Shown here piece after piece: positions 1-64,000 of a DNA stretch of 64,000 nt. This DNA comes from Candidatus Multivoraceae bacterium. Lineage in GTDB: Bacteria > Acidobacteriota > Thermoanaerobaculia > Multivoradales > Multivoraceae. The position numbers were made by a program, and so were the translations under genes. Positions within the stretch are counted from its first letter, which is position 1, and each line of letters begins with the position of its first letter. The stretch covers positions 2,413,803-2,477,802 of the forward strand of contig CBDCWR010000007.1 in assembly GCA_965223385.1 (NCBI GenBank), written 5' to 3'. The notes below the pieces were generated by a model that did not search any database, was not told the DNA's origin, and was given only the letters and a program-made list of their open reading frames with translations.

Positions 1-684
1 CTGGGCATTCCGTTCGGCAACATCCCGGGCATCAGCCGCAAGCGCTTCCGGTTCCACAACACGCGGCCGAGTCGGAGAATCCGCGAAGGGTGTCAGGCCC
101 TGGCGGTCGACGAGCACCGCAAGGCGTACGACGCCGTCCTGTGGACGAACTTCCTCGCACGCGACCCGGAGTCGGAGCGGATCGCCGACGTCGAGCGCCG
201 CGCCGAGCTCGAGCACTCCGGCATCGAGCAGCGGTGGTTCGTCGGGGCGCATTCGGACGTCGGCGGCGGCTATACCGACCGGCGCCTCGCGCTGGCGCCG
301 CTCGCCTGGATCCAGGAGCGGGCCCACCGGGCGGGCCTGCGCTTCTCGGAGCTGCTCGAGGCCAAATCGGGAGAGCACCTGAGCGCGACCCCGGTGGACT
401 CGTATGCGCGCTTCCTCAAGGGTGCCTATCGGTTTTTTCGACTCGGCGTGCGGCACCATCGCGCCGTGGGGCGCCTGCTCCAGCGGAAGACCGGGAAGAG
501 GCCGGGCTGGGTGGAGACGGTCAACGAGTCGATCGACCCGACGGTGCTCGAGCGCTGGCGGACCGACACGACCTATCGCCCGGCGAGCCTGGTGCGCTTC
601 GAGGAGCGGCGTGGTGTGCGGCTCCGCGACGAGCCGATGGACCAACCGCTCCGGATCGACAGCAACTGGGCCGACCTGAGGTGA
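1..684 (+). CDS. DUF2235-family alpha/beta hydrolase (T6SS Tle1-like phospholipase fold), 5'-truncated by the window edge
   Basis: Frame 1 is open from base 1 to the stop at 682-684. The translation carries the DUF2235 hallmark WFVGAHSDVGGGY. The overlapping ORFs at 90..722 and 394..684 are other-frame or subset calls. Confidence 0.7.
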   Translation: MGIPFGNIPGISRKRFRFHNTRPSRRIREGCQALAVDEHRKAYDAVLWTNFLARDPESERIADVERRAELEHSGIEQRWFVGAHSDVGGGYTDRRLALAPLAWIQERAHRAGLRFSELLEAKSGEHLSATPVDSYARFLKGAYRFFRLGVRHHRAVGRLLQRKTGKRPGWVETVNESIDPTVLERWRTDTTYRPASLVRFEERRGVRLRDEPMDQPLRIDSNWADLR

Positions 685-690
685 GCGTCT

Positions 691-1140
691 CTACTGCGGT
701 TCGAGCACCACGACCGGAATGAGCCGATCGCCGGCGCGCTCCTGGTACTCGTCGTAGGGCGGGTAGATCTCGGCGAGCTGGCCCCACAGGTCCTTGCGCT
801 CGTCACCCTCGGCCACGCGGGCGGTCGCCTTCATCTTCTGCGAGGCCACCTGCACGTCGCACTGCGGCTGCGCCTCGAGGTTGAGGTACCAGGACGGGTG
901 TGCCGGAGCACCGCCTTTCGAAGCGATGATCACGTAGTTGTCGCCGACCTTCTTGTAGATCAAAGGCAGGGGCCGGGGCTCGCCCGACTTCCGCCCGACC
1001 GTGGTGAGCAGGAGGGTCGGAAGCGCGCCGATCCCGCCGCCGAGGGTCGAGTCCCACATGTGGGCCTTCTCGGGGTCCTCCTGATAGAGCTTGATGTGGT
1101 CGCTGATCCACTGCGGCAGGTAGGACGGAAGGTCGGTCAT
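691..1140 (-). CDS. Deazaflavin (F420)-dependent nitroreductase-family protein (DUF385)
   Basis: The C-terminal 149 aa of the 691..1557 ORF, from MTDLPSY, include LLLTTVGRKSGEPRPLPL...IIASKGGAPAHPSWYLNL, typical of the DUF385 F420-dependent family. The upstream part of the long ORF is low-complexity and not protein-like. Confidence 0.75.
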   Translation of the reverse strand: MTDLPSYLPQWISDHIKLYQEDPEKAHMWDSTLGGGIGALPTLLLTTVGRKSGEPRPLPLIYKKVGDNYVIIASKGGAPAHPSWYLNLEAQPQCDVQVASQKMKATARVAEGDERKDLWGQLAEIYPPYDEYQERAGDRLIPVVVLEPQ

Positions 1141-1247
1141 GTCGGCGCTCCAGGGTCGAGTGGGGTGGACCACCAGCGTATCGCGGCGGACATGGTGCCG
1201 CGGGTGAAGCGCCGGAGCGGAGGCAAGGCTCCGCTCCGGAGTCGACC

Positions 1248-1448
1248 TCAGCTGACGACGAAGGTGACCTTGAGGCGGACCTTGTAGCCCACCACCTTGC
1301 CGTCCTTGACGGCAACCTCCTGGTCGCCGACCCAGGCGCTCTTGATGTCGTTGACGGTCTTCGAGGCACGCTCGATGCCGCCCTCGATGGCGTCGTCGAA
1401 GCTCTTGGTGGATTCGGAGGTGATCTCGATCGTCTTGGCAATGCTCAT
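1248..1448 (-). CDS. Dodecin (small flavin-binding protein)
   Basis: A 66-aa product, MSIAKTIEITSESTKSFDDAIEGGIERASKTV...YKVRLKVTFVVS, with the dodecin fold signature. It forms the 3' end of the spurious 621-aa ORF 1248..3113. Confidence 0.75.
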   Translation of the reverse strand: MSIAKTIEITSESTKSFDDAIEGGIERASKTVNDIKSAWVGDQEVAVKDGKVVGYKVRLKVTFVVS

Positions 1449-1666
1449 GGGAGTCTCCTTGGCCCAGCGGGCCGGGAACCGGTTTTCTGTGGAGGCACTC
1501 CTCAGCGCGAGGCTGGGGAGCGACGGCAGGAGAAGTGCCGGCCCGAGGTGCTGCCACTGCGGTGCTCCCGGTCTGGGCGCCTGCCCCTGCGCAGAGTTCG
1601 AGGGCTGAGACCGGGAGGGTTGACCGAAGTCACCTCCCGGCCTTCGCCGGACTGCGAGCTCGCCTG

Positions 1667-4615
1667 TCAGGGGCAGTAGGTCGGGTCCGTGTCGACCCGC
1701 AGCGTGCCCGAGATTCTGGTGCCCGCCTGGAACGTGACCCGGTTGGACACCTCCACCCGCAGGTTCCCCGTCCCGGTGACCGTGAGGTTCGCTCCCAGGA
1801 CGACGTTCTGCGCCGTCTCCGTCTGCGACCCGGTGATCGACTGGTTGTCGAGGGTGATCGTCGTCGGGCAGCTGGCGCAAGCCCCCACGAGGGTGTACGT
1901 GAGGTCGTAGGAGTTGATGACTCCGGTTCCGGCGGCTTCGTCGGCGCGCACGAAGTACGTGCCGGCCGGTAGCGGGTCCGACGCGCAGGTGCGGTCGATG
2001 AACGCGTCGCGGCCATTGACGGCGCTGTTGTCGTCGATCTCGATCTGCGACAGGCCGTTGTCGTACAGCGTGAGGCGCGGATCGTCCGGGTTGGTGGAGC
2101 TCGTGCCCAAGGTGACCTCCGATTGGGCGACGAGGGTGAACGTCACCCAGTCCTGGTCGCCGGCGGGGCACAGCTTGTGGGTCTGCGCGACGCCGGTGTT
2201 GATGGAGCTCGCCGCTCCGGACGAGTTGTCCGGCTCGAACGCATCGTCCGGCGCGCAGCCGCCGCCTGAAGACAGGTCGAGGCTCCACGCTCCGCGGCCC
2301 AGCGTTCCTGCCACCAGGAGCTCGTCCGAGCCGTCGTAGTCGAGCTCCAGAACGAGTGCGTTCGGCAGGCCACTCCCGAGCGCACTCCACGAGCTGAAGT
2401 CGGTGTCGTCGGCCACGAACACGCCGCGCTGGGTTCCCACGACGATGCGGTCGTTGGTTCCCGGAACGAACTCGATGGAGCGCACCGTCCCCGGGCTGAA
2501 CGAGGTGAAGAGGTTGCCCGTGATGTCGGTCCAGTTCGATCCCGAGTTGGTGGTCTCGAACACCTGGTTCTGGTCGACCGCAAAGGCGTGGGTGGCATCC
2601 CCCGTGTCCATCACCACGCCGCGAATCAGATCGCTGGACCCGGCGCTCGGATCGGTCTGCGTGGGGGCGGTCGGAGGGGCTGCGGTGCGCACCCAGACGT
2701 CGTCGCTCGCACCGAAGTAGAGCGCGTCGTCGTTGCTGGCGATGCCGTAGGCGATGACGCCACCGCCGCCGAAGTCGTTGATCGCCGCCGCAGCCGTGCC
2801 CGAGAGCCGCGTCACCGAGTCGAGGCGATCCAGGCTTTCGTACACGCCGTTGCTGCCGCCCACGATGAGCCGGGTCGGATCGTCGGCGTTGATGGCGAGG
2901 GGGGTCGTGAACTGCGGCGAGATCGCCGGAGAGCCCCCGGCCGGCGTGAGCGACGGGAAGGCCTGCGACTGCAGCGCGTTGGCCGCGTTGTACACCCGAC
3001 GCCGAATGCCGCTGAGGAACTGGGCGCTCATGTAGCGGGTCGACTGCGTGGCCACCGGATCGTCCTCGCCCACGGTCACGTCGCCGCCGTCGCCCGAGGT
3101 CGGAATGTCCCACACGAGGTTGGACGTCGCCATCTGCTCCGAGTTGGCGTTGTCCTGGTTGCCCGAGAGGATGATGTCGGACGTGCCGTCGTACACGACG
3201 TTGTGCTGCTCGAACACCGACAGGTTGCCCACGACCGACTCCCAGTCACCCGTGGTTCCGGCAGGGTTCGTGTGGCGGTAGATGCCGCCGTCGTCGCTTT
3301 GCAGCAGGTCGCCGTTCGCGTCGAACACCATTTTGCGGGAGTCGGCGTGAGTCGCCGTGTCGTTGGCGGTCCGCGCCGAGCCGCCACAACCTGCGAGCGC
3401 GGCACTGCCACAGTTGGTGATGGGCGTGGCCTGGCTGCCGGGCGTCTGCCCGCCGTCCACCTTGAACAGGCGGCCGCCGTAGTTGGAGGCGCCAATCGAG
3501 TTCGGAAACTGCACCCCTGGCAGGCCGTTCTCGTTGTTCGCCGGCTGACGGTCTCCGCCGATGTAGACGACGTCGTCGTCGACCGGATCCGCCTGCAGCG
3601 AGAAGTGGATGCCGCACTGACCGCCGGGGTGAATGCCGTAGCTGGTGCCCTGCTCCGTGGTGGACGGCAGGTCCATCGAGGTCCAGGTCGTGCCCGCGTT
3701 CTGTGAGTGGAAGAGGCCGGCGAGCTGGCCGCTGGTGCACACGGCCGCGAAGACGTTCGCATTCGCCCCTCCGGCCTCACCCACGGAGATCTCGGCGTTG
3801 GACGGTGTCGACTGGAGGAGGGTGTCGAGGGTGCCGGAGCTCACCTGGGTCCAGTTGGCCCCGGTGTCCGTGCTGCGGTAGAGACCGTCGGAGGCGGCGG
3901 CCAGACCGGTGGCGACGGTGAACAGGCGGGTGTTGTCGGTGGGGTCCTCGGCGAGGTCCCACGCGAAGCCGCACGGCAGTCCCGTGACCCCGGCGTTGTT
4001 CGAGATCTGCGTGAAGCTGGCGCCGGTGTCCGTGCTGCGGTAGATGCCCAGCGTGGAGCACAGGTTGCCCGAGTCCGTCGTGTTCACAGCGACCACGATG
4101 ATGTTGCCGCGCGCAGCGATTCCGGTGATGTTGACCCCGGAGAGGCCGGCGCCCGCGAGCTGCGTCCAGGTGGTTCCCCCGTTGGTCGTCCGGAGCACTC
4201 CGGCCCGGCTCCCGCCGAGGCGCCCGTACGAGCTCTGGAGCCCGACTCCTGCCACGAGCGTGTTGTTCGTGCCGTCGGTGGGGTCGAGCGCAAGCGCTCC
4301 GATCGAGAGAGACAGCTCGGAGTCGGTCTGGGGCGTCCACGAGGGCGATGCGGCGGTGGCGTCGTCGGTGCGGAAGATGCCGCCGTTGACGGCTCCGATC
4401 CACAGGATGTCGGGATCGGTCGGATGTGCCGCGATCGCTTCGATGGCACCGGAGATGGGGCTGTTGGGGACGTTCTCCACCTGGCCTCCCTGGGCGGGGG
4501 ACGGGCCCTCCAGGGTCCACGTCTGGCCAAGCGCGGCCGAGGCGCAGAACGAGCTCAGGAACAGGAGCAGGAGGAGGCGGACACTGCCGGGCTTTGAGGG
4601 TCGTCGAACACTCAC
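1667..4615 (-). CDS. Secreted BNR/Asp-box repeat protein (sialidase/GH74-like beta-propeller) with C-terminal PPC-like domain
   Basis: A 982-aa product with a signal peptide (MSVRRPSKPGSVRLLLLLFLSSFCASAALGQ) and repeated S-x-D-x-G-x-T-W Asp-box motifs (RSTDTGASF, RSTDTGANW, TTNGGTTW, SQNAGTTW, TTNSGSNW). GTG start, overlapping the upstream stop in a GTGA junction. Confidence 0.75.
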   Translation of the reverse strand: MSVRRPSKPGSVRLLLLLFLSSFCASAALGQTWTLEGPSPAQGGQVENVPNSPISGAIEAIAAHPTDPDILWIGAVNGGIFRTDDATAASPSWTPQTDSELSLSIGALALDPTDGTNNTLVAGVGLQSSYGRLGGSRAGVLRTTNGGTTWTQLAGAGLSGVNITGIAARGNIIVVAVNTTDSGNLCSTLGIYRSTDTGASFTQISNNAGVTGLPCGFAWDLAEDPTDNTRLFTVATGLAAASDGLYRSTDTGANWTQVSSGTLDTLLQSTPSNAEISVGEAGGANANVFAAVCTSGQLAGLFHSQNAGTTWTSMDLPSTTEQGTSYGIHPGGQCGIHFSLQADPVDDDVVYIGGDRQPANNENGLPGVQFPNSIGASNYGGRLFKVDGGQTPGSQATPITNCGSAALAGCGGSARTANDTATHADSRKMVFDANGDLLQSDDGGIYRHTNPAGTTGDWESVVGNLSVFEQHNVVYDGTSDIILSGNQDNANSEQMATSNLVWDIPTSGDGGDVTVGEDDPVATQSTRYMSAQFLSGIRRRVYNAANALQSQAFPSLTPAGGSPAISPQFTTPLAINADDPTRLIVGGSNGVYESLDRLDSVTRLSGTAAAAINDFGGGGVIAYGIASNDDALYFGASDDVWVRTAAPPTAPTQTDPSAGSSDLIRGVVMDTGDATHAFAVDQNQVFETTNSGSNWTDITGNLFTSFSPGTVRSIEFVPGTNDRIVVGTQRGVFVADDTDFSSWSALGSGLPNALVLELDYDGSDELLVAGTLGRGAWSLDLSSGGGCAPDDAFEPDNSSGAASSINTGVAQTHKLCPAGDQDWVTFTLVAQSEVTLGTSSTNPDDPRLTLYDNGLSQIEIDDNSAVNGRDAFIDRTCASDPLPAGTYFVRADEAAGTGVINSYDLTYTLVGACASCPTTITLDNQSITGSQTETAQNVVLGANLTVTGTGNLRVEVSNRVTFQAGTRISGTLRVDTDPTYCP

Positions 4616-5721
4616 GGCGGCACCTCCCCGTAGAAGCGGGTATCTCGGATCTCTGTTTGCCAGAGCACGGCGCCGCTGCCGAGGTCGCGGACCTCGACCG
4701 TGGGCGGGGTGTGCACCAGCTGGTCCTGACTCAGCTGGCCGTGCGCGTCGATCCGGCGTACGAGGGTGCTCCCGATCACGGCAAACGGGCCGTTGGAGCG
4801 TGCGGTCTCGAAGCTGCCGAGCTCGGTTCCCGTTTCGAGCGCGAAGAGGCGCCAGGTGTACTCCGTCGGGCCCGCCCCGGTGCGCTCCGTGACGAGGAGC
4901 GTCCGGCCGTCCGCCGCGGGCAGGTCGAGGATGAACGGTGCATTCGTGAGCTGCACGTCGGGCAACGCGGTTCCCGTGGTCGGGTCCCAGCGCTTGAGCG
5001 TGATGCCCTGGCGGCCTGGCGCAACCTCCGTCGCTGCGACGACCGCGCCGCTGACCCGGGGCGGAGTGGAGACGCGGGCGCTCTGCGCGAACGCCGTGGC
5101 TGCGGCGGGGAGTGGGGCTGGAGGTGCCGGCGCGATCGACGGCCCGAAGCGCAGCACGCCGAGGTCGAGGGTGTGGCGGTTCGTGACGTCCGTGGCCGGC
5201 GGTGCGGTCGCAGCGAGGCGGGCGCCGCCTCGCGTCGTCGCGCGGTGGAGCCAGTCGAGCTCCGGGCTGCCACTGCGCGTCGAGAACGAGGCCTCGAAGT
5301 GGTGCCCCAGCTGGTCGTCGATCACCGCGCGAACGCCGTCGGGCATCGCGAGCGGAACCCGTGCGGCGGTGGCTCCGTTCTGGAGCACGTCCAGGAGAAC
5401 CACCTGCAGCGTGTCCGGGGCTCCGAGCGCCTGCGCCGCGAGGAGGTTGCCGTGCAGGCCCAGCGGCATGGCCGCGGCGGTCGAGCTCCAGAGCTGCGTT
5501 CCGCTGGTGAGATCCAGAGCACTCACGGCATCGTTCGGCGCCATCACGTACACGTGCTGACGTGCCGGCGCCAGCACGACCCCAGGAGCCACGACGACGG
5601 CGTCCTGGCTCAGCTGGAGCTGGGGCGCGGTCGGCGCGAGCTGGGCCGCGGCGGCCACCGGAAGGAAGAGAACCGCGCTCGCCACTCGGGTGACGAAAAC
5701 GGCTGTCCGACGGAACTGCAC
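4612..5721 (-). CDS. Hypothetical secreted protein
   Basis: A 369-aa ORF with a signal peptide (MQFRRTAVFVTRVASAVLFLPVAAAAQ). Its stop is translationally coupled to the downstream BNR gene and it sits immediately downstream of the tail-fibre-like gene. No recognisable motif. Confidence 0.6.
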   Translation of the reverse strand: MQFRRTAVFVTRVASAVLFLPVAAAAQLAPTAPQLQLSQDAVVVAPGVVLAPARQHVYVMAPNDAVSALDLTSGTQLWSSTAAAMPLGLHGNLLAAQALGAPDTLQVVLLDVLQNGATAARVPLAMPDGVRAVIDDQLGHHFEASFSTRSGSPELDWLHRATTRGGARLAATAPPATDVTNRHTLDLGVLRFGPSIAPAPPAPLPAAATAFAQSARVSTPPRVSGAVVAATEVAPGRQGITLKRWDPTTGTALPDVQLTNAPFILDLPAADGRTLLVTERTGAGPTEYTWRLFALETGTELGSFETARSNGPFAVIGSTLVRRIDAHGQLSQDQLVHTPPTVEVRDLGSGAVLWQTEIRDTRFYGEVPP

Positions 5722-5731
5722 TCTCGCCGCC

Positions 5732-6499
5732 TCAGTTCTGCGGCTGCGTCTTTTCGAGGGCCTCCTGCAGCGCCTCGATCTGCTTCTGCTGCTCCTGGAC
5801 GACCCGGGCGAGCAGCGCGACCACGTCCATGCTGGCGAGTGTCTTGCGCTCGGGGTCCGCGATCAGCTCGGGCACGTCTTCCGCGATGAAGCCGAGTCGG
5901 GGGTCTTCGGGCGCCGCCTTGTAGTTGAAGGTGACCGGGCGCAGGTGGAGGAGCGCGCGCAGAGCGTCTTCCGCCGAGATTGCAGCGATGTTCTCTTTGA
6001 GCGCGCGGCTGGAGGCGTTCGTCCATACGCCACCCACCGTCAGGTGGGCCCCGCTCAGCTGCGCTTCGATCGGGTGGCCCGGGTTGAAGCCGTTGCCGAA
6101 GGTCGAGTCGAGGTGGAGCCCCACGAACCCTTCGTTGTCCACCATGAAGCGCTCCACGTTTGCGGTCATGAAGTAGAACGAAGGGTTCGGCGCCACCGCG
6201 CCGGCATCCGCGCGCACGTTGACGAAGCCGGAGGAGCGTCCGAAGCTCGAGCCCGAGTAGCCGAAGTTGAACGCAGGGCCGACGTTGGGATTGGGACCCA
6301 TTCCAGCGAAGAGGTCGGCCGTACCGGAGCCGGCGATGTGGAACATGCTCAGCGGCGTGTCCGTGCGGATGCCGACGTTGTTGTTGAGCACCGTCAGGGT
6401 GTCCTGGGCGACCAGGCTCGTGGCGCCGAACAGGAGTCCAGCAACCAGGAAGATGGTGGAAGCCGTGGCCTTCGGGTGGCCTCCGGTGACGTTGTGCAT
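5732..6499 (-). CDS. Tail-fibre-domain protein with C-terminal intramolecular chaperone (peptidase S74) domain, secreted
   Basis: A 255-aa product from MHNVTGG with a signal peptide and a Gly/Asn-rich N-terminal part. The C-terminus SSRALKENIAAISAEDALRALLHLRPVTFNYK matches the endosialidase-chaperone (S74) autocleaving motif. The remainder of the 811-aa ORF 5732..8167 is antisense to the ADOP permease. Confidence 0.65.
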   Translation of the reverse strand: MHNVTGGHPKATASTIFLVAGLLFGATSLVAQDTLTVLNNNVGIRTDTPLSMFHIAGSGTADLFAGMGPNPNVGPAFNFGYSGSSFGRSSGFVNVRADAGAVAPNPSFYFMTANVERFMVDNEGFVGLHLDSTFGNGFNPGHPIEAQLSGAHLTVGGVWTNASSRALKENIAAISAEDALRALLHLRPVTFNYKAAPEDPRLGFIAEDVPELIADPERKTLASMDVVALLARVVQEQQKQIEALQEALEKTQPQN

Positions 6500-6612
6500 G
6501 GGCGATCCCCCTCGCTGCGGACGTGTGATGTCGAATCGACGTATGCCGATGGCATCATAGTGGAGGCGACGCCACAACTCCGCCTCCGCGAGGGGACGCC
6601 TCTCGAGGGCCC

Positions 6613-9201
6613 TCAGTCGGCGCGAATCGCCTGCGCGGGGTCGATGCGCAGAGCGCGCAGCGCCGGCATCAGCGACCCCAGCAGGGTCATGAGAGCGCAG
6701 AGAACTGCGACGGCTCCGAGCGTCCAGACGTCGGCCGGGGGAACACCGGCGAGGAGCGCGCGCAGTGTCCGCGCGGCGCCGAAGGCGAGGAGCGCTCCCA
6801 CCACGAGACCACCGGCCGCGAGAGCGGCCCCGCGCCCCAGCACCAGTCCGAGGATGTCGGGGCGGGCCGCCCCCAGGGCCACGCGCACGCCGATCTCGCG
6901 CTGACGCTGCGACACGAGGAAGGAGAGCAGCCCGTGGATGCCGACCGCTGCGAGCAGGAGCGCCACCACGGCGAATGCGACGACCACCCGGAGCTGCCCC
7001 GTGCGCGATGCCGTCTGGGCGTCGACGATCTGGCGGAGCGTGCGCACGTTGGACACGGGCTGGAACGGATCGGCACGCGCCACGATGTCGCGTGTGACCT
7101 CCGTCAGCGCCTCCGGGTTGATGCTGCTGCGAATGGCGAGGTCTTTTGGCACGTAGAAGCTCAGCGAGCCGTCGGGCACCTGTGCCGCCGGGAGGTACAC
7201 CTGGGGCTCGCTGGGCCGCTCGAGGCCACGCACGCGCACGTTGCCGACGACCCCCACGATCTCGCGCTCCTGGAAGGCGAACTCGAAGCGCTCTCCGAGC
7301 GGCGGCACGTCGGGGAAGAAGCGGTCGACGAACGACTGACTGACCACCGCAACCGGCGGCGCGTCCTGGCGGTCGCTCGGCTCGATGCCCCGCCCCCGCA
7401 GAAGAGGAATCTGCAGCGTGTCGAGCAGGCCGGACGTGGCAAAGCGGAGGCTGGCTGCGCTGCCGCCTTCGCGGCGCCCGGCGTTCTCTTCGGTCGCCAC
7501 CGGCCAGATGCCACCGGTCATCGTCATGGGCAGGAAGCTGATGAAGCCGGCGTCGTCCACTCCGGGGAGTGCACGGATCTCGTCGACCACCTGTTGGTAC
7601 CAGGCCACCCGCTCTTCGGTCTGGGCGTACTGGGGCATGGGTAGAGCGACGCGCAGAGTGAGCACCTGGTCGGGCTCGAAGCCGGGGTCGACCGCTTGGA
7701 CGCGCCAGAGCGCCCGCAGCAGCAGACCGGCCGAGACGAGGAGGACCACCGAGCAGACGATGCCCGCCAGAACGAGCGCCGAGCGCAGCCCCTCGCGTCG
7801 GCCGCCGCCTCCGCGGTCGTGCTCGGCGAGCGCCGAGAAGCCGCCTCGCCCGATGCGCAGCGCCGGCAGCACCCCGATGGCGACGCCGGTGAGCAGGGTG
7901 AGCGCGCCGGCGAAGGCGAGCACCGTGAGGTCGACGGACGGCCGCGTGTCCACCGGGAGGTTGTGCGGCACCATGCTGGCGAGCAGTGGGAGGGAGGCGA
8001 CGGCGACACCCACCCCGAGCGCCCCTCCGGCGCCGGCCAGCACCAGGCTCTCGGTGAGCAGCTGGCGGGCGAGGCGCTCTCGCCCCGCACCCATGACGGC
8101 CCGCACCTGCAGCTCGCGCCGGCGCGCCAGGCTGCGCGCGAGCAGCAGGTTGGCGAGGTTGATGCACGTGATCAGCAGCACGCAGAGGGCGGCTCCGGCG
8201 AGGGCGAGCACGAGCAGGCGCGCCTGCTGCGAGAACTCCTGCCGGAGTGCCACCACGTTGGCGCCCACGTCCTTGTTCAACACCGGGTTCTCCTCCTCGA
8301 CCCGCGCGGCGATGCGGTCGAGCTCCGCCTGCACCTGCGCCAGATCGGTGCCAGGGTGCATGCGCCCGACCACCTTGAGGAAGTTGTTGTTCCGATCGAG
8401 GAGGTCCTCTTCGGGAATCTGCAGCGGCGCCCAGTAGTCGACCTCGCGGTTCGGGAAGAGGAAGGTGGGCGGCATGATCCCGATCACGGTGTGATCCCGA
8501 CCGTCGAGCTGGACGACCTCGCCGAGGAGGCTGCGGTCGCCGCCGAAGCGTGCCTGCCAGAGGCGGTGGCTCAGCACCGCGACAGGGGGTGATCCCACCA
8601 CGTCGTTCTCCGGCACGAAGCCGCGCCCCAGAGCCGGCCGGACGCCGAGCGTGTCGAACAGGCCCGACCCCACCACGGCGCCCTGCAGGCGCCGGGGGCG
8701 CCCCTCGCCGCCGACGAGGTTGGCTGCCGTCTCCGTGTAGGGCGCCCAGCTCTGCAGTGTGGTGATCTGTTCCGACCAGTCCTCGTAGTTGGGGGGCGAA
8801 AGCTCCATGCGGCTGTAGCCGACCCGCTTCTCCCAGAGCTTCACCAGCTGGTCACTCTGCGGAAACGGCAGAGGCCGCAGGAGCACGTAGTCGGCGACGG
8901 AGAAGACGGCCGTGTTGGCTCCGGTGCCGAGGGCGATGATCGCGATCGCGGTGAGCGCGAATGCGGGAGCGCGTCGGTACGCACGGAGCGTGTGTCGCAC
9001 GTCTTGGCGGAGGAGGTCGGCGTGCACCGCGGCGGCGTTGCCGGCGACCTCGAAGCAGGCCGCAAGCAGCATCCAGAGCCGCGCCAACGTGCCCCTCTCG
9101 GCGCGCCACCGGTCGCGGAAGATGGCACTCATCTCGGGCCCGTACTCGTGCCGGAACGAGGCGGGGTAGAGGCGCAGGAGAAGCCGATAGAAGGCCATCA
9201 T
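6613..9201 (-). CDS. ADOP-family ABC transporter permease (FtsX-like, MacB-type periplasmic domain, permease-prefix domain)
   Basis: An 862-aa product with an N-terminal prefix MMAFYRLLLRLYPASFRHEYG and duplicated FtsX permease halves. Its start overlaps the PadR stop (ATGA). Confidence 0.8.
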   Translation of the reverse strand: MMAFYRLLLRLYPASFRHEYGPEMSAIFRDRWRAERGTLARLWMLLAACFEVAGNAAAVHADLLRQDVRHTLRAYRRAPAFALTAIAIIALGTGANTAVFSVADYVLLRPLPFPQSDQLVKLWEKRVGYSRMELSPPNYEDWSEQITTLQSWAPYTETAANLVGGEGRPRRLQGAVVGSGLFDTLGVRPALGRGFVPENDVVGSPPVAVLSHRLWQARFGGDRSLLGEVVQLDGRDHTVIGIMPPTFLFPNREVDYWAPLQIPEEDLLDRNNNFLKVVGRMHPGTDLAQVQAELDRIAARVEEENPVLNKDVGANVVALRQEFSQQARLLVLALAGAALCVLLITCINLANLLLARSLARRRELQVRAVMGAGRERLARQLLTESLVLAGAGGALGVGVAVASLPLLASMVPHNLPVDTRPSVDLTVLAFAGALTLLTGVAIGVLPALRIGRGGFSALAEHDRGGGGRREGLRSALVLAGIVCSVVLLVSAGLLLRALWRVQAVDPGFEPDQVLTLRVALPMPQYAQTEERVAWYQQVVDEIRALPGVDDAGFISFLPMTMTGGIWPVATEENAGRREGGSAASLRFATSGLLDTLQIPLLRGRGIEPSDRQDAPPVAVVSQSFVDRFFPDVPPLGERFEFAFQEREIVGVVGNVRVRGLERPSEPQVYLPAAQVPDGSLSFYVPKDLAIRSSINPEALTEVTRDIVARADPFQPVSNVRTLRQIVDAQTASRTGQLRVVVAFAVVALLLAAVGIHGLLSFLVSQRQREIGVRVALGAARPDILGLVLGRGAALAAGGLVVGALLAFGAARTLRALLAGVPPADVWTLGAVAVLCALMTLLGSLMPALRALRIDPAQAIRAD

Positions 9202-9557
9202 GCCCCCTCCTTCGCAAGGCCCGCGCGTCGGGCGAGAGCGACCAGGTCCGCCAGGCGTCCCATTTCGGCCTGGGCGACGGAGCGGCCGAAGCTGGTGAGG
9301 CCGTAGTAGCGCCGTCGCTCGTCGTCCAGCTCGGGCGCGGGCCGTTCGCGCAGCTCGCGGATGAGCCCCTGCTCGAGCATGCGCTGGATGGAGCGGTAGA
9401 GCGTTCCCGCGCTCATGCGCACCTTGCCGCCGGTGTTCGCTTCGACGGTCTGCAGGATCGCGTAGCCGTGCAGATCGGAGTCGGAGAGTGCCACCAGAAT
9501 GTGAAAGGTGGACGTGGGCAGGGGAAGGAGTGCGTCGGGGGATGGGTCTCGCGTCAT
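9198..9557 (-). CDS. PadR-family transcriptional regulator
   Basis: A 119-aa product with LPLPTSTFHILVALSDSDLHGYAILQTVE... typical of the PadR winged HTH. It is co-transcribed with the ADOP permease. Confidence 0.8.
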   Translation of the reverse strand: MTRDPSPDALLPLPTSTFHILVALSDSDLHGYAILQTVEANTGGKVRMSAGTLYRSIQRMLEQGLIRELRERPAPELDDERRRYYGLTSFGRSVAQAEMGRLADLVALARRAGLAKEGA

Positions 9558-9799
9558 TGTCGGCTCCTGGTGCCTGCGGAGGCCGTCAGTTCGCCTCGAC
9601 CGGAGCTCGAAGGGGAGCTCGCTCGCGGCAGAATCTCTCCGCTCTGGCTATATCCGCACTGGCTATAGATGTACGAGGCATCGGGCCGCGGGTTGCAGGG
9701 GCGACCCCGCCAAGGGATCGCCCGCGATCTCGCTTAGGATCGCTGGATCCGAACCGCCTCGGTCTGCGCGTCCGCGACCGACCTCGAAGAGGGAACCCC

Positions 9800-12700
9800 A
9801 TGCCGACCATCCTCCCGGGCTCCGGCCCCGCGCTGCGTGTGCTCGCAGCAACGCTGCTCCTCCTCGTCCTCTTGCCACGGGACCTGACCGGTCAGCAGGG
9901 CCGGAAGGGCTACTACCGACAGCCGGCCCTCTGGGGCGACACGGTGGTCTTCGCCGCGGAGGGTGACCTGTGGGTCGCGACCACGGCCGGAGGCGTTGCC
10001 GAGCGACTGACGGCCCACGCCGGCGCCGAGAGCCACCCCGCGATCTCACCCGACGGCCGACAGGTGGCGTTCACCGCGGCCTACGACGGCCCACCCGACG
10101 TCTACGTGATGCCGCTCGCCGGCGGTCGTCCGCAGCGGCTGACCTGGGACAACGATCCGTCCACCGTGGTCGGCTGGACTCCCCAGGGAGAAGTGCTCTA
10201 CACGTCGCCGCGCTACTCGACCCTGCCCGGTCCGGAGCTCCTGGCGATCGCGCCGGAGAGTGGGGCGTGGCGTCGCATTCCGCTGGCACAGGCGAGCGAC
10301 GGTAGCTTCTCGGACGACGGTCGGACGCTGGTGTTCGCGCGCCCCGGCTTTCACCGCAACAACACCCGGCGGTACGAAGGCGGCACCGCCCGCAACCTCT
10401 GGCGCTTCACGGACGGCGACGCCGAGGCGGTCAACGTCACTCCGGACCACGCGGGAGAAGACCACTCGCCGATGGTGTCGGCCGGAACCCTCACCTGGGT
10501 GAACGACGCGAGCGGCATGATGAACCTCTGGTCGATGCCCCTCGAAGGGGGCGCCAAGACCCAGCTCACCGACCACGAAGAGTGGGACGTGAAGTCGCCG
10601 GCGCAGGACGCCTCCCGCCGCACCCAGCGCATCGTGTACCGCCTCGGCGCAGACCTCCGCCTGTTCGACCCCGCCACGGGAGACGACCGCGAGATCGACC
10701 TCTTCCTCCGCTCCGACTTCGACCAGCTCGCCGAACGCTGGGAGGACACGCCCGGGCGTCAGATCACCGCCATGGCGTTGGACCACACCGGAGAGCGGGT
10801 GGCGCTCACGTCGCGCGGGCGCGTCTTCGTCTTCCCGGCGAAGCACGGGCGTCGCCTCCAGGTGGACCGTCAGCCGGGAGTGCGCTACCGCAGCGCCACC
10901 TTCCTCGACGAGGATCACATCCTGCTCGCCTCGGACGCCACCCGCGAGGTGGAGTTCGTGGCCGTGCCGGCCAACGGCATCGGTGAGCGCCGGCAGATCA
11001 CGCGCGGCGCGACCACGCTGCGCTTCGCCGGCATTCCGTCTCCCGACGGCTCCCGGATCGCGTTCACCGACAAGAACAACGACCTGCGCATCGCCGTTGT
11101 CGAGACCGGCGACGAGCGCGTCGTCTCGCAGAATCGCGAGGGTGTGCAGAGCTTCGAGTGGTCGCCCGACGGCAAGTTCCTCGCGTACTCGGGCGCGGCG
11201 CTCAACACGTTCGTCCAGATCTTCCTCTACGAGCTGGCGACGGGCGACCAGATCCAGGTGACGAGCGACCGCGTCAACTCGTACTCGCCGTCGTGGTCGC
11301 CCGACGGCAGGTGGCTCTACTTCCTCTCCGACCGCAACCTGCGGTCGCTCGTGGGCAGCCCGTGGGGCCCGCGCCAGCCGGAGCCGTACTTCGACCACGC
11401 CATCGAGATCTACCAGGTGGGCCTCGAGGAGGACGCGCGCCCGACCTTCTGGTCCGACGACGAGCTCGTGCGCGAGGCGAAGAAGGCGGAAGCCGAGGCC
11501 AAGAAGGAGGCGGCCGATGGGGCGGAGGAATCGGAAGGGAAGAGCGAGAGCCAGGGCAAAGGCGACGAGAAAGACGAGGTGAAGGTCACCGTCGACCGCC
11601 ACGGCCTCGAGAGCCGCGTGTGGAAGCTGCCCGTCGACTCGGGCAACTACTTCGGGTTGAGCGCCGTGCACGATGCCCTGCTGTACTTCTCGCGCGACAG
11701 CGGCCCCGACGCGGAGATGCACCTCGTGGGCCTCTCGACGAAGCCGGACTCGAAGCCCGTGACGATGGTGTCCGACGTGCGCGGGTTTCAGATCTCAGGC
11801 GATCGCAAGAAGGCGCTCGTGCGCAAGGGCCAGGCCCTGCACGTGGTGGACGCGGCGCCCCGCAAGGCCGATCTCGGTGAGACGAAGGTCGATCTGTCGG
11901 GCTGGCGCTTCCCGGTGTCGCTCGCGGAAGACTACGAGCAGATTTTCGTGGACGCGTGGCGTCTCGAGCGCGACTACTTCTACGACCCCGGCATGCACGG
12001 TCTCGACTGGGAGGCCGTGCTCGAGAAGTACCAGGCGCTGCTGGAGCGGGTGACCACGCGCGACGAGCTGTCCGACCTCATCGGCGAGGTGGTCGCCGAG
12101 CTCGCGGCGCTCCACGTCAGCGTGCGCGGCGGGGAGCACCGCGAAGCGGAGGACGACATCAACGTGGCGAACCTCGGTGCGCGGCTGCGACGCAGCGAGG
12201 GTGATGGCGGCTACGTGATCGAGCACCTCTACCGCACCGACCCCGACTATCCCGAGTGGCGCGGCCCTCTCGCCGATCCGTACCACCGCGTGGACAATGG
12301 CGACGTTCTGGTGGCGCTCAACGGCACTTCGCTGCTGAGCGTGCGTGCGCCGGGTGAGCTGCTGCGCAACGAGGCCGGCCAGCAGGTGCGGCTCACCCTG
12401 CGCGACGCGGGCGAGAAGGAGACCCGCGACATCTTGGTGCGACCGCAGGCGCGCGAGTCGAGTCTGCGTTACCACGACTGGCAGTACAGCCGCCGGCTCG
12501 AGGTGGAGGAGCGTGGCGAGGGTCGGATCGGCTACGTGCACCTCCGCGCCATGGGCAGCAGCAACCTCTCCGAGTGGTACCGCAACTTCTACCCGGTCTT
12601 CGACCGCCAAGGTCTGATCATCGACGCGCGTCACAACCGCGGCGGCAACATCGACAGCATCATCCTCGAGAAGCTGCTGCGCCGGGCGTGGTTCTACTGG

Positions 12701-13132
12701 AAGGGCCGCACCGGAATCCCGACCTGGAACATGCAGTACGCCTTCCGAGGGCACATGGTGGTGCTGGTCGACGAGAACACCGCCTCCGACGGCGAGGCGT
12801 TTGCCGAGGGGTTTCGGCGGTTGGGCCTCGGCCCCGTGATCGGCACGCGGACCTGGGGCGGCGAGATCTGGCTGAGCAACAACAACCGCCTCACCGACGG
12901 CGGCATCGCCCGCGCTCCACAGACCGGCGTGTACGGGCCGGAGCGCGAGTGGCTGATCGAAGGGTGGGGCGTCGAGCCCGACATCGTGGTGGACAACCTG
13001 CCCCACGAGACCTTCAAGGGCCGCGACCGCCAGCTCGAAAAGGCCGTGGAGGTGCTGCTCGAGAAGATCGCGGAAGACCCGCGCGAGGTGCCGGCGCCTC
13101 CCGAGTACCCGGACAAGTCTTGGAAGCCGTGA
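9800..13132 (+). CDS. Tricorn protease homologue (S41B peptidase with beta-propeller and PDZ domains)
   Basis: ATG at 9800 is preceded by GAGGGA and followed by a signal peptide (MPTILPGSGPALRVLAATLLLLVLLP). The 1110-aa product has propeller repeats and a C-terminal S41 domain. The upstream part of ORF 9488..13132 lacks an RBS and is likely not translated. Confidence 0.8.
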   Translation: MPTILPGSGPALRVLAATLLLLVLLPRDLTGQQGRKGYYRQPALWGDTVVFAAEGDLWVATTAGGVAERLTAHAGAESHPAISPDGRQVAFTAAYDGPPDVYVMPLAGGRPQRLTWDNDPSTVVGWTPQGEVLYTSPRYSTLPGPELLAIAPESGAWRRIPLAQASDGSFSDDGRTLVFARPGFHRNNTRRYEGGTARNLWRFTDGDAEAVNVTPDHAGEDHSPMVSAGTLTWVNDASGMMNLWSMPLEGGAKTQLTDHEEWDVKSPAQDASRRTQRIVYRLGADLRLFDPATGDDREIDLFLRSDFDQLAERWEDTPGRQITAMALDHTGERVALTSRGRVFVFPAKHGRRLQVDRQPGVRYRSATFLDEDHILLASDATREVEFVAVPANGIGERRQITRGATTLRFAGIPSPDGSRIAFTDKNNDLRIAVVETGDERVVSQNREGVQSFEWSPDGKFLAYSGAALNTFVQIFLYELATGDQIQVTSDRVNSYSPSWSPDGRWLYFLSDRNLRSLVGSPWGPRQPEPYFDHAIEIYQVGLEEDARPTFWSDDELVREAKKAEAEAKKEAADGAEESEGKSESQGKGDEKDEVKVTVDRHGLESRVWKLPVDSGNYFGLSAVHDALLYFSRDSGPDAEMHLVGLSTKPDSKPVTMVSDVRGFQISGDRKKALVRKGQALHVVDAAPRKADLGETKVDLSGWRFPVSLAEDYEQIFVDAWRLERDYFYDPGMHGLDWEAVLEKYQALLERVTTRDELSDLIGEVVAELAALHVSVRGGEHREAEDDINVANLGARLRRSEGDGGYVIEHLYRTDPDYPEWRGPLADPYHRVDNGDVLVALNGTSLLSVRAPGELLRNEAGQQVRLTLRDAGEKETRDILVRPQARESSLRYHDWQYSRRLEVEERGEGRIGYVHLRAMGSSNLSEWYRNFYPVFDRQGLIIDARHNRGGNIDSIILEKLLRRAWFYWKGRTGIPTWNMQYAFRGHMVVLVDENTASDGEAFAEGFRRLGLGPVIGTRTWGGEIWLSNNNRLTDGGIARAPQTGVYGPEREWLIEGWGVEPDIVVDNLPHETFKGRDRQLEKAVEVLLEKIAEDPREVPAPPEYPDKSWKP

Positions 13133-13157
13133 CGGTTCGCGACGTCACTCCAGGGTT

Positions 13158-14789
13158 TCAGGGCCCCGCTGCCCGTCGCAGCGCGAGCGTGCCACCCCTG
13201 CGCCGATCGTCGACGTACCCGACGAGCTCGTCTCCCCGCGCCTCCGCTTCGATGCGAAAGCTCTGGGAGCCCAGCGCGACGGTGAAGCCGAGCCGCTCCC
13301 CGCGGCGCTCGACGTCGCGCACCGCCCTCTGACGCAGGCCAAGCTCGGGGACGTCGAGGAAGATGCGACCGTCTTCGACGGTGATGGCCATGGCGTACTC
13401 CGCCCGCAGGTACGTCAGGCGCCCTTCGAAGCGGCCTTCCGCGATTCCAGGGGCAGCGGCCGCGAAGCGAACGACCCAGTCGAGCGCAGGGTCGCGACCC
13501 TGGAGGACACTCTCGACGGTTTGTGGGGCGTCGACCGTGGGCACGATCGCGGTCCTCTGGTCGAGCGGGTGAGAGTACTGCCACTGCCGGGTCGAGATCC
13601 TCACCGTGAGCCCCGAGTAGGGCAGCTGCCTCTTGGAGGCGTCGCCGTGGTGGTTCGGGGACGACCCCGTGGGCTCGCCCACGAAGATGGCGCGCGTGTG
13701 CCGCTCGAGGTCGACGGCGAGCATCATGGCGGCGGAGAAGGTGGCTCGGCCCGTCAGAACAAAAAGCGACCCTGCCTCGCGGAGTGCAGGGCTGCGAATC
13801 AGCGCGTGCACGAGGGGCTGGCTCAGGGAGTTGTCGCCGCCCCGGTTGTGACGCAGGTCGATCACGAGTCGCTCGAACCCGGGGTTTCCCAGAGCCTGCT
13901 CGAGGCGTTCCGAGAGAGCGGCCAGTGTCTCGCCTGGTCCGTCCCCGATCTCGTCGATGCGTAGGTAGAGGATGCCGCCGTCGATCTGCGTCATCAGGAA
14001 GGGAGACGGAAGGGGTCGCATCGAGACGGGCTGGTCGACCGTCAGGTCCCTCCACTCCACGGCCTGCCCCTGGGGAACGACCTGGAGCTGCAGGCTTTCG
14101 TCTCCCGTTTCCGTGGCGACGCGAAGCTCCAAGGTCTCCCGCTGGTCGATGACGCCACGGGCATGAAGGAGGTCCGGGAGCACCAGTCGCTCGGGGAGGT
14201 GGTACCGAAGCTGCCACTCGTTGTCGCGCTGGATGGTCGCACTCACCGCTTCGATCGCATCCTCGGTCGTGAGACCGCCGATCTGGATCACTTCGCGGCC
14301 GAGCACGCGCTCCCCGCCCGAAACACCTTGGCCGATGGCCGTGATCAAGAGGCGATCGTCGTGCGAGCCGAAGCGCACGGGAAACTGGCGCATGACGAGG
14401 TCCGGGAGCGAGGGCCTGGTGGGCGTGTGGCCCCGGAAGAACTCGATCTCGGAGTCCAGCGGCAGCGTGAGACGGGTGTGTCCGTCGCCGAGAAGGGCCA
14501 CGATGCGGGCGAGATCGACCACGATCTCGTGCGGCTCGAGGCTCTTCAGCCGGCGCTCGAGCTCCAGGAGCTCTCGCTCGAAGGTCGCGCGGTCGATCTT
14601 CGTGAACGGTTCCGGATGGACCCGAGGCAGCTCGACCTGGAGATGGCGCAGATCACAGCGCCAGCCGTCGACCTCCGAGGGCGAGAGCGCGCCGGCTCTC
14701 GAGCTTGCGAGTGAGGGGAGGATGCCGAGGAGCATCGCCAAGGGAAGGGTCAGGAACAGGGCGGACGCTCGGTGTCGAGGAACAGGCAC
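13158..14789 (-). CDS. S41-family peptidase (C-terminal processing protease-like), secreted
   Basis: A 543-aa product with a signal peptide and DLRHNRGGDNSLSQ plus a TGSSPNHHGD region, typical of S41. It is convergent with the tricorn protease. Confidence 0.75.
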   Translation of the reverse strand: MPVPRHRASALFLTLPLAMLLGILPSLASSRAGALSPSEVDGWRCDLRHLQVELPRVHPEPFTKIDRATFERELLELERRLKSLEPHEIVVDLARIVALLGDGHTRLTLPLDSEIEFFRGHTPTRPSLPDLVMRQFPVRFGSHDDRLLITAIGQGVSGGERVLGREVIQIGGLTTEDAIEAVSATIQRDNEWQLRYHLPERLVLPDLLHARGVIDQRETLELRVATETGDESLQLQVVPQGQAVEWRDLTVDQPVSMRPLPSPFLMTQIDGGILYLRIDEIGDGPGETLAALSERLEQALGNPGFERLVIDLRHNRGGDNSLSQPLVHALIRSPALREAGSLFVLTGRATFSAAMMLAVDLERHTRAIFVGEPTGSSPNHHGDASKRQLPYSGLTVRISTRQWQYSHPLDQRTAIVPTVDAPQTVESVLQGRDPALDWVVRFAAAAPGIAEGRFEGRLTYLRAEYAMAITVEDGRIFLDVPELGLRQRAVRDVERRGERLGFTVALGSQSFRIEAEARGDELVGYVDDRRRGGTLALRRAAGP

Positions 14790-14837
14790 GTGAAGCTCCT
14801 TGGAGAAAGGCGTCGTGAGTGAGGTGAGCTCGGTTGG

Positions 14838-14866
14838 TCTAGTGGTCTATAATACTAGACCATCAC
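14838..14866. promoter_or_regulatory. Candidate GntR operator: inverted repeat TGGTCTAGT-N10-ACTAGACCA with embedded TATAAT
   Basis: The sequence tggtctagtggtctataatactagacca lies about 40 bp upstream of the GntR start. Half-sites resemble the dre-like GntR/HutC-type GGTCTAGACC motif. A TATAAT -10-like hexamer lies in the spacer. Confidence 0.4.
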
Positions 14867-14903
14867 TTCAGTCGCCGCTGCAGGGTTGCGCAGGAGACCA
14901 AGA

Positions 14904-15857
14904 ATGAAAGAGCGACTCGACCGCTCGAGTCCGGTTCCCCTCTTCCACCAGATCGTGCAGGCCGTCCGTTGGGCCGTCTCGAGCGGCGAGCTGGCCCCGG
15001 GAGACGAGCTCCCGTCGAGCCGGGAGGGTGGAGCGGAGTGGGGTGTCAACCGGCACACCGTGCGCCGTGCGTACCAGGAGCTGCAGTCCATGGGCCTCGT
15101 GCGGGCTCAGAAGGCGGGGAGGCTGGTGGTCACGGACCCCGTCGCAGGCGGCGACGCGTCCGAGCCACCGAGCCCACAGGAGATGGCCGCCCTGGTCGAC
15201 CGCTTCGTCGCCGACGCGAGGGACCGCTTTGGGCTCACTGCGGGCGAGGCGGCCGCCCTGGTCGCGGAACGGCAGCATGCCGGAGCGCGTCCAGGGACGA
15301 TGGGCCACCTTACGGTCGTGGAGTGCAACCTCGCCCAGTGCGCCGACCTCGCCCATCAGGTCGAGGCGCGCTGGAAGGTGGACGCGGAGCTTCGGGTCCT
15401 CGGCGACGGCGACGAGCCGCCGGAGGGGCAGGTCGTGGCGACCCTGTACCACTTCGAAGAGGTCCGCGAGCGCTGGCCCGAGGTCGCGGCGGACGCGCAC
15501 TTCGTCGGTCTCCTCGCGGACCCGGCCGTCGGTCGCCTGGTCGAGCATCTGACCAAGACCTACGACGGCAAGGCGCCCGCTCTGGTGGCGGACCGTGCCG
15601 GCCGCAACATGGCGGCCGACCTCCTCCCGCTCCTGCCCCAGGGAGCTCAGCTCGAGGTTCTCGACTGGGATCCGGAGCGGTCGGACGAGCTGTTGAACAG
15701 CCTCGAAGGACGGGTCACCCTGGTGAGCCAGCGGGTCTGGTCACAGCTCGATGCCGAGCAGAGGCGCTCGCCCCACCTCGTCGAGGTGCGCTACCTGATT
15801 CCCCGGCGCGATCTCGAGGTGCTGGGGGCCGTGTTCGACTGGGAGGGGCGTTCCTGA
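14904..15857 (+). CDS. GntR-family transcriptional regulator
   Basis: ATG at 14904 has AGGAGA 8 nt upstream. The N-terminus PLFHQIVQAVRWAVSSGELAPGDELPSSRE is a GntR HTH. The C-terminal domain is of unknown type. The stop overlaps the downstream amidohydrolase start (ATGA). Confidence 0.75.
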   Translation: MKERLDRSSPVPLFHQIVQAVRWAVSSGELAPGDELPSSREGGAEWGVNRHTVRRAYQELQSMGLVRAQKAGRLVVTDPVAGGDASEPPSPQEMAALVDRFVADARDRFGLTAGEAAALVAERQHAGARPGTMGHLTVVECNLAQCADLAHQVEARWKVDAELRVLGDGDEPPEGQVVATLYHFEEVRERWPEVAADAHFVGLLADPAVGRLVEHLTKTYDGKAPALVADRAGRNMAADLLPLLPQGAQLEVLDWDPERSDELLNSLEGRVTLVSQRVWSQLDAEQRRSPHLVEVRYLIPRRDLEVLGAVFDWEGRS

Positions 15858-17698
15858 TGCCGAGCTTCTGCCGTCGCGCCTCCCTTCGGCTGGTCGCCGT
15901 GCTGGCCGCGCTGTCTGCGAGTGTCGGCGACGCGCGCCAGGAGGACGTCGTCCTCTCGCCCGTCACAGTCCTGTCGATGGTCGAAGGCAGTGCTGATCTG
16001 CGACCTGAGCAGGCGGTCTGGATCCGCGGGGAGGTCATCGTGCAGGTTGGCCCGTCGGAACGAATCCTGGAGCGAGCGCGCGCCGAGTCCGCTGCACTCA
16101 CCGTGGTCGACGGGCGCGGAGGGACGGTACTGCCGGGGCTCGTCGACGCCCACGTGCACGTGCAGCACGAGGGTGACCTGCTGTCGCTGCTCGCACACGG
16201 AGTCACGACCGTCTTTCATCTCGGGGCGCCGACGTCTGCGCACGCGAGCCTGCTCCGCTGGCGTCGTGAGATCGCCAGCGGGCAGCGTCTGGGCCCCACG
16301 CTCTACGTGGCGGGGCCGTCGCTCGACGGGCCACGTCCGGCTCACCCCGCCTGGTCGCGTGCGACGGCGAGCGTGGAGGAGGTGAGCTCCGCAGTGGCCG
16401 AGCAGGCGAAGCGCGGGTTCGACCTCGTCAAGATCTACTCGCGGCTCGAGCGCGAGACCTACGACGCCGTCGCCAGCGAAGCGGCGAAGTTCGGCCTGAC
16501 GACCGTGGGTCACATTCCGCGGCACCTCGGGATCGAGACGGTGACGCAGCTTCGCCAGCAGATGGTGGCGCACGGTGAAGAGTTCTTCTTCACGATGCTC
16601 GATGGCCCGCGCGACGGCGAGCCCGTCGACGGCTGGTCCGTCGCCTCGGCGCGCCTCGAGAGAATCGCGCGGGCCTGTGCCGAGCGCGGCATCGTGGTGA
16701 CCCCCAATCTCTCGTTCATCGCGGCTCATCTGGCATTGCTCGAGCGTGAGGAGCCCGTGCCGGACGATCCGGAGGTGGCCTTCCTTCATCCACTGGTGCG
16801 CCAGCAGTGGCGCTTCGCGCGGCTCGGGGAGACGCGCGACTCCAGGTGGCTTCGGGCACGAGAGGTGCTGAAGCTGGAGGCCGTGCGTGACCTCACCCTC
16901 GCCATGGACGAGGCGGGCGTCCTGCTGCTCCTTGGAACCGACACGCCACTCGCGGGCCTCTTTCCCGGTGCCTCTGCGCATCTGGAGCTGCGCGAGCTCA
17001 TGGCATCGGGCCTCAGCGCACGCCGCGCCCTGGCCGCCGCGACCTACAACGCCGGCGTCTTCGTGCGCGAGCACGTCGACGCCGACGCTCGGATCGGAAC
17101 GGTGAGCGCGGGCTCGCGCGCCGACCTGCTGCTCGTGGCCGGCAACCCGCTCGGGGACATCTCGGTGCTCGAGCGACCTCGAGGCGTCATGGCTCGCGGA
17201 AGGTGGCTCCCTGCGGAGGAGCTCGACGAGCTCCGTTCCCAGCATCGCGCGCGCTTGCGCGAAGCCCAGGAGCGGCTCGGCGCAATCGTCGCGATGACTC
17301 GCCGCGATGCGCCGCCGAGCGTGCGGGAGCTCCGTCGCGCGAGTCGCGCGGCGCTTCGCAAGCTCGACTGGGCGGAGCGGTGGATGGTCCAGGAGATCAA
17401 TGCGCGCGCGCTGGCTCTCGCCTCACGAGGGCAGCTCGAACGAGCGATCTCCTGGATCGAAGCCGCGATCCAGGTTCTGCCTCACAGCGCCTCACTTCAC
17501 TACAGCCTCGGCGAGGGCCACCGACTGCGCGCCGCGCAGCTCGAAGGCGCGGCGCGGGCCGCCACACTCGAGCGTGCGCGCTCCTCCTATCGCCGTGCCG
17601 ACGACCTCGGCTCAGGGACGACAGAAGGTGGTTTGGCGAGGGCGCGGCTCCGCGAGATGCGTGGGGCAGGCGGCAGCGAGGGAGCGCTGCCGCCGTAG
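15857..17698 (+). CDS. Amidohydrolase-family metal-dependent hydrolase, secreted/periplasmic
   Basis: A 613-aa product with a signal peptide and VLPGLVDAHVHV, the metal-binding HxH motif of the amidohydrolase superfamily. It is in an operon with GntR. Confidence 0.75.
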   Translation: MPSFCRRASLRLVAVLAALSASVGDARQEDVVLSPVTVLSMVEGSADLRPEQAVWIRGEVIVQVGPSERILERARAESAALTVVDGRGGTVLPGLVDAHVHVQHEGDLLSLLAHGVTTVFHLGAPTSAHASLLRWRREIASGQRLGPTLYVAGPSLDGPRPAHPAWSRATASVEEVSSAVAEQAKRGFDLVKIYSRLERETYDAVASEAAKFGLTTVGHIPRHLGIETVTQLRQQMVAHGEEFFFTMLDGPRDGEPVDGWSVASARLERIARACAERGIVVTPNLSFIAAHLALLEREEPVPDDPEVAFLHPLVRQQWRFARLGETRDSRWLRAREVLKLEAVRDLTLAMDEAGVLLLLGTDTPLAGLFPGASAHLELRELMASGLSARRALAAATYNAGVFVREHVDADARIGTVSAGSRADLLLVAGNPLGDISVLERPRGVMARGRWLPAEELDELRSQHRARLREAQERLGAIVAMTRRDAPPSVRELRRASRAALRKLDWAERWMVQEINARALALASRGQLERAISWIEAAIQVLPHSASLHYSLGEGHRLRAAQLEGAARAATLERARSSYRRADDLGSGTTEGGLARARLREMRGAGGSEGALPP

Positions 17699-17741
17699 CA
17701 GCAAGAGCGGTCGCGGCCTGCGCCGGGCCACCCGCGGATCG

Positions 17742-20375
17742 CTAGTCTCCCGCCAGAGCCTGTGCCGGATCGATCTTTCCGGTGCGGCGAGCGGGGACGA
17801 GCAGGGCAAGCAGAGCAACCCCTCCCAGCACGGCTGCCACGCCGGCGAGCGTCAGAGGGTCGCTCGGCTCCACCTCGTACAGGTAGGAAGAGAGGAACCT
17901 GCCGCCTGCGAGGCCGAGGAGCGCACCGCCGAGAAAGCCGACGAGGATGGGGGGCGCCTGCGACACCACCGCGGCCCGAAGCACTCCCCCCTGGGTCGCC
18001 CCCAGTGCGAGCCGCACCCCGTACTCTGCGCGCCGGCGTGCCACCGAATACGACGCCACGCCGTAGATGCCGATGGCCCCGAGCGTGACTCCGAGCAGGC
18101 TGAACGCTCCCAGGAGGAGGGTCACGAAGCTGGTGTCGCTGGCCGAGCGCGCCAGCACGACATGCAGGTCTTCGACGGCGGAGATCGGTGTGTTGGGGTC
18201 GACCCGGTCCACCAGATGCCGCACCTCCGAGCGGAGCAGCTCCGGCTGGTCGGAGCGAGCGACGACCCAGGCGGACATCTCCCACGGCCAGGAGACGTAC
18301 GGCACGTAGATCTCGGGCCGCGGCTCGAGGTAGAGGGCGTGCTGACGGATGTCGCCGACGACGCCGACGACGCGCATCCACTCGGCTCCGCCCATGGCGA
18401 CGCGGAGTCGCTTGCCCAAGGGATCTTCGCCGGGCCAGTGGGTGCGGCCGAACGCCTCGTTGACGACGACCACCGGCGCGCTGTCTTCCCGATCCTGTGC
18501 GGTGAGGGTCCGTCCGCGGAGCAGCGGAATGCGAAGGGTCTCGAAGTACCCAGGGAAGACGGCGTGGAAGTTGACGTCCGGAAGCGCCCCGCTCGGTGGG
18601 GGCTCGAAGCCTTCCGGCTCGGTGGGAAAGCTCCAGTTCTCCCGAGTTCCTGTGAGCAGCTGCACCGCACTCGCCTCGCGAACTCCGGGGGTTGCGCGCA
18701 CCTCTTCGAGGAGGGCGCCGTAGAACTGCCGGAACTCGGTCGCACCTTCTCGACCGGAGCCGAGTGGGTTCGGCCGGAAGGCCACCACCCCCTGCGGCTC
18801 GAAGCCGCTGGGCTCGCTGAGCACGCGATCGAGCGAGCGGATCATCAGCCCCGACCAGAGTGCGACGACGGCGGCCAGGGCGACCTCGACTGCAACGAGG
18901 GCCCTGCTCATGCCCCGCGATGTCTTGCGACTCGCCCGGGATCGGCCTTGTCCGGCGAGCTCCCGGCTCGTGCGGAGCGCTGGCCAGAGTCCGGAGAGCA
19001 GGGTGGCGGCGAGGGTGACCGACAGCGCGAAGAGGAGCACGGTCCAGTCGAGGCGAACGTCGTCGATCCGGGGCACATCTGCTGGAGACCAACGTGCCAC
19101 GGCCTCGATGAGACCCACGGCCAGGGCAATTCCCAGGCAGCCTCCGAGGAGCCCCAACCCCAGTGACTCGACCAGCAACAGTCGAACGATGTCGCCTCGA
19201 CCGGCCCCGAGGGCGGCGCGGATGTCGAGGTCGCGACGCCGGCTCTCGCCGCGAAAGAGAAGGAGGTTGGCGACGTTCGCGCACGCGATGACGAGCACGA
19301 GGCCCACGGCACCCAGGAGCAGGAGAAGGGCACCCTTCGCCTTGCGCACGAGCTGCGACTGGAGCCGAACCACCCCGGCGGCGGCAACCTGCTGCTCGTC
19401 GTACTGATTGGGCACCAGAGGCGCGAAGTCGCGGGCCACCTGCGCCACCTGCTGCGTTGCCTGCTCGACCGTGGCGCCCGGAGCCAGCCGCGCGATGCGC
19501 GAGTTCACGTACCACGAGCTGTCCTCGGCGATGCCCAGCGCCCGGTTGTCCACCAGCGGCACCCAGGCGACGGCCTTCTCCGGAGGATCGAAGCTCTCCG
19601 GCAGCACGCCGACGACGGTGTGGGCGTGACTGCCCGCGACGCTCAGATCGATCGACGTTCCGATCAGGTCCGGGTCGCCGCCGAAGCGAGACGCCCACAA
19701 GGAGTGGCTGAGGATCACGACCGCGGCCTTGCCCTCCTGGTCTTCGGAGGCGAGGAAGGTGCGCCCCAGGGCTGGTGTCGCGCGCAGAACGTCGAAGTAC
19801 GACGGCGAGACGCGACTCACGTCGATCTCTTCGGGGTTCCCCCGGGCCGACAGCACGGCGGTCCACACCGAGATTCCCGCGACGTCGGAGAGCGCCGGAA
19901 CGCGCTCCCGCATCTCGCGGACGCCGGCGACGTTGAAATTCGCCTCGGGCCACACGGCGACGATCCGGTCGGGCTGGGAGTGGGGCAAGGGCTCGAGCAG
20001 GACGGTGTCGATGACGCTGAACATCGTGGTGCTCGCCCCGACACCCAGGGCCAGCGTTGTGACCGCGAGAGCACTGACACCGGGCGACTGGCGCAGAGCA
20101 CGGAGGCCGTGCCGAAGATCCGTCGGGTACAGCTTCGAGGGCACCGGGCCGCTTCTGCGCCTCGCCTGCCAGCGCTCGGCCGCAGCTCCGCGCAGAAGGT
20201 CGAACAGGAGGTGCGGCCAGACGTGCACGAGGCGCTGGGTCCGCGACGGCGCCGAGCGCAGGCGCTCGAGCGCGACGGACTCCATTTCCCCTCCCCATCG
20301 GTCGCGGAAGGCGGTTGGTAGGAGCCGGAGGAGAACGCGGTAGGCCCAGAGGGTGTGCTCGAAACGGTCAGACAT
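17742..20375 (-). CDS. ADOP-family ABC transporter permease (second copy)
   Basis: Starts at MSDRFEHTLWAYRVLLRLLPTAFRDRWGGEM (permease prefix), with MacB-like periplasmic domain and FtsX halves. Same architecture as 6613..9201. Confidence 0.8.
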   Translation of the reverse strand: MSDRFEHTLWAYRVLLRLLPTAFRDRWGGEMESVALERLRSAPSRTQRLVHVWPHLLFDLLRGAAAERWQARRRSGPVPSKLYPTDLRHGLRALRQSPGVSALAVTTLALGVGASTTMFSVIDTVLLEPLPHSQPDRIVAVWPEANFNVAGVREMRERVPALSDVAGISVWTAVLSARGNPEEIDVSRVSPSYFDVLRATPALGRTFLASEDQEGKAAVVILSHSLWASRFGGDPDLIGTSIDLSVAGSHAHTVVGVLPESFDPPEKAVAWVPLVDNRALGIAEDSSWYVNSRIARLAPGATVEQATQQVAQVARDFAPLVPNQYDEQQVAAAGVVRLQSQLVRKAKGALLLLLGAVGLVLVIACANVANLLLFRGESRRRDLDIRAALGAGRGDIVRLLLVESLGLGLLGGCLGIALAVGLIEAVARWSPADVPRIDDVRLDWTVLLFALSVTLAATLLSGLWPALRTSRELAGQGRSRASRKTSRGMSRALVAVEVALAAVVALWSGLMIRSLDRVLSEPSGFEPQGVVAFRPNPLGSGREGATEFRQFYGALLEEVRATPGVREASAVQLLTGTRENWSFPTEPEGFEPPPSGALPDVNFHAVFPGYFETLRIPLLRGRTLTAQDREDSAPVVVVNEAFGRTHWPGEDPLGKRLRVAMGGAEWMRVVGVVGDIRQHALYLEPRPEIYVPYVSWPWEMSAWVVARSDQPELLRSEVRHLVDRVDPNTPISAVEDLHVVLARSASDTSFVTLLLGAFSLLGVTLGAIGIYGVASYSVARRRAEYGVRLALGATQGGVLRAAVVSQAPPILVGFLGGALLGLAGGRFLSSYLYEVEPSDPLTLAGVAAVLGGVALLALLVPARRTGKIDPAQALAGD

Positions 20376-20709
20376 CTTCGAGGAGGTCCAGGCTTTGGGC
20401 GTCGCGCACCATCGTGTGGAGCCGGGAGGCCTCGGCTCGAAGCACGGACTCGCCGAGCGCCGTGAGCCGCACGTACGACCTCCGCGGGTCGCAGCCCGTG
20501 GGGCCGCTGCACTCCTCGAGCAGCTCGTCGGCAAGGAGGTCGCGAATGCGGCGAAACAGGTTGGCGGGGTAGATGCGCAGAGTCGTTTCCGCCTTCTCGA
20601 TCCTGCGCACGATCTCGGTGCCGTAGCTCGGACCCTCGGTGAGCACCAGCAGGACCCGGAAGGCGAGTGGATGAAGCGGGAGATGCCGCGTTGGTTTCGT
20701 GTGTCTCAA
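20368..20709 (-). CDS. PadR-family transcriptional regulator (probable TTG start; the in-frame ORF extends to 20799)
   Basis: HLPLHPLAFRVLLVLTEGPSYGTEIVRRIE is a PadR HTH. TTG at 20709 has GAGAGA upstream and gives a PadR-typical short N-terminus. The stop overlaps the ADOP permease start. Confidence 0.7.
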   Translation of the reverse strand: MRHTKPTRHLPLHPLAFRVLLVLTEGPSYGTEIVRRIEKAETTLRIYPANLFRRIRDLLADELLEECSGPTGCDPRRSYVRLTALGESVLRAEASRLHTMVRDAQSLDLLEDV

Positions 20710-20724
20710 GTGTGTCTCTCGAAA

Positions 20725-20741
20725 ACTGTCGAAATGACAGT
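20725..20741. promoter_or_regulatory. Palindrome ACTGTC-GAAAT-GACAGT in the PadR / PQQ-ADH divergent intergenic region (candidate PadR operator)
   Basis: A perfect 6-bp inverted repeat with 5-bp spacer lies just upstream of the PadR TTG start. GTGTCTC and GACAGT are also directly repeated nearby. Confidence 0.3.
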
Positions 20742-20831
20742 ATCGGGCGGACAGTTTGGGGTCAAGCGGCCCCCGTCGCAGGAAGTCTCGAAGGGGCATA
20801 GAGTCGGCGCACTTTCACCGGAAGCTCGATC

Positions 20832-23099
20832 GTGACGAGGAGTTGGTCCCCCGTGTCGTTGCAGCGAAGTCGGAAGAGGCGCGGGAGCGCCCGCGCTCGA
20901 CTGGCGTCGAGCCTCGTGGCTCTCGCCGCCTTCTCGATCGTCGTTGCCGTCTCTGCCCAGGAGGAGGCGAAGCGGGGGTCGCGGCAGGAGGGGTCGAAGG
21001 AGCTCGGAGCGATCGACACCGAGCGCCTCGTCAACGTCGCCAGCGAGCCCGGCGAGTGGCTCACCGGCGGCCGCGACCTCGATCAGACGTACTACTCGCC
21101 TCTCTCTCGCATCCATCGCGGCAACGTGGGCCGGCTCGGCTACGCCTGGCACTTCGAGACGGACGCGACGCACGGGTTCGAGGCCACCCCGATCGTGGTG
21201 GACAGCGTCTTGTACTCGAGCGGTCCCTGGGGTGTGGTGTATGCGCTCGACGCCAAGACCGGCGAGAAGCTCTGGGAGTTCGACCCGCAGGTGGACGGCC
21301 AGTGGGGGCGCTACGCCTGCTGCGGCATCGTCAACCGCGGAGTAGCCGTGCACAGCGGCAGGGTCTTCGTGGCGTCGCTCGACGGCCGCCTGCACGCGCT
21401 CGACGCTCAGCTCGGGGAGCCCACGTGGCAGGCGGAGACGCTCTTCGACGACAGCCGCGGCTACAGCGTCACCGGTGCTCCGTACCTCGCGGGCGACGTC
21501 GTCGTCGTCGGCAACAGCGGCGGCGACTACGACGCGCGCGGCTACGTGTCGGGCTACTCCATCGAGACGGGTGAGTTGCGCTGGCGCTTTTTCACGGTGC
21601 CGGCCTCGGCCGAGGGGCCTCACGAGCACCCGGAGCTGGAGGTGGCTGCCCGGACGTGGGACCCGAACAGCCGCTGGGAGGCGGGCCTCGGTGGCACCGT
21701 ATGGGACGCGATGGCCTACGACCCCGAGCTCGATCTGCTCTACGTCGGCGTGGGCAACGCGACGCCCTACGCCCGCAAGGTGAGGAGCCCCGCGGGAGGC
21801 GACAACCTCTACCTCGCCTCGATCCTGGCGCTGCGTCCGGCGACCGGAAGGCTCGTGTGGCACTACCAGACCACGCCGGCAGAGAACTGGGACTACACGG
21901 CGACGCAGAAGATGATCCTCGCCGACCTGGAGATCGGCGGCCGCGAGCGCCGGGTCCTGCTGCAGGCGCCCAAGAACGGCTTCTTCTACGTTCTCGACCG
22001 CGCCACCGGTGAGCTCATCTCCGCCGAGCCCTACGTTCCCGTCAACTGGGCCTCCCATGTCGACAAGGCCACCGGGCGGCCGGTCGAGAACGGACAGGGC
22101 GAGTACTTCGACGAGCCCAGGCTGGTCTTCCCCTCGCCGGCCGGCGGACACAACTGGCAGCCGATGGCGTTCAACCCGAACCAGGGTCTGGTTTATGTCC
22201 CCGCCATCGAGATGGGTGCCGTGTTCCAGATTCCGGAGCGTCCGTTCGAGCGCGCACCGAAGGCGCTCAACTACTACTCGCTCTACACGATGACCATCGA
22301 CGGGCCGATCGGCACGGACAGCCTGGCGGCCCGAGGCCTCGACTGGGCTGCACTGCGGCGCGGCCAGCCGGATCCGACCGCGCGCGGCATCCTCCGGGCC
22401 TGGGATCCGGTGCGCCAGGTGCAGGCGTGGCAGGTGGACACGTCCGGTCCATTCGAAGGGCAGCTCGCGGCCACGTGGAACGGCGGCGGCGTCATGACCA
22501 CGGGTGGCGGCCTCGTCTTCCAGGGGCGCTCCACGGGCGAGCTGTTCGTCTACGCGGCAGACGACGGCGAGCTGCTGCACGTGGTGGACCTCGGCACCTC
22601 GATCATCGCTGCACCGATGACCTACGAGATCGACGGGCAGCAGTACGTGGCGGTGATGGCCGGTCTCGGTGGCGCCGGCGGCCGAGCCCACTTTCCAGGG
22701 ACGGCCGCGGCCGCGCGAGGCAACGCGGGCCGCATCGTCGCTCTCAGGCTCGACGGAGGAGAGGTGCCGCTGCCGCCTCTGAAGCGCCCGGCACCCCCTC
22801 CGGGTCGACCCGCCGTGGACCGTCGCGGCACTCCGGAGGAAGTGCGCACGGGCCGCGACCTCTTCGACCAGCACTGCACGCGGTGCCACGCCACGAGCGG
22901 AGTGGGAGGGGTGCCCGATCTCGGACAGATGAGCTCCCGCGTGCACGAGCGCTTCGCGGACATTCTCCTCGACGGTGCGCTGGCAGAGCGCGGCATGGGC
23001 AGCTTCGCGGACGTGCTCGGCGCGGACGACGTGCGCGCGCTGCACGCCTTCCTGATCGACCGCTCGTGGCGCGCGTTCGAAGCTGCCGAAGAGCCCTGA
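20832..23099 (+). CDS. PQQ-dependent quinohemoprotein alcohol dehydrogenase (type II ADH, C-terminal cytochrome c domain)
   Basis: A 755-aa product with a signal peptide, eight-bladed PQQ propeller motifs, the vicinal disulfide YACCGIVNRG and a C-terminal haem-binding CTRCH (CxxCH). GTG start. Confidence 0.8.
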   Translation: MTRSWSPVSLQRSRKRRGSARARLASSLVALAAFSIVVAVSAQEEAKRGSRQEGSKELGAIDTERLVNVASEPGEWLTGGRDLDQTYYSPLSRIHRGNVGRLGYAWHFETDATHGFEATPIVVDSVLYSSGPWGVVYALDAKTGEKLWEFDPQVDGQWGRYACCGIVNRGVAVHSGRVFVASLDGRLHALDAQLGEPTWQAETLFDDSRGYSVTGAPYLAGDVVVVGNSGGDYDARGYVSGYSIETGELRWRFFTVPASAEGPHEHPELEVAARTWDPNSRWEAGLGGTVWDAMAYDPELDLLYVGVGNATPYARKVRSPAGGDNLYLASILALRPATGRLVWHYQTTPAENWDYTATQKMILADLEIGGRERRVLLQAPKNGFFYVLDRATGELISAEPYVPVNWASHVDKATGRPVENGQGEYFDEPRLVFPSPAGGHNWQPMAFNPNQGLVYVPAIEMGAVFQIPERPFERAPKALNYYSLYTMTIDGPIGTDSLAARGLDWAALRRGQPDPTARGILRAWDPVRQVQAWQVDTSGPFEGQLAATWNGGGVMTTGGGLVFQGRSTGELFVYAADDGELLHVVDLGTSIIAAPMTYEIDGQQYVAVMAGLGGAGGRAHFPGTAAAARGNAGRIVALRLDGGEVPLPPLKRPAPPPGRPAVDRRGTPEEVRTGRDLFDQHCTRCHATSGVGGVPDLGQMSSRVHERFADILLDGALAERGMGSFADVLGADDVRALHAFLIDRSWRAFEAAEEP

Positions 23100-23119
23100 G
23101 CCGCGCTCGGACGTGAGCT

Positions 23120-23491
23120 CTAGAGCGCGCGCTTCCTTCGGCGCGCGAGAACCAAGGCGTAGACCGCGACGTTGATCGCGATCACCAGGAGCCCGAGCAC
23201 GATCTGCACGTTGCGGGTCAGCCCCTCGGGGTAGAGAACGGGGAGCACGTAGTGCTCGACGAAGCCGGCGTCGTAGCCCTGCTCGCCGGCCGCCCGGCGC
23301 CAGCGGTTCTCGAGGTGCGTGAGCGGGCAGATCCAGCCTCCGAACTCGATGAGTGCACCCCAGAGCGCGGCCGGCAGATGCAGCCAGACGATCCACCTCC
23401 AGCGGAGCAGCAGCAGCCCGCCGAAGACGACGAAGAGCACGAAGCCGAAGTGCAGCAGCACCGCGAGGTCGGCGAGTTGCGAGTAAAACAC
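23120..23491 (-). CDS. DUF2784-family small membrane protein
   Basis: A 123-aa product with three to four predicted TM helices (LAVLLHFGFVLFVVFGGLLLL...). It is convergent with the PQQ-ADH gene. Confidence 0.6.
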   Translation of the reverse strand: MFYSQLADLAVLLHFGFVLFVVFGGLLLLRWRWIVWLHLPAALWGALIEFGGWICPLTHLENRWRRAAGEQGYDAGFVEHYVLPVLYPEGLTRNVQIVLGLLVIAINVAVYALVLARRRKRAL

Positions 23492-23507
23492 CGCAGGCGC
23501 AGCGCAG

Positions 23508-24686
23508 TCAGCCCGCCCAGATCTCGGTGAGCACGCGCTGGAAGTTGCCGCCGAGAATGCCCCGGATGTGGTCGTCGGTGTAGCCGCGGCGCAGCAGGGC
23601 TTCGGTGAGGTCGAACATCCGTTTCGGGTGGTCGACGCCTTCGATGTCGATCTTGCCGCGGAACGCGTACGAGGCCTTGTAGGCGCTCTTGAGCGCCTCG
23701 TACTCGTCGGCCGGCATGTCGTCGTAGCCGTGCAGGTCCACGTCGCTGCCCACGCCGAGGTGCTCCACGCCGATCAGGTCGCGCACGTGGTCGAAGTGGT
23801 CGACGTAGTGCTCGATGGTGGTCGGCTCGCGGTCGCGCACGAACATGCGCACTCCCGTGATGCCCATCACGCCGCCGGTCTTCGCCATGGCCTGGATCGC
23901 TTCGTCGGTCTTCGTGCGCGGATGGCCGCCCGAGAGGACGCGACTGTTCGAGTGCGTGAAGAGCACGGGGCGCTTGGAGACCTCGCAGGCGTCGAGCGTG
24001 GTGCGGTCGCCGGAGTGGGAGACGTCGACCGCCATGCCGATCTCGTTCATGCGCTCGACGATGGAAACCCCGAAGTCGGAGATGCCGCCGTCGTTCCTCT
24101 CGGTGGCGCCGCTGCCGATGAGGTTGCGCGAGTTGTAGGTGAGCTGCGACACGCGCTGGCCGAGGCCGTAGAAGGCCGTCACGTCGTCGGGTGTGCGGAA
24201 GTGGGAGGCGGTCTGCGTGCCGATGAGGATGCCGGCGCGGCCCGAGCCGTGCACTGCGGCGAGATCTTCGGCCGAGTCGATGCGCACGAAGAGGTCCGGC
24301 CGGTTCGCGATGATGGAGTTGTAGCCGGCCACGAACATCAGGGTGTTGTGGTAGAGGTCGTCGAAGTCGCGCCCGCCGACCCCGACCGCGATGTGGAACA
24401 CGTCGATCTCCGAGTCGCGGAACTCCTGCTCTTCTGCGTCGGTCAGGCCGTCGAGGGAAGGCCCCCACCGCTCCTGGACCGATCTCGAGATCGCAAGCGG
24501 CGAGAGCATGTCGATCACGAGCGACCCGGCCACGAGGTCGATGCAGCGCGTGCTGTACTCGGTGGCCGACTGCGCAAACAGGCGCGACCGGCCGAGGTTG
24601 AGCATGGGCGAGGCCAGGCCCAGCGCGGCGGTGCCTGCCGCACCGCGGAGCACCGAGCGGCGCGACATGTGGCTCGAAGCGTTCAT
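23508..24686 (-). CDS. Membrane dipeptidase (peptidase M19, renal dipeptidase family), Tat-type signal
   Basis: A 392-aa product with SRRSVLRGAAGTAALG, a Tat-like signal. It carries M19 motifs (VDVSHSGDRT, FTHSNSR, GVGSDVD). Confidence 0.8.
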   Translation of the reverse strand: MNASSHMSRRSVLRGAAGTAALGLASPMLNLGRSRLFAQSATEYSTRCIDLVAGSLVIDMLSPLAISRSVQERWGPSLDGLTDAEEQEFRDSEIDVFHIAVGVGGRDFDDLYHNTLMFVAGYNSIIANRPDLFVRIDSAEDLAAVHGSGRAGILIGTQTASHFRTPDDVTAFYGLGQRVSQLTYNSRNLIGSGATERNDGGISDFGVSIVERMNEIGMAVDVSHSGDRTTLDACEVSKRPVLFTHSNSRVLSGGHPRTKTDEAIQAMAKTGGVMGITGVRMFVRDREPTTIEHYVDHFDHVRDLIGVEHLGVGSDVDLHGYDDMPADEYEALKSAYKASYAFRGKIDIEGVDHPKRMFDLTEALLRRGYTDDHIRGILGGNFQRVLTEIWAG

Positions 24687-24776
24687 GGAGTCCCTTCCTT
24701 GCTTGCCCCGATCTCGTGACGTCGAGGCGTGATGGCTGCGGTCAGGCTATCGTGCGCCCAACGAGGGGGAGCGGAC

Positions 24777-25748
24777 ATGGGAAAGCGTCTGATTCGATTC
24801 AGCAAGGGCGACGAAGCCCGCTGGGGTCTCGTGGAGGGGCCCGTTGCCTACGAGCTGACGGCGCAACCGGGCAGCCTCGGCGAGCTGCTCCGGGATCTCG
24901 AAACGAGCCTGCGCCTGTGCTCGGCCGAGGCGCAGCAGATCGAAGATCTCGAGGTGCTGAGCCCGGTGACGGCGCCCTGCCAGATCGTCTGCCAGGGGCT
25001 CAACTACTCCTCCCACCGTGAGGAGTCGGGGCAGGTGGCGAGAGCTCCGTACAACCTCGTGTTCAGCAAACCTGCGTCCACGTTGTGCGGGGCCCACGCG
25101 GACGTCGTCCGGCCCCACGGCGTGCGCCTGCTCGACTACGAGCTCGAGCTGGGTCTCGTCATCGGCCGCGAGATCCGGCAGAAGACCGAGATCACCGACT
25201 CGAACCTGCACGAGTTCGTGGCCGGGATCGTGCTCACGAACGACGTCTCGGCCCGCGACGTGCAGATCCCGCAACAGCAGTGGTTCAAGGGCAAAGGCTT
25301 CCGCACGTTCTGCCCCGTGGGGCCGTTCCTCTACCTCCTCGACGAAGACGACGTTCCGAGACTCCACGATCTCGACATCGAGCTCCGGGTGAACGGAGAG
25401 GTGCGCCAGCAGGCGAGCACCTCGCAGCTGCTGTACGGCCCGGCCGAGACGCTCGCGGAGCTTTCCGGGATCATGGATCTCCACCCGGGTGATCTCGTCC
25501 AGACCGGAACGCCCGGCGGCGTGGCGCTCCAGGCGCCGTCTGCGCTCCAGCAGCGGATCGCCCGAGCCCTGTTCAGCGAGGAGAAGCTCTTCGAGATGTT
25601 CGTCGAGCGCCAGGCGAAAAATCCGCGCTATCTCCAGGACGGCGACGTGATGGAGCTGCGCGCCACGAGCTCGGACGGCGTGATCGACCTCGGGCTGATG
25701 CGCACCCGCGTCGTCGCGGAGGCATCCCGACACACCACCGACACGTAA
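24777..25748 (+). CDS. Fumarylacetoacetate hydrolase (FAH)-family protein
   Basis: ATG at 24777 is preceded by GAGGGGGAG. The product has LDYELELGLVIGR and GTPGGVA motifs of the FAH fold. Confidence 0.8.
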   Translation: MGKRLIRFSKGDEARWGLVEGPVAYELTAQPGSLGELLRDLETSLRLCSAEAQQIEDLEVLSPVTAPCQIVCQGLNYSSHREESGQVARAPYNLVFSKPASTLCGAHADVVRPHGVRLLDYELELGLVIGREIRQKTEITDSNLHEFVAGIVLTNDVSARDVQIPQQQWFKGKGFRTFCPVGPFLYLLDEDDVPRLHDLDIELRVNGEVRQQASTSQLLYGPAETLAELSGIMDLHPGDLVQTGTPGGVALQAPSALQQRIARALFSEEKLFEMFVERQAKNPRYLQDGDVMELRATSSDGVIDLGLMRTRVVAEASRHTTDT

Positions 25749-25800
25749 GTGCTCCTCGGGGAGGCTCCCTCCTCGAGATCGAACGACCCGGAGAGACGAG

Positions 25801-27147
<1,347 letters not shown>

Positions 27148-27153
27148 GCGGCT

Positions 27154-27753
27154 CTACGCACGTGGGCGGGGCCAGAAGCGGCCCGTGCGCGCCATGTACT
27201 CGCGGTAGTCGTCGCCGAAGTGCTCGATGAGCGCCTCCTCTTCGGTGCGCAGACGAAAGACCACCACCAGGAAGAGGAGCGCGAGGAAGCTTCCCCCGAC
27301 GCCCCAGTGGTCGGTGAAGAGCAGCACGGTCACGCCCCACGCGAACGAGCCGGTGTACATCGGATGGCGAATGCGCGCGTAGGGCCCGGTGGTCACCAGC
27401 TCCTGCTCGTCGAACGTGATCACGTACTTGGCGCCGGCCTTGCCGATGGTCTTGAACACCCAGCACAAGAAACCGAGGCACAGCAGAGACGCGGCGAAAC
27501 CGGCCCAGCGCACCGCGACGGGCAGCCCGATGTGCATCCACGGCGGGTCCCAGGAGAAGAGGTAGGCGAAGAACGCGGAGTAGAACGCCAGGCCCGCAAC
27601 GCCCATGACGACGAAGACGACCTTCTTCTCCTGGACCCGGCGGCCCTCCTTCTTTCCCACCGCCATGCCGGCGTACGCGCCCCGCACGACGCCCATGCCG
27701 AGCATCTCGACCACGAGGGCCAGGCGCATGAAGAGATCCAGGTCAATCGGCAA
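27154..27753 (-). CDS. Isoprenylcysteine carboxyl methyltransferase (ICMT/PEMT)-family membrane methyltransferase
   Basis: A 199-aa multi-TM protein with the RIRHPMYTG and EEALIEHFGDDYREY C-terminal motifs of the ICMT family. Confidence 0.65.
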   Translation of the reverse strand: MPIDLDLFMRLALVVEMLGMGVVRGAYAGMAVGKKEGRRVQEKKVVFVVMGVAGLAFYSAFFAYLFSWDPPWMHIGLPVAVRWAGFAASLLCLGFLCWVFKTIGKAGAKYVITFDEQELVTTGPYARIRHPMYTGSFAWGVTVLLFTDHWGVGGSFLALLFLVVVFRLRTEEEALIEHFGDDYREYMARTGRFWPRPRA

Positions 27754-27873
27754 GGCTGCTTTCGGCTCGCGGAGGGTTTGGGAACGGTCTCGCAGGGCAC
27801 ATCGCTCGCCTCGATGCTACAGGTCGAGAGGCGCGCTCGTCGGGCTATCGTGTGAGCCCACGGGAGGTGTGCG

Positions 27874-29568
27874 ATGAGTGCGAACCGCAGGGCCCTGACG
27901 ATCTTCCAGATCACGCCTTCGATCGACGGTGCCGACGTGTCGAGCTTCGACCAGGTCGTGCAGGCCTCCGCTCTCACCGACCCTCAGCTGCAGACGACGG
28001 AGCTCCCGGCGGGCTTCGACTTCGACGGCCGGCTGTATGTGATCGCCCCGGCCCCCGAGGAGCCGCGCTGGGGGGCGTTCCTGCGCGAGGGTTTCGGCGA
28101 CACGTTCAACCTGTCCGCCACGGCGACCAACCGCGCACTGCTCGTGATCCGTTTTCGCTACTACAACGCCGACCGCTACTTCGCGGTTGCGTTCGGCGCG
28201 GGCCGCCACCTGATGCGTCGTGACGCCTACGTGCGCTCGTTCGGGCTGAAGGCGGCGCTCAACCTGATTTACGAAGACGACGTCCTCGACGGCAGCGCGT
28301 CGAGCGATCGCGTGCGCCAGGTCGATTCGCGGACCGTCGCGGGTAACACGTTCCGGACGCGGCGCCAGGCGAACCGCGACACCACCTTCGAGCAGTTCGG
28401 CTTGGACACCGAGCGCGATCTGCTGAGCACGGTCACCGGGGAGCCGAGTGATCGGACCGAGCTGGGCTCCCGCGTCTTTGGTGCCGATCACGTCGGCGTC
28501 AATCTGCCGATCGACTTCTCCGGCCTCGTCGGCCTCTGCAAGAGGCTCTGGCGGGCGGGGCGTGCCGACGACTACGAGACGCACTTCAGCTGGATCGACA
28601 ACCTGTCGGCGATCGCGGAGCCCGCGCGCCTCGAGGCGCTGCGCTCCGCGGTGGTGCAGCAGCTGCGCGATGGTGCCGTGGGCGCCTTCGAACTGGCACC
28701 ACCGGAACTGGTCGACTTCGACGCGATCGAGACCTTCCGGATCGAGGTCGGCGCCAACGACGTCTCGGTGGCCGACCTCACTCTCAGCGCGTACCTCGCA
28801 CTGTTCGACGCTGGCGGACTCGCGGCGCTCACCTGGGACCGCATGAAGTCGCACCGTGTCGCCGCGCTGTCGGCCCAAGGTGAGCTCCTCCACAGGTGGC
28901 CCGTCTCCGACTGCCTGTTCGGCGAGCTGGACGACGACGGCGAGACCGTGCTGCTCGACGCGGCCGAGTTCTTCGCCGTCGCCGCCGACTTTCTGGCCGA
29001 CCTCGACGCGTTCGTCGCGGCGATCCCGGAGTCCGACGTCGACCTTCCCGACTCACGCATCGACGCGAACGGCCGGGAGATCAGCGAGGGGGTCTACAAC
29101 GTGGAGGCAGCGCAACACCTTCCCACGCATCTGCTGCTCGACAAGCGCACCGTCAGGGTGGCACCCAACACGAGCTCGATCGAGATCTGTGACGTGCTCA
29201 CGACGGACCGCAAGTTCGTGCACGTGAAGCGCAAGCTGGGCTCCGCGTCGCTGAGCCATCTCTTCTCGCAGGGCTACGTGTCGGGCGACCTGTTCGTGAC
29301 CAGCCACGAGTACCGCACGGCCGTTGCCGCCGAGATTGCAGCTGCCGAGGCAGACAAGGGCTCCGGGCCGATCTTCACGAACGCGCTCGACTTCCAGGCC
29401 CCCGACCCGGCTGCGATCGAAGTGGTCTACGCGGTGGTGGCCAACTGGAACGGCGACAGCGTGGTCGACCGCCTGCCGTTCTTCTCGAAGGTCAACCTGC
29501 GCCGCCACGCCACCGACCTGAGACGCCTCGGCTACGAGGTGACGTTCAAGCGCATCGACATTGCGTGA
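27874..29568 (+). CDS. DUF6119 / TIGR04141-like sporadically distributed protein (function unknown)
   Basis: ATG at 27874 has a GGGAGGTG RBS. The 564-aa product has a C-terminal region KFVHVKRKLGSASLSHLFSQGYVSGDLF that resembles, from memory, the TIGR04141 family. It abuts the left end of the low-GC island. Family assignment is tentative. Confidence 0.55.
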   Translation: MSANRRALTIFQITPSIDGADVSSFDQVVQASALTDPQLQTTELPAGFDFDGRLYVIAPAPEEPRWGAFLREGFGDTFNLSATATNRALLVIRFRYYNADRYFAVAFGAGRHLMRRDAYVRSFGLKAALNLIYEDDVLDGSASSDRVRQVDSRTVAGNTFRTRRQANRDTTFEQFGLDTERDLLSTVTGEPSDRTELGSRVFGADHVGVNLPIDFSGLVGLCKRLWRAGRADDYETHFSWIDNLSAIAEPARLEALRSAVVQQLRDGAVGAFELAPPELVDFDAIETFRIEVGANDVSVADLTLSAYLALFDAGGLAALTWDRMKSHRVAALSAQGELLHRWPVSDCLFGELDDDGETVLLDAAEFFAVAADFLADLDAFVAAIPESDVDLPDSRIDANGREISEGVYNVEAAQHLPTHLLLDKRTVRVAPNTSSIEICDVLTTDRKFVHVKRKLGSASLSHLFSQGYVSGDLFVTSHEYRTAVAAEIAAAEADKGSGPIFTNALDFQAPDPAAIEVVYAVVANWNGDSVVDRLPFFSKVNLRRHATDLRRLGYEVTFKRIDIA

Positions 29569-29784
29569 GGACGGGGTTCGGTTGGTCAAGATGCGCCGAG
29601 GCGCTCGTAGCGGCGAGGTCCGCGGGGGGCTGACCTAGCGACTCGAGTCGGTAGCGCGGAGGATTACGGAACCGCGTCCGTCTGGAGGCGAAAGAGCAAC
29701 GCTCCGTTCGCGCATCGACGACGTCTCGGCGCATCGGGCTCCGGCCTTTCTCCGACCGCCCAGCCCCATTGAGGGAGAATCAAG

Positions 29785-30036
29785 GTGTCATTTCAAGAAC
29801 TCTATGTGCGACTGAAGAGGACTCTTGGGCAACTGACGGGCCGGGACTGGCGAGAGGTCTTCGCACACCAGAACCTCAGCGAGGACCTTGGGTTCAGCGG
29901 CTCTGGCAAGCGTGCCCTTGCCTCCGACCTCAACCAGGAGTTCGCCGCGGAAGAGTTGCAGCTGACACCTGACGAAACGGGAGCCGCGGAGACGGTTCGG
30001 GACCTTGCCCGGCTCATTCAAGAGGAGCTTGGCTAG
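29785..30036 (+). CDS. Small hypothetical protein (83 aa), weakly acyl-carrier-protein-like
   Basis: GTG start with GAGGGAG 7 nt upstream. SEDLGFSGSGKRALASDL...TVRDLARLIQEEL loosely resembles an ACP 4-helix bundle but lacks the DSL phosphopantetheine serine motif. Its stop is 2 nt before the next gene. Confidence 0.45.
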   Translation: MSFQELYVRLKRTLGQLTGRDWREVFAHQNLSEDLGFSGSGKRALASDLNQEFAAEELQLTPDETGAAETVRDLARLIQEELG

Positions 30037-30038
30037 GT

Positions 30039-31229
30039 TTGGCCATGGACCTTCTACGAACAGGGCTCCTTCTCTCCTTGGCTTTTGCCGCAGCGAGTGC
30101 CGCAAGAGCTGCAGATCTCGCTGATGTCCGCGCCTGTGATCAGGATGGCAGTGGCCTGGTCGAGGAGGACGAGCTGCGCTTCTGCCTTTTGAGCGTTCTC
30201 GAGCCCGAGGCCGCGGACCTCGATACGAACAAAGATGGAGCGATCTCTGCGAAAGAAGCTCGGGTCTACTGGGAGCCCGATCTGCTCGACCTAAGAGAGC
30301 GCTACGGTCCGCCACCGTACACGGTGAAACAGCTAGCTGACTTCTTCCCTCTCGAGGGCGAGTTGTCGCTTGGCGGAGTCTTGATCCGGAGGAGCTATCA
30401 GCAGGTCACGCTCAGTGAGCCGGCGAAGTCCTTCAAGAAGGCCGAAGGGGCGCTGTTCTCTTTCTCGGACGACCAGGCCAACGACGTGGAGTCGTGGCAG
30501 GCAAAGGGTGCCGTTATCGGCGTGCTCAAACTTCGTGAGAAGTCAGACAAGGCGCTCACAGCGATTGGTTTCGTTCCAAGCCTAGAGTTCGAAAGGAACG
30601 GAGTAGATGGCCCGGACGAAACGCAGGCCGCCGGTGACTCAGGAGAGAGTCCGGATCCTCCTGAGGACGCTCAAGAGGAAGTCGACCGACTCGTTCTCCG
30701 GGCAGGCTTCGACTTCGAGGTCATCGGGAAAGGCCCGGGTCTGCAGAACTTTCGCATCTTTGTGGCGCACGCGACGGACTTCGACTTCGATAGCGGAGTC
30801 AACGCGATTCAGCTGCAGTGGGAACCCACTCACAACCAGTGGGGGCTTGGGGTGTTCCGACCGGTTGGAGGGATCAGACTGGACTACCGCCTGCGCTTTC
30901 TCGTTCACGCTGAGCTTGGGGAGATTGGTGAGGCTGGCGAGAAGCTGGCGTTGGAGGAAGACGACACGTTTTCCCGATTGGGACCGGAGGTCCAACTCGA
31001 GCTTCAGCCGAGTGGCTTCAGAAGGCTCACGCTGAAAGCCCAGTGGAGAAACTTCTATCGCGTGGGCGGGGACGGCCCAGACCACGTCGAGATGTTCATC
31101 GCCGGTGCCGCTCTCTCACTTGACCGAGACGGCCACTTCTCCCTTGAAGCGGAGTACCAGAACGGGAGGGCCGAGTTGACCCTCGAGGACACAGACCTGC
31201 GAAAGGTCGGTCTGGCGATCAAGTTCTGA
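30039..31229 (+). CDS. Secreted EF-hand calcium-binding protein (two canonical EF loops) with a large uncharacterised C-terminal domain
   Basis: Signal peptide (MAMDLLRTGLLLSLAFAAASAARA), then DQDGSGLVEEDE and DTNKDGAISAKE, both perfect 12-residue EF-hand loops. The roughly 300-aa C-terminal domain is unknown. TTG at 30039 or ATG at 30045. Confidence 0.65.
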   Translation: MAMDLLRTGLLLSLAFAAASAARAADLADVRACDQDGSGLVEEDELRFCLLSVLEPEAADLDTNKDGAISAKEARVYWEPDLLDLRERYGPPPYTVKQLADFFPLEGELSLGGVLIRRSYQQVTLSEPAKSFKKAEGALFSFSDDQANDVESWQAKGAVIGVLKLREKSDKALTAIGFVPSLEFERNGVDGPDETQAAGDSGESPDPPEDAQEEVDRLVLRAGFDFEVIGKGPGLQNFRIFVAHATDFDFDSGVNAIQLQWEPTHNQWGLGVFRPVGGIRLDYRLRFLVHAELGEIGEAGEKLALEEDDTFSRLGPEVQLELQPSGFRRLTLKAQWRNFYRVGGDGPDHVEMFIAGAALSLDRDGHFSLEAEYQNGRAELTLEDTDLRKVGLAIKF

Positions 31230-31660
31230 GAAGACCGCTTCGGTCCGCCGTCTGGACGGTGCCTAAATGACAGTGAAGGAACGTACGTCCTGGTCCGCGC
31301 CTCAGCGCCGACCTTCTCGGCGAGTCATGTCCTTCCTTCTTGCGGTCAAATCGGGCGTTGGCGCCATCTCGAGATCCTCCTGGAAGACTCACGCTGGCTT
31401 TCGGCTCGGACGCGAGGATCACGCAGGCCGACGGAGCGTTTCCCGGCCTTTCGGTTGGGTCGACTCAGGAGCGGGTCTGGCGCCTTATCCGGCCAGCAGC
31501 CTCATGTAAGTTCGTACTACGGCACGAAGGAGACTCGTCCAGCGGGTGGGCGCCGCTTTCGGCATCGCTCCTCAGACCTCGATGCAGACGGGGGTTCTGC
31601 GGACCGTGAGATCCGAGTCCTGGATCTGCTGACAGACCTCCTCTCCTGGCCCTTGCGAAA

Positions 31661-31710
31661 TGGAGCCGATGAGCGGACTTGAACCGCTGACCTGCTGATT
31701 ACGAATCAGT
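31661..31710 (-). other. tRNA-Thr(CGU)-derived 3' half (anticodon arm to CCA), probable integrase att-core remnant, not a functional tRNA
   Basis: The minus strand reads CTGATTCGTAATCAG-CAGGTC-AGCGGTTCAAGTCCGCT-CATCGGCT-CCA, with a UUCGUAA anticodon loop, T-arm, acceptor 3' strand and CCA. No matching 5' acceptor or D-arm follows. A P4-type int N-terminus starts 125 bp away. Confidence 0.55.
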
Positions 31711-31835
31711 GATCGTCTGTTTGTGGGCCTTTGCGCGTGTTTGCGAACCCGCGTTGCTGCTGAATTCTAGGGGAAGCATGGGGTGTGCTCTATGTCGCGG
31801 TTTGCGTGTCGTGGATGGTACAGTGATGGTACGGT

Positions 31836-32231
31836 ATGCGAGGGAGAATCACCAAGAAGGCTGTCGATGGATTGGCTCCGCGAATGGGTGCCGATGGTGC
31901 CCTTCGTGCTGAGCGGTTGTGGGATACGGATGTCACTGGCTTTGGGTGCCTGGTGACGAAGTCCGGGCACAAGAGCTACATCTTTCAGTACCGAACGCGG
32001 CAGCAGGCAAGCAGGACGCCCAAGCGGCTGACGATTGGGGCGCATGGCGAGCTCACCCCGGATGAAGCGCGCACCATTGCTCGAGAACTCCTGTTCAAGG
32101 TCCGCTCCGGAGAGGATCCGGCTCTTGAGTGGAGAAGGGTCAAAGGTGAGACGTTCGGAGACCTCGCGGATCACTTCATGCGCACGTACCTGCCGGCGAA
32201 GAAGCGGCCTCCGAGGGCATCCACCAGAAGT
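31836..32231 (+). pseudogene. P4-type tyrosine integrase, N-terminal (DUF4102 arm-binding) fragment truncated by IS insertion
   Basis: ITKKAVDGLAPRMGADGALRAERLWDTDVTGFGCLVTKSGHKSYIFQYR...GELTPDEARTIARELLFKVRSGEDP is a typical arm-DNA-binding domain. The ORF reads through into the IS terminal repeat at about 32231. No catalytic domain lies downstream. Confidence 0.65.
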
Positions 32232-32260
32232 GAATCGCTCCGAGTTTCCCGGAGACCTTT

Positions 32261-33495
<1,235 letters not shown>

Positions 33496-33649
33496 GACTC
33501 CGATTCTCCCAAGGAATGGAGTCTCCGGGATTCCCGGTGCGGTTCAGTAGTGATTCTGCGCCATCTCGATACCAACGTTGAGCGCATGCTTGGGAGAGTG
33601 CCGCGACACAGAGAGCTGCGTGAGTTAATCAGGACTTTCATCGAGACTG

Positions 33650-34105
33650 GTGGCGCACCTCTCGGTTGATCACCCGGCCGGGGAGGACTTCGTGAGTCTG
33701 AAAGTAGTTGAGCCGTCCGAGAATCTCCATCGCGCTGTGGCTAATGTCACAAGGAGACTCAACGAAATGGGCTACGAGGGTCCAACGCCACGCGACGCGA
33801 CTGGAGTGGTCATCGTTGGGCGCGAGGTTGTCGGTGCGTTTTGTCTCAGCGACTTCACGGCCCCGCCGGGCGCGACGAGACTGAAGTGGATGGGCTCCAC
33901 AGAAACGGCAGAACGGAACAAACTCAGGGTTGGTACCTTCATCGTCCGGCACGCCGTGGCCGAAGCTAGAGCTGATGGGTTCGAAGAGATCCTCCTCTCG
34001 GTACGAGGGACCAACGAGCGCGCCATTCGCCTATACACGAGGGAGGGCTTCCGCCTCACCGGGAAAGGCAACGAGCAAGAGCTGGAAATGCGCCGTACGC
34101 TCTAG
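33650..34105 (+). CDS. GNAT-family N-acetyltransferase
   Basis: A 151-aa product with GTNERAIRLYTREGFRLTG (GNAT motif A/B region). GTG start. Confidence 0.65.
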   Translation: MAHLSVDHPAGEDFVSLKVVEPSENLHRAVANVTRRLNEMGYEGPTPRDATGVVIVGREVVGAFCLSDFTAPPGATRLKWMGSTETAERNKLRVGTFIVRHAVAEARADGFEEILLSVRGTNERAIRLYTREGFRLTGKGNEQELEMRRTL

Positions 34106-34173
34106 GCGTCCCGTCCGAGGATCCCGATTGCTGCCCTCATTCGTACAGGTCGATGATGATCTTTGATGAGCCC

Positions 34174-35898
34174 CTAGAGGTTCCCGAGCACGGTAGCCAT
34201 GGCTCGTTTCTCGGCCTCCTGCTGCTCGAATTCGCCGGAGTGCTGCATGATCGCCGCTCGCTCTTCGAACTCCTCTCGAAGGTCCGGAGACAGCTGATCG
34301 CCTAGCTGGCGAGCCGACAGAGGGTCGGGCGCCTCGAGTTGCAGCGGTGGGCGATCGGTCTCCCTAGATATCTCTTGTCCCCTAGTAGTACCTAGGGACT
34401 CCGAATGGTCGCAAGGGTCGCAAGAACCCTGACGAGAGCGGGGTTCTGAGCCGTTCAAGGTCGCAAGGTCTTGCGGGTTGGCGGTGTTGGCCAAGTCGCA
34501 AGGTCGCAAGGAGCTATACGTGCATGGGGAGGATTGGGGGTCGAGGCCGCGTTCGTGAGCAACTCGGAGAACGGCAGCAATCGAGCGGCGCTTCAGGCTA
34601 GCGTTGTTGTGCCAGACGGACTCTGAAGGAATCCCTAGCCGCTTGAGGGTAGTTCCAAGCTTCGCAATGCTGATAGGCCTGCCTTCCTTGTAGTTGCCCC
34701 AGCGCTCGGGGGCTTCGCCGATCATGTGCTGCTGCAGCTCTTTGGTACTGAAGGAGTCGCTCGGGTGTGCCTCCGCGAAAGAAAGGGCCGCCTCGAGAAT
34801 CTCCGTCTCGACGCTCTTGATTGGGCCTTGGCTTCGCTCCTGTAGCCAGCTGAGGAATGGGTGTCGTTCGCCAACAGCATCAGTCCTTTGCCGTAGCTCC
34901 TTGGCCAGCACCGTCATGGCGTTTCGTCCACCCGGTAGGTCCGTGAGTTTCTCGAGGTGCGGCCCAAGACCGTGAAATGGCCTGTTCCGCACGTACTCGG
35001 CAGCCCATTCGCCAAACGGCCTCCGAATCAAGTGGATCGCCTCCTCGAGTTGCTCTTGGGTGGGTGAGCGTTCTTCGACGAGGTCGGCCAGGTCCTCTCC
35101 GCCGCTACGGGCAGCAAAGAACTCGACAACGAGGACCGATTGCGCGACGTCCTCTAGAACTCGACCAGCGCCGAGAGCGTAGTCTCGCCCCACTCGATCG
35201 GCGTCAGGCCAGATCAGAACCCGGCTCGCTCCATCGAACGACGCTAGATGACGCTCATCGAGGTCTGTGCCGTTCGGAGCAGTTGTGGCGTTGAGCCCCA
35301 GTTTGACGGCAGCATCTGCCACTTTGCAGCCTTCCACCAAGTGAACATCTTCCCGGCGCTCAACTGCTCGACGTATCCGCTCTTCGCGATAGAGCTTGGG
35401 AGACAGATCGTCTAGCGCTGCGCGCCATTTGGGGCCGTCCTGACGCTGCCACATGAACCTCTTCTTGCCGCTCTCCAGGTCGTAGCGGAGAAGCCGTAGT
35501 GCTGGTCCTTCAATGGAGTCAAAGGCGTACTCGGTGACCCTAGCGTACGAGGTTGATGGCGGTGTGAGACCGTAGCAGGAGGCGAGGGCCACGATCGCAG
35601 CGAACCGTTCCTTTCCTACGGGTTCAACCCCGTAGCCAGCAGCAAGCTCAAGCCAGGTCCCTCCAGGCCGGTCGGGCAGAACGAGCGGCCCTAGCTTTCC
35701 GGGCTTGTAGATGATCCGGTCGGCGTGACGATGAAGGCGCCAGGGCTGATTGGGTGGAAGCTTGGTCGCTTGCCACTTGCCGTCCTTCCGGCGCTTCCAG
35801 CCGAGGTCCATGCCGATCACGCCAGCGATCGCGTTTGGATCTCGACCGATCGCCGGAAGTACGAACTGGTCGTAGAAGCTACCTGCTGAGGTGAGCAT
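34174..35898 (-). CDS. Primase-like replication protein with Toprim domain (integrative-element/satellite-type)
   Basis: About 574 aa from MLTSAGSFYD. SRVLIWPDADRVGRDYALGAG is a Toprim DxD motif. It sits in an int-alpA-primase arrangement. The in-frame ORF extends to 35985. Confidence 0.6.
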   Translation of the reverse strand: MLTSAGSFYDQFVLPAIGRDPNAIAGVIGMDLGWKRRKDGKWQATKLPPNQPWRLHRHADRIIYKPGKLGPLVLPDRPGGTWLELAAGYGVEPVGKERFAAIVALASCYGLTPPSTSYARVTEYAFDSIEGPALRLLRYDLESGKKRFMWQRQDGPKWRAALDDLSPKLYREERIRRAVERREDVHLVEGCKVADAAVKLGLNATTAPNGTDLDERHLASFDGASRVLIWPDADRVGRDYALGAGRVLEDVAQSVLVVEFFAARSGGEDLADLVEERSPTQEQLEEAIHLIRRPFGEWAAEYVRNRPFHGLGPHLEKLTDLPGGRNAMTVLAKELRQRTDAVGERHPFLSWLQERSQGPIKSVETEILEAALSFAEAHPSDSFSTKELQQHMIGEAPERWGNYKEGRPISIAKLGTTLKRLGIPSESVWHNNASLKRRSIAAVLRVAHERGLDPQSSPCTYSSLRPCDLANTANPQDLATLNGSEPRSRQGSCDPCDHSESLGTTRGQEISRETDRPPLQLEAPDPLSARQLGDQLSPDLREEFEERAAIMQHSGEFEQQEAEKRAMATVLGNL

Positions 35899-36130
35899 CG
35901 TCGTCGTGCCTCGCGACCGTCTCGGGCTCGTCGATGGCTGGCAGCGACTCGAGGTATTCCTCGATCTCGCGTCGAAGCCAGGCACTTACTCTTGGGCCGA
36001 GTCTTCTAGGAGCGGGGAAGGTGCCGTTCTTGACCCATCGATAGAGAGTTGGGACAGAGACGCCGAGAAGTTTGGCTGCCGCGGAGGGCCTCAACATCAA
36101 CGAGAGGTCTGCGGAATCGTGAGTCATCAA
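35879..36130 (-). CDS. AlpA-family phage regulatory protein / excisionase (HTH)
   Basis: MLRPSAAAKLLGVSVPTLYRWVKNGTFPAPRRLGPRVSAWLRREIEEYL has the AlpA/Xis MerR-like HTH signature. The likely true start is the internal Met at 36097. Confidence 0.7.
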   Translation of the reverse strand: MMTHDSADLSLMLRPSAAAKLLGVSVPTLYRWVKNGTFPAPRRLGPRVSAWLRREIEEYLESLPAIDEPETVARHDDDAHLSR

Positions 36131-36421
36131 AGTCTCCTGGCGGTGGGGCTGGCGCCGTCACCACCGCTCTCCGTTGGACGTGTCTTTCGACCACGCGACG
36201 ACGCACAACCTATTGTCGTAGGCCATGGAAGTACTTAGCGATGCATCACGTCTCAAGACGCTTCGGAGTGCCTTCGGAGGTCGCTGAGTGCGGGGCGGCT
36301 GCGAGTGGAGCCCGGAAGGGGCTTCTCGAGTCGGGATGAGCTTTCTGAACGACTCCAGTCGGTCAGAACCTGATCGCCGTGCCGCGAAAAGAGGGCTCAA
36401 GGCGATCTTGGGCTTGCGGCG

Positions 36422-37636
36422 CTAGGCTCCTTGGCTGAACGGGACCACAGACGCAAGCCCTGAGCCGCTAGCGATACCCCTGACGCGCTCGCCCCAAAGC
36501 TCGAGGGCCGCCCTCTTCTCGTCGTCGTAGGCGTGACGGTTGTAGATGGCAGTTATCGAATGGTCCGCGTGATTGAGGATGCGGCTGATGATCGGTGGCT
36601 CGACGCCAAGCCGAGCCATGTGCGTGGCCGCGGTCCGTCGAAAGTCATGGGGTGTCCAGTCACGTGTGCCACTTCGCTGGCGTAGACGGCTAGTCGCTCG
36701 AGTGAGACGGCCGATAGGGCGACCAGGGTTTACGGGACTCTCGAACACGAACTCGTTGTGGCCTGTCGTGTCCTCCAGTCGGAGGATCGACTCCATGGCT
36801 AGCTCCGACAATGGAACGCGGCTCGCTCTAGCACTCTTCGTGTCAGCCGCGGGAATTGTCCACCAGGCGCCCTCGATGTCTACCCATCGCATCGTCCGGA
36901 CCTCACCAGGCCGTTGGGCGGTGAGGAGCAGGACGCGGTACATCGCCGCGGTGACGGGCTGCTCGTCGTTGAGGGCGCTCCAGACAGCTTCGATCTCCTC
37001 CTCGGAAAGTCGGCGCTCCTTTGGAGTCTCCTTCGCTGGCCTGTCCACCAGCAAGGCGGGGTTCGTGTCCGCGTAGCCTCGCTGTAGGCCGAAGTTGAAC
37101 ATCTTCGAGATGAGCGCTCGAAGCCGATTTGCCGCTACGGGTGCTCTCTTGGCCTTCTCATCGAGGAGGCGAGCGACCTCGACTCGCCCGATTTCGGCCA
37201 CGGGGATGCCTGACCACGCAGGCAGTAAGTCGGACCGGAGATAGCGTTCGTCTTCGCGCCAGGACGATTCGCGCTTTTCTCTGCGGGCGTAGTTGTCGAG
37301 GTAGTCGGAGGCAAGAGCCTCGAAGGTGCGGCCAGCGGCAAGCGCAGCGGCGCGCTGAGCGCTCTTCTGCTCCGCTACGGGGTCGAGGCCATCGGCGACG
37401 TCCTGGCGGAGCCTGCGGGCCCGTTTGCGAGCGTCTGAGAGGCTCAGGTCAGGGTAGTTGCCGAGCTTCTTGCGACGCTGCCCGCCATCAGGTCGTCGGA
37501 AACGGAGCATGAACGCCTTGGAGCCGTCGCAATTGACTCGGAGGACCAGGCCTGGAACTTCGCCGTCTCGGATCTCATAGCGCCGTGTTCGAGGCAGGAG
37601 GGATCGAATAGTCCTGTCCTGGAGGATTGTGGCCAT
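36422..37636 (-). CDS. Tyrosine-type site-specific integrase (P4-like, DUF4102 N-terminus), apparently intact
   Basis: Starts at MATILQDRTIRSLLPRTRRYEIRDGEVPGLVLRV. The catalytic region has HDFRRTAATHMARLG...ILNHADHSITAIYNRH (R..H..R..Y). The in-frame ORF extends to 37810. Confidence 0.85.
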   Translation of the reverse strand: MATILQDRTIRSLLPRTRRYEIRDGEVPGLVLRVNCDGSKAFMLRFRRPDGGQRRKKLGNYPDLSLSDARKRARRLRQDVADGLDPVAEQKSAQRAAALAAGRTFEALASDYLDNYARREKRESSWREDERYLRSDLLPAWSGIPVAEIGRVEVARLLDEKAKRAPVAANRLRALISKMFNFGLQRGYADTNPALLVDRPAKETPKERRLSEEEIEAVWSALNDEQPVTAAMYRVLLLTAQRPGEVRTMRWVDIEGAWWTIPAADTKSARASRVPLSELAMESILRLEDTTGHNEFVFESPVNPGRPIGRLTRATSRLRQRSGTRDWTPHDFRRTAATHMARLGVEPPIISRILNHADHSITAIYNRHAYDDEKRAALELWGERVRGIASGSGLASVVPFSQGA

Positions 37637-37820
37637 GTTTGCGAATGCCTCCTCCGCGACTCGGGACACGTGGGGGACGCGCCGACATCGCGATTTGGTG
37701 AGGCAGCATGCTACATCATGGAGTCTCTTGAGACCAGCTGTAACCCATACAAAATGTATTGTTTGGGCGCCATGACTCAGTTTGAACCCTTCCGTGCGGG
37801 ACTCGTTCAAGAGAGCGGGA

Positions 37821-37871
37821 CACTGACTGAAAATCAGGGTGTCGGTGGTTCAAATCCGCCTCTGGGCACCA
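37821..37871 (+). other. tRNA-Phe(GAA)-like 3' half (anticodon arm to CCA), att-core remnant, not an intact tRNA
   Basis: ACTGA-CTGAAAA-TCAGG GTGTC GGTGG-TTCAAAT-CCGCC TCTGGGC-A-CCA is canonical tRNA-Phe from the anticodon loop onward. No 5' acceptor (GCCCAGA) or D-arm lies upstream. It is 185 bp from the int start codon. Confidence 0.5.
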
Positions 37872-37980
37872 GCAACTCAAGGGTTTCGAGCGACCGAAAA
37901 CACGCTGCGTCTCGTAGGTCACCGATAGGTCACCTCGACGCGTCGTTTGAGAGCCGGGGGCAGACGAGAAGGGGAGGGAC

Positions 37981-39123
37981 GTGAACGCTGAGCGACTGCA
38001 TGCGTTGGCTCTGGTGCTGAGGGAACACCTGAAAGAGCTGAACCTGCCCGCCTCACTGGCTGCACTCGAGTCCGAACTAAGTACGCTGGTCTCAAGTCCC
38101 TCCGACGAGACTGCGCAGCTTCAGGTAAGTCTGAAGCGGAACGAGCTGATCGCCGGCTTGGAGTCTTCGCTTCGGGACGAAGGTCCCTTGTTTGCCGATG
38201 GCATTCAAGAGCTTGGAGTGGATGGCCTGGTAGGACCAGGACTTGCCGGTGCGCTTCGTAGCGCGCTTGCGGGCGAGGATCTCACTCCAGCGGCGGCACA
38301 GGCGGGGGTTGAGCGGCTGCGTTCAGAGGTCGCAATGCTCGAAGGGCACCTCAAGAGCTTGGTAAATGCTCTTGAGAGTTTCCATGTTGGCCACGAGTTG
38401 CTCGGCCCTGGGGAAGCTGAACTCGCCGTCGTAATCCCACGGTCAGCCGTGAAGAACGAGGTGGGAGAGCTCGCAGATGATCTCGAGGGGCTGGACAAGA
38501 TCTTCGGCTGCCTGGCTGAGGTTGCGACTGGCCAGAGGGCCGACCTCAAGATCCGGACGATCTCCTCGTCCGATCTCACCTTCCTCCTGGAGGTGCTTCC
38601 GGAGGTTGGTGCGGCTATTGCCTTCTCGGTGCGGTGGCTGGTGCAGACGTACAAGGACGTCTTGGAGATCAAGAAGAACCGCCAAGATCTGGCGAACAAG
38701 GAGATCCCTCAGGAGGTGCTGGACGACCTCGATGCGCACATTCAGGAGCGGGTCGATGCTGCGATAGCGGATGGCGTTGAGGAACTGTTCAAGGAATTCG
38801 ACAAGCGCCGGCCGGCGGGCAGAAAGGAAGAGCTAAGGAACGAGCTCCGACGCTGGCTCGGAGAGCTGATGAAGCGCATCGACCACGGCTACCATGTCGA
38901 AGTTCGAGCTGCGCCGAGAGAGGACGGAGAGGAGGAAGAGGAGAGGGACGAGTCCGCTGAACACCTCGAGAAGATCTCCGAGCTAGCGGCTCAGACCCCC
39001 TACGTCGCCATCGCTGGGAGGCCCGTTCTCTATCTGCCGGGACCCGACGATCAAGAGGACGCTGATGGCGCCGCGGACGAAAGTCCAGACGAGCCCGACG
39101 AGAGCGAAGATTCCGAACCCTAG
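37981..39123 (+). CDS. Hypothetical protein (380 aa, predicted alpha-helical, acidic C-terminal tail), orphan island cargo
   Basis: GTG start with a GGGGAGGG RBS. No recognisable motif. The C-terminus is DEPDESEDSEP. Its stop TAG is the first triplet of a 36-bp direct repeat. Confidence 0.6.
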   Translation: MNAERLHALALVLREHLKELNLPASLAALESELSTLVSSPSDETAQLQVSLKRNELIAGLESSLRDEGPLFADGIQELGVDGLVGPGLAGALRSALAGEDLTPAAAQAGVERLRSEVAMLEGHLKSLVNALESFHVGHELLGPGEAELAVVIPRSAVKNEVGELADDLEGLDKIFGCLAEVATGQRADLKIRTISSSDLTFLLEVLPEVGAAIAFSVRWLVQTYKDVLEIKKNRQDLANKEIPQEVLDDLDAHIQERVDAAIADGVEELFKEFDKRRPAGRKEELRNELRRWLGELMKRIDHGYHVEVRAAPREDGEEEEERDESAEHLEKISELAAQTPYVAIAGRPVLYLPGPDDQEDADGAADESPDEPDESEDSEP

Positions 39124-39156
39124 ACACCGCCCGCACGATCGGCCCAAGCGACCGGG
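39121..39156. repeat. 36-bp direct repeat, copy 1 (TAGACACCGCCCGCACGATCGGCCCAAGCGACCGGG)
   Basis: 35/36 identical to copy 2 at 40427..40462. It starts at the stop codon of gene 37981..39123. Confidence 0.6.
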
Positions 39157-39448
39157 CACGTAGCTAGGCGGCATCCTCTTCTGCGAGCGAAGCCCAGAAG
39201 AAGCCTCGCGGCGCGCGCTTGATCTTGGCCAGCACCTCGACCGCGTCCCCGAGGGCCTGCTACTCGTCCGGGGTCGCGATCGCGACCCTCTGGCCGTGGC
39301 GCGGCGCCCTCGGCGACTCCGCCATGCGTTGCATCGCAGGACGACGGTGAGCGCTAGCATTGGGCTACGCAAGCGCGGCGAAAGCCGCGGCTGCTCGGGG
39401 CGCAGGCGCTTGGCCGGGGGCCAGACGAGATAAGGAGGAACCCAAACG

Positions 39449-40363
39449 ATGGTCAGTAGCCGACGACTGGCCGTGACCGTACTGATCGTCGTGACGCTGG
39501 GCCAGCCCAGTGCCGGCTGGTCCAGCGAGGCTGCGTTTCCAACGGGAAGCCGAGGAGCTTGGACGCGGAACAGCGGCGAAGAGCGTCTGAACGTCACCGA
39601 GTCTCACATTGTCCACCACCACAACGGCCTGCTCAAAGTCCGGAAGCTGCTCAGCATCGACCGGCTGCAGGCCAAGCTCCGATTCAACGGTACCGAGTCT
39701 TGGGTTGCCTTCTATGTCCAAGATGAGCATCTGTACTTCGCGGATCGGAGCTTCGAGAGAGTGTCGCCGATACCTGACGATCTCCAAGTCCTTACTCCAT
39801 TCCAAATCCCTCAGCCGTCCGCCGCTGCCGCCAGCGACATCGAGGCCGCACAGGGGCTTCTGAGGCTCATGATCCGGAATGACCAACGGCTCCGAAAGGA
39901 GCGGCGTCCGCCAGACGAGCTGCGGCGCGCAGGCAAGAGGCATGCCGAAAAACTAAAAGGGATCCTAAGAAACCAGGGCTGGATCGACATCCACAGATTC
40001 GGCCCTGAGGCAGCGATGAACGCGTTTCTGGTCGTTCAGCACAGCAATGACCTGCCGCTGATGCTCTCCGCACTGCCGCTGATCAAGAGTGATCTCGAGA
40101 ATCTCGGAGGTCGAGAGGCAGGGGACATGTTTGCGCTGCTCTTCGATCGCATAAGAGTGCGAACAGGCGAGCTTCAACGCTACGGCAGTCAGCTCAACGA
40201 AGACGCCACAGGTCCATACGTTCTCCCCTTAGAAGATCCGTGCAGCATTGACGACCTTCGCCAAGCTATCGGCCTTGAGCCTCTGCAGGAATACGTAGCG
40301 ATCGCATCGAAGGAGTTCTATGCAGGACGCCCAGTGCGCCTTCTCACCCCCTGCGAGCATTAG
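39449..40363 (+). CDS. Hypothetical secreted protein (304 aa), orphan island cargo
   Basis: A perfect AAGGAGG RBS lies 9 nt upstream of the ATG. Signal peptide-like MVSSRRLAVTVLIVVTLGQPSAG. No recognisable catalytic motif. The gene is bracketed by the 36-bp direct repeats. Confidence 0.6.
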   Translation: MVSSRRLAVTVLIVVTLGQPSAGWSSEAAFPTGSRGAWTRNSGEERLNVTESHIVHHHNGLLKVRKLLSIDRLQAKLRFNGTESWVAFYVQDEHLYFADRSFERVSPIPDDLQVLTPFQIPQPSAAAASDIEAAQGLLRLMIRNDQRLRKERRPPDELRRAGKRHAEKLKGILRNQGWIDIHRFGPEAAMNAFLVVQHSNDLPLMLSALPLIKSDLENLGGREAGDMFALLFDRIRVRTGELQRYGSQLNEDATGPYVLPLEDPCSIDDLRQAIGLEPLQEYVAIASKEFYAGRPVRLLTPCEH

Positions 40364-40426
40364 CTCTGGAGAATACTCGGTGGCCACCTAGATCGCCCCT
40401 TATCGGCGAGCCTCCAAGACCGCCTG

Positions 40427-40462
40427 TAGACACCGCCCGCACCATCGGCCCAAGCGACCGGG
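40427..40462. repeat. 36-bp direct repeat, copy 2 (TAGACACCGCCCGCACCATCGGCCCAAGCGACCGGG)
   Basis: One mismatch to copy 1. It lies immediately upstream of the ATG at 40469. Confidence 0.6.
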
Positions 40463-40468
40463 GGTGCG

Positions 40469-41083
40469 ATGGCGGCTCACAACTCGAGGTTCCGGGTGCA
40501 GTCCTACACGGGCGACTCGGAGTGGCTCCAGCCGGTGGAGGTTTTCCTCTTCCGCGGCTACCAGAAGGTGGGGCAGACGCGGCACCTCGGCCCGAATCGC
40601 TACTGCCCGACCACCCTGGCCACGCTCCAGACGAACGCGGACCGGCTCTTCCTCTCGCCTGAGACGCGCACGCTGGCAGCCTCTGAAGGCTGCCCGAGCT
40701 CGCCTCTGCTCCTCTGGGTCGAGAGCGCCTTTGACTCAGCTCTGAGCGGCTTCAGCGGCGCTGTGGTGCCTCTTCTCGAGCAGGGCGTGGGCGACGACGA
40801 CCCGAGGCTTGCGCTGGCGCTCAGGAACGTGTCAGGGCGCCTGAAGACAGCCTCCGAGGAGGAGAAGCAGGCCGTCATGGACTGGCTTGAGGACTCAGGC
40901 ATGCGCGAGCAGGTGCCCGAGACGTTGAAGACCTCCCCGAGGTGCTTTTGGGCGTCGCTGGCGGTGGCCGAAGAGGCCGCCACTAGAGAGCGCTACCCCG
41001 TCGCCTCGGGATCCCAGTCGCGAGCCCAGCCACCATTTCGGATCTCCTTGGCTAGTTCGAGGATCTCCGGGTGCTTTGCGTAG
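40469..41083 (+). CDS. Hypothetical protein (204 aa), uncertain
   Basis: ATG follows a GGGGG stretch. The central part is protein-like (EEEKQAVMDWLEDSGMREQVPETLK). The 3' 90 nt overlap the convergent TPR gene, so the true end is uncertain. Confidence 0.35.
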   Translation: MAAHNSRFRVQSYTGDSEWLQPVEVFLFRGYQKVGQTRHLGPNRYCPTTLATLQTNADRLFLSPETRTLAASEGCPSSPLLLWVESAFDSALSGFSGAVVPLLEQGVGDDDPRLALALRNVSGRLKTASEEEKQAVMDWLEDSGMREQVPETLKTSPRCFWASLAVAEEAATRERYPVASGSQSRAQPPFRISLASSRISGCFA

Positions 41084-41511
41084 GGGCAAGGTGGATCCAA
41101 GCTCGCAAGCGCACGCTCCGGCTGGTTTAGCTCAGCGAGAACCCGGGCGCGTCCGAAGTGCGCTTCGTGGTCACCTCCCAGGTCGACGGCACGCTCGAAG
41201 TAGCTGAGCGCCAGCTCCAGCTGCTCGTCCCAGACGTCGTACCAGTACCCGAGCTCGTTGTGTGGCTCGGGGTCGTCGGGCGCAATTTCGAGAGCACGCT
41301 CGTAGCTTTGACGCGCATCCTCCAGTTCCCGACGAGGGTCATCGTCCCCCAACAGGATCAGATGGCCACGCAGGAGCCAGAGCTCCATGGACCTCGGGAA
41401 GGCGTCCAGCGCCTGATCCGCTACCGCAACCAGGGCACCTGGGACGTCTCCCTCTTCAGGTATCTGCTGGCGGATCCGCTCCAACCAGGCTTCCTCGGAT
41501 ACTGGAGCCAC
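40993..41511 (-). CDS. TPR-repeat protein
   Basis: A 172-aa product with TPR-like helical repeats (ARQSYERALEIAPDDPEPHNELGYWY, ALSYFERAVDLGGDHEAHFGRARVL). Confidence 0.55.
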   Translation of the reverse strand: MAPVSEEAWLERIRQQIPEEGDVPGALVAVADQALDAFPRSMELWLLRGHLILLGDDDPRRELEDARQSYERALEIAPDDPEPHNELGYWYDVWDEQLELALSYFERAVDLGGDHEAHFGRARVLAELNQPERALASLDPPCPYAKHPEILELAKEIRNGGWARDWDPEATG

Positions 41512-41787
41512 CCGTTTCTCCCTTCAGTTCCTGATACCTAATGCAGCAACACTGCCAGTCCACCGGATCCGACGGCCGGAAATCCGGAACGCTCCTGTCG
41601 CAGCAGCGAACCGCCGCTCGCCTCCGGGACGAACGTCAGAGACAGGCTCGAACGCGGCCGTCTCTGAGCTGACGTGCTCCCCGTTTCGTACCACGGACTT
41701 CTGGACATTCGGGCAAGTTGGCTACCTGCGGCTGCGGTGCGCGGGTCGAGTCCAGAAACACACCAAAGGCGTCAGGATTGGTTCACG

Positions 41788-42042
41788 ATGAGAGCAATTG
41801 CCGGAGGCCTTCTGCTTGCAGCATGGATCGCGCTCCCGACCGTGGTGCAGTCTCAGTCCGTCTTCTGTGACAACTTCGCTCTCGCCCCGTTGCATCCCCA
41901 ACCAGCAATTCAGGGGAGCTCGCTCTCCGTGAGGGTCTACGGAAGTTGGCCGACGACCAACGTCCCTGATCTCGTCGGAGCATCTGTCACCGGGAACACG
42001 ATCCGAGTGCAACTGGAAGGGCCTACACACTCGCAATCCTGA
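41788..42042 (+). CDS. Small hypothetical secreted protein (84 aa)
   Basis: Signal peptide MRAIAGGLLLAAWIALPTVVQS. No similarity recognised. Low confidence. Confidence 0.3.
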   Translation: MRAIAGGLLLAAWIALPTVVQSQSVFCDNFALAPLHPQPAIQGSSLSVRVYGSWPTTNVPDLVGASVTGNTIRVQLEGPTHSQS

Positions 42043-42343
42043 TTTCACTTGTCGCGACTCTTGGTGTCCATCATCTCCGCTAGCGACGCCACGGATCGGA
42101 GGCTGATCTCGGACCGGCCTGCAGGAGCGGGGGCGCAGCTTCGAGGGAGTCTTTCCGACGGAACGGGGGAGCGCTCATCGCCATCGCGAGACGGGCACCC
42201 GAGTTCGTCCGGCGTCAGGCATACTTCACCCGCGAAGCGATCTCGGCGCATACGTCGCCGTGTTGGACGAGGGCCGCGAAGCGACGCGGCTCATCCAGGG
42301 GAGGCGTCTCCTGCAACGGGTCGCTCCTGCTTGAGTTGACGAA

Positions 42344-43660
42344 ATGAGAGTCCTCCTCCTCTTGGCTGTGTTTCTCGGCTCGCTGTCGTGTGCGACCCGG
42401 GTCCCGGTTGCCGAGCAGCTCGGTCTTGCCGTACCGACGCGCGTGTTCCTCATCTCCATCGACACGCTGCGCGCCGACCACCTCGGCTCCTACGGGTACG
42501 AGCGGGACACGAGCCCTCACCTCGACGTGTTCCGTCAAGAAGCCGTGCTGTTTCGCGAGGTCATCTCGCACGCTCCGTCGACCCTTCCCGCCCATGCGTC
42601 GATTCTGACCTCGCTGCTGCCGCAACATCATCTGGCCTCCGTCGCCGAGGACACGGCGCTGGCGGACGAGGCGCTGACGCTTGCAGAGGTGTTTTCTGCA
42701 GCCGGGTTCAAGACCGTCGCCGTGACGGGTGGCGGCCAGCTCGACCCCGCCTACGGTGTGGACCAGGGGTTCGACACGTACCGGATTCCCAAGAACAACC
42801 AGCAGTTCCGGACGGTTGCGCGGCAGACATCCAACTGGCTCCGGAAAAACCGAGACCGCGCGTTCCTGTTCCTGCACACCTACCAGGTACATGCGCCCTA
42901 CGTGTCACCTTCGGAGCTCCTCGACGTTCTGGGCAACGACTACACCGGCAGCTTGCCCGACCAGATCGACACCTCGATCCTCGACGCCATCAACGGAGGC
43001 GAGCTTGCAATCGACGACGAGGACCTCGCGCACATCGTCCGCACATACGACGCCGACATCCGGCGCATGGACCAGCAGCTCGCGCGGTTCTTCGGGTGGC
43101 TGAAGGGTGAGGGCCTCTACGACGACAGCCTCATCGTGATCACGTCGGACCATGGCGAAGAGTTCGGGGAACGAGGTCAGGTCGGCCGACACTCCTACAC
43201 GCTCCACGATGAGCTCCTTCACGTGCCCCTGCTCATCCGCTTCCCCGACGGGGCTTTTGGTGGCTCCGAGGTCTCGTCCCAGGTGCGCGGCATCGACATC
43301 GCACCGACGATCCTCGAGGCCCTTCGTCTTCCTGTGCCGGAGGAGTTCCAGGGGACATCACTTCTGGGACATCTCGAGCAGACGAGACCCTCACTTCCTG
43401 CTGTGAGCAGTCTGGACAAGTTCACGGCGCGGATGTGGTCGCTCCGAGACGGCGGTTGGAAGCTCTATGGCCCAGCGCTTTACGACCTGGCCAACGACCC
43501 CGGCGAGCTGGAGGACGTGGCGATGACGCAGCGCGAACGGTACGAGGACCTCCGCCGCACGCTCCGCGAGCAGGTTCAGGCTCGGGAGCCGCTGCCCCTG
43601 AATCAGGTGACCCCCGACGAACAGCTCATTGAGCAGCTCAAGGCGCTCGGCTACCTGTAG
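42344..43660 (+). CDS. Sulfatase-like hydrolase/transferase (alkaline-phosphatase superfamily), secreted
   Basis: A 438-aa product with a signal peptide and LISIDTLRADHLGSYGY (sulfatase N-terminal metal-site region) plus ITSDHGEEFGERG (sulfatase signature II-like). Confidence 0.75.
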   Translation: MRVLLLLAVFLGSLSCATRVPVAEQLGLAVPTRVFLISIDTLRADHLGSYGYERDTSPHLDVFRQEAVLFREVISHAPSTLPAHASILTSLLPQHHLASVAEDTALADEALTLAEVFSAAGFKTVAVTGGGQLDPAYGVDQGFDTYRIPKNNQQFRTVARQTSNWLRKNRDRAFLFLHTYQVHAPYVSPSELLDVLGNDYTGSLPDQIDTSILDAINGGELAIDDEDLAHIVRTYDADIRRMDQQLARFFGWLKGEGLYDDSLIVITSDHGEEFGERGQVGRHSYTLHDELLHVPLLIRFPDGAFGGSEVSSQVRGIDIAPTILEALRLPVPEEFQGTSLLGHLEQTRPSLPAVSSLDKFTARMWSLRDGGWKLYGPALYDLANDPGELEDVAMTQRERYEDLRRTLREQVQAREPLPLNQVTPDEQLIEQLKALGYL

Positions 43661-43756
43661 TACACCCGAAGCTCCTTTGGCTGGGCCTCTGCCGGGCAGC
43701 TCCGGAGGCTGAGCTAGGGAACTGGGCGGTCGCTCCGTGGCACGACGGCCTCGACT

Positions 43757-44197
43757 TCAGGTCGCCGGCTCGCCCTCTTCCACCTGGGCGCGGGCTCGAT
43801 GTACGGTCACCACGTTACGGCCCGCCTCGCGTCGGTAGTCGATCGAGTCGACCCACTGCCGCACGAGGTGAACGCCGAGGCCGCCGGGCCGACGCTCTTC
43901 CACGGGTGCGTCGAGCTCGGTCGGTGGTTCGAGGCAGAGCGGGTCGAAGGCCTCCGCGCCGTCCGAGACCACGAGACCCCACCGGACCTCGTCCAGCATG
44001 AAGGTCACCTCGATCTCGTCGCGATCACTCAAGCCGCCGTGCCGGATCACGTTCGACACGAGCTCGTCGAGAACCAGCTCCATGGCGAAGCGGTCCTGGG
44101 CCACGAGGCCCTGCTCGGCGCAGAGCCGGTCGAGCGTGGCCTCGAATCGGCCGAGAACCGGTGGAGCCGCCGGAACGGTCACGCGGAAGCTGTCCAT
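43757..44197 (-). CDS. Anti-sigma regulatory factor, RsbW-like Ser/Thr kinase (HATPase_c)
   Basis: A 146-aa product with ELVSNVIRHG...RRPGGLGVHLVRQWVDSIDY, GHKL-ATPase motifs typical of RsbW/SpoIIAB. Confidence 0.75.
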   Translation of the reverse strand: MDSFRVTVPAAPPVLGRFEATLDRLCAEQGLVAQDRFAMELVLDELVSNVIRHGGLSDRDEIEVTFMLDEVRWGLVVSDGAEAFDPLCLEPPTELDAPVEERRPGGLGVHLVRQWVDSIDYRREAGRNVVTVHRARAQVEEGEPAT

Positions 44198-44207
44198 CGG
44201 ACCGAGA

Positions 44208-44564
44208 CTAACGGGAGGCGATCGCGCGAAGCGCTTCCTCGGCCCGCTGGCACTCCGACTGGATGTCGAGGATCCTGGTGAAGCCCGAGACGTTCAGCAC
44301 GTCCAGCACGCCGCCCTGGGGCCCGAAGAAGGCCACGTTGCCTCCCTCGAGGCGCGCTCTCTTGACCAGCCACAGAAACACACGCAGGCCGGCGCTGCTC
44401 AGGAACTCCAGGCCCGAGAGGTCGAGCGCCATCACGTTGTGCCCCTGGCGCAGCAGTGCTTCCAGCTCGGTCTCCGCCCGCTTCGACGTGTCGGTGTCGA
44501 GACGTCCTCCGAGCTCGAGCACCAGCCCTTCTTCGGCCTGGAGTGTGTTCATCTTCAATGACAT
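44208..44564 (-). CDS. STAS-domain anti-sigma-factor antagonist
   Basis: A 118-aa product from MSLKMN, with DLSGLEFLSSAGLRVFL, the SpoIIAA/RsbV motif with the phosphorylatable Ser. The rest of the 316-aa ORF is spurious. Confidence 0.75.
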   Translation of the reverse strand: MSLKMNTLQAEEGLVLELGGRLDTDTSKRAETELEALLRQGHNVMALDLSGLEFLSSAGLRVFLWLVKRARLEGGNVAFFGPQGGVLDVLNVSGFTRILDIQSECQRAEEALRAIASR

Positions 44565-45772
44565 GGCAGCTCCTCTCGATCTTCGTGACGGTCTTTCCTT
44601 GCGAGCCGTTCCACGGCCATGAGGGTGATGTCGTCCGACTGCGGCACGCCGCTCGAGTGGCGGTCGACCGCCTCGGAGATGTGATCGATCACCTCGCGGA
44701 CGTTGCGCGCCGGCTCGCCGAGCGTGGCGTGGAGACGATCCACGCCGAAGGCCTCTCCTGCCCCGTCGAAGGCCTCGCAGATGCCGTCGGTGACGAGGAC
44801 GAGGGAGTCGCCCACCTCCAGCTCGACCTCGCCGGTCTCGAACGTGAGCCCTGGGAGCATGCCCACGGCGGGCCCTGTCGTCTGCAGCTGGGCGCGGAGT
44901 GAACCGTCCCGTGCGCGCAGGAGGCCCGCATCCTGGCCGGCGTTCGCGTAGCGGAGGCGGTCGCTCTCCGGCTCGAGCAGGAGCATGAAGGCAGTCGCGA
45001 ACATCGACAGCTCGTCGTGGTGCACGGCGATGTAGTCGCTGGTGCGCCGGATCGCGTCGAAGGGATCGCTGCCGGTCTTGTGCGCTTCGTGGGCGAAGAG
45101 TCGGATCAGGCTGCGCGTGAGCGCCATGAAGAACGCGGCCCCGAACCCCTTGCCACACACGTCACCCATGACCAGAACCACCGACCCGTCGGAGAGAGCG
45201 AAGCTGTCGTAGAAGTCTCCTGCCACCTGCTTGGCGGGCCGGAAGAAGACCTCGCAGCGCCATCCGGGAGCTCCCCCGACGTCCTTCGGAAGGAACTGGC
45301 TCTGCATCCTGCGCGCCGCGTCGAGCTCACTGTCGACCGTCTGCGCATACCCCTCGAGAAGCTCGAGATGGTGCTTCTCGATACGTTGCATGCGGCGTCG
45401 CTCCAGCCCGTTCCTGACGCGGGCGAGGAGCAGCTCGGGATCAAGCGGCAGGCTGAGGACGTCTTCCGCACCGAGGTCGAGCGCCCGCACCAGAGCCGCC
45501 CGATCGGAGTGATCCGCCACCATCACGACGGGAACGTCGCGCGTTGCGGGCTCCCGCTTGAGCGCAGCCAGGGTCTCGCCCCCACCCCAGCCGATCGAAG
45601 GCAAGGCGAGGAGGACCAGGTCGGCCTCGGAGCTGGCGCACGCTTCGAGCGTCTGCTCGGCCGAGGTCACCTGCACGACCTCCCCGAAGGCCTCGGCGAG
45701 CGCCTCCAGCCCCTCGTTGGAGCTGGACAGGTCGGCTGCAACCAGAACCGACTCTCGTGTGCCAACGATCAT
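44555..45772 (-). CDS. Response-regulator receiver + PP2C (SpoIIE/RsbU-type) phosphatase
   Basis: A 405-aa product with an N-terminal REC (DLVLLALPSIGWGG, phospho-Asp region) and C-terminal PP2C motifs (GDFYDSF, LVMGDVCGKG, TDGICEAFD). Confidence 0.8.
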   Translation of the reverse strand: MIVGTRESVLVAADLSSSNEGLEALAEAFGEVVQVTSAEQTLEACASSEADLVLLALPSIGWGGGETLAALKREPATRDVPVVMVADHSDRAALVRALDLGAEDVLSLPLDPELLLARVRNGLERRRMQRIEKHHLELLEGYAQTVDSELDAARRMQSQFLPKDVGGAPGWRCEVFFRPAKQVAGDFYDSFALSDGSVVLVMGDVCGKGFGAAFFMALTRSLIRLFAHEAHKTGSDPFDAIRRTSDYIAVHHDELSMFATAFMLLLEPESDRLRYANAGQDAGLLRARDGSLRAQLQTTGPAVGMLPGLTFETGEVELEVGDSLVLVTDGICEAFDGAGEAFGVDRLHATLGEPARNVREVIDHISEAVDRHSSGVPQSDDITLMAVERLARKDRHEDREELPCH

Positions 45773-46174
45773 CCCGTCATTCCCCGACTGCCTCGCTTCG
45801 ATCGACCCGCGCCACGACGCGTCGCCGACGTGCCTGGCTTCCGCCAGCTCTGCCCCGGTTGCGTGCGCCGAACGGTCCGATGTGTCTCCGATGACCGGGA
45901 GCGGCCTTCGGAGAGCCCAGCTTGCCGAGCCGTGAAGGGAATGAAACTCAGACGGCGATGAGGGAGGCCGTAGGAATCGGCAGACAGGCCCTGTCGGAAG
46001 AGGACGACACCTGCTCTGATGCGGGCGAGGTCATCGCCCCGGAGTCGGAGCGACCTCCGCTGCTCACTCTCGCTCCAGTATCCTGCTTGCGAGGAGGGAG
46101 CCCATGTGTGGCTCAGCAAAAGGACCCCGCTCGCCGGCCACGGAACAGTTTCGACCCGGCGGACCTGGGTGCGT

Positions 46175-46753
46175 GTGAAGCGGCTCTTCCTGGCACTCTT
46201 TCCGCCGCCCGACCTCGCACGGAGAGTCGTCCGTCGCCTCGAGCCGGCGCGCGCAGGCCTGCCGCGCGCGAGCTGGGTGCCGGCCGAGCGATTGCACCTG
46301 ACCCTGCACTTCTTCGGGGATCGGACGCAGAGCCGAGCCGAGGAGATTGCGACCGCCCTCTCCGCGTCGGTCGCGGAGGTTGGCGCGATGCGACTCACCC
46401 TCCAGACCGTCGGCGCGTTTGGTGGGCGCAGGCCCCGCGTGATCTGGGTGGGAGTGGCTCCGTTCCGAGAGAGCGAAGGTGCCTGGGCGGAGCTCTCACT
46501 GCGGGTGCGGAGCGCGCTCCAGGCCGCGGAGGAGCCGGTGGACCCGCGGCCGCTTCGCCCTCACCTGACGGTGGCGCGCTGCAGAGGCTCGTGGACCCGG
46601 AGCCACGTCCGTGAGCTCCGCGAACGGGCGGCCGCCGTCGACGGGTGCATGTGGGAGGTCTCTTTCGCCTGCCTCACGACGAGTGAGCGACGACCCGATG
46701 GCCCCCGGTACCACGTGGCCTGGAAGCTGCCTCTCGCCGAGGCCCGAGGCTGA
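46175..46753 (+). CDS. thpR: RNA 2',3'-cyclic phosphodiesterase (ThpR/LigT family 2H phosphoesterase)
   Basis: Two H-x-T-x motifs (LHLTLHFFGD and PHLTVARC). Probable GTG start at 46175 (VKRLFLALFPP). The in-frame ORF begins at 46019. Confidence 0.7.
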   Translation: MKRLFLALFPPPDLARRVVRRLEPARAGLPRASWVPAERLHLTLHFFGDRTQSRAEEIATALSASVAEVGAMRLTLQTVGAFGGRRPRVIWVGVAPFRESEGAWAELSLRVRSALQAAEEPVDPRPLRPHLTVARCRGSWTRSHVRELRERAAAVDGCMWEVSFACLTTSERRPDGPRYHVAWKLPLAEARG

Positions 46754-46847
46754 CACGCGGAGGCCAAGGACAAAACGAAAGACGGCGCCCGGATCACTCC
46801 GGGCGCCGCCGCAACCAAGCTCCGCGGAGAGCGGAGCCTCACGGTCT

Positions 46848-48089
46848 CTAGTTGCCGCAGTTTCCGTCCGCGTCGCACAGAACGATCGCGGTCGGACCCG
46901 AACCGCCGGAGGCCGGCGGCGCGGCAAACGGGTCCTGCATGTGGATGTTGAACCCGGCCTGCTCCGCACCGGGCGGAAGCACGATGATCGTGGCGAAGTT
47001 CCAGATGTCCGTGGTGGGGTCGTTGCTCTCGTTGACACCGTTCCAGAACTCCTCCTCACCCGGAATCGGCTGAAGCGGAGTCGTACTGAAACCGCCGGGG
47101 CCGATCTCGTCCACGTAGATCACGTAGGGAGCCCCCGGGGTCAGCCCGTGGAGACGGAACGTGCCGTCGCCACGGCCCTGGCCGGAGAACGCCTGGTTGA
47201 AGCCCGTGATCGCCGACACCGCGTCGAAGAAGGGCTCGTTGATGTTGCGCGCGATCACGTTGACACCGTTGATCGGCTTGCCGTTCGGGTCGAACACCTT
47301 GCCGATGATCTTCGAGCGCTGGCGGCGATAGCCCCGCGCCGGGTAGAGCTCGGAGAAGTAGGTGATGTCGTCCATTCCCGGCGAGTCCGTCCCGAGGAAG
47401 ATCCCGGCGGAGTTCCCGAAGTAGAACGGGTACATCGTGGCGACCGAGGTCAGGTCGTTGATGCTGGTGACCGGGAACAGATCCGCCTGCGGGCCGGTGC
47501 CGTCGCCGATCAGCCAGAAGCCGTTCGTCTGAGTGTGGGCGAGGTTCGAGTAGTGCCCGAACTCGTGCACGCTCACGTCGAGGGCGGCGCGGAGGGTGTC
47601 CGGCGACACCGGGTTGTCGGAGAATGCCGCGCCGTTGAGGACCGCGAGACCCTCGATCAGCGTACAGCCGATCGCCCAGTCGGGGCCCGCGAAGCCGAGG
47701 ACTCCCGAGCCGGGTCCGAACAGGAAGTCGGTGACCGAGCCGTCCTCGTCGAAGACGATCTCGGAGAGGCCGTTCGGGCCGGCCGCGGTGAAGATCGCCA
47801 GCACTTCGGCGAGCCCGTGGTCGGTGGGCAGTGCGCCCGCGTTCTTGTACGTGGCGCCCGCGGTGGCGATGTTCTGCCACGCACCAAACGCAGAGTCGAC
47901 GAGGGCCACGGCGGCCGCATTGTCGAGCGTTCCGAGGTTGCCGATGTCCGGGTTGTAGGGAATGTTCTTCGGCGCCCAGCGATACGGGACGTTGTTGAAG
48001 CAGTTGATCAACGGGCCCGCGGCGAGTGCAACCTGGCTTCCGACCAGGAGGAGAACGAGTGCGAGAAGGGTCGTCTTGCGAAGGTTCAT
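46848..48089 (-). CDS. Secreted metzincin-like zinc metalloprotease (HEFGHYSNLAH)
   Basis: A 413-aa product with a signal peptide and the zinc motif VHEFGHYSNLAH (HExxHxxNxxH). Confidence 0.65.
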   Translation of the reverse strand: MNLRKTTLLALVLLLVGSQVALAAGPLINCFNNVPYRWAPKNIPYNPDIGNLGTLDNAAAVALVDSAFGAWQNIATAGATYKNAGALPTDHGLAEVLAIFTAAGPNGLSEIVFDEDGSVTDFLFGPGSGVLGFAGPDWAIGCTLIEGLAVLNGAAFSDNPVSPDTLRAALDVSVHEFGHYSNLAHTQTNGFWLIGDGTGPQADLFPVTSINDLTSVATMYPFYFGNSAGIFLGTDSPGMDDITYFSELYPARGYRRQRSKIIGKVFDPNGKPINGVNVIARNINEPFFDAVSAITGFNQAFSGQGRGDGTFRLHGLTPGAPYVIYVDEIGPGGFSTTPLQPIPGEEEFWNGVNESNDPTTDIWNFATIIVLPPGAEQAGFNIHMQDPFAAPPASGGSGPTAIVLCDADGNCGN

Positions 48090-48099
48090 CTCATGCCTC

Positions 48100-48705
48100 C
48101 TAGCGGTTCACCGACCGACGGATCTCGGCGGTCAGGACGTCGACGGGAAGGCGGATGCCGGAAGCAGAGGCCGACGACTCCATGCCCTCGAAGAGACCGG
48201 CGTTGCCCGCCTCGTTGATGGCGACGCGACGGCCGGCGATCTCACGGATGGCGAAAAGGCCCTGGCCGAGGCCGACGAAGTTCGAGAGACCGGCAACGCT
48301 GTTGGCCGTCTTGAAGACGATGTACTCGCCGCCCTCACGAACCTGGGGCAGATGCGCGAACATGCCAATGCGATGCACCTTGGCGAAGGCAGGGCTCTCG
48401 GCGCGGAACGGCGCGAGCATGGTCATCTCCATGGTGCGCGTTTCGATGCCGCCACCGCGGCGCTGCAGGGCTCCGCTGCCCTTGAAGCTGTCGGTCACGG
48501 CGAACGTGACGACGTGGACGGGGAGCGAGACTCCCTGCACGTCGAGCTGCGACTCGCGGACCTCGAGAACTTTGCCTTGAATGATGGCGTCGGCGTTTCC
48601 GGCGAGCGCGTCCAGGTTCATCGACTTGACGAACGTGGCACCCGTCGGGAGCGCGAGGAAAAGACAGGCGACCGCAAGCGCGGCGAACCATCTCCTCTGG
48701 TTCAT
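48100..48705 (-). CDS. Hypothetical secreted protein
   Basis: About 201 aa from MNQRRWFAALAVACLFLALPTGA (signal peptide). It is immediately upstream of, and co-directional with, the metalloprotease. Confidence 0.5.
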   Translation of the reverse strand: MNQRRWFAALAVACLFLALPTGATFVKSMNLDALAGNADAIIQGKVLEVRESQLDVQGVSLPVHVVTFAVTDSFKGSGALQRRGGGIETRTMEMTMLAPFRAESPAFAKVHRIGMFAHLPQVREGGEYIVFKTANSVAGLSNFVGLGQGLFAIREIAGRRVAINEAGNAGLFEGMESSASASGIRLPVDVLTAEIRRSVNR

Positions 48706-49273
48706 GAACACTCTCCTTGTGAGGGATGCGGCTCGGGCAGCCAACCTCCCCCGGTTAGCTCAGCGCGATGCCCGTTGCCTCGCCGCGCTCGGGAACGTCT
48801 CCCGAAACAACGGCCAGGGCGCGTCCACGGACATCGCTCCATTCAAGCTGGCTTTGAGAGCCAGGGTAGTCGATGTGCGCCCACTTTTCGAGAGGTCGCT
48901 CGGCGACGATTTGTGTCGGTTGGACACATTTCGGGAGTTGGTGCCGGGATGCCGGGACGGGGCGCCGTCAAGGGCGAGCTCGAGCGCCCCCCGGGGACGC
49001 GCGCGGCGCTTCGACGCGAGCGCCGCGGATCTCCCTGAACCAGCTGGAGCTTCGCCCCAGCACCGCTGGTGCACAGGGAGAGCGACGGACCGCGGGCCCG
49101 GCGCGGGTCGCGGCCCGAGGAGCCTCCGCACGGCCTCGTGACAAAAAGTCGACCTCTGAAAAGTTGCCGCAGGATTTCTTGACAACATTCGGGCCGGCAA
49201 GCGGAGAGCCGTGCCCGGCGGACCCGCCGGACCATCCGATGCGACCTCACCGCGCGAACCTCCACGTCAGACG

Positions 49274-50263
49274 ATGAACGCTCGACAACCCACCATTGCC
49301 GTCGTGGGAGCCGGCCTCAGCGGCCTCACGTGTGCCCGCGCACTGTCGCGTCGCGGCGTGGTCGTGCGCGTCTTCGACAAGGCGCGAGGCCCGGGCGGCC
49401 GCATGGCGACGCGTCGCCAGGGGGAGGCGCAGTTCGATCATGGCGCGCAGTACTTCACGGTGCGCCACCCGTCGTTTCGTCAGCAGGTCGACCGCTGGAT
49501 CGCGTCCGGTGTCGCCGCGGCGTGGAACGGCGTGGTCGCCGTGCTCGAGCGAGGGGCCGTCTCGCCGACGGCGAACGCGACCGAGCGCTTCGTGGGTGTG
49601 CCCCGCATGAGTGCGATCACGCGCGCGCAGGCGGCTGGGCTGGACCTGGTGCTCGAGGCGCGCGTCGTGGAGCTGCGCCGGGGCGAGCGCGGCTGGAGCT
49701 TGCGCACCGAAGCGGGCGACGAGGGGCCGTTCGACGAGGTCGTGCTCACGGTTCCCGCACCGCAGGCTGTGGGGCTTCTGGCTGTCGCCCCGTCGCTCGA
49801 GGCGCGGGCTCGCGCCGTCGACATCGCTCCGTGCTGGGCCGCGATGGTCGAGCTGGCGACGCCTCTCGACGTTCCGTTCGACGGCGCCTTCGTCCACCGC
49901 TCGGGCCTCTCATGGATCGCCCGCGACTCCAGCAAGCCGGGCCGTCCTCCGGGGGAGCGGTGGGTGCTGCACGCGGCCCCGGGGTGGTCGAGGCAGCGGC
50001 TGCAGCTCGAGCGGGATCAGGCTCTCCCCCTGCTCCTCGAAGAGCTCGCGAGTGCTCTCGGGCGCCCCCTGCCGACGGTCTCACACGCTGCAGCCCACCG
50101 CTGGCGCTTCGCGCTGCCGGAGGAGCCGCTCGACGAAGGTCTGCTGCACGCGCCCGAGCGCGGCATCACCGTGTGTGGCGACTGGTGTGCGGGTGCGCGG
50201 GTGGAGGGCGCCTACCTGAGCGGTGTGGCGGCGGCGGAGCAGCTCCTCGCACGCCTCGCTTGA
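49274..50263 (+). CDS. FAD/NAD(P)-binding oxidoreductase (renalase/amine-oxidase-like)
   Basis: TIAVVGAGLSGLTCARAL Rossmann dinucleotide motif at the N-terminus. About 329 aa. Confidence 0.7.
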   Translation: MNARQPTIAVVGAGLSGLTCARALSRRGVVVRVFDKARGPGGRMATRRQGEAQFDHGAQYFTVRHPSFRQQVDRWIASGVAAAWNGVVAVLERGAVSPTANATERFVGVPRMSAITRAQAAGLDLVLEARVVELRRGERGWSLRTEAGDEGPFDEVVLTVPAPQAVGLLAVAPSLEARARAVDIAPCWAAMVELATPLDVPFDGAFVHRSGLSWIARDSSKPGRPPGERWVLHAAPGWSRQRLQLERDQALPLLLEELASALGRPLPTVSHAAAHRWRFALPEEPLDEGLLHAPERGITVCGDWCAGARVEGAYLSGVAAAEQLLARLA

Positions 50264-50284
50264 AGCCGCAGCGCGCCCGCACGC

Positions 50285-50917
50285 CTACAGCTCGAGCTCT
50301 CGCTCCAGCTCGTCTTCGCTGACGCTCACGTTGCCAGTTGTCGTCGCCTCCGGGGCGATCTCCTGGTGCGCGGGCATCTCGGCCAGGGTCAGCCAGCGCT
50401 CGCCCACCGCGCGACACTCGCCGGGAGACACCTGGCGGTGGAAGCGGTTCTGCTCGTCGAGGCGGGTCATGATCCCCTTGCACTGCTGCCCGCGGGGGAT
50501 GTCGCGCAGGCCGAGGACGTGGCCGAGCTCGTGGGCCAGATTCAGGTGGCGAAAGCCGCACGACACGCGCTCGCCGCTCGCGCGGGTGGCAAAGCGGTAG
50601 ATGCGGACCTCGCGACCGCGAAACTCTGCGCAGCGTCGGTCGCCGCTCGATCCGTTCTTGAACACGACGCGGATCGTCTGGTCACCCGGACCGTCCGCTA
50701 CGAACTCGGGGAAGTCGCGCCCATAGTTCTCGCACTGCTTCCAGGCCTGGATCGCTCCCCGAATCCATCGCGCGCGGCCACCCTCGCGGATGAGGCCGAT
50801 CGATCCCGAGCGCAGGCGACTGTCGTTGTGCGTCTGCACGCAGGCCTCGGGCTCGGTCGCAACCGCCGGCTCTTCGCTGCCGGCGAGGATCGCGAAAAGG
50901 AGCAGAGCGTGGAGCAT
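50285..50917 (-). CDS. Small secreted snapalysin-like (M7) zinc metalloprotease
   Basis: A 210-aa product from MLHALLLFAILAGS with the zinc motif AHELGHVLGLRD (HExxHxxGxxD, as in snapalysin). The upstream 200 codons of ORF 50285..51526 are low-complexity. Confidence 0.6.
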   Translation of the reverse strand: MLHALLLFAILAGSEEPAVATEPEACVQTHNDSRLRSGSIGLIREGGRARWIRGAIQAWKQCENYGRDFPEFVADGPGDQTIRVVFKNGSSGDRRCAEFRGREVRIYRFATRASGERVSCGFRHLNLAHELGHVLGLRDIPRGQQCKGIMTRLDEQNRFHRQVSPGECRAVGERWLTLAEMPAHQEIAPEATTTGNVSVSEDELERELEL

Positions 50918-51125
50918 GTCGGACCTCCGATCTCTCGGCGCTTCCGAGACGGTGCGGAGGTCCATCCACCGTTGCCTCGACGGTGCGCGCGAAAGGAAAG
51001 AAACTGAGCGTGTTGGCCGTTGGTACGCCGCAGGCAGGCCGACGTTGCCTGTGACGAGCGCGCCCGTGACGGCTGGGAGGCGACGTGGGACCGGTGGGGG
51101 TCCTCGCGCGACCGGCGGTCGCGCC

Positions 51126-52493
51126 TCAACGCCCGAGGTGAGGCTCGAGGAGGAGGCGGACCTTGTCTCCCCAGTAGTCGTCGTCTGCGAGCGGCGCGTA
51201 GGTGGTTGCGATGCGTTGGAGCGTTTCGCCGGCGAGTGGGCGCGCGGCGAGGGGACGGTTGCTGCGCAGCACGTCGTCCAACATCGGGACCAGGGGCAGC
51301 TGCATCTGCAGCCGATCCGTGTCGACGCCGCGCGCGATCTCCTGCAGCACACGGTCCGCGTCGTCGTCGTCGAGCTGGCGCATTCCCTCGACCAGCCGGG
51401 AGCTGACGATCTCGAGCACCTCGAGATCGCTCGTCGGCAAGGAGGAGGGCGGCTCGAAGAGGTCGAAGGCGGAGAAGAGCGCAGCATCCGTCGAGGTGTC
51501 GGGTGTCCAGGCGACGCCCACGTCACCGAGCTCTCCGAGCGCGACCCGGCTCTGCTCGACCGGGTAGACGCGTGCCGTTCCGGTCACCTGGCCGACGACG
51601 GTGTCGCGCACCGACGTGAGGAGGTGGCCCGGAGGGCCCGGCAGACGGAGGAGGAGCGGCCCCCCCACGAAGCACAGGAAGGCCAGTGCGAGCGACAGGG
51701 GAGCGCGGAGGAGCCACGGGAACGGAAGGCCGGCGGGAGCACCCGCCGCCACGAGCACGGGGATCGCGAGCAGCACCCACGGAACGATGCGGGGCCAGGT
51801 GACCTGCGGCAGGAGGAGCTCCTGCTGGCGCACGGGGATCCGAAGGGTCGAGCCCGTCTCGGCGCCGACGGTGGGGATCGGGCCCCGATGAGACCAAGCT
51901 GCACGAACGCGATCGGCAGGCGCGTCGATCTGCAGACCGAGCACGTCCAGTGCGGACGCATCCGGCTGCCAGGCGGGAATGTCGAGCATGAGCCGGGGTG
52001 GGTGCGATGCGAGCCAGTCGCGCGTGGCAGCGCTCATGTAGACGTCGACGCGCGGATTTCCCCGCGCATCGAGCCAAGGGAGCTGCGGCCCCCAATCGCT
52101 CAGGAACGAAGAGAACGTCGCCTCGCGGACCGGCTCGATCCTCTGGCAGTAGCCCGTGCCGTCGCTGAACGTGGCGCAGAGGTCGGCGCGCGCCGCGGTG
52201 ATCCAGTTGGTGCTCGCGGTGGGCGCTTCGGTGTCGAGATCGAGCTCCCACCACGACCGGGTGACCTGGGCGTCGCCAACGACTCGCAGCTCCTCGAGGG
52301 TCGACCGTGCCGACTGCAGCTCCTGCGCCACCGGGCGGGCGAGGGCCATCAAGACGAGGGCAAACGACGCAGACACGACCATGGCCGCGCATCCGGTCGT
52401 GGTGCGCAGCAGAAGTCGGGCCCCCTGGGCCTGGGTCGGGTGCGCGCTGTCGTTTCGTAGGATCATGCTCAGCTCCGGCGGGCCGGGGTTCAC
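51126..52493 (-). CDS. Hypothetical membrane protein
   Basis: A 455-aa ORF with central TM segments (WPRIVPWVLLAIPVLVAAGAP..., LALAFLCFVGGPLLL). No motif recognised. The start is uncertain (possibly MILRND or MVVSAS). Confidence 0.5.
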   Translation of the reverse strand: MNPGPPELSMILRNDSAHPTQAQGARLLLRTTTGCAAMVVSASFALVLMALARPVAQELQSARSTLEELRVVGDAQVTRSWWELDLDTEAPTASTNWITAARADLCATFSDGTGYCQRIEPVREATFSSFLSDWGPQLPWLDARGNPRVDVYMSAATRDWLASHPPRLMLDIPAWQPDASALDVLGLQIDAPADRVRAAWSHRGPIPTVGAETGSTLRIPVRQQELLLPQVTWPRIVPWVLLAIPVLVAAGAPAGLPFPWLLRAPLSLALAFLCFVGGPLLLRLPGPPGHLLTSVRDTVVGQVTGTARVYPVEQSRVALGELGDVGVAWTPDTSTDAALFSAFDLFEPPSSLPTSDLEVLEIVSSRLVEGMRQLDDDDADRVLQEIARGVDTDRLQMQLPLVPMLDDVLRSNRPLAARPLAGETLQRIATTYAPLADDDYWGDKVRLLLEPHLGR

Positions 52494-52634
52494 CTCATTT
52501 CACGACAAATGGAGTCGGCCTCCGTCATGCGGGGCCCGGACACACTCTCTCAGAGCCGGAGGGTGGTGGGGTGGGTGTCGATAGACTCGGCTTTCGTCGT
52601 GCACCCGAGATCGCAGCGCGACGGAGGGGGAAGA

Positions 52635-53240
52635 TTGGCTCGCGAGACGAAAGACCGGGACGACGTGACGACGCTCCTTGCCGCTTGGCAGGAGGGCGAC
52701 GAAACGGCTCGGAACCAGCTGCTCGACGCGGTGTATGCGCAGCTGCGTCGTCTGGCGGCGGGCCAGCTCCGGCGCCACGGCGCTGCGGCCACCCTGCAGC
52801 CGACCGAGCTCGTGCACGAGGCCTTCTTTCGGCTCGAGCGTGCGGGCGGCATCCAGGACCGGGATCACTTCATGGCGATCTGCGCGACGGCCATGCGGCA
52901 CATCCTGATCGACGCCGCAAAGCGGCGCGCGCGCCTCAAGCGCGGAGGTGGGCAGAAGGACGTCACGCTGGAGGAGGCTCTGCTGCCCCACGACGAGGAC
53001 GTGGAGCGGGTGCTGGCGGTGGGCGAAGCTCTCGACCGCCTCCGCGCGATCGACGAACGGCTCGTCCAGGTGCTCGAGTGCCGCTTCTTCAGCGGGCTGA
53101 CGGAAGCGGAGACCGCAAGGGCCCTGGGGGTTTCCAGTCGCACGGTCACGCGCGACTGGGTGCGCGCGCGGGCCTGGCTCGCGCGCACACTCGGGGACCG
53201 CTTCGGAGCCCAGGGCGAAGGGGCTGATGTCGCCCACTGA
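52635..53240 (+). CDS. ECF-type sigma factor (PF07638-like sigma-70 family)
   Basis: TTG at 52635 has a GGAGGGGG RBS 6 nt upstream. DVTTLLAAWQEGDETARNQLLDAVYAQLRRLAA...LTEAETARALGVSSRTVTRDW shows the sigma2 and sigma4 regions. The in-frame ATG ORF starts at 52509. The stop overlaps the kinase start. Confidence 0.7.
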   Translation: MARETKDRDDVTTLLAAWQEGDETARNQLLDAVYAQLRRLAAGQLRRHGAAATLQPTELVHEAFFRLERAGGIQDRDHFMAICATAMRHILIDAAKRRARLKRGGGQKDVTLEEALLPHDEDVERVLAVGEALDRLRAIDERLVQVLECRFFSGLTEAETARALGVSSRTVTRDWVRARAWLARTLGDRFGAQGEGADVAH

Positions 53241-55788
53241 TCCCGGCTTCGATCGCAGGGTGGACGAGATCTTCTCGCGCCTGCTGGACGCGGCGGAGGC
53301 CGAGCGCGAGGGTCTTCTGCGGCACGAATGCGGGGGCGACGCCGACCTCGAGCGTGAGGTGCGGCTGCTCCTCGAGGCGGCGGAGAGGCAGTCGGCGGGC
53401 GACACGGAGACCTGGATGCGACCGGTCACGTGGCTGGCTGCCGACGGATCACCTCCAGAGCGCGTCGGAGCGTTCGAGGTGCTGCGCGAGATCGGGCGCG
53501 GTGGCATGGGGGTCGTCTACCTGGCCGAGCGCACGGACGGCACGTACGAGCAGAAGGTGGCCCTCAAGGTGCTTCACGAGGCTTCGCAGGAGCGCGAGCG
53601 CTTCGTGCACGAGCGTCAGATCCTCGCCCAGCTCGACCACCCGGGGATCGCCCGCATTCTCGACGGAGGCGTGCTCGACGACGGTCGCCCGTACTTCGCC
53701 ATGGAGTACGTCGTGGGGCGCACGATCGAGCGCTACGCGGAGGAGGAGCGGCTCGACCTCGAGGCCCGGCTCCAGCTCGTGCTGGACCTCTGTGGCGCGG
53801 TCGACGCCGCGCACCGTGCCCTCGTGGTGCACCGCGACATCAAACCGTCCAACGTGCTCATCGACGAAGAGCGTCGCGTGCGGCTCCTCGACTTCGGCAT
53901 TGCGAAGTCGCTCGGAGTCGAGGGCGAGCTGACGAAGACCGGACACCGCGCGATGACTCCCCAGTACGCGTCGCCGGAGCAGTACCTCGGTCAGGCGGTC
54001 ACCGTGGCGTCCGACGTGTACCAGCTGGGCCTCCTCGCCTACGAGCTCGTCGCGCGCAAGCGTCCCTACGAGCTGGGTGGGACGACGCCGGTCGAGTCGG
54101 TGCGGCTCGTGTGTGAGCAGGTGCCCCAGCCGCCGAGCATGGCGCGCGTGGAGGGTGCGGCGCCGCTCGACATCTCGCCCGACCTCGATCTCGTGCTGAT
54201 GAAGGCGCTCCACAAAGATCCCGAGAGGCGCTACACGACGGCCGCGAGCTTCGCCGACGACCTGCGGCGTTTCCTTCAGAGCGAGCCCGTCACCGCGCGC
54301 CCCGACTCCCTGCTCTACAGAGCGCGCCTCTTCGCTCGGCGAAACGTGGCCGCGGTGTCGATGGCGCTCTTGATGCTCGCGACGCTCCTGGGCTCCGGGT
54401 GGTGGTACCTCCACCAGATCGGAGTGGAGCGCCGCGCCACCGAGGCGGCCGCCGAGCTCGCCGAAGAGCAGCGGGACCGGGCGCGCCAGACGGTCTCCTT
54501 CCTGATCGACATCTTCGGCGACGTGGATCCGATCTTCGGCACGGATCCCAACGCGACCGTGCGCGAGATCGTCGAGCGCAGTGCTGCGCGTCTCGAAGGC
54601 GACTTCTCCGGCAGCGCGCACGACCGGGCCTCGCTTCTCGATGCGCTCTCGGTGATCGAGAGGCGCCAGGGGATGTTGGACGTTTCCATCGCGCACGGTC
54701 GGACGGCACTCGAGCTGGTCCGCAACGAAGAGGGGCACGCGGGCTCCGACGAGGTGATCCGGTTTGCGCTCAACCTGTCGCGCTCCCTCCATGCGGCCGG
54801 CGGATCGGAGGAAGCCAAGGAGGTGCTCGAAGGCGTGGTACCCGACCCGGACCTTTCTTCTGTCCGCGACCCCGATCTGCGCGCGACCTACTTCGCCGAG
54901 CTCTCCAAACCGGTCGCCCGTCTCGGTGACCTCGAGGCTGCGGAAGAGCTGCTGCTCGCCGCCCTCGAAGAGCCCGGGGGCCCGCGACCCGTCGTGCGGA
55001 CGCTCCTCGGGAACGTCTACCGGATCCAGGGGCGCTACGAGGAGGCGGTGACTCAGGCGGAGCTCGCTCTCGAGGGGCGCAAGCAGGAGCTCGGTGAGAC
55101 CCACCCGATGGTGGGCGACACGCACCGCGAGCTCGGTGTCGTGCTCATCGAAGCGGGGAGGCCGGCCGAGGCGATCCCCCACCTCGAACGGTCGCAGGAG
55201 ATGGCTTTGGGGAGATTCGAGGGCGATCACCGCATGCTGGCGAACAGCCTCTCGGTTCTGGGAGTCGCCTACTACGAGTCGGATCGACTGGTGGAGGCGG
55301 AGCGCGTTCATCGCGAGAGCCTGGCCATGATGCGGCGCCTTGCGATGCCTGAGCTCGGCCCCGGGCTCTCGAACCTCGCGAACACCCTCTTCAAGGCGGA
55401 TCGGAGCTCCCGCGAGGCGGTCGACCTGCATCGTGCTGCGCTCGCGTCGTTCGAAGCCCACGACGGCGAGCGCCACTGGAACGTGGGGATGGCGCTCAAC
55501 AACCTCGGAGAGGTGCTGGAGGCGCAGGGCGCTGTCGTGGAGGCGCGCACCGCGCTCGAGCGCGCCGACTCGATCTTCCGGGAGGTGTTCGGCGACGCAC
55601 ATCCCTTCGTGTCGCATCCCCTGGTCACGCTGGCGCGGCTGGCGGTGCGGGAGGGCGATCTCGCGACGGCGCAGCATCTTTATGCCGAGGCGCTCCGCAT
55701 TCGCGAGGGCACCTACGGACCGGACGCCCCCGAGACCCAAGAGGTGCGCGTCGCGATGTCGGACCTCGAGGCGCAGCCTTCGCCCTGA
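53227..55788 (+). CDS. Serine/threonine protein kinase with C-terminal TPR repeats
   Basis: An 853-aa product with GRGGMGVVYLA, VALKVL, HRDIKPSNVLI, DFGIAKS and APE kinase motifs, a TM segment, then TPR repeats. It is translationally coupled to the ECF sigma. Confidence 0.8.
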   Translation: MSPTDPGFDRRVDEIFSRLLDAAEAEREGLLRHECGGDADLEREVRLLLEAAERQSAGDTETWMRPVTWLAADGSPPERVGAFEVLREIGRGGMGVVYLAERTDGTYEQKVALKVLHEASQERERFVHERQILAQLDHPGIARILDGGVLDDGRPYFAMEYVVGRTIERYAEEERLDLEARLQLVLDLCGAVDAAHRALVVHRDIKPSNVLIDEERRVRLLDFGIAKSLGVEGELTKTGHRAMTPQYASPEQYLGQAVTVASDVYQLGLLAYELVARKRPYELGGTTPVESVRLVCEQVPQPPSMARVEGAAPLDISPDLDLVLMKALHKDPERRYTTAASFADDLRRFLQSEPVTARPDSLLYRARLFARRNVAAVSMALLMLATLLGSGWWYLHQIGVERRATEAAAELAEEQRDRARQTVSFLIDIFGDVDPIFGTDPNATVREIVERSAARLEGDFSGSAHDRASLLDALSVIERRQGMLDVSIAHGRTALELVRNEEGHAGSDEVIRFALNLSRSLHAAGGSEEAKEVLEGVVPDPDLSSVRDPDLRATYFAELSKPVARLGDLEAAEELLLAALEEPGGPRPVVRTLLGNVYRIQGRYEEAVTQAELALEGRKQELGETHPMVGDTHRELGVVLIEAGRPAEAIPHLERSQEMALGRFEGDHRMLANSLSVLGVAYYESDRLVEAERVHRESLAMMRRLAMPELGPGLSNLANTLFKADRSSREAVDLHRAALASFEAHDGERHWNVGMALNNLGEVLEAQGAVVEARTALERADSIFREVFGDAHPFVSHPLVTLARLAVREGDLATAQHLYAEALRIREGTYGPDAPETQEVRVAMSDLEAQPSP

Positions 55789-55792
55789 GCCG

Positions 55793-56599
55793 TCAGCGCC
55801 CGGACGCGTCGAGGCTCTGCAGCAGCTCGCTCAGGAGCTCGGCGGTCCTCTCCGGCTTCTCGGTGGGAATGCCGTGGCCGCAGTCTTCGATCAGCTCGAG
55901 GCGGGAGCCTCGGATCTGACGCGACATGATGACGCTGCCTCCGGGGGGCGTCAGCCTGTCTTCGAGCCCCTGCAGGATGAGCGTGGGGCAGCGGACCGCG
56001 GCGAGCTCGTCGGTGTAGTCGTACCGCGCGACGGCGCGGCATGCGGCGGCGTAGCTCCGCGGGTCGTTGCTCTCGGCGGTGAGCGCCGCCGCTTCGGCGA
56101 TCTCCTCCGCGTGACTCGCGCGGAACGACGGTGCGTACGACAGAGCCGGCCCGCCGGAGGCTTCGAAGACGCGGGCGAGTCCGACGCGCTCGACCTCGTC
56201 GGCGCGCGCGAGCCACGACGCCGCGGCCGCCTCGCCGACCATCGACGACGTGCTGATCGGCACGAGCGCCTGCGTGCGCTCGGGGTAGTCGAGTGCAAAG
56301 CGCTGGGCGATGACGCCGCCCATCGAGATGCCGCAGATCACCGCCTGCTCGATGGCGAGGTGGTCGAGGAGGTCGCAGAGCGCGCGCGCCCAGCCCGCCG
56401 GCGTCGGCGACTCCAGCGCCGGCGAGCTCCCGAAGCCCGGGACATCCCATCGGACGATGCGCGCCGTGCCTTCGAGGCGCGCGCAGAGGTCGTCCCAGTT
56501 CGCGAGGCTGCCTCCCAGACCGTGTGTCAGGACGAGTGTCGTCGCCTCGCCTCCGGTGTCTTCGAAGTGCAGCGTTCCGGACGGTGTCTCGAGGTGCAT
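55793..56599 (-). CDS. Alpha/beta-fold hydrolase
   Basis: A 268-aa product with a GISMGG nucleophile elbow and a C-terminal DCGHGIPTEKP His motif. Confidence 0.75.
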   Translation of the reverse strand: MHLETPSGTLHFEDTGGEATTLVLTHGLGGSLANWDDLCARLEGTARIVRWDVPGFGSSPALESPTPAGWARALCDLLDHLAIEQAVICGISMGGVIAQRFALDYPERTQALVPISTSSMVGEAAAASWLARADEVERVGLARVFEASGGPALSYAPSFRASHAEEIAEAAALTAESNDPRSYAAACRAVARYDYTDELAAVRCPTLILQGLEDRLTPPGGSVIMSRQIRGSRLELIEDCGHGIPTEKPERTAELLSELLQSLDASGR

Positions 56600-56670
56600 C
56601 GCGGTCTCCCGTGGAGGCGGTTCCGAGGCAGTCTAGCGACGCCCATGCGACCGACGTTCAGAATTCCGGT

Positions 56671-56700
56671 TTGACATCGGCTTCCTGCTCTCTCCATAAT
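56671..56700 (+). promoter_or_regulatory. Candidate sigma-70-type promoter (TTGACA - 18 nt - CATAAT) upstream of the Oar-like receptor gene
   Basis: Exact -35 hexamer and a near-consensus -10, about 80 bp upstream of the ATG at 56782, which has a GAGGAGGAG RBS. Confidence 0.3.
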
Positions 56701-56781
56701 CTGGCCACTAACTAAGGGTTACAGCGCCGCCCCCTCCCACCGTTCCGTGAGAGGTGCGGACTCCCCACTCGAGGAGGAGAG

Positions 56782-59700
56782 ATGAATCGAGCTTGGCTTT
56801 TGCTGGCCGTGTTGGGCCTCGTAGGGATTCCTGCGTTTGCAGATGGTCCCGAGACCGGCATCGTGCAGGGCACCGTCTCCGAGGCTTCTGGAAGCGCGCT
56901 TCCCGGAGTTCTCGTCACTCTTTCAGGCGACCGCGGAGAGCGCTCCGGAGTCACCGACGCCTCGGGGCAGTACCGCTTCGCCGGTATCGTCCCGGGCAAC
57001 TACAACGTCAAGGCCGTCCTCGAGGGTTTCCAGGAGGCGGCGGGTGAGGCGACGGTCACGGCCGGGCGGCGGACGACCATCGACCTGAAGCTCACGCTGG
57101 GGACATCGGAGGAGATCACGGTCACCTCCGAGGCTCCGATGGTCGACAAGTTCTCGGTCACGGCCGGAACGACCATTCAGGCGGAAGTCGGCGAGCAGAC
57201 TGCAGGCACGACGCGCACGTACTACGGCGTGATCAATGCCCTGCCTGGCGTCACGGCTGACGCGCAGAACGACGACATCCAGCAGACGCGTCCCTCCGTC
57301 AACGGCACGCACTTCGCTGACCAGGCCGTCTACATCGACGGCGTGGACACGACCTTCGCGAAGTTCGGCGGCAGCCGCGTGTACCTGCCGACGACGGCGG
57401 TCACCGAGGTCTCCATGGAGGCCGGTGGCTCCTCGGCGGAGTACGGTCGCTACATCGGCTCCTCGACGAACGTCATCGTCAAGTCGGGCACGAACAGGTT
57501 CCACGCCGACGCTCTCTGGCAGCGCCAGGAGGTCAGCTGGGGTGCCGACTACGACATCCAGCCGTCGATCGCGGACCGGCAGTCGGTGCCGTACCCGACC
57601 GACTGGTTCCAGCGCTGCCGCGGCGACGAGCGCGACAACCAGCGTCAGACGCTCACTCTCGGCTCCGGTCTGACCCGGCAGGGATGCGTGGGTGGCGACG
57701 AGGAGGCCGGCGGCAGCAACGGCTACGAGTTCTCGTTCGGCGGCCCGCTCGCCAAGGACAAGGCGTGGTTCTTCGTGGGCTGGAGCGATTTCGACGACGC
57801 CTTCCAGGAACGCCTCCTCGGCGGCGACCCGTACGACGTGTCGCTGCAGAACGAAGCACGCATCTTCAAGTTCAACTTCCAGCCCGCGCAGTCGCACTCG
57901 CTGGCGGCGTCGTTCATCGACACCCCCGCGTTTCGCAACTACTTCGATCAGACCTCGTTCGACTACTGGGTGCCCACGCCCCACGAGAACGACAGCGAGC
58001 TGAGCACGGTCAACTGGAACTGGTCGCTCTCGAGCAACTTCTTCCTCGAGACGAAGATCGCCCAGCAGGAGAGTCAGGAGAACAAGTTCCTGGCCTGCAA
58101 CAGCGTCGACGTGCAGACCTGCATCGACCTGAAGGCGCAGGATCGGGGTCCGCAGGCGGGGCATTCGGCCACCGATGTGTCGGCACCCAGTGATCTGCCG
58201 CTTCGCTTCCCGAGCGATCCGAGCCAGGGCACCTTCTGGCCGGGCAACAACTACAACGTGTACGTGGACAGCGAGAACCTGGGCGCGTGGCACAACGGCT
58301 GGATCCTGTCCGACGGCTTTGGCTTCAACGCCTTCCCGCGCGACCAGGCCAACATTGCGCTGACGCAGTTCGCCGGCGCCAACCACGAGATCAAGTACGG
58401 CATCGACTACCAGTCCACGAAGTGGGAGGGCGACAACTCGCGGACGTCGTTCCACTCGGGCTTCGGCTTCGACGCGCTGAACCCGTTCGGGTATGTCGGG
58501 GCCGGTGGTCTGGGAGACGACACCTGCTCGCTGCTGCGGGTCGTGTCGACCTCCCCGAGCAACCCGGATGCCTTCGGACGCACGACGCGCGGTCGGAGCT
58601 GCGTCTGGGTCGACTACAACTCGCCGCTCCTCTCCGACCCGAACGTGGTCGGCCGTGGCTCCGGCGACGCCGAGATGCGCGACACGGGCTTCTACGTCCG
58701 CGACCGCTTCACGGTGGGGGATCACTGGACCTTCAACCTCGGCTTCCGCGCCGAGCTGCAGGAAGGCTTCAACGATGTGCGTCGCCAGGTCGTGGACGAC
58801 ACCTATGTCGATCCGCGGATCAACGCCACCTACGACGTGAAGGGTGACGGCAAGCTGCTCTTCTCGCTCAGCGCCGGTCACTACCACGCCATGCTGAATC
58901 AGGCCTGGATCGCTGGTGGCGGCGGGACCGCGGGTGGCATGCACGACCTCTGGAACGGCTACGAGGGCTACGAAGTGTGGCTCTTCTGCGATCCGATCGA
59001 GGCTCTGGTCTTCTGCCCGCGTCCGACGCGGCCGGACACCATCGCCGACGGCACCGCAGGCCTGCCGCTTCCGGGCTACAACTTCCCTTGGAGCACGCTG
59101 CTTCCGGGTCGGATGTGGGACGCGGTCGATGCGGGTGTTTTCGAGCACGACCTCGACACGTACTACAAGGAGGAGATCATCCTCGGCATGGAGTGGCAGT
59201 TCGCACGCAACTGGGCACTCGATGTGAAGTACATCGACTGGGAGATCGACGATCTGATGTTCTCGAACACGCAGATCGATCAGCAGGGCCGGAACATCTT
59301 CATCACGGCGAACTACAAGAACCTGCCTGAGATCACCAGGGCCATGGCGAATGCACGCGAGGCTGCGGGGATCGATCGTCTCATCGACGATGCGACCATC
59401 GACGCCATCGAGCCGGCGCGCAATCAGTACCGTGGCCTGCAGGTGCAGCTGAACCGGAGATTCCAGAACGGCTGGTCGCTCTACAACAACATCTCCTGGT
59501 CCGAGACCGACACGACGGGCGCCGGGGACTGGTGGAACAACACCAACAGCTCCTACGGCGAGAACATCACGGCGGTCCTGGACGAGACGATGATCCTCAA
59601 CTGTGACGCGTCGCAGGCCGTTCCGGACCGGGTCACGGGTCGGGCGCGGACGCTGCCGGTCGACTGCAACGACGCGCTGGGCTCGTTCCTCGGGCAGCCG

Positions 59701-60168
59701 GTGTCCACGATCAACCGTCGGGGCCCGAACCACGCGTACGACCGTTCCATCATCTACAACTCCTTCGGGTTCAAGACGTGGACGTTCGGCAAGCAGAACT
59801 TCACCCTCGGTGGGCACTTCACCTACCAGACGGGCACCCCGTGGGCCCGGAACGAGGGCATCTCGATCGTCAACATCGACCCGAACGACCCGAAGGGTGG
59901 TACGGCCAACGATGGCGTCAGCCTGCAGCTCTACCAGAACGGCAGGCGCGGCGGTCGCACACAGGACGAGTACACGATCAACCTGAGCACGGCCTACGGC
60001 TTCCCCACGGGATACAAGGCGGTGCGCGGTGAGATCCGAGTGGAGGTTCTCAACCTGACCGACCAGCAGCGGCGACGCGACTGGGACGGGCGGGGCGAGG
60101 TCTTCCCGGCACGGCGCTTCTTCCAGCGCCCGCGCCAGGTGCGCGCGTCCATCAAGTTCGGCTTCTAG
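56782..60168 (+). CDS. Oar-like TonB-dependent outer-membrane receptor with N-terminal carboxypeptidase-regulatory-like domain
   Basis: An 1128-aa product with a signal peptide and GIVQGTVSEASGSALPGVLVTL...QYRFAGIVPGNYNVKAV (CarbopepD_reg). It has a long beta-barrel region ending in a C-terminal aromatic (F). Confidence 0.8.
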   Translation: MNRAWLLLAVLGLVGIPAFADGPETGIVQGTVSEASGSALPGVLVTLSGDRGERSGVTDASGQYRFAGIVPGNYNVKAVLEGFQEAAGEATVTAGRRTTIDLKLTLGTSEEITVTSEAPMVDKFSVTAGTTIQAEVGEQTAGTTRTYYGVINALPGVTADAQNDDIQQTRPSVNGTHFADQAVYIDGVDTTFAKFGGSRVYLPTTAVTEVSMEAGGSSAEYGRYIGSSTNVIVKSGTNRFHADALWQRQEVSWGADYDIQPSIADRQSVPYPTDWFQRCRGDERDNQRQTLTLGSGLTRQGCVGGDEEAGGSNGYEFSFGGPLAKDKAWFFVGWSDFDDAFQERLLGGDPYDVSLQNEARIFKFNFQPAQSHSLAASFIDTPAFRNYFDQTSFDYWVPTPHENDSELSTVNWNWSLSSNFFLETKIAQQESQENKFLACNSVDVQTCIDLKAQDRGPQAGHSATDVSAPSDLPLRFPSDPSQGTFWPGNNYNVYVDSENLGAWHNGWILSDGFGFNAFPRDQANIALTQFAGANHEIKYGIDYQSTKWEGDNSRTSFHSGFGFDALNPFGYVGAGGLGDDTCSLLRVVSTSPSNPDAFGRTTRGRSCVWVDYNSPLLSDPNVVGRGSGDAEMRDTGFYVRDRFTVGDHWTFNLGFRAELQEGFNDVRRQVVDDTYVDPRINATYDVKGDGKLLFSLSAGHYHAMLNQAWIAGGGGTAGGMHDLWNGYEGYEVWLFCDPIEALVFCPRPTRPDTIADGTAGLPLPGYNFPWSTLLPGRMWDAVDAGVFEHDLDTYYKEEIILGMEWQFARNWALDVKYIDWEIDDLMFSNTQIDQQGRNIFITANYKNLPEITRAMANAREAAGIDRLIDDATIDAIEPARNQYRGLQVQLNRRFQNGWSLYNNISWSETDTTGAGDWWNNTNSSYGENITAVLDETMILNCDASQAVPDRVTGRARTLPVDCNDALGSFLGQPVSTINRRGPNHAYDRSIIYNSFGFKTWTFGKQNFTLGGHFTYQTGTPWARNEGISIVNIDPNDPKGGTANDGVSLQLYQNGRRGGRTQDEYTINLSTAYGFPTGYKAVRGEIRVEVLNLTDQQRRRDWDGRGEVFPARRFFQRPRQVRASIKFGF

Positions 60169-60206
60169 GCCAAGGCGAGCCCTGGCTCGCGTTGGCCCAG
60201 GTGTCG

Positions 60207-60233
60207 CTTTCCGCGGGCATGGCCCGCGGAAAG
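60207..60233. other. Perfect 12-bp-stem hairpin CTTTCCGCGGGC-ATG-GCCCGCGGAAAG
   Basis: Seen directly in the sequence 39 nt after the receptor stop codon. Confidence 0.6.
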
Positions 60234-60290
60234 CAGACCACTGGTCGACGGTTCTAGACCCATCGGTCCTTCGCGGCCGATGCATGGAAA

Positions 60291-60316
60291 GAGGAGGCTT
60301 CGGCCTCCTCTTTTCT
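60291..60316 (+). terminator. Rho-independent terminator GAGGAGGC-TTCG-GCCTCCTC-TTTTCT
   Basis: An 8-bp GC-rich stem with a TTCG tetraloop followed by a U-tract, downstream of the gene ending at 60168. A further hairpin CATCGG...CCGATG lies at 60261..60282. Confidence 0.6.
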
Positions 60317-60397
60317 GTAGGCGACCTTCGTCGGGGATCGTGAACCGCAGCACGTGGGTTGCCTGCTAGCCTCGCTCGGCACACTCGAGGAGACCCC

Positions 60398-61477
60398 ATG
60401 CGTCGACGAATCGCCTGCTCTCTTGCTCTCCTGCTGGCGGCGGCCGCGGCAAACGCCCAGTCCGCCGATCCCAGAACACCGGGGGGCCATCCGGACTTCT
60501 CGGGCACCTACGATGTCGCGACGCTGACGCCCACGCAGCGTCCGGAACAACTGGGGGAGCGCCTCGCGCTCAGCGACGAGGAGGCGGCCGCGGTGGCGGA
60601 GCGGGCCCGGCGCACCAGCGATCTCACTTCGCAGGCGAGCGACCCAGATCGCAGCGCGCCGCGGGAAGGGGGCAATGTCGGCGGCTACAACTACTTCTGG
60701 CTCGACCCCGGTCAGGGGTCCTTCCAGCTCGACGGCAAGTGGCGCACCTCCATCCTGACCGACCCGCCGAACGGAAGGTACCCGCCGTACACGGCCCACG
60801 GTGAAGAGGCGGTGCAGGCACGGCTCGACCGCTGGGGCCGCTCGAACGACCCCGTGCTCAACCAGAACAACCCCGAGGCGTGGTGGCTCGACCGGCAGGT
60901 GGGGCCGTTCGACGCCGCCGAGCTGCGGCCGATGGGGGAGCGGTGCGTGCTCGGCTTCGGCTCGGCGGGTGGACCGCCGATGCTTCCCGTGCTCTACAAC
61001 AACCTCAAGCGCATCGTGCAGACCGACGACGTGCTCATGATCCTGTCGGAGATGATCCACGACGTTCGGGTGATTCCGATCGGAGGCGAGCGCGCTCCCG
61101 AGCACGTTCGCCGCTGGCTCGGAGACTCGGTCGGCCGCTGGGAGGGTGACACCCTGGTCGTGGAGTCGACCCACTTCCGGGCGGGTGAGTCGGCGCTCTC
61201 CACGCCGGGGACGCGGCAGAACTTCCTGACCAGCGAGGAGCTCCGCGTGACGGAGCGCTTCAGCCGCATCGACGGCGCGACCCTGCGGTACCAGTTCACG
61301 GTCGAAGACCCGAAGATCTGGACGGCATCGTGGAGCGGCGAGTATCCGTGGCCCGTCACCGAAGAGAAGGTGTACGAGTACGCGTGCCACGAGGCCAACT
61401 ACGCCATGGGCAACATTCTGCGGGGAGCACGCCTCGCCGAGCGCGAAGCGGAGGAGCGCGGCGGCTCCGAGCCGTAG
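60398..61477 (+). CDS. Hypothetical secreted protein
   Basis: About 359 aa from MRRRIACSLALLLAAAAANAQS (signal peptide). No motif recognised. It lies between two TonB-dependent receptor genes. Confidence 0.55.
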   Translation: MRRRIACSLALLLAAAAANAQSADPRTPGGHPDFSGTYDVATLTPTQRPEQLGERLALSDEEAAAVAERARRTSDLTSQASDPDRSAPREGGNVGGYNYFWLDPGQGSFQLDGKWRTSILTDPPNGRYPPYTAHGEEAVQARLDRWGRSNDPVLNQNNPEAWWLDRQVGPFDAAELRPMGERCVLGFGSAGGPPMLPVLYNNLKRIVQTDDVLMILSEMIHDVRVIPIGGERAPEHVRRWLGDSVGRWEGDTLVVESTHFRAGESALSTPGTRQNFLTSEELRVTERFSRIDGATLRYQFTVEDPKIWTASWSGEYPWPVTEEKVYEYACHEANYAMGNILRGARLAEREAEERGGSEP

Positions 61478-61480
61478 CGG

Positions 61481-63835
61481 CTAGCGCCGGAAGCGCAGGC
61501 CGGCGAGGAACGTCCTGGGGGCGCCGGGGGAGAGGAAGCGGGGGTCTTCCGCGTCGGGGGCTTCGCGGAGCTCCAGCTCCACCTCGGCGAGCACGCCGAA
61601 GGTCTCGTAGTCGCGGCCTGTGAGATTGTCGACCCTGCCGAAGAGCTCGAGCCCGGGCCGGAGCTCGAACGAGGCGCGCAGACCGAAGACGGCGTAGCCG
61701 GACACCTCGTCCTGATCGTTGCCTTCGTCGCCGACGAACACCCGGCTCGAAGACGCGGCGCCCAGCGCCGCGAGCCGCAGGCGCTGGGTAGGCTGGAAGG
61801 TGAACCGCGCGTCGAGGCTGTGCTCCGGAATGCCGGGGAGCCGGTCGCCCGGCTGCACGAGAACGCTGTCGTCGACGGCGGCCGGGTTCACCTCCTCGTC
61901 GCCCGGAAGGGCGAGGGGGGTCTCGAAGGTGGCCTCGAGGTAGCCGTAGCTCAGCGACCAGGAGGTCCGCCGGGTTCTGCCGGCGAGATCGAGGTCCAGG
62001 CCGGTCCGCAGGGTCTCGCCAGCGTTCTGGAAGAAGCCGCTGCCGAGGAGGCGAGTCGAAGCGATGAACAGAATGTCGTCCTGATTGCGCGTGCGGTAGG
62101 CCGCAGCTCCCCAGTGGATCTCGGCGTCGCCGACGCCCCAGGCTCCGCGGCCCCCGAGCTCGAGCGAGCGCGCGACGACCTGCAGGAGGGGTGGGTCCGC
62201 GACGAAGGCGTTCGGAACACGGCAGGGCGCCTCCGGATCGGCGCAGCTGAGCTCGGCGACGGTGGGAGCGCGGCTTGCCTCCCCCCAGCGGAAGAAGACC
62301 TGCGTCTCCTCGCCGGTCTCGAAGACCACACCAAGCGACGGGTTGAGGCGCTCGAAGTCGTGGCTGCCGTCGAGTGAGGTTCCCAACCGGTCGTCGATGT
62401 CGATCGAGGTCTCGTTGTAGCGCGCGCTGGCGCTCAGGTGGACGCGATCAGTGAGCGACAGGGTCTCGCTCACAAAGAGCCCCCACGTCTCCTTGTCGGC
62501 GCGCAGCGACGTGCTGAGCAGGTCGTCCGGCGCACTGCCGAAGAACCCGGCCAGCCGCCCGGAGCCGGCGACACTCCTGTCGGGGGTGAGGGAGCCGAGC
62601 TCGGTCGTGAGGCCGAAGTCCACGTCGGCCTGGTCTGCGGACACACCGGCGACGAGGTGGCTCGCTCGGCCTCCCAGTGACGCGGTGTGGGTCACCTGCG
62701 CGGTGAGCGCGAGGCTCTCGGCCTCGGTGGTCGTGCGGTTGAGCGCACCGTCACCCTCGGCGTCGTCCTCGGTGAGAAAGCCCCCGGCCAGATCGACGAG
62801 CACGTCGTCGTCGTCACACAGCACGTTGGTCGGGGCACCCAGGGGCACGTCCCCTTCGCACTCCTCGAAGTCGGCCTCGTCGCCGTTGAGCGTGCCGCGG
62901 TCGAGCTCCCGCCACGCGACGGACGCTTCGAGCGTCGTGTTCTCCAGGAGCTCCAGCTCGAGCCGCCCCTGCAGGAGCTGCATCTCGTTCTCGGTGGTGT
63001 CCGGGAAGGTGAACACGGCGCTGCGATCGGCCGCGAGCAGCTCGATCGGTGCCGGGCCGTTGCCGTTGATGCGGGTGTCGGCGCCGACCCAGGTGAAGCT
63101 CGCGGCGAGGCGCTCGGCACGGTAGCCGAGGTCGAAGACGACCTGGTCGATCTCGGAGCCGGACGCGGTGCGCCAACCGTCGTCCTCGAAGTGGCGGGCG
63201 CCCAGGTACGTGGTCCAGGCCCCGCGGCGTGCACCCCACTCGACCGTGGCCGCGCCCCGGCCGTAGGAGCCGCCGAGCAGCTCGAGCCCGAGGCCTTCGT
63301 GGGTGCCGCCCGTCTTGGTGCGCATCGCCAGGGACCCGCCCAGCGCGTTGAGGCCAAAGACGGGGTCCGTTCCGAGGAGGAGCTGCGCACGCTGCAGCGC
63401 GAACTCGGGGATCAGGTCGAACTGCACGGTGTCGCCGAAAGGCTCGTTGATGCGGACGCCGTTCTGGTACACGGCGACTCCCTGCGGCAGGCCGAGAAGC
63501 GGAGAGGCGACGAAGCCGCGGAAGCGCAGGGTCGGCTGCACGGGGCTCCCGGTGGTCTCTTCGCTGGAGACCGAGCCGAACGTGGAGTCGAGACTCTCGC
63601 CGAGGGTGCTGGCCCCCGCCTGTGCGAGCTGGTCGTCGCCGAGCACGCGCGCCAGCGCCGGGAGCCGGCGCTCGTCGAGGCCCTGCCCCTCCAGAGGGCT
63701 CACGGCGACCACCGTGATCTCCTCCCGGACGGCACTGTCCGAGCCCACGGAGCCACCGGATGTGGCGTCACTCGGAGAGCTCGATTGGGCTGCCGTCACG
63801 CTCGCGGCGCACAGGAAGACGATGACGCTGCGCAT
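61481..63835 (-). CDS. TonB-dependent receptor (plug + beta-barrel)
   Basis: Signal peptide MRSVIVFLCAASVTAAQ, a plug-domain region and a C-terminal barrel ending in ...FLAGLRFRR. The in-frame ORF extends to 63937. Confidence 0.75.
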   Translation of the reverse strand: MRSVIVFLCAASVTAAQSSSPSDATSGGSVGSDSAVREEITVVAVSPLEGQGLDERRLPALARVLGDDQLAQAGASTLGESLDSTFGSVSSEETTGSPVQPTLRFRGFVASPLLGLPQGVAVYQNGVRINEPFGDTVQFDLIPEFALQRAQLLLGTDPVFGLNALGGSLAMRTKTGGTHEGLGLELLGGSYGRGAATVEWGARRGAWTTYLGARHFEDDGWRTASGSEIDQVVFDLGYRAERLAASFTWVGADTRINGNGPAPIELLAADRSAVFTFPDTTENEMQLLQGRLELELLENTTLEASVAWRELDRGTLNGDEADFEECEGDVPLGAPTNVLCDDDDVLVDLAGGFLTEDDAEGDGALNRTTTEAESLALTAQVTHTASLGGRASHLVAGVSADQADVDFGLTTELGSLTPDRSVAGSGRLAGFFGSAPDDLLSTSLRADKETWGLFVSETLSLTDRVHLSASARYNETSIDIDDRLGTSLDGSHDFERLNPSLGVVFETGEETQVFFRWGEASRAPTVAELSCADPEAPCRVPNAFVADPPLLQVVARSLELGGRGAWGVGDAEIHWGAAAYRTRNQDDILFIASTRLLGSGFFQNAGETLRTGLDLDLAGRTRRTSWSLSYGYLEATFETPLALPGDEEVNPAAVDDSVLVQPGDRLPGIPEHSLDARFTFQPTQRLRLAALGAASSSRVFVGDEGNDQDEVSGYAVFGLRASFELRPGLELFGRVDNLTGRDYETFGVLAEVELELREAPDAEDPRFLSPGAPRTFLAGLRFRR

Positions 63836-64000
63836 CGCGAGCCGGAGAAGCGGAGCGGAGGCGCTGCCAAGCGGGTGAGCTGCCGAGGTGAGGAGACCCG
63901 CCCGAGGTGCGCCGGAGTCGTTCTGCATGCGGCGCATCCTAACGGCAGCGCCAGGGCCAGCGACCGCTACGAGGCCCCGCTCGCGGCGGCCTCTTCGAGG

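Follow-up and report, generated by a model that had tools for sequence, protein, structure and literature searches.

Several described systems provide points of comparison for the gene reported here. In Shedu, a single protein (SduA) serves as a defence nuclease and combines N-terminal sensing domains with a C-terminal PD-(D/E)xK domain. Hachiman has HamA as its nuclease effector (PDB 8vxy), which works together with the HamB helicase, and RdgC (PDB 2owl) is a nucleoid- and recombination-associated DNA-binding protein. PrrC and the TgvAB/GmrSD-like type IV enzymes are found in the slot between hsdS and hsdR of type I restriction-modification (R-M) operons. More generally, a defence function has been established time and again for genes that are nested within type I R-M, BREX, DISARM and Hma clusters (10.1101/2024.01.29.577857; PMC11411939).

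The gene considered below lies in a stretch of 64,000 nucleotides from a Candidatus Multivoraceae bacterium, hereafter called the window, and codes for a member of the DUF6119/TIGR04141 family. The reading that we favor, to which we assign a probability of about 0.5, is that the product would be a stand-alone nuclease, in need of no nucleotide cofactor, with a role in protection from phages or other invading DNA.

The DUF6119 gene and its position at the island boundary

The ORF delimited by the first-pass annotation was recovered with exactly the same limits, strand and length (Table 1), and the family named there, TIGR04141, turned out to be the right one, as both curated HMMs match the protein over their full length. 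Pfam PF19614 (DUF6119) is matched with an E-value of 3.9e-123 and 412.3 bits (cut-off 27; profile positions 10-524 of 524), and NCBIfam TIGR04141 with an E-value of 1.7e-108 and 363.4 bits (cut-off 35; profile positions 2-516 of 516). The 564-aa protein is unambiguously a full-length DUF6119/TIGR04141 member. It is typical of the “sporadically distributed protein” of that name, without any difference from it, and RefSeq homologues bear the same names; DUF6119 was the only family matched in a Pfam search of the protein with E-values up to 1. The statement that the family has no characterised function also stands. The searchable literature (8 million papers) yielded only three incidental mentions of DUF6119/TIGR04141, no solved relative was found by a profile HMM search against all PDB sequences (chance matches to CYP51 only, E ~0.1), and the 5,027 models of PADLOC-DB v2.0.0 gave no match for 11 family members, i.e., the window protein and 10 diverse homologues. 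Since the family is missing from this database, it is not counted by immune-repertoire surveys based on PADLOC. Likewise, neither DUF6119, PF19614 nor TIGR04141 was found among the entries listed from the supplementary tables of the guilt-by-embedding preprint.

Table 1. Features of the DUF6119 locus, with positions in the window
Feature	Position	Strand	Remarks
ICMT/PEMT methyltransferase gene	27154-27753	-	Upstream of the DUF6119 gene, head to head
Intergenic spacer, 120 bp	27754-27873		Divergent; ICMT/PEMT gene on the other side; promoter region presumed
Shine-Dalgarno sequence GGGAGG	27862-27867	+	6 nt ahead of the start codon; left end, to the base, of the DNA homology to the copy at locus L088
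DUF6119/TIGR04141 gene, complete	27874-29568	+	ATG start; 564 aa and stop; from ORF listing, HMMs and GC3
N-terminal two-thirds, residues 1-~385	27874-29028	+	Alpha/beta module, then beta-rich middle domain
C-terminal domain, residues ~400-564	29071-29565	+	Predicted PD-(D/E)xK restriction-endonuclease-like fold
Putative active-site block, including KRKLGSASLSHLFSQG	29086-29274	+	Invariant residues and predicted secondary structure
Compositional boundary gap, 216 bp	29569-29784		GC3 falls from 0.896 to 0.70; GC profile
Lower-GC integrative island	29785-~40400		Integrase- and IS3-bearing; GC3 lower

The gene has a GC content of 0.674 and a GC3 of 0.896, and its codon usage diverges from that of core genes by 0.10; the GC3 lies inside the range of the core genes (0.87-0.94), in agreement with the host-like GC first ascribed to it. 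All genes between 29785 and 40363 have GC3 values of 0.67-0.78, so that the compositional break falls within the gap that follows the DUF6119 stop codon, and the placement of the gene immediately left of the island start is upheld by composition. One detail of the first-pass annotation has to be corrected: the ICMT gene and the DUF6119 gene were called convergent, and the ICMT gene lies upstream on the minus strand, which makes the pair divergent. Scans for sigma-70 promoters and terminators around the DUF6119 gene returned none. As for the ends of the island, no att repeat could be established, the sole repeat present at both boundaries being too weak, with an exact core of 11 nt; a tRNA-Thr called by ARAGORN at 40607-40702 was rejected as an att site, being 96 nt long and without Rfam support. 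PADLOC returned only a weak DnaG-like primase match among the island genes of the window, which does not make the adjacent island recognizable as a defence island, and no hsd gene occurs within 10 kb of the DUF6119 gene. The window copy is an ordinary, intact member of its family, and its position at the edge of the island is its sole special mark.

Predicted domains and putative active site

The predicted fold divides the protein into two parts. The DNA-binding protein RdgC is the only notable structural neighbour of the N-terminal part, and the first ~385 residues may accordingly be viewed as a nucleic-acid-binding or sensor part. Homology to RdgC was considered and rejected, the fold-level likeness being retained: hhalign gave a probability of 1.3% for the family profile against a shallow RdgC profile, and the Pfam RdgC model (PF04381) has no match in the window protein. 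Over the whole chain, Foldseek found nothing in the PDB at E <= 1e-3, and its top matches (beta-clamps and phytochromes) were dismissed as noise with TM scores below 0.15.

The predicted C-terminal domain displays the restriction-endonuclease-like alpha/beta core fold, and its best structural neighbours are DNA nucleases. It also harbors the putative active-site block. Across 92 sequences, whose homologues share 23-44% identity, W66, G203, E405, D440 and H450 are invariant (92/92), and the window protein has each of them; D423 and E437 are kept in 91 of the 92. Conservation within the family peaks at KRKLGSASLSHLFSQG, already quoted in the first-pass annotation, which corresponds to residues 452-467 (29227-29274) and contains K452, S461, H462, Q466 and G467, each likewise invariant in 92/92. 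In the predicted secondary structure, E405 sits on the first helix, D440 at the start of a beta-strand, H450-x-K452 on the next strand, and S461, H462, Q466 and G467 on the helix after it, such that the invariant residues fall on the helix-strand-strand-helix elements expected of a PD-(D/E)xK fold. D440 and H450-x-K452 thus occupy consecutive predicted strands with a histidine at the acidic (D/E) position, i.e., a variant signature.

At the sequence level, no link to any nuclease family was found by the HMM search against the PDB, by Pfam, or when hhalign was used to compare the C-terminal domain with the N-terminal nuclease domains of HsdR at the collected loci (probability 0.4%); the nuclease assignment therefore rests on fold and motif geometry. 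On these grounds, the C-terminal domain is probably catalytic, with a nuclease activity, a metal-dependent mechanism and DNA as the likely substrate. The same domain could instead cut RNA, as an abortive-infection ribonuclease of the PrrC or RnlA kind in which His/Lys chemistry operates on a PD-(D/E)xK-like scaffold; this is rather unlikely, given that the acidic residues E405, D423, E437 and D440 point to metal-ion catalysis, as in the DNases of this fold, and given the DNA nucleases among the structural neighbours. An RNA target would be a sub-variant of the defence-nuclease explanation and not an exclusive rival to it.

Distribution, mobility and genomic neighbourhoods of the homologues

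Relatives were detected in at least 579 species among 185,579 species representatives, in many bacterial phyla and one archaeon, and the family comprises 4,908 clusters of uniform length; seeming gene fusions (ORFs of 650-1790 aa) were discarded as start-codon extension artefacts of high-GC DNA. The phyletic distribution is sporadic, with close copies found in unrelated flanks. Members of the family were found on 18 plasmids, of which 10 are conjugative, and in a single phage genome; in collections of phages and viruses they are uncommon.

The closest relatives (73-86% identity) reside in entirely different loci, and two of them delimit the shared segment sharply. The copy at locus L088, 84% identical at the nucleotide level, matches the window by blastn at 27862-29568 only. 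The 73% nucleotide-identical copy likewise has nothing but the ORF in common with the window, and homology begins 6 nt upstream of the RBS. On the other side, homology to these copies stops with the final base of the stop codon or 4 nt short of it, and the flanks are unrelated. The family would thus travel as a single-gene cassette. Limits this tight, only a few bases away from either end of the ORF, are also what would be left by a selfish homing-type endonuclease, that is, a cassette invading cut intergenic sites, including the hsdS-hsdR junction; the sporadic distribution would then need no host benefit, and both the insertion between co-oriented genes with overlapping stop and start codons and the predicted combination of a DNA-binding module with a nuclease would fit. 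Free-standing homing endonucleases are, however, much smaller than 564 aa. The insertion contexts are extremely diverse and present no single conserved target, flanking repeats or target duplications were not seen, and the family is nearly absent from phage genomes, where homing genes thrive. Together with the strong purifying conservation across 23-44% identity and the constant length over thousands of clusters, these observations leave the homing explanation little credence.

The neighbourhoods of the homologues are strongly enriched in defence and mobile-element genes. Of 86 loci, 19 have type I R-M genes at a distance of up to 7 kb, and 7 of these have them on both sides of the homologue, over several clades. 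The gene is placed between hsdS/hsdM and hsdR in no fewer than 10 loci, of which 7 come from the genome scan and 3 are RefSeq plasmids; embedded copies include those of Paracoccus albus p3 (11845-13572) and Mameliella alba pKUB257 (130030-131703). On the three RefSeq-annotated plasmids, the order hsdS-DUF6119-hsdR comes with stop/start overlaps of 1-4 nt. The eight commonest Pfam families among the 113 nearest neighbours, a tally that undercounts because ORFs under 159 aa were left out, are all type I R-M domains, and ApeA-HEPN, HmaA, BrxL and patatin also appear there. Other copies are accompanied by OLD-like AAA_15, AAA_13, SIR2-TPR and RHS genes or by a Bil-type E2/ThiF gene and a patatin gene, and further ones adjoin NERD and McrBC, TIR and a deaminase, NACHT, or AbiE genes. 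In about 78% of the sampled loci, type I R-M genes are absent from the vicinity, and the neighbours of several copies are metabolic or unannotated. Across the loci there is no fixed partner gene and, apart from HsdR in the R-M operons, no conserved helicase partner.

Part of this picture would also suit a factor for the maintenance or DNA processing of mobile elements, an RdgC-like DNA-binding nuclease borne by plasmids, ICEs and islands and acting not against phages but in exclusion, recombination control, addiction or the processing of the element's own DNA. Some copies on conjugative plasmids adjoin T4SS and relaxase genes, one actinobacterial group has conserved XRE/ImmA-like, 247-aa and relaxase-like genes upstream, the window gene itself abuts an integrase- and IS3-bearing island, and an incidental remark in a preprint describes the family as “commonly associated to mobilomes”; RdgC, which the N-terminal part resembles, is itself a recombination-associated nucleoid protein, although here the likeness is confined to the fold. 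What argues against such a factor is the specific and recurrent occurrence of the family within type I R-M operons and next to McrBC, ApeA, Hma, NACHT, TIR and AbiE genes instead of replication, partition or transfer modules, together with the many chromosomal copies that have no mobility genes nearby. We consider this alternative unlikely.

Still less weight than to any other alternative is given to a housekeeping DNA-repair or recombination nuclease that adjoins the island by chance. The host-like composition and codon usage of the window gene, its core metabolic left neighbours (M19 dipeptidase, FAA hydrolase and GdhA) and the ordinary surroundings of several homologues would be expected of such an enzyme. 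Against it stand the distribution, with relatives in at least 579 of the 185,579 species representatives, and the entirely different loci of even the closest relatives. No neighbour is kept in any clade except defence and mobility genes, and the ICMT gene next to it offers no stable context either: the best relative of the ICMT protein (70% identity) shares neither flank with the window, and the relatives of this protein show no synteny. Examination of the homologues thus revealed variable neighbourhoods rich in defence and mobile-element genes, and not a core-genome setting with conserved metabolic neighbours.

Proposed function and comparison with known systems

The suggestion of the first-pass annotation that such families often prove to be single-gene defence or abortive-infection proteins is the best-supported reading of these data. 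Guilt by association and the predicted nuclease fold both point to a defence role, and the family is a good candidate for a new single-gene immune system. In the mechanism that we propose, the N-terminal module would act as a binder or clamp of nucleic acid and as the sensor of a non-self cue, and would then license the C-terminal PD-(D/E)xK-type domain to cut by means of a metal site formed by E405, D423, E437, D440, H450 and K452, Q466 being located on the helix that comes next. Inside hsdM-hsdS-DUF6119-hsdR operons, the protein would probably provide a second line against phages or DNA not stopped by the R-M enzyme, a role that would parallel that of PrrC or TgvAB.

A more specific version, which we advance tentatively and rate somewhat short of even odds, is that the family constitutes an unrecognized and widespread single-protein immune system, in which an RdgC-like DNA clamp or sensor is joined to a variant D...HxK PD-(D/E)xK nuclease. 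It would act alone in most genomes and, at loci where hsdS and hsdR enclose it, as a guard or back-up of the type I system that may fire, for example, on modified DNA or once anti-restriction proteins have disabled the R-M complex. If the defence role holds, ~5,000 clusters from hundreds of species and many phyla would represent a new one-gene defence nuclease with an N-terminal module new to known defence systems, and would add to the few cases of a second immune gene nested and translationally coupled in a type I R-M operon.

The likeness to RdgC is one of fold only, with 4% sequence identity, and RdgC itself has no nuclease domain, unlike the DUF6119 protein as predicted. HamA is 10% identical to the DUF6119 protein, and PADLOC reported no HamA match for the window protein; whereas HamA is paired with HamB, DUF6119 has no conserved helicase partner and none in the window, where its neighbours are the ICMT methyltransferase and the island genes. 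Shedu would share the single-protein architecture with a C-terminal PD-(D/E)xK domain, but the predicted N-terminal fold of DUF6119 is RdgC-like and its motif is D...HxK instead of D...ExK; Shedu models (SduA/DUF4263) matched neither the window protein in Pfam nor the 11 family members in PADLOC. Compared with PrrC and TgvAB, DUF6119 proteins have neither ABC-ATPase and anticodon-nuclease domains nor DUF262/DUF1524, and in contrast to R-M-embedded genes, most members, including the window copy, stand outside such operons. Many homologues nonetheless occupy the very slot of PrrC and the TgvAB/GmrSD-like enzymes between hsdS and hsdR, co-oriented and translationally coupled with their neighbours, and it is this arrangement that forms the basis of “guilt by embedding.”

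The gene and the element beside it

The gene under study is an uninterrupted ORF on the + strand with an ATG start, coding for 564 aa as the first-pass annotation had described. That annotation had named the TIGR04141/DUF6119 family and proposed an HMM search as a check; the assignment was correct, with strong, near-full-length matches to both NCBIfam TIGR04141 (E 1.7e-108, 363 bits, cut-off 35, profile positions 2-516 of 516) and Pfam PF19614 (DUF6119; E 3.9e-123, 412 bits, cut-off 27, positions 10-524 of 524). The motif that it quoted, KRKLGSASLSHLFSQG, occupies residues 452-467. With integrity and membership established, the copy itself is unexceptional, a typical and intact representative of a known, uncharacterised family: the searchable literature mentions DUF6119/TIGR04141 three times, in passing and never functionally, as had been claimed, and the PHROGs entry (phrog_18579) states "unknown function" and nothing else. 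The probability that the protein is a stand-alone defence nuclease is put here at about 0.5.

The gene is host-like in composition, as first proposed: its GC is 0.674 and its GC3 0.896, and its codon usage diverges by 0.10 bits from that of the flanking core genes (GC3 0.87-0.94). From 29785 to 40363, by contrast, GC3 is 0.67-0.78 in every gene, the host level being about 0.9. This places the compositional break within the 216-bp gap directly 3′ of the stop codon, in keeping with the boundary position that had been described. To the left lie ordinary metabolic genes (M19 dipeptidase, FAA-family hydrolase, GdhA and the ICMT-like methyltransferase); the last of these had been described as convergent and is in fact divergent, upstream on the opposite strand across a 120-bp spacer. 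To the right, the lower-GC segment holds a small ORF, a gene for an EF-hand secreted protein and the features tabulated below.

Features in and around the lower-GC segment (window positions)
Feature	Position	Strand	Remarks
ICMT/PEMT methyltransferase gene	27154-27753	-	Pfam
Shine-Dalgarno GGGAGG	27862-27867	+	6 nt ahead of ATG
DUF6119/TIGR04141 gene	27874-29568	+	564 aa
Weak direct repeat	29724-29743 / 42241-42260		16/20 bases, 11-nt exact core TCTCGGCGCAT
Integrase N-terminal fragment	31836-32264	+	Arm-DNA-bind_3; cut by IS3 element
IS3-family element	32261-33495	-	orfB 32261-33178, orfA 33175-33495
ALIL programmed-frameshift pseudoknot of IS3	33101-33217		Rfam, 108 bits
GNAT acetyltransferase gene			lower-GC segment
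Toprim/DnaG-like primase-like protein	34174-35985	-	603 aa
Tyrosine integrase	36422-37810	-	intact
Gene without assigned family			lower-GC segment
DUF6624 gene	39449-40363		lower-GC segment
Direct repeat, 36 nt	39121-39156 / 40427-40462		35/36 identical, spacing 1306 bp
tRNA-Thr(CGT) call, ARAGORN	40607-40702	-	96 nt, inside 204-aa ORF 40469-41083

An older integrase gene appears to have been disrupted by the IS3 element, the end of the fragment coinciding exactly with the IS start. The intact tyrosine integrase adjoins the Toprim/DnaG-like protein, a pairing that resembles integrase-plus-primase integrative elements. Among the island genes, PADLOC matched only this primase-like protein, weakly ("RTasDnaG-like", E 2e-6), so the island reads as a generic integrative element rather than a recognisable defence island. 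A repeat search of its boundaries found no convincing att repeat; the weak direct repeat is suitably placed, with one copy at each edge where the low-GC composition begins or ends, and was rejected as att sites because the match is too weak. The 36-nt repeat flanks the DUF6624 gene and could mark a small inserted cassette, or a duplicated terminator or att-like site. The tRNA-Thr call is probably a false positive, being 96 nt long, within an ORF and without an Rfam match at gathering threshold; no tRNA attachment site is then identified for the island.

Spread and mobility of the family

An exhaustive profile search recovered 4,908 clusters at 50% identity (E <= 1e-3; 2,415 at E <= 1e-30), nearly all of 520-600 aa with one full-length matching stretch. 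When one genome per species was scanned, the family was found in at least 579 species of Acidobacteriota, Actinomycetota, Planctomycetota, Chloroflexota, Myxococcota, Bacillota, Bacteroidota and other phyla, plus one Methanosaeta. Homology between the window and its two closest relatives (nucleotide identity 84% and 73%) is confined to 27862-29568 and 27856-29564, i.e., it runs from the ribosome-binding site to the final stop-codon base in the first, and from 6 nt upstream of that site to 4 nt before the stop-codon end in the second. Their flanks are unrelated to the window: one copy follows a sulfatase gene, and the other adjoins NERD, McrB/McrC and an HsdR-like/SLFN protein. The gene thus behaves as a single-gene unit, and this evidence of movement is added here. 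A selfish homing-type nuclease would also move alone, and is judged very improbable.

Family members are further carried by 18 plasmids (10 conjugative), by one Pseudomonas phage record, where the gene lies in an end region flanked by an integrase, and by two IMG/VR contigs. In five actinobacterial loci (L035, L036, L038, L041 and L084), a conserved gene set 0.3-6 kb upstream, comprising a 393-aa XRE-HTH/IrrE-like (Peptidase_M78) protein, a 247-aa protein and, in all of these loci but L084, a relaxase-like protein of about 1,190 aa, suggests carriage on an integrative conjugative element. Such carriage would suit a factor for mobile-element maintenance or DNA processing, a role that appears unlikely given how often homologues neighbour restriction genes.

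Defence genes around the homologues

The proposed neighbourhood analysis found that homologues recur beside type I restriction-modification (R-M) and other defence genes, an association quantified here. Clustering of all flanking ORFs from 86 loci yielded no conserved partner gene, and the largest neighbour families were HsdM (18 loci), HsdR (15) and HsdS (11). In 19 of the 86 loci, type I R-M components are encoded no more than 7 kb away, including 7 in which they flank the gene to left and right, and these loci are scattered across the family tree; given how rare type I R-M loci are in a genome, such proximity would be expected for a random gene well under 1% of the time, as a general estimate rather than a computed control. 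In a Pfam tally of the 113 nearest neighbours, type I R-M domains fill the first eight places, and the same tally includes ApeA-HEPN (3), patatin (2), integrases (2), IrrE-like peptidases (2), BrxL and an HmaA helicase. Individual loci place the gene near OLD-like AAA_15, AAA_13, SIR2-TPR and RHS; near a Bil-type E2/ThiF with a tightly linked patatin; or near PLD, TIR plus deaminase, ATPase plus S8 peptidase, or a giant NACHT protein. At several loci, among them most of those in the window's own subclade, the neighbours are ordinary or unannotated, as might be the case for a housekeeping repair nuclease; for a family of such mobility and company, this is the least likely of the readings considered.

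On three alphaproteobacterial plasmids, the RefSeq annotation reads hsdM-hsdS-[TIGR04141/DUF6119]-hsdR-SprT with stop/start overlaps of 1-4 nt, and two of the three also carry an adjacent AbiE pair. The SprT-family zinc metalloprotease gene overlaps hsdR by 4 nt (L091 11826-12542; L092 9091-9807; L094 10745-11461), and in L091 and L094 the operon has an AbiEi/AbiEii pair upstream and a PIN/HTH pair downstream, so that several defence systems are packed into one compact block on plasmids that are conjugative or mobilisable. Actinobacterial loci L060, L071 and L075 share the order hsdR, 188-bp gap, DUF6119, 38-bp gap and an ORF of about 492 aa (L060 11517-12992). These ORFs are most likely the three tallied neighbours that match ApeA_NTD1 and HEPN_Apea; in that case, DUF6119 has a type I R-M on one side and an ApeA-type HEPN gene on the other. 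Two metagenomic loci carry a co-oriented gene after DUF6119, a patatin-like phospholipase across 14 bp (L006 11688-12857) and a PLDc_2 protein across 37 bp (L003 11705-13780), and may represent variants in which a second gene contributes an extra effector. In Parafrigoribacterium mesophilum (L063 6367-9795), a full-length HmaA helicase (PADLOC E = 0, NOV_C domain) lies directly upstream, so that at least one family member adjoins an Hma defence system.

Predicted architecture and proposed function

AlphaFold2, given 85 homologues, produced a confident model of the protein (mean pLDDT 93, pTM 0.86), and a separate model of residues 1-400 is likewise confident (pLDDT 91.6). The C-terminal ~165 residues are predicted to adopt a nuclease-like fold and the N-terminal part resembles RdgC, in both cases as fold-level similarity. 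Foldseek returned no significant structural match, the family profile found no solved relative among PDB sequences, and hhalign comparisons with HsdR nuclease domains and with RdgC were negative. Across 92 aligned sequences, which share 23-44% identity with the window protein and include plasmid-borne and phage copies as well as those embedded in R-M operons, E405, D440, H450, K452, S461, H462, Q466 and G467 are invariant, D423 and E437 are kept in 91, and N-terminal W66, F175 and G203, of a type that usually has a structural role, are kept in all 92. In the predicted secondary structure, E405 is on the first helix of the C-terminal domain, D440 at a strand start, H450-x-K452 on the next strand and Q466 on the following helix, a layout corresponding to PD-(D/E)xK motifs with His replacing the usual acid. 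The invariant C-terminal residues would form a putative metal-dependent phosphodiesterase site. Both this set of candidate catalytic residues and the domain-level reading, a putative RdgC-like module joined to a variant PD-(D/E)xK nuclease, are added here.

The single-gene defence or abortive-infection role first suggested thus gains support from genomic associations and the predicted nuclease fold, and from these we infer the family's catalysis, substrate, trigger and biological role. The N-terminal module would bind or clamp nucleic acid and sense a non-self feature, upon which the C-terminal domain would cut; in embedded operons, the protein would probably back up type I restriction. An RNA-targeting variant of this main idea is judged quite unlikely. 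Neither an NTPase domain nor a partner protein was seen, which points to Shedu-like or type-IV-restriction-like logic. The family is a solid, easily tested defence candidate that will not surprise specialists.

No sequence test run placed the protein in Shedu, HamA/Hachiman or RdgC, and PADLOC v2.0.0 gave zero matches for 11 diverse members. Hma is also the system type on which "guilt by embedding" was built: genes that lie inside clusters of type I R-M, BREX, DISARM or Hma often turn out to be defence systems in their own right, and the family was not found in the part of that study's supplementary tables that was searched (10.1101/2024.01.29.577857). TgvAB is a precedent of an R-M-nested gene acting as an independent defence system (PMC11411939). 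Should the defence reading hold, the window protein would belong to the single-protein defence nucleases. Closest to its proposed working mode would be Shedu, whose members are single-protein PD-(D/E)xK nucleases, and the R-M-embedded second-line systems.

Follow-up and report, generated by a model that had tools for sequence, protein, structure and literature searches.

Between positions 29570 and 43700 of the window, the 64-kb stretch of DNA analysed here, the first-pass annotation had placed a lower-GC integrative island. The gene inventory that it gave is all present (two P4-type integrases, one truncated and one intact, together with AlpA, a Toprim primase and an IS3 element), and the two tRNA fragments that it had read at 31661-31710 and 37821-37871 are real, 49 nt each, with coordinates correct to within 1-2 nt. 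The features, in order along the window, are as follows.

29570-31660, plus strand: X_left, outer flank of the tRNA-Thr piece; GC 0.61, GC3 0.70, foreign composition
29785-30036: ACP-like ORF of 83 aa, in X_left
30039-31229: 396-aa protein with EF-hand motifs (weak EF-hand matches) and a C-terminal Phe, in X_left
31661-31709, minus strand: 3' piece of tRNA-Thr(CGU), tRNA positions 28-76 including CCA; putative attR core of the Thr island
31814-31835, plus strand: arm-type repeats GATGGTACAGT / GATGGTACGGT of 11 nt each, in tandem immediately before the int_T start
31836-32230, plus strand: int_T stub, P4-type integrase of 131 codons; Arm-DNA-bind_3 only
32231-33546, minus strand: IS3-family element of 1316 bp with 26-nt inverted repeats
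32261-33175: OrfB of the IS3 element
33101-33217: ALIL frameshift pseudoknot of the IS3 element (Rfam, 108 bits)
33175-33495: OrfA of the IS3 element
33547-33669, plus strand: 40-codon gene tail cut by the right end of IS3, overlapping the GNAT start by 20 nt
33650-34105, plus strand: GNAT acetyltransferase, cargo of the Phe island (Acetyltransf_1, E=7e-6; PHROG acetyltransferase)
34174-35898, minus strand: Toprim primase of DnaG type, 574 aa with Met30 of the ORF taken as the start; the Phe island's replication gene
34407-34510, plus strand: five same-strand copies of (G/A)GTCGCAAG, within the 3' end of the primase gene
35879-36130, minus strand: AlpA-type HTH regulator/excisionase (HTH_17, 1.6e-10; Phage_AlpA, 1e-8)
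36422-37636, minus strand: int_P, intact P4-type tyrosine integrase of 404 aa (Arm-DNA-bind_3, Phage_int_M and Phage_integrase)
37823-37871, plus strand: 3' piece of tRNA-Phe(GAA), positions 28-76 including CCA; putative attR core of the Phe island
37872-41667, plus strand: X_right, outer flank of the tRNA-Phe piece; foreign, missing from the relative strain, GC3 0.68-0.72 apart from the 204-aa ORF
37915-37934, plus strand: tandem TAGGTCACC, two copies at 11-nt spacing, 44-63 nt past the Phe piece
37981-39123: 380-aa orphan, in X_right
39449-40363: DUF6624 protein (Pfam), in X_right
40469-41083: 204-aa ORF, in X_right
40993-41511, minus strand: TPR protein (Pfam), in X_right

The lower GC content claimed for this region is seen at 29.6-42 kb, where GC is about 0.61 (segments 0.60-0.65). 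Host DNA of the window has a GC of about 0.68-0.69; host segments stand at about 0.66-0.69, with a flank range of 0.64-0.71 in the 64-kb window, and the last part, 42-43.7 kb, is intermediate (0.64-0.66). GC3 is 0.65-0.72 in the genes of the block versus 0.82-0.94 in flanking genes, the 204-aa ORF at 40469-41083 (GC3 0.85) being the exception within the block, and values of 0.65-0.72 are found on either side of both tRNA pieces. The tetranucleotide profile, proposed earlier as a check, gives correlations of the block with the host of 0.71-0.82, versus 0.84-0.91 for size-matched host chunks. X_left correlates at 0.85 with the remaining island versus 0.76 with the host; X_left and X_right correlate at 0.80 with each other, and each is less like the host. 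The IS3 element is host-like in its tetranucleotides, unlike the rest of the block. All these segments are short, which makes the composition statistics noisy.

The right edge at 43700 had to be moved. A relative strain (L213/L216) is 98% identical to the window from 52788 down to 41667, and by this homology the strain-specific DNA stops at 41667; the sulfatase end at 41667-43700, previously counted as island, belongs to the backbone common to the window and the relative strain. The true variable block is strain-specific foreign DNA of about 12 kb, at about 29570-41667. Past the equivalent of 41667 the relative strain carries CdiI_2, orphan Rhs modules, an IS3 element, an Rhs gene and IS110, and another transposase is also present at its locus; no tRNA gene lies within 13 kb of its junction. 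In the relative strain this locus is a plastic spot.

Where do the two tRNA pieces come from? The Thr piece is identical at 49/49 positions to intact, ARAGORN-called tRNA-Thr(CGT) genes at metagenome and MAG loci, from several MAGs (L038, L039, L045, L198-L202, L206 and L209), and the base just outside it, at position 27, is a mismatch to the tRNA. With the Phe piece, seven intact tRNA-Phe(GAA) genes agree at 48/49 positions, and L044 and L071 also hold pieces with an identical start position. Each displaced piece thus matches a real tRNA gene on its 3' side, as in an Islander tDNA island, with both identities measured against intact genes of other organisms. The Rfam tRNA model scores the pieces at 17-18 bits, under its 29-bit threshold, as expected because each is half a tRNA; further copies of either, even degenerate ones, are absent from the 64 kb. 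As had been noted, each piece adjoins the 5' end of an integrase gene, the distance to the integrase start being 126 nt on the Thr side and 186 nt on the Phe side. The pieces derive from different tRNAs and lie in opposite orientations, with their 3' ends facing outward. Judged by their sequence, both are genuine tRNA 3' parts from position 28 onward and belong to the anticodon-centred att class described previously (PMC4383910).

The earlier statement that the island holds no intact tRNA is borne out, since ARAGORN, Rfam and the copy search reveal no real tRNA gene between or near the pieces; the only credible tRNA in the 64 kb is a tRNA-Cys at 8640-8721. A 96-nt tRNA-Thr(cgt) called by ARAGORN at 40607-40702 on the minus strand was rejected as a false positive: it has no Rfam match, is unlike the fragment and has a fold z-score of -0.76. 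The Islander arrangement of a complete island, in which an integrase gene is enclosed by a whole tRNA gene and a co-oriented displaced piece, does not occur in the 64 kb.

Integration by a tyrosine integrase splits the target tRNA gene; the island's own 3' copy restores the gene at one end, and the original 3' part ends up displaced to the island's other end (PMC4383910). Which of these ends do the present integrases mark? Of the relatives of int_P on viral contigs, 43 offer at least 250 nt of upstream sequence, and 32 of these have an opposite-strand tRNA 3' part about 200-320 nt upstream of the integrase, with no whole tRNA there. The same divergent layout is found at L211/L212 with a tRNA-His piece, and for the Thr-type integrase at L004/L205. 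On this comparative sequence evidence, the integrase in this clade stands at the displaced-fragment (attR) end, reading into the island. In the CP4-57 element of E. coli, the integrase follows the whole target gene and is co-directional with it, whereas in the window and in most clade relatives it is divergent and beside the displaced piece.

Other comparisons define the element further. With P4 and the CP4-57 cryptic elements it shares an Arm-DNA-bind_3 (DUF4102) integrase, AlpA and a primase for replication, as well as the situation of a small element at a tRNA-type gene. It differs in its primase, a 574-aa Toprim protein with no helicase-domain match reported, in having no match for capsid size redirection or packaging genes among the island ORFs (Pfam, NCBIfam and PHROGs; the element is truncated and loss is possible), and in an integrase at most 45% identical to anything found, the value for the nearest relative of int_P outside the source genome. 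Pfam scans of the island ORFs gave no match to a relaxase or secretion family, so that the block does not class as an integrative conjugative or mobilizable element. The primase matches are weak but consistent (TIGR01391 dnaG, 2e-6; PHROG DNA primase, 1e-8; Pfam Toprim, 0.0055), and its EGxxD and DxD motifs read VEGCKVAD and WPDADRVG. Exact copies of (G/A)GTCGCAAG number four in the 64 kb, all inside the same 104 nt, and we infer that the cluster represents candidate iterons, i.e. a replication origin.

The two integrases are 28% identical in their N-terminal domain. Only int_P has all three domains of a P4-type integrase, the stub having just the first, and the catalytic residues of int_P (R242, H330, R333, H356 and Y365) do not vary across an alignment of 13 relatives; int_P looks catalytically intact. 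Over its 131 aa the int_T stub shares 56% identity with the complete integrase (410 aa) of L004/L205, and the alignment ends at the IS3 end.

The arm-type repeats bear on whether the pieces are recombined ends. On the opposite strand the Thr-side motif reads GTACCATCAC[G/T]GTACCATC, and it also stands upstream of the 56%-identical integrase at L205; in L207 it lies 47-70 nt past the middle fragment. MAG LB_ACB_1 thus carries the arm-type tandem motif on both arms, next to the integrase (L205) and past the middle fragment (L207). In the window the motif (also given as GTACCATCACNGTACCATC) occurs once, versus 0.01 expected, and on the integrase side only, which argues that the Thr piece is an attR rather than an attP. 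On the Phe side, the TAGGTCACC repeat stands at a typical arm-site position beyond the piece, and the int_P side lacks this motif; the repeat may have provided arm sites for an earlier tRNA-Phe island, or may be an operator. That no motif is common to both sides is the one argument by which the Phe piece, too, would be an attR.

Between the two modules lies the IS3-family element. It has the two overlapping frames of its family, OrfA and OrfB with a programmed -1 frameshift at the ALIL pseudoknot, HTH_Tnp_1 and a DDE (rve) transposase domain, and TG...CA terminal inverted repeats. The 99.9% identical copy in the relative strain is flanked by a clean 4-bp duplication, ATAG. The copy in the window differs, for it bridges two unrelated genes, and its flanks, GAAG and GTAG, form no clean target duplication. 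Its left end cuts int_T at codon 131; to its right there is no integrase sequence, the flank being unrelated to integrase, and the 40-codon tail at 33547-33669 has no family match. Because it joins two unrelated genes without a target duplication, this IS3 therefore marks a rearrangement joint and not a simple insertion. It is still conceivable that the element inserted simply and that a deletion came as a separate event, because the flanks agree at 3/4 positions (chance about 0.05). The first-pass annotation had spoken of a scar left by IS3-mediated deletion: the scar is supported by the cut at codon 131, the non-integrase right flank and the missing duplication, whereas the rearrangement itself may have been either a deletion or an inversion.

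How, then, did the block arise? It is a mosaic and horizontally acquired, with two different P4-type integrases, each paired with the 3' piece of a different tRNA, as proposed. We consider it probable that two islands with different tRNA targets have left their orphan attR ends here, which stand head to head, joined in a rearrangement associated with IS3 and no longer mobile. The Thr island would have run rightward from 31710 and the Phe island leftward from 37822. Because both pieces have the attR layout, both restored tRNA genes are expected between them, yet the 6.1 kb between the pieces contain no tRNA gene. In order, this interval holds the cut int_T, IS3 lacking a duplication, an unrelated gene's tail and the 4.3 kb of the Phe island nearest its integrase, which comprise GNAT, the primase and its candidate iterons, AlpA and int_P. 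The IS3-associated rearrangement would have removed or relocated the remainder of each island along with the end next to its tRNA gene, most likely by recombination between two IS3 copies, leading to deletion or inversion. As int_P has just one of the two sites that it recombines in this region, the element would be unable to excise precisely. The outer DNA may be older island remnants, or the whole patch may be one lower-GC block, because its composition is foreign and island-like.

With the tDNA islands catalogued by Islander (Hudson, Lau and Williams 2015, PMC4383910), these fused ends share a tyrosine integrase, a displaced 3' piece from anticodon stem to CCA, foreign composition and accessory cargo. 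They differ in that the pieces lack a restored tRNA partner, so neither island is complete, and in that two tRNA specificities abut head to head across IS3.

A plain deletion would take out tRNA-Phe, normally a single essential gene, and presupposes either a further copy of it or a redundant locus brought in from outside. We regard it as a less likely possibility that the joint is one endpoint of a large chromosomal inversion between a tRNA-Thr and a tRNA-Phe island, or of the capture of a foreign chromosomal segment with both loci. In that case tRNA islands and a resident IS would have remodelled the chromosome in a high-GC lineage that is sparsely sampled, and the integrases would belong to a clade whose rule is placement at the displaced-fragment end. 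GC skew is positive in both host flanks and gives no hint of a large asymmetric inversion with an end at this place.

Could the block instead have come from a lower-GC donor as a whole, as a mosaic or as a larger segment with both tRNA genes? The outer flanks would then be the donor's ordinary DNA downstream of tRNA-Thr and tRNA-Phe, and this host would have shed the redundant tRNA genes and island interiors by way of its resident IS3. Such an import is a version of the fusion of two attR ends that fixes where the fusion occurred. It accounts for equal GC3 (0.65-0.72) in at least four separate segments, for the resemblance of X_left to X_right and for an IS3 that is host-like and common to the relative strain; no essential tRNA-Phe gene has to be deleted, and the locus of the relative strain, with its Rhs, IS3, IS110 and other transposase, is plastic. 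We nevertheless hold it only tentatively, as the donor sequence was not found, no entry mechanism is visible at the edges 29570 and 41667, and the likeness in composition comes from short, noisy segments.

The first-pass annotation had also suggested two tandem or nested integration events, which here would mean integration into native tRNA genes at this site, later lost by decay. Two integrase-plus-fragment modules at most 6 kb apart invite this reading, and arrays at one tRNA are common: LB_ACB_1 has three copies of the Thr 49-mer, and 125 tandem arrays are listed (PMC4383910). Such arrays, however, repeat one tRNA piece in one orientation, whereas the present pieces come from different tRNAs with outward 3' ends and no tRNA in the 6.1 kb between. 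Moreover, losing a native tRNA-Phe is normally lethal, the 13 kb next to the junction hold no tRNA in the 98%-identical relative strain, and the DNA outside the pieces is not host-like; we consider this account improbable. It is equally doubtful that the pieces are unrecombined attP sites, with the outer genes as the other ends of the same elements and entry by a route other than their own integrases, for example via an IS or as one composite element: composition is uniform across both pieces, and the TAGGTCACC pair matches in position the far-arm site of L207, but the Thr-piece arm motif is on the integrase side only, the Phe-side repeat has no counterpart on the int_P side, and the window has a single IS3, with no end repeats or second recombinase seen to bound the 12 kb.

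Two fused attR ends, the reading we prefer, make the block an ordinary genome scar, a routine outcome, at a plastic locus, of island decay and of mosaicism driven by IS elements. The main value of the analysis lies in annotation: the two 49-mers are displaced att pieces and not genes, the intact integrase is stranded, and the edge of the block is at 41667. Two tools can be reused, namely the clade rule by which the island end far from the whole tRNA is recognised from a tRNA 3' piece lying divergently, about 130-250 nt upstream of the integrase, and the conserved arm-site motif that separates attR from attP.

What kind of element occupies the low-GC block of this contig? The block is a mosaic of tRNA-island ends that has decayed and been scrambled by an IS, an ordinary object, and the first-pass annotation was correct in its observation as a whole. 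All the genes that it had listed (an integrase stub, an IS3 element, a Toprim primase, AlpA and an intact integrase) were found, arranged as follows.

Outer left flank: ACP-like and EF-hand genes
31661-31709 (-): Thr piece, a 49-nt tRNA 3' part
31836-32230 (+): int_T, integrase stub of the Thr island, arm-binding domain alone
32231-33546 (-): IS3, with 26-nt inverted repeats, OrfA/OrfB and an ALIL frameshift pseudoknot (108 bits)
33547-33669: 40-codon ORF tail, overlapping the start of a GNAT gene
34174-35898: DnaG-like Toprim primase, EGxxD and DxD motifs
34407-34510: candidate iteron cluster, five same-strand repeats
35879-36130: AlpA
36422-37636 (-): int_P, complete integrase of the Phe island, three domains, every catalytic residue present
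37823-37871 (+): Phe piece, a 49-nt tRNA 3' part
Outer right flank: 380-aa, DUF6624 and TPR genes

A 290-nt non-coding gap (36131-36421) separates the integrase and AlpA genes and probably serves to control the AlpA-primase operon. PADLOC reported no defence family within the island; its one match there, a weak one, was DnaG-like and fell on the primase. Exact-protein look-ups returned no match for int_P, DUF6119, the RsbW-like protein or DUF2784. In the right flank, a 36-nt direct repeat, TAGACACCGCCCGCAC[G/C]ATCGGCCCAAGCGACCGGG, occurs at 39121-39156 and 40427-40462 (97% identical), each copy just past a stop codon, and the pair brackets the DUF6624 gene. It is absent from all fetched loci and is possibly a cassette-like or REP-like element.

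The distinct base composition ascribed to the interval is borne out by three measures in agreement. In a sliding window, GC is about 0.61 (segments 0.60-0.65) over roughly 29.6-42 kb, against about 0.66-0.69 in the host segments of the window, and is intermediate from 42 kb up to 43.7 kb. GC3 discriminates genes more sharply: the flanking genes (PQQ dehydrogenase, M19 dipeptidase, FAA hydrolase, glutamate dehydrogenase, PEMT, DUF6119, sulfatase, RsbW-like kinase and SpoIIE phosphatase) lie at 0.82-0.94, and nearly all genes from 29785 to 42042 at 0.65-0.72, the exceptions being IS3 (0.78-0.79) and a 204-aa ORF (0.85). Tetranucleotide usage correlates with pooled host DNA at r = 0.84-0.91 for host chunks of 2-4 kb versus 0.66-0.82 for island segments. 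The 204-aa ORF (40469-41083), host-like amid its neighbors, shares 90 nt with the TPR gene. It would be a small insert of host type or else not a gene.

Where does the block end? On composition, its left edge would lie at 29570. The right edge had been placed at 43700, and a relative strain moves it. The SpoIIE-type phosphatase, used as a query, has a 99%-identical counterpart on an ENA contig of 115 kb (ERZ25072999 ctg315800). Read leftward, this contig keeps collinearity and 98% identity with the window over 52788-41667 and departs from it there. The comparison makes the sulfatase and an 84-aa ORF shared backbone and ends the variable block at 41667. Past this point other genes replace the TPR, 204-aa, DUF6624, 380-aa and Phe-island genes, namely a CdiI_2-like immunity gene and three more small genes, an orphan Rhs C-terminal module among them. 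This Rhs/YD-repeat region (L213 11146-18233; L216 7106-20321) also carries an IS3 that interrupts a 1364-aa YD-repeat (Rhs toxin) gene, an IS110 and another transposase, and no tRNA was called within 13 kb past the junction. On this comparison the locus is a plastic spot, without the look of an empty tRNA site.

On the other side of the block, the DUF6119/TIGR04141 gene (window 27862-29568; L214 7680-9386; L215 652-2360) was considered as a synteny anchor and rejected, since nucleotide homology with the 86% and 73% relatives is confined to the gene, ending exactly at its boundaries, and the neighboring contexts are unrelated. In L215 the gene sits amid NERD, McrBC and type I restriction genes. 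Judged from these alignments, it behaves as a single-gene mobile unit.

The tRNA-like segments are genuine tRNA 3' parts, as proposed. Both 49-mers comprise the anticodon stem-loop (CGU or GAA), variable loop, T arm, 3' acceptor strand and CCA, and match real tRNAs from position 28 on; the Rfam tRNA model gives each 17-18 bits, i.e. half a tRNA. Viral and metagenome collections were scanned with one degenerate pattern for both 49-mers, and the genome collection with a pattern merging the Thr 49-mer and an IS3 49-mer, which returned 12 MAG tRNA-Thr loci. From the first scan, three intact ARAGORN-called tRNA-Thr(CGT) genes contain the Thr 49-mer without a mismatch, as do seven further tRNA-Thr genes from the second, in MAGs labeled Acidobacteriota, Thermoanaerobaculia, Thermodesulfobacteriota, Deltaproteobacteria and Firmicutes-type (Gracilibacteraceae, Syntrophomonadaceae). 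The Phe 49-mer differs from seven intact tRNA-Phe(GAA) genes by one mismatch (index 38, T for C). Orphan pieces with the identical start position occur elsewhere, for Thr in L004/L205 and L207 and for Phe in L044 and L071. The 64-kb window, block edges included, holds no second copy of either piece at ≥55% identity, and tblastn of the cargo proteins against the relatives' tRNA flanks gave no matches.

The block also lacks an intact tRNA, as had been stated. ARAGORN's one call there, a 96-nt tRNA-Thr(cgt) at 40607-40702 (-), was judged a false positive: it has no Rfam match, piece similarity or T loop, and its fold z-score is -0.76. The call sits within the 204-aa ORF, and its anticodon coincides with that of the real Thr piece. 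The sole credible tRNA gene of the window is tRNA-Cys(GCA) at 8640-8721 (-), which is crossed by a long mechanical ORF (6613-9201, -).

Each piece turns its truncated 5' end to the nearby integrase gene, whose start lies 126 nt (Thr) or 186 nt (Phe) off and whose direction of reading is away from the piece. Is this arrangement peculiar to the window? We retrieved 80 viral-contig loci (L218-L297) with an alignment of 13 int_P relatives and counted only those with 250 nt or more upstream of int, 43 in all. An opposite-strand tRNA 3' part lies about 200-320 nt upstream in 32 of the 43, with non-tRNA sequence replacing the 5' half; a whole divergent tRNA and a whole co-directional tRNA were seen once each. 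A 44%-identical relative on a 185-kb metagenome contig has a matching layout, with a tRNA-His piece. The integrase closest to the stub (56% over 131 aa) has it as well, and its piece is the Thr 49-mer, unchanged. Across these loci the arrangement is therefore the rule of the clade: the integrase sits at the displaced-piece end of the island and the restored tRNA gene at the opposite end. This is in line with the standard tDNA island model (PMC4383910), whose count of 3919 mapped islands includes 3760 with a 3' piece and 2083 with an anticodon-centred site. The upstream pieces in L218-L297 all begin at the anticodon stem-loop. They appear to derive from several tRNA types, and target switching appears to be frequent within the int_P clade.

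Do the two pieces mark recombined island ends (attR) or the unrecombined site of an element (attP)? An Acidobacteria bacterium MAG, LB_ACB_1 (QQVD01000048), carries three copies of the Thr 49-mer: a whole tRNA-Thr(CGT) gene (L201 166-240), a displaced end piece adjoining an integrase (L205 670-718) and a displaced middle piece (L207 6808-6856). The MAG thus has at least two tandem islands at tRNA-Thr(CGT), and a different integrase adjoins the whole gene. A tandem motif, GTACCATCAC[G/T]GTACCATC, stands directly upstream of the end-piece integrase and recurs 47-70 nt beyond the middle piece, as expected of the far arm. In the window, the same motif lies directly upstream of the stub (31814-31835) and has no counterpart beyond the Thr piece or elsewhere in the 64 kb. 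Its presence on the int side only makes the Thr junction a recombined attR rather than an attP, and the tRNA-proximal end of the Thr island lies outside the window. The case for the Phe piece as attR is weaker. No motif is common to both its sides; a tandem of TAGGTCACC (x2) at 37915-37934, beyond the piece where a far arm typically sits, may be part of an older island or an operator. As an int_P site, CGGGACAC was rejected, its two int-side copies being not above chance across the window.

With both pieces as attR and the 3' end of each facing outward, the Thr island must have extended from 31710 to the right and the Phe island from 37822 to the left, so that both whole tRNA genes are expected between the pieces. 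Just 6.1 kb lies there, without any tRNA. A simple insertion of IS3 into int_T is rejected, as no frame past IS3 resumes the integrase, with or without removal of 4 bp. IS3 stands exactly at the break: its left end cuts int_T after codon 131, where the alignment to a 410-aa relative ends, and its right end adjoins the tail of an unrelated gene (33547-33669). Look-ups with OrfA and OrfB returned the relative's contig alone; that copy is 99.9% identical and has a clean 4-bp duplication, ATAG, in contrast to the GAAG and GTAG flanks in the window. These flanks, and the lack of an int_T continuation beyond IS3, identify the window copy as a rearrangement joint, for which the simplest cause would be that two IS3 copies recombined, with a deletion or an inversion as the outcome. 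The suggested scar of IS3-mediated deletion is borne out in its joint, with deletion and inversion as the two candidate routes.

A simple deletion would have taken tRNA-Phe with it, a gene that is essential and usually present once, and import of the patch would remove this difficulty. The outer flanks match the island cores in GC3 and correlate with each other at r = 0.80 and with the host at 0.71-0.76; IS3 is host-like. Given this island-like composition the flanks do not belong to the native backbone. Either older islands at the same tRNA genes left them behind, or the whole patch was imported from a lower-GC donor and then trimmed here by the resident IS3.

What remains of the two islands? 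The Thr-island remnant is dead. The Phe-island remnant retains its integrase, AlpA, primase and five clustered repeats; int_P is apparently functional, judged by its sequence, and the repeats may be its replication origin. Having one att site only, this remnant cannot excise precisely. If a deletion made the joint, no second IS3 junction of the kind below would exist, and the genome would have either two tRNA-Phe genes or a single one whose downstream flank is unrelated; tRNA-Thr(CGU) might be missing. If an inversion did, a second IS3 copy would be bordered on one side by the rest of int_T (codons 132 to about 410) and then by island DNA, the GTACCATCACNGTACCATC motif and an intact tRNA-Thr(CGU), and on the other by the missing head of ORF 33547-33669, leading to an intact tRNA-Phe(GAA).

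Follow-up and report, generated by a model that had tools for sequence, protein, structure and literature searches.

The question raised by this locus is whether half a tRNA gene lying beside half an integrase gene is the trace of a site-specifically integrated element, and, if so, what became of the rest of that element. The window, by which we mean the whole 64,000-nt stretch of DNA that was analysed, holds such a pair on the left side of an IS3-family insertion sequence and, on its right side, a second pair in mirror image. Our analysis makes it very probable that the 3′ part of a tRNA-Thr(CGU) gene was displaced by an element with a P4-like integrase acting at the anticodon loop, and that the remains of this element were later joined at the insertion sequence to a second island, with an inversion as the favoured route. 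The tRNA-Thr piece itself is a thoroughly known and ordinary feature, the dead stump of an anticodon-site island, and its head-to-head fusion with the end of a tRNA-Phe island is the only aspect that is mildly notable. Its value is mainly one of annotation: within an uncultured-type Acidobacteriota genome, it shows where a degraded genomic island has one of its boundaries.

The tRNA-Thr piece and the integrase stump

Read on the minus strand from 31709 to 31661, the piece is 49 nt long, CTGATTCGTAATCAGCAGGTCAGCGGTTCAAGTCCGCTCATCGGCTCCA, and corresponds to positions 28-76 of tRNA-Thr(CGU), with CCA included. It opens with a 4-bp anticodon stem (CTGA/TCAG) that encloses the loop TTCGTAA with anticodon CGT, and continues through the variable region AGGTC, the T-arm AGCGG-TTCAAGT-CCGCT, the acceptor 3′ strand CATCGGC, the discriminator T and an encoded CCA. 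An exact-match query made of its first 46 of 49 nt was found in eight places among species-representative genomes, seven of them inside intact tRNA-Thr(cgt) genes called by ARAGORN; these seven genes belong to Thermodesulfobacteriota, Acidobacteriota, Thermoanaerobaculia, Firmicutes-type and Deltaproteobacteria MAGs. When the window was aligned with the seven intact genes, all 49 nt were invariant and the window diverged exactly at tRNA position 27. The earlier note on this DNA had described a truncated tRNA-Thr(CGU) 3′ half lacking its 5′ half at 31661-31710, and both the identification and the truncation are borne out by the perfect match to seven genes, while the span has to be shortened by one base, to 31661-31709, as base 31710 falls outside the identity block. 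Upstream of position 28 the alignment with the tRNA-Thr genes revealed no D-arm and no acceptor 5′ strand. ARAGORN called no tRNA at the site, and a local search with the Rfam tRNA model gave 17.8 bits against a gathering score of 29; across the whole 64-kb window no tRNA at all exceeded that gathering score. The window contains each half of the piece a single time, and 100 shuffled sequences gave no match. By the Islander definition the piece is a displaced fragment, matching the 3′ part of a genuine tRNA without being a complete tRNA gene, and its block of identity, which begins in the anticodon stem and extends to the 3′ end of the tRNA (28-76), places it in the anticodon-loop ('A') sublocation.

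The neighbouring gene, int1′ (31836-32230, plus strand), encodes codons 1-131 of a P4-like tyrosine integrase. It retains only the Arm-DNA-bind_3 domain (Pfam PF13356, 1.3e-14, 54.5 bits against a cut-off of 27) and ends at codon 131, so that the catalytic domain with its R-H-R-Y active site is absent. The product is 56% identical to residues 1-131 of a 410-residue integrase from a locus that we call L006 and describe below; residues 132-410 of this homologue, that is the C-terminal two thirds, gave no tblastn match across the insertion sequence or anywhere else in the window. The open frame continues for 11 codons into the insertion sequence, to 32264, and int1′ is a pseudogene. The arm-binding N-domain is all that is left of the tyrosine integrase of this element (element 1 in what follows), and the intact integrase nearby, int2, belongs to another clade and has a tRNA-Phe fragment of its own. 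Only about 520 bp of element 1 is left at the locus, in agreement with the earlier suggestion that it is immobilised.

The 126 bp between the tRNA core and int1′ (31710-31835, plus strand) form the element-side arm. This interval contains GTTTG[CT] motifs and, immediately 5′ of the int1′ ATG, a tandem pair GATGGTAC-N3-GATGGTAC at 31814-31821 and 31825-31832, with a spacing of 11 bp. The exact 8-mer has just these two occurrences in the 64 kb. A tandem pair of the same 8-mer at equal spacing also precedes the full-length L006 integrase (823-841), and related tandem GATTGC repeats are present at the integrase loci L015-L018, L010 and L009. Judged from sequence, the arm motifs and the GATGGTAC pair are probably arm-type sites or operator (autoregulatory) sites for the N-domain of the integrase.

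Fragments beside related integrases

Displaced 3′ tDNA fragments at the ends of islands, including the anticodon-centred class 'A', have been catalogued (Hudson, Lau & Williams 2015, PMC4383910; Williams 2002, PMC100330). In the Islander collection the regenerated tDNA and the displaced fragment mark the two island ends, a 3′ fragment was found in 3760 of 3919 islands, and 2083 used the anticodon-centred site (PMC4383910). The piece in our window resembles the Islander fragments in being a perfect tRNA segment from anticodon stem to CCA, with the remnant of a tyrosine integrase gene just inside and surroundings of lower GC content. It differs from the Islander islands in that the intact tRNA is not within the window, the integrase is a stump, and most of the island body has been replaced through the insertion-sequence junction.

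An alignment of int1′, the L006 integrase and three short database relatives was used to scan metagenome contigs, and this yielded 80 loci whose integrases are 31-100% identical to that of L006. For the 58 loci with at least 300 bp of sequence upstream of int, we surveyed the upstream DNA; 50 of them carry an antisense tRNA 3′ piece there, recognizable by its T-arm, CCA and U33/R37 signature. ARAGORN called no intact tRNA at any of these fragment positions. The median distance from the T-arm to the start of int is 192 nt in the family, and the corresponding distance in the window is 151 nt. The tRNA targets vary by clade (Lys, Thr, Ala, Arg, Met, Gln, His and Pro), and the closest relatives of int1′, those 51-58% identical to the L006 integrase, are associated with Thr(CGT) or Ala(GGC). 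For this clade the survey provides a working rule, by which int lies 150-250 bp from the displaced fragment, is divergent from it and is preceded by tandem 8-mers; the rule can help to delimit islands in MAGs.

The most instructive relative is a contig of Acidobacteria bacterium LB_ACB_1, QQVD01000048, which accounts for the one genome match out of eight that does not lie in an intact tRNA gene. At L006 on this contig an identical 49-nt fragment (~8670-8718, minus strand) shows the same break, and a complete 410-residue integrase begins 149 bp away on the opposite strand, in divergent orientation. An intact tRNA-Thr gene (locus L004, 80166-80240, minus strand) is found 71.5 kb from the fragment, on the same strand and on the fragment's 5′ side, and the repeat common to the two comprises the 49 nt plus one base. 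The DNA has a GC content of 0.63 towards the island and of 0.71 beyond it. QQVD01000048 is a textbook island with int at its fragment end. It shares with our window the identical fragment and break, the divergent int and the GATGGTAC pair; the interval between fragment and int is 149 bp there and 126 bp here. The LB_ACB_1 island differs from the window in being complete, with its 71.5 kb, its 410-residue integrase and its partner tRNA, and the DNA similarity between the two is confined to the 49 nt. The earlier proposal that the piece is the core of an integrase att site, probably the distal partial repeat, is upheld by the 50 of 58 homologous loci together with the QQVD01000048 fragment and its intact tRNA-Thr partner, and the evidence supports our reading of the piece as what appears to be a standard attachment junction with a displaced tDNA fragment, of the anticodon-loop class.

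At L010 (~1437-1448) and L009 (~4603-4612), both with broken integrases, the fragment position is occupied by only 10-12 nt comprising the anticodon loop and the inner stem strand. These remnants would fit a strand exchange in or beside the anticodon loop. L010 has an IS110-type transposase next door, and the short remnants at both loci could also reflect integration at a secondary site or later disruption.

The locus is similar to P4/CP4-57-type islands of Proteobacteria in its integrase domain set (Arm-DNA-bind_3, Phage_int_M and Phage_integrase), in the AlpA-like excisionase and primase found beside int2, and in having a tRNA gene as target. In the E. coli examples of this type, int adjoins the intact tRNA gene and points in the same direction. 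The window departs from these examples, as does the int1 family as a whole, in that int adjoins the displaced fragment and points away from it.

The insertion sequence and a mirror-image tRNA-Phe module

The break in int1′, at codon 132, falls at the left inverted repeat of an insertion sequence of 1316 bp (32231-33546, minus strand). This element has the hallmarks of the IS3 family, namely overlapping reading frames orfA (33495-33175, minus strand) and orfB (33178-32261, minus strand), an ALIL pseudoknot (33101-33217, minus strand; Rfam RF01497, 108 bits against a gathering score of 50) as the signal for programmed -1 frameshifting between them, a DDE transposase matching NCBIfam transpos_IS3 (NF033516) with 303.9 bits against a cut-off of 160, and 26-nt terminal inverted repeats of the TG..CA type that begin with TGAA (TGAATCGC.../...GCGGTTCA). 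A flanking target duplication, which belongs to the same family definition, is missing. The flanks read ..CAGAAG and GTAGTG.., and they differ at 3 bp (AAG/GTA), at 4 bp (GAAG/GTAG) and at 5 bp (AGAAG/GTAGT). A 3-5 bp duplication would be expected from a simple IS3 insertion, and its absence from the window copy is the signature of later recombination or deletion. The earlier note had attributed the reduction of int to its arm-binding domain to an IS3 insertion; the truncation at the insertion sequence stands, and the simple insertion does not, since the lack of a target duplication together with the missing remainder of int points to a rearrangement junction. The insertion sequence is present as a single copy in the window. 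A 12-nt repeat, GCGCCATCTCGA, with copies at 31361 and 33558 on either side of the insertion sequence, was judged to be a chance occurrence.

To the right of the insertion sequence lies a second displaced piece, 49 nt on the plus strand at 37823-37871, with the sequence CTGACTGAAAATCAGGGTGTCGGTGGTTCAAATCCGCCTCTGGGCACCA, corresponding to positions 28-76 of tRNA-Phe(GAA), with CCA included. It has a single occurrence in the window and no 5′ half, and its score with the Rfam tRNA model, 16.7 bits, is under the gathering score. Its identity was established with a degenerate pattern of its anticodon loop, variable region and T-arm, which matched 60 ARAGORN-called tRNAs in viral contigs, all 60 of them tRNA-Phe(gaa). 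The piece lies 186 bp upstream of int2 and is divergent from it, so that this pair is the mirror image, across the insertion sequence, of the tRNA-Thr piece and int1′; the two tRNA pieces are ~6 kb apart. Both this fragment and the intact integrase beside it, ~6 kb to the right of the tRNA-Thr piece, had escaped the earlier note.

The gene int2 (36422-37636, minus strand) encodes an intact P4-like tyrosine integrase of 404 residues in which Arm-DNA-bind_3, Phage_int_M and Phage_integrase all score above their cut-offs. An identical 404-residue protein is on record, and int2 is 25% identical to the int1-type integrase. Beyond int2 are a gene for an AlpA/excisionase-like HTH protein (35879-36130, minus strand; HTH_17 1.6e-10, Phage_AlpA 1e-08, PHROG excisionase/transcriptional regulator 7.8e-13) and one for a primase-like (Toprim) protein of this second element (34174-35985, minus strand), which matches PHROG DNA primase families at 1e-08 to 8e-06, the dnaG domain TIGR01391 at 2e-06 and PRK07078 at 1e-12, the last two under their cut-offs, and Pfam Toprim weakly. 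Adjoining the insertion sequence is a GNAT acetyltransferase-like gene (33650-34105, plus strand; Acetyltransf_1 7.4e-06, PHROG acetyltransferase), cargo of the second element, whose GC3 of 0.70 resembles that of island genes. Relatives of int2 carry AlpA and primase genes as well, and one that is 44% identical has a tRNA-His fragment at the equivalent position. Viral contigs were also scanned, with int2, the int1-type integrase and exact tRNA-Phe patterns as queries, and gave no useful match. Taken together, the tRNA-Thr and tRNA-Phe pieces indicate that the insertion sequence (32231-33546) is probably where a rearrangement of the chromosome had a breakpoint.

A proposed history and its alternatives

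The attP of a tRNA-integrating island contains a copy of the 3′ part of the tRNA gene, so that integration restores the tRNA at one end of the island and displaces the old part to the other. In the history that we consider very probable, the 49-nt piece would be the original chromosomal 3′ part of tRNA-Thr(CGU), displaced by an element with an Arm-DNA-bind_3 integrase at the anticodon-loop sublocation. The attP of element 1 would have carried a copy of tRNA positions 28-76, and strand exchange within the anticodon loop or immediately beside it would have joined this copy to the chromosomal 5′ half, so that a functional tRNA gene was restored at one end. The displaced 3′ part would have stayed at the other end, directly beside int, as a P-O-B′ junction; the 126-bp interval between core and int would be the arm of the element, with the GATGGTAC pair probably bound by the N-domain. 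An IS3-family element would later have come to lie at codon 132 of int1, and everything of element 1 past codon 131 would have been replaced by the int-proximal end of an unrelated island facing the opposite way, with its int2, excisionase, primase and GNAT genes. Homologous recombination between two copies of the insertion sequence, one in each island, would be the most economical route to this arrangement, and would account for the missing target duplication; a large inversion seems the likeliest form of such recombination. From the sequence arrangement we infer where the crossover took place, what the arm sites do and that an inversion occurred.

The geometry of the locus bears on this choice. 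Element 1 would be expected to extend rightward from 31710 to a minus-strand tRNA-Thr, and element 2 leftward from 37822 to a plus-strand tRNA-Phe, and the two meet head to head at the insertion sequence after 0.5 kb and 4.3 kb, respectively. Sequential integrations cannot give this head-to-head arrangement. In the 64-kb window we found no intact tRNA-Thr, not even in the 32 kb on the right, the side on which the partner is expected from the standard geometry, and no intact tRNA-Phe; the second copy of the roughly 50-nt tRNA-Thr core that the earlier note had proposed as a check was not found in the window either. Degenerate older copies of either fragment, such as tandem islands would leave, were absent from the window at up to 14 mismatches. 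The window shares no synteny with the flanks of the tRNA-Thr genes in other genomes, and in the two closest GDH relatives (89% and 86% identity) the gene order after GDH is unrelated and no tRNA is present. ARAGORN did call a tRNA-Thr(cgt) at 40607-40702 (minus strand), on the right strand and side for the partner; this call is 96 nt long, lies within an open reading frame, has no Rfam tRNA match at thresholds up to E<=10 and bears no similarity to tRNA-Thr, and we regard it as a false positive. Lying ~9 kb from the fragment, it could be mistaken for the partner gene of the island. A tRNA-Cys(gca) called by the same program at 8640-8721 (minus strand, 82 nt) also has no Rfam support and is likely to be a false positive.

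That the tRNA-Thr piece is a decayed pseudogene or a chance tRNA-like sequence with no relation to site-specific integration would account for the missing 5′ half and for nothing else. A perfect match of 49/49 that stops abruptly at position 27 is not the pattern of gradual decay, the same break recurs in the QQVD01000048 fragment, the N-terminus of an integrase stands at the distance and in the orientation typical of the family, and the shuffled sequences produced no match; as far as sequence comparison can show, this reading appears effectively refuted. A mis-join by the assembler of two loci that each bear the insertion sequence would produce the mismatched flanks of a repeat-type element that are seen here. 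We consider such an artefact quite improbable, as the 4.4-Mb contig occurs in two archives, which suggests a finished assembly, and repeats of 1.3 kb are normally spanned. A deletion between neighbouring islands, mediated by IS3 or by recombination between directly repeated copies of the insertion sequence, would have eliminated the remainder of each island and, with it, the regenerated tRNA-Thr and tRNA-Phe genes. It would explain a single insertion sequence with mismatched flanks at the junction. The GC skew does not change sign across the insertion sequence, and this too favours a deletion; against the inversion, the lack of a skew switch is compatible only with an inversion placed symmetrically around the replication axis, or with none. 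The window also holds no second copy of the insertion sequence or reciprocal junction that would support an inversion. However, tRNA-Phe(GAA) is normally the sole Phe isoacceptor and often a single-copy gene, and its loss speaks against a deletion; moreover, in the seven genomes with a matching tRNA-Thr, the flanks examined contain no tRNA-Phe. We favour the inversion because a deletion would remove both intact tRNA genes, and we think a deletion unlikely.

The remaining alternative is suggested by base composition. The two modules lie within a low-GC block at ~29.6-43.7 kb (0.60-0.64, against 0.67-0.71), and outside the two fragments, at 29.6-31.6 kb and 37.9-43.7 kb, the DNA has the same low GC content (0.60-0.64) as between them and a low GC3 as well. 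This fits poorly with a purely native flank or with a simple island end, and neither model explains it; either the outer low-GC DNA represents older island remnants at tRNA hot spots, or the fragments are attP cores in a composite insert. In the second case both 49-nt pieces would be unrecombined, and the ~14-kb low-GC block would have brought in two head-to-head attP-int modules, one specific for tRNA-Thr and one for tRNA-Phe, by an entry independent of either integrase. The low GC and GC3 on either side of each fragment and the lack of an intact partner tRNA within 64 kb both agree with this, and from the int side an attP and a P-O-B′ junction look the same. The motifs of the outer flank cannot separate the two, since the true P′ arm at L004 also lacks GATGGTAC. 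Yet in QQVD01000048, the only case in which the partner is visible, the junction is a genuinely integrated one, the 14-kb block is bounded neither by direct repeats nor by a second copy of the insertion sequence, and two independent unintegrated elements would be needed together with an unknown mechanism of insertion. A composite insert is in our view an improbable origin, about on a par with the deletion, and integration followed by recombination between two copies of the insertion sequence remains the reading that we prefer.

Some further features of the low-GC block are recorded here. The outer segments (29600-31660 and 37900-43700) contain open reading frames that gave no family match, along with genes for an EF-hand-like protein, a TPR protein and a sulfatase. 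A plus-strand gene at 27874-29568, with a native-like GC3 of 0.90, borders the block on its left and encodes a TIGR04141/DUF6119 'sporadically distributed' protein, which has a PHROG match of unknown function. Within the right-hand segment, a 36-nt direct repeat (39121-39156 and 40427-40462; 35 of 36 positions identical, with the similarity ending at 36 nt) brackets a DUF6624 gene (39449-40363), and may be an intergenic repeat or may have been left behind by a small insertion.

Follow-up and report, generated by a model that had tools for sequence, protein, structure and literature searches.

A tRNA-Phe(GAA) 3' fragment beside an intact P4-type integrase is very likely the displaced end of a tRNA gene at an integrative-element junction in Acidobacteriota

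A 64,000-nucleotide stretch of the genome of Candidatus Multivoraceae bacterium (Acidobacteriota; hereafter the window) contains a 49-nt block that, judged from its sequence, is very likely the 3' part of a tRNA-Phe(GAA) gene displaced at the integrase-proximal junction (attR) of a small integrative element. The fragment is an ordinary tRNA-integration scar of a well-known kind, and the understanding of tRNA-targeted integration is unchanged by it. It pins down one border of a mobile element in an Acidobacteriota chromosome exactly, which is useful for island annotation, and it provides the target specificity of a previously undescribed integrase, int1: tRNA-Phe, with the crossover presumably in the anticodon loop. 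The coordinates of the fragment and of the features around it are collected in Table 1.

The fragment comprises the anticodon stem-loop, variable loop, T arm, 3' acceptor strand and CCA, and reads CTGA-CTGAAAA-TCAGG-GTGTC-GGTGG-TTCAAAT-CCGCC-TCTGGGC-A-CCA on the forward strand. Its last 45 nt, CTGAAAATCAGGGTGTCGGTGGTTCAAATCCGCCTCTGGGCACCA, have a single match in the window (37827-37871, forward strand) and none in 100 shuffles. When one genome of each GTDB species was scanned, a single exact match to this 45-nt sequence came back, and it lies within an intact 76-nt tRNA-Phe(GAA) gene of an Acidobacteria MAG (QQVD01000061.1; locus L001, 7609-7684). By BLASTN, window 37823-37871 is identical at 49 of 49 positions to nucleotides 28-76 of this tRNA, and the L001 locus and the window show no similarity outside the block. 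Identity begins at the second base of the anticodon stem, tRNA nucleotide 28, and ends at the CCA. A preliminary description of this DNA had reported a canonical tRNA-Phe 3' half at 37821-37871; the perfect match to a genuine tRNA-Phe(GAA) confirms the identification and the right-hand end, and moves the start two nucleotides inward, to 37823.

Nothing that could complete a tRNA gene precedes the fragment. ARAGORN calls no tRNA at the site, and the Rfam tRNA model scores 16.7 bits against a gathering threshold of 29 (E=2.2), with mismatched acceptor pairs and no D arm, so an intact tRNA here is rejected; neither program returned a call with a valid 5' half. The 186 nt upstream align to the tRNA 5' part with a score of 8, where shuffles give 6.9±1.2 and 275 of 1000 reach 8, so that the resemblance is due to chance. 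The preliminary description was therefore right that no acceptor stem or D-arm can be formed upstream, and wrong to see a D-loop relic in ACTCAGTT, which belongs to sequence that scores no better than shuffles. A tRNA 5' half is missing from the whole 64-kb window. The fragment thus lacks the full cloverleaf, scoring above model thresholds, of a functional tRNA-Phe gene. It has the near-identity to the 3' part of a genuine tRNA, acceptor 3' strand included, by which islander-type scars are recognised, and it extends from the anticodon stem-loop to the 3' end as in the anticodon-centred attP class.

Table 1. Features of the window that bear on the tRNA-Phe fragment and its surroundings
Feature	Position	Strand	Details
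Displaced tRNA-Thr(CGT) 3' part, second fragment	31661..31709	-	Anticodon stem to CCA; Rfam tRNA 17.8 bits, 5' half unmatched
P-arm tandem repeat of defunct int2'	31814..31835	+	GATGGTACAGT/GATGGTACGGT; 11-nt period, 1 mismatch
int2', N-terminal part of second P4-type integrase, IS3-cut	31836..32230	+	Arm-DNA-bind_3, 53.9 bits
IS3-family insertion sequence inside int2'	32231..33546	-	TIRs 32231-32256 and 33521-33546; HTH_Tnp_1 and rve ORFs
GNAT acetyltransferase-like ORF	33650..34105	+	Pfam Acetyltransf_1, 26.7 bits
Toprim-type primase-like replication protein, ORF of 603 aa	34174..35985	-	Weak Pfam Toprim; PHROGs 6088, 6444, 47, 239; TIGR01391 dnaG
AlpA-like/excisionase-family small DNA-binding protein, 83 aa	35879..36130	-	TIGR01764, 32.4 bits; phrog_66
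int1, intact P4-type tyrosine integrase, 404 aa	36422..37636	-	Pfam Arm-DNA-bind_3, Phage_int_M, Phage_integrase; phrog_1; NCBIfam PRK09692
int1 P arm (int1 start codon to core)	37637..37822	+	Imperfect 11-nt-phased repeat GGGACACGTGG/GGGACGCGCCG at 37663-37681
Displaced tRNA-Phe(GAA) 3' fragment	37823..37871	+	tRNA nt 28-76; core and tRNA-identity block of the att site
Anticodon loop CTGAAAA within CTGA/TCAG stem	37827..37833	+	Presumed crossover (overlap) region between presumed inverted core-type binding sites
Strain-specific lower-GC DNA right of the fragment	37872..41667	.	ORFs 37981-39123, DUF6624 39449-40363, TPR 40993-41511
Tandem direct repeat TAGGTCACC-GA-TAGGTCACC	37915..37934	+	11-nt period; 44 nt after CCA

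The integrase gene next to the fragment is intact. All of its Pfam domains exceed their cut-offs and the catalytic residues R242, K267, H330, R333, H356 and Y365 are present, which supplies the arm, central and catalytic domains and the R-K-H-R-H-Y set of a P4-type (Arm-DNA-bind_3/DUF4102) integrase. Its start codon lies 186 nt from the fragment, on the opposite strand, and so provides the adjacent integrase expected of an Islander-type island. The nearest integrases are only ~45% identical to int1, and named Pseudomonas P4-type integrases share only ~35% protein identity with it. Downstream, the primase-like ORF has its likely start at the ATG at 35898 and finds homologues among the relatives' loci in L026 and L065. 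The GNAT-like ORF finds none there and may belong either to the cargo of the int1 element or to junction DNA. These four genes (int, excisionase-like, primase and GNAT) are the only ones recognised in the element, which is truncated, and its other ORFs have no Pfam, PHROG or NCBIfam match. Searches of the same three collections recognised no capsid-redirection, packaging or helper-interference gene in it.

Is a tRNA fragment in this position a habit of the family? Comparison was made with 80 metagenomic loci that encode int1 relatives, 71 of which include enough upstream sequence. A structural scan finds a tRNA 3' part, from anticodon stem-loop to CCA, 146-229 nt upstream of the integrase gene and on the opposite strand in 41 of the 71, with 14 anticodon types represented and Phe-GAA occurring four times. 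Run on both strands of the window, the same scan returns two fragments only, each adjoining an integrase gene. Six of the loci have an intact tRNA within reach (three Arg-ACG and one each of Met-CAT, Pro-GGG and Thr-CGT), always 3-8 kb past the int stop codon and on the opposite strand. These six complete elements measure 4.7-9.5 kb and carry, 188-262 nt upstream of the int start, a 45-50-nt exact repeat that runs from tRNA nucleotide 28..32 to the 3' end; the identity between attL and attR starts at nucleotides 28-32 in every one. Because the same layout is found in 41/71 loci and in all six complete relatives, the fragment can be taken as the standard attR of this integrase clade, and because the repeat starts in the anticodon stem, the clade belongs to the anticodon-centred attP class. 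The P4-like arrangement, in which the crossover falls in the T-loop or 3' end, the repeat is ~17-20 bp long and int sits beside the intact tRNA, is found neither in the window nor in any of the six.

AlpA-like genes lie downstream of int in 15 relatives, and many relatives have no recognisable primase. The preliminary description had held that the fragment, together with an int-alpA-primase module, defines an integrative element, and both the presence of the module and the family-wide layout bear this out. Viral contigs contain eleven relatives of the integrase and no exact match to the fragment. Among the metagenomic loci, L079 (Ga0111539_10000001, 1.04 Mb) has a tRNA-Phe(GAA) fragment 150 nt upstream of int, at ~9800-10000, with no intact tRNA in the 10 kb that follow int; either the island is much larger or this is a further orphan junction. 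In L061 (9768-9842, reverse strand) the DNA 5' of a tRNA-Thr fragment beside int mimics a tRNA 5' half well enough to score 34 bits against the Rfam threshold of 29, with an odd D arm; this may be a pseudo-tRNA that arose at the junction, or the likeness may be accidental.

The arms of the att sites show a second regularity. Each of the six complete relatives has a P arm, the stretch from int to the fragment, that contains a tandem direct repeat of 11-nt period; the motif of this repeat recurs in the P' arm, still within the element, at 25-80 nt from the CCA of the intact tRNA. Tandem 11-12-nt repeats with at most one mismatch are present in 22 of 41 P arms and in about none of the shuffles; such phased repeats are predicted to be the arm sites of the integrase. 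The flank outside the element also has a tandem 11-12-nt repeat in 9 of 37 relatives, again with about none in shuffles, and seven of the nine motifs differ from the P-arm motif of their own locus. Since these seven are unlike their P-arm motif, the repeats in the outside flanks indicate what would be tandem arrays of unlike elements at one tRNA. The resulting rule for the clade, a fragment of the 3' two-thirds of a tRNA ~150-230 nt upstream of int on the opposite strand, with 11-nt-phased tandem repeats in both arms, lets att sites and tandem arrays be read from short metagenomic contigs. Individual loci can be named. In L013 (~4350-4440) the flank after the fragment CCA holds two copies of GGGGACCACTG, a motif typical of the L003/L004 elements, and an arm repeat of a different element stands in the outside flank of L003 (~9650-9670), L020, L023, L024, L009 and L036 as well.

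The window site departs from the complete relatives in its arms. The tandem repeat in the int1 P arm is weak (8/11), with further copies of CGGGAC at 37797 and 37816. On the other side of the fragment stands the repeat TAGGTCACC-GA-TAGGTCACC, found at this one place in the window and in no shuffle, and its position and phasing agree with the P' arms of the six complete relatives. Its motif is absent from the int1 P arm. Similar motifs occur in the P arms of L077 (TAGGTCAC) and of the Phe-specific loci L052, L062 and L069 (GGGTCACAC), and the repeat is a candidate arm-type site in the P' arm of another element of this family, one older than the int1 element. A tandem arm-type repeat other than that of int1 thus stands right of the fragment, which suggests that the fragment site is a hybrid junction of a tandem array, in which the attR of the int1 element would have come to adjoin the P' arm of an older element. 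What follows the fragment thus looks like the P' arm of an older, third element rather than plain chromosome.

The window as a whole has a GC content of 67%, and a lower-GC island of 60-64% occupies ~29.6-43 kb; right of the fragment the value is 60-64% vs 68-70% in the backbone. The genes of the strain-specific stretch to the right have no homologues in the 80 relatives' loci, and the stretch is presumed to be the remnant of an older element with no integrase left. Both flanks of the fragment are low in GC and strain-specific, and the right flank is not conserved chromosome; like the weakness of the int1 P-arm repeat, this counts against the attR reading. Could the site then be an attP that never recombined, in an int1 element or a composite island of ~29.6-41.7 kb that entered the chromosome in some other way and could recombine with tRNA-Phe? 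Low-GC strain-specific DNA on each side of the fragment, a P'-arm-like tandem repeat where an attP would have one and the lack of an attL in the window would all fit. An unrecombined attP, however, should have one arm-type motif on both sides of the core, as the P and P' motifs are alike in all six complete relatives, and the two sides of the window site do not share theirs. Nor do the right-flank genes have homologues beside any of the 80 related integrases, and the island borders show no sign of an alternative integration mechanism. An unrecombined attP is accordingly improbable, and the hybrid junction is retained as the reading of the fragment site.

If the fragment is an attR, an attL should accompany it. 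By analogy with the relatives, an intact tRNA-Phe is expected on the forward strand at ~28-33 kb. The 64-kb window has no intact tRNA-Phe, no second Phe core and no matching arm motif, and it holds neither partner cores for its other tRNA fragment nor partners for any of its three tandem motifs. The cognate intact tRNA in the same orientation that should bracket an island on its replicon is therefore missing within the 64-kb window. Because this partner is missing nearby, the int1 element is probably stuck: stranded without one end, it would probably be incapable of precise excision. This matches the earlier expectation that excision depends on a matching core elsewhere, as the window contains none.

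The second fragment, the 3' part of a tRNA-Thr(CGT), belongs to a mirror-image remnant that takes up the place where the intact tRNA-Phe is expected. It occurs once only in the window, was recovered by the structural scan and faces the other way from the tRNA-Phe fragment. The integrase gene beside it, int2', has 28% protein identity to int1 and is cut by an IS3-family element. Its probable continuation, 41 codons at 33547-33669, ends in a stop codon, and neither Pfam nor BLAST confirms this segment as integrase. To the right of the int2' reading frame, which apparently ends at ~33670, come the GNAT-like ORF and, after it, the primase gene, 3' end first. The earlier proposal that the int1 element is probably the more recent of the two is reasonable, the other integrase (31836-32230) being truncated and IS3-interrupted. 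The IS3 element has an ALIL frameshift pseudoknot (108 bits). The sister strain has a copy that is 99.9% identical, at a different site and flanked by a clean 4-bp duplication, ATAG; the 4-mers that flank the window copy match at 3 of 4 positions.

Two integrase-proximal junctions are thus turned towards each other, both lacking an intact tRNA in the window. Their attL ends must have been removed or relocated by deletion or rearrangement. Recombination between int1 and int2' is rejected as the cause of the junction, as the proteins are only 28% identical, and the IS3 element is unlikely to be the breakpoint of a rearrangement, with integrase-like coding sequence apparently on both of its sides and flanks that match at 3/4. 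ARAGORN makes a tRNA-Thr(cgt) call of 96 nt at 40607-40702 (reverse strand), considered as a partner for the tRNA-Thr fragment. The call is rejected as a false positive, since Rfam does not support it even at E<=10, an ORF encloses it and it has no sequence in common with the fragment. A tRNA-Cys call of 82 nt at 8640-8721 (reverse strand) is likewise without Rfam support and looks like a false positive in GC-rich coding DNA. A single chromosomal inversion or translocation between two integrated elements in different tRNA genes might, though this is unlikely, have produced both orphan junctions, with the tRNA-Thr fragment and int2' pointing right and int1 and the tRNA-Phe fragment pointing left. 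Were it true, the reciprocal junction elsewhere would be a hybrid element flanked by intact genes for tRNA-Phe and tRNA-Thr(CGT) that face one another, with tandem GGGAC(A/G)CG after the tRNA-Phe and tandem GATGGTAC(A/G)GT after the tRNA-Thr. An intact int1 next to an orphan core could give rise to further large rearrangements with a distant tRNA-Phe, or offer a landing pad for Phe-specific elements.

Comparison with a sister strain places these remnants in variable DNA. A contig of that strain (L094/L095; ENA ERZ25072999 ctg315800) matches window 41667-52788 at 98% identity before diverging fully, and this synteny places the right-hand limit of the variable region at 41667. Past the boundary the sister strain carries ORFs of CdiI type, an Rhs/YD-shell protein of 1364 aa and, as mobile DNA, IS3, IS110 and a further rve transposase. 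Its first 13 kb from the common backbone boundary are free of tRNA genes, a point against the attR reading. The locus is a plasticity zone that differs between strains. Nothing is learned from an Acidobacteriota MAG whose GDH is 89% identical, as its synteny stops right after the GDH gene. Directly left of the low-GC island, 27874-29568 (forward strand) encodes a full-length DUF6119 protein (412 bits) with no cluster partner at >=90% identity in the protein collection; this region may be accessory or variable DNA.

The element may once have sat in this genome's own tRNA-Phe; the fragment may also derive from an element or a donor and not from the host, the exact 45-nt match being in one scanned species genome only. 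Taken further, the island with its tRNA fragments could have been imported as one foreign block from a donor with decayed elements, and the fragments would then never have been host tRNA genes. A uniformly lower GC content over 29.6-41.7 kb, the lack of the region in the 98% identical sister strain, the occurrence of the exact tRNA-Phe 3' sequence in just one other species, a different Acidobacteria MAG, and the lack of either intact tRNA nearby would all agree with this. The identity of the fragment would be unaffected, since it would still be a displaced att fragment with the events merely moved to another genome, and no border features of import were found; wholesale import is very improbable. 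A decayed or 5'-truncated tRNA-Phe pseudogene unrelated to integration, or one part of a split or intron-containing functional tRNA, would account for a 3' part that is perfectly tRNA-like, and can nevertheless be dismissed almost entirely, as identity ends exactly at the anticodon stem as in the att sites of 41 relatives, the distance and orientation to the integrase are typical of the family, decay would leave scattered mismatches and not a 49/49 block beside unrelated sequence, and the window holds no 5' half for a split tRNA.

A displaced tRNA-Phe end at an attR, the preferred reading, can be put into a model that leans on the anatomy of the relatives. The attP of the element would contain a tRNA copy that starts at the anticodon stem and ends with the CCA. 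The P4-type integrase would bind the inverted halves of the anticodon stem (CTGA/TCAG) as its core sites, while its N-terminal arm-binding domain would contact the tandem repeats of both arms, P and P', which are phased at 11 nt. Strand exchange would then take place inside the 7-nt anticodon loop. At the far end (attL) the tRNA copy of the element would restore the gene, and the former 3' part of the gene would come to lie on the strand opposite int, ~190 nt upstream of it. The AlpA-like protein would direct excision, and the primase-like protein would replicate the excised circle. The int1 element would subsequently have lost one end through deletion or rearrangement, and precise excision would not be expected without its attL.

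How does this element compare with known systems? P4-family integrases target tRNA genes, and in P4-like satellites genes for an AlpA-type regulator and a primase accompany the integrase. In its Arm-DNA-bind_3/DUF4102, central and catalytic domains, int1 has the architecture of the integrases of phage P4, CP4-57 and ICEMlSymR7A. The gene order int, alpA-like, primase in the window and the small size of the complete relatives (4.7-9.5 kb) also recall P4-like and PICI-like satellites; no helper-exploitation genes are recognised in the int1 element, which is truncated, and many relatives are without a recognisable primase. P4 and ICEMlSymR7A duplicate ~17-20 bp at the tRNA 3' end and keep int beside the intact tRNA, whereas in the int1 clade the repeat takes up 45-50 nt from the anticodon stem and int adjoins the displaced fragment. 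Phage HP1 is an example of the anticodon-centred attP class to which this points (Williams 2002 sublocation I). The tRNA-targeted island principle, the anticodon-centred attP class (Islander 'A') and tandem arrays have all been described (PMC4383910; bioRxiv 10.1101/2020.11.02.365908). Islander-type islands have a tyrosine integrase and a tRNA copy that restores the gene, and the displaced 3' fragment marks the island end (PMC4383910). The window departs from the Islander rule in that no cognate intact tRNA is present in it and one orphan fragment faces a second, from tRNA-Thr. It agrees with Islander class 'A' in the place where tRNA identity begins: the window fragment starts at tRNA nucleotide 28, in the manner of the 45-50-nt repeats of the six complete relatives.
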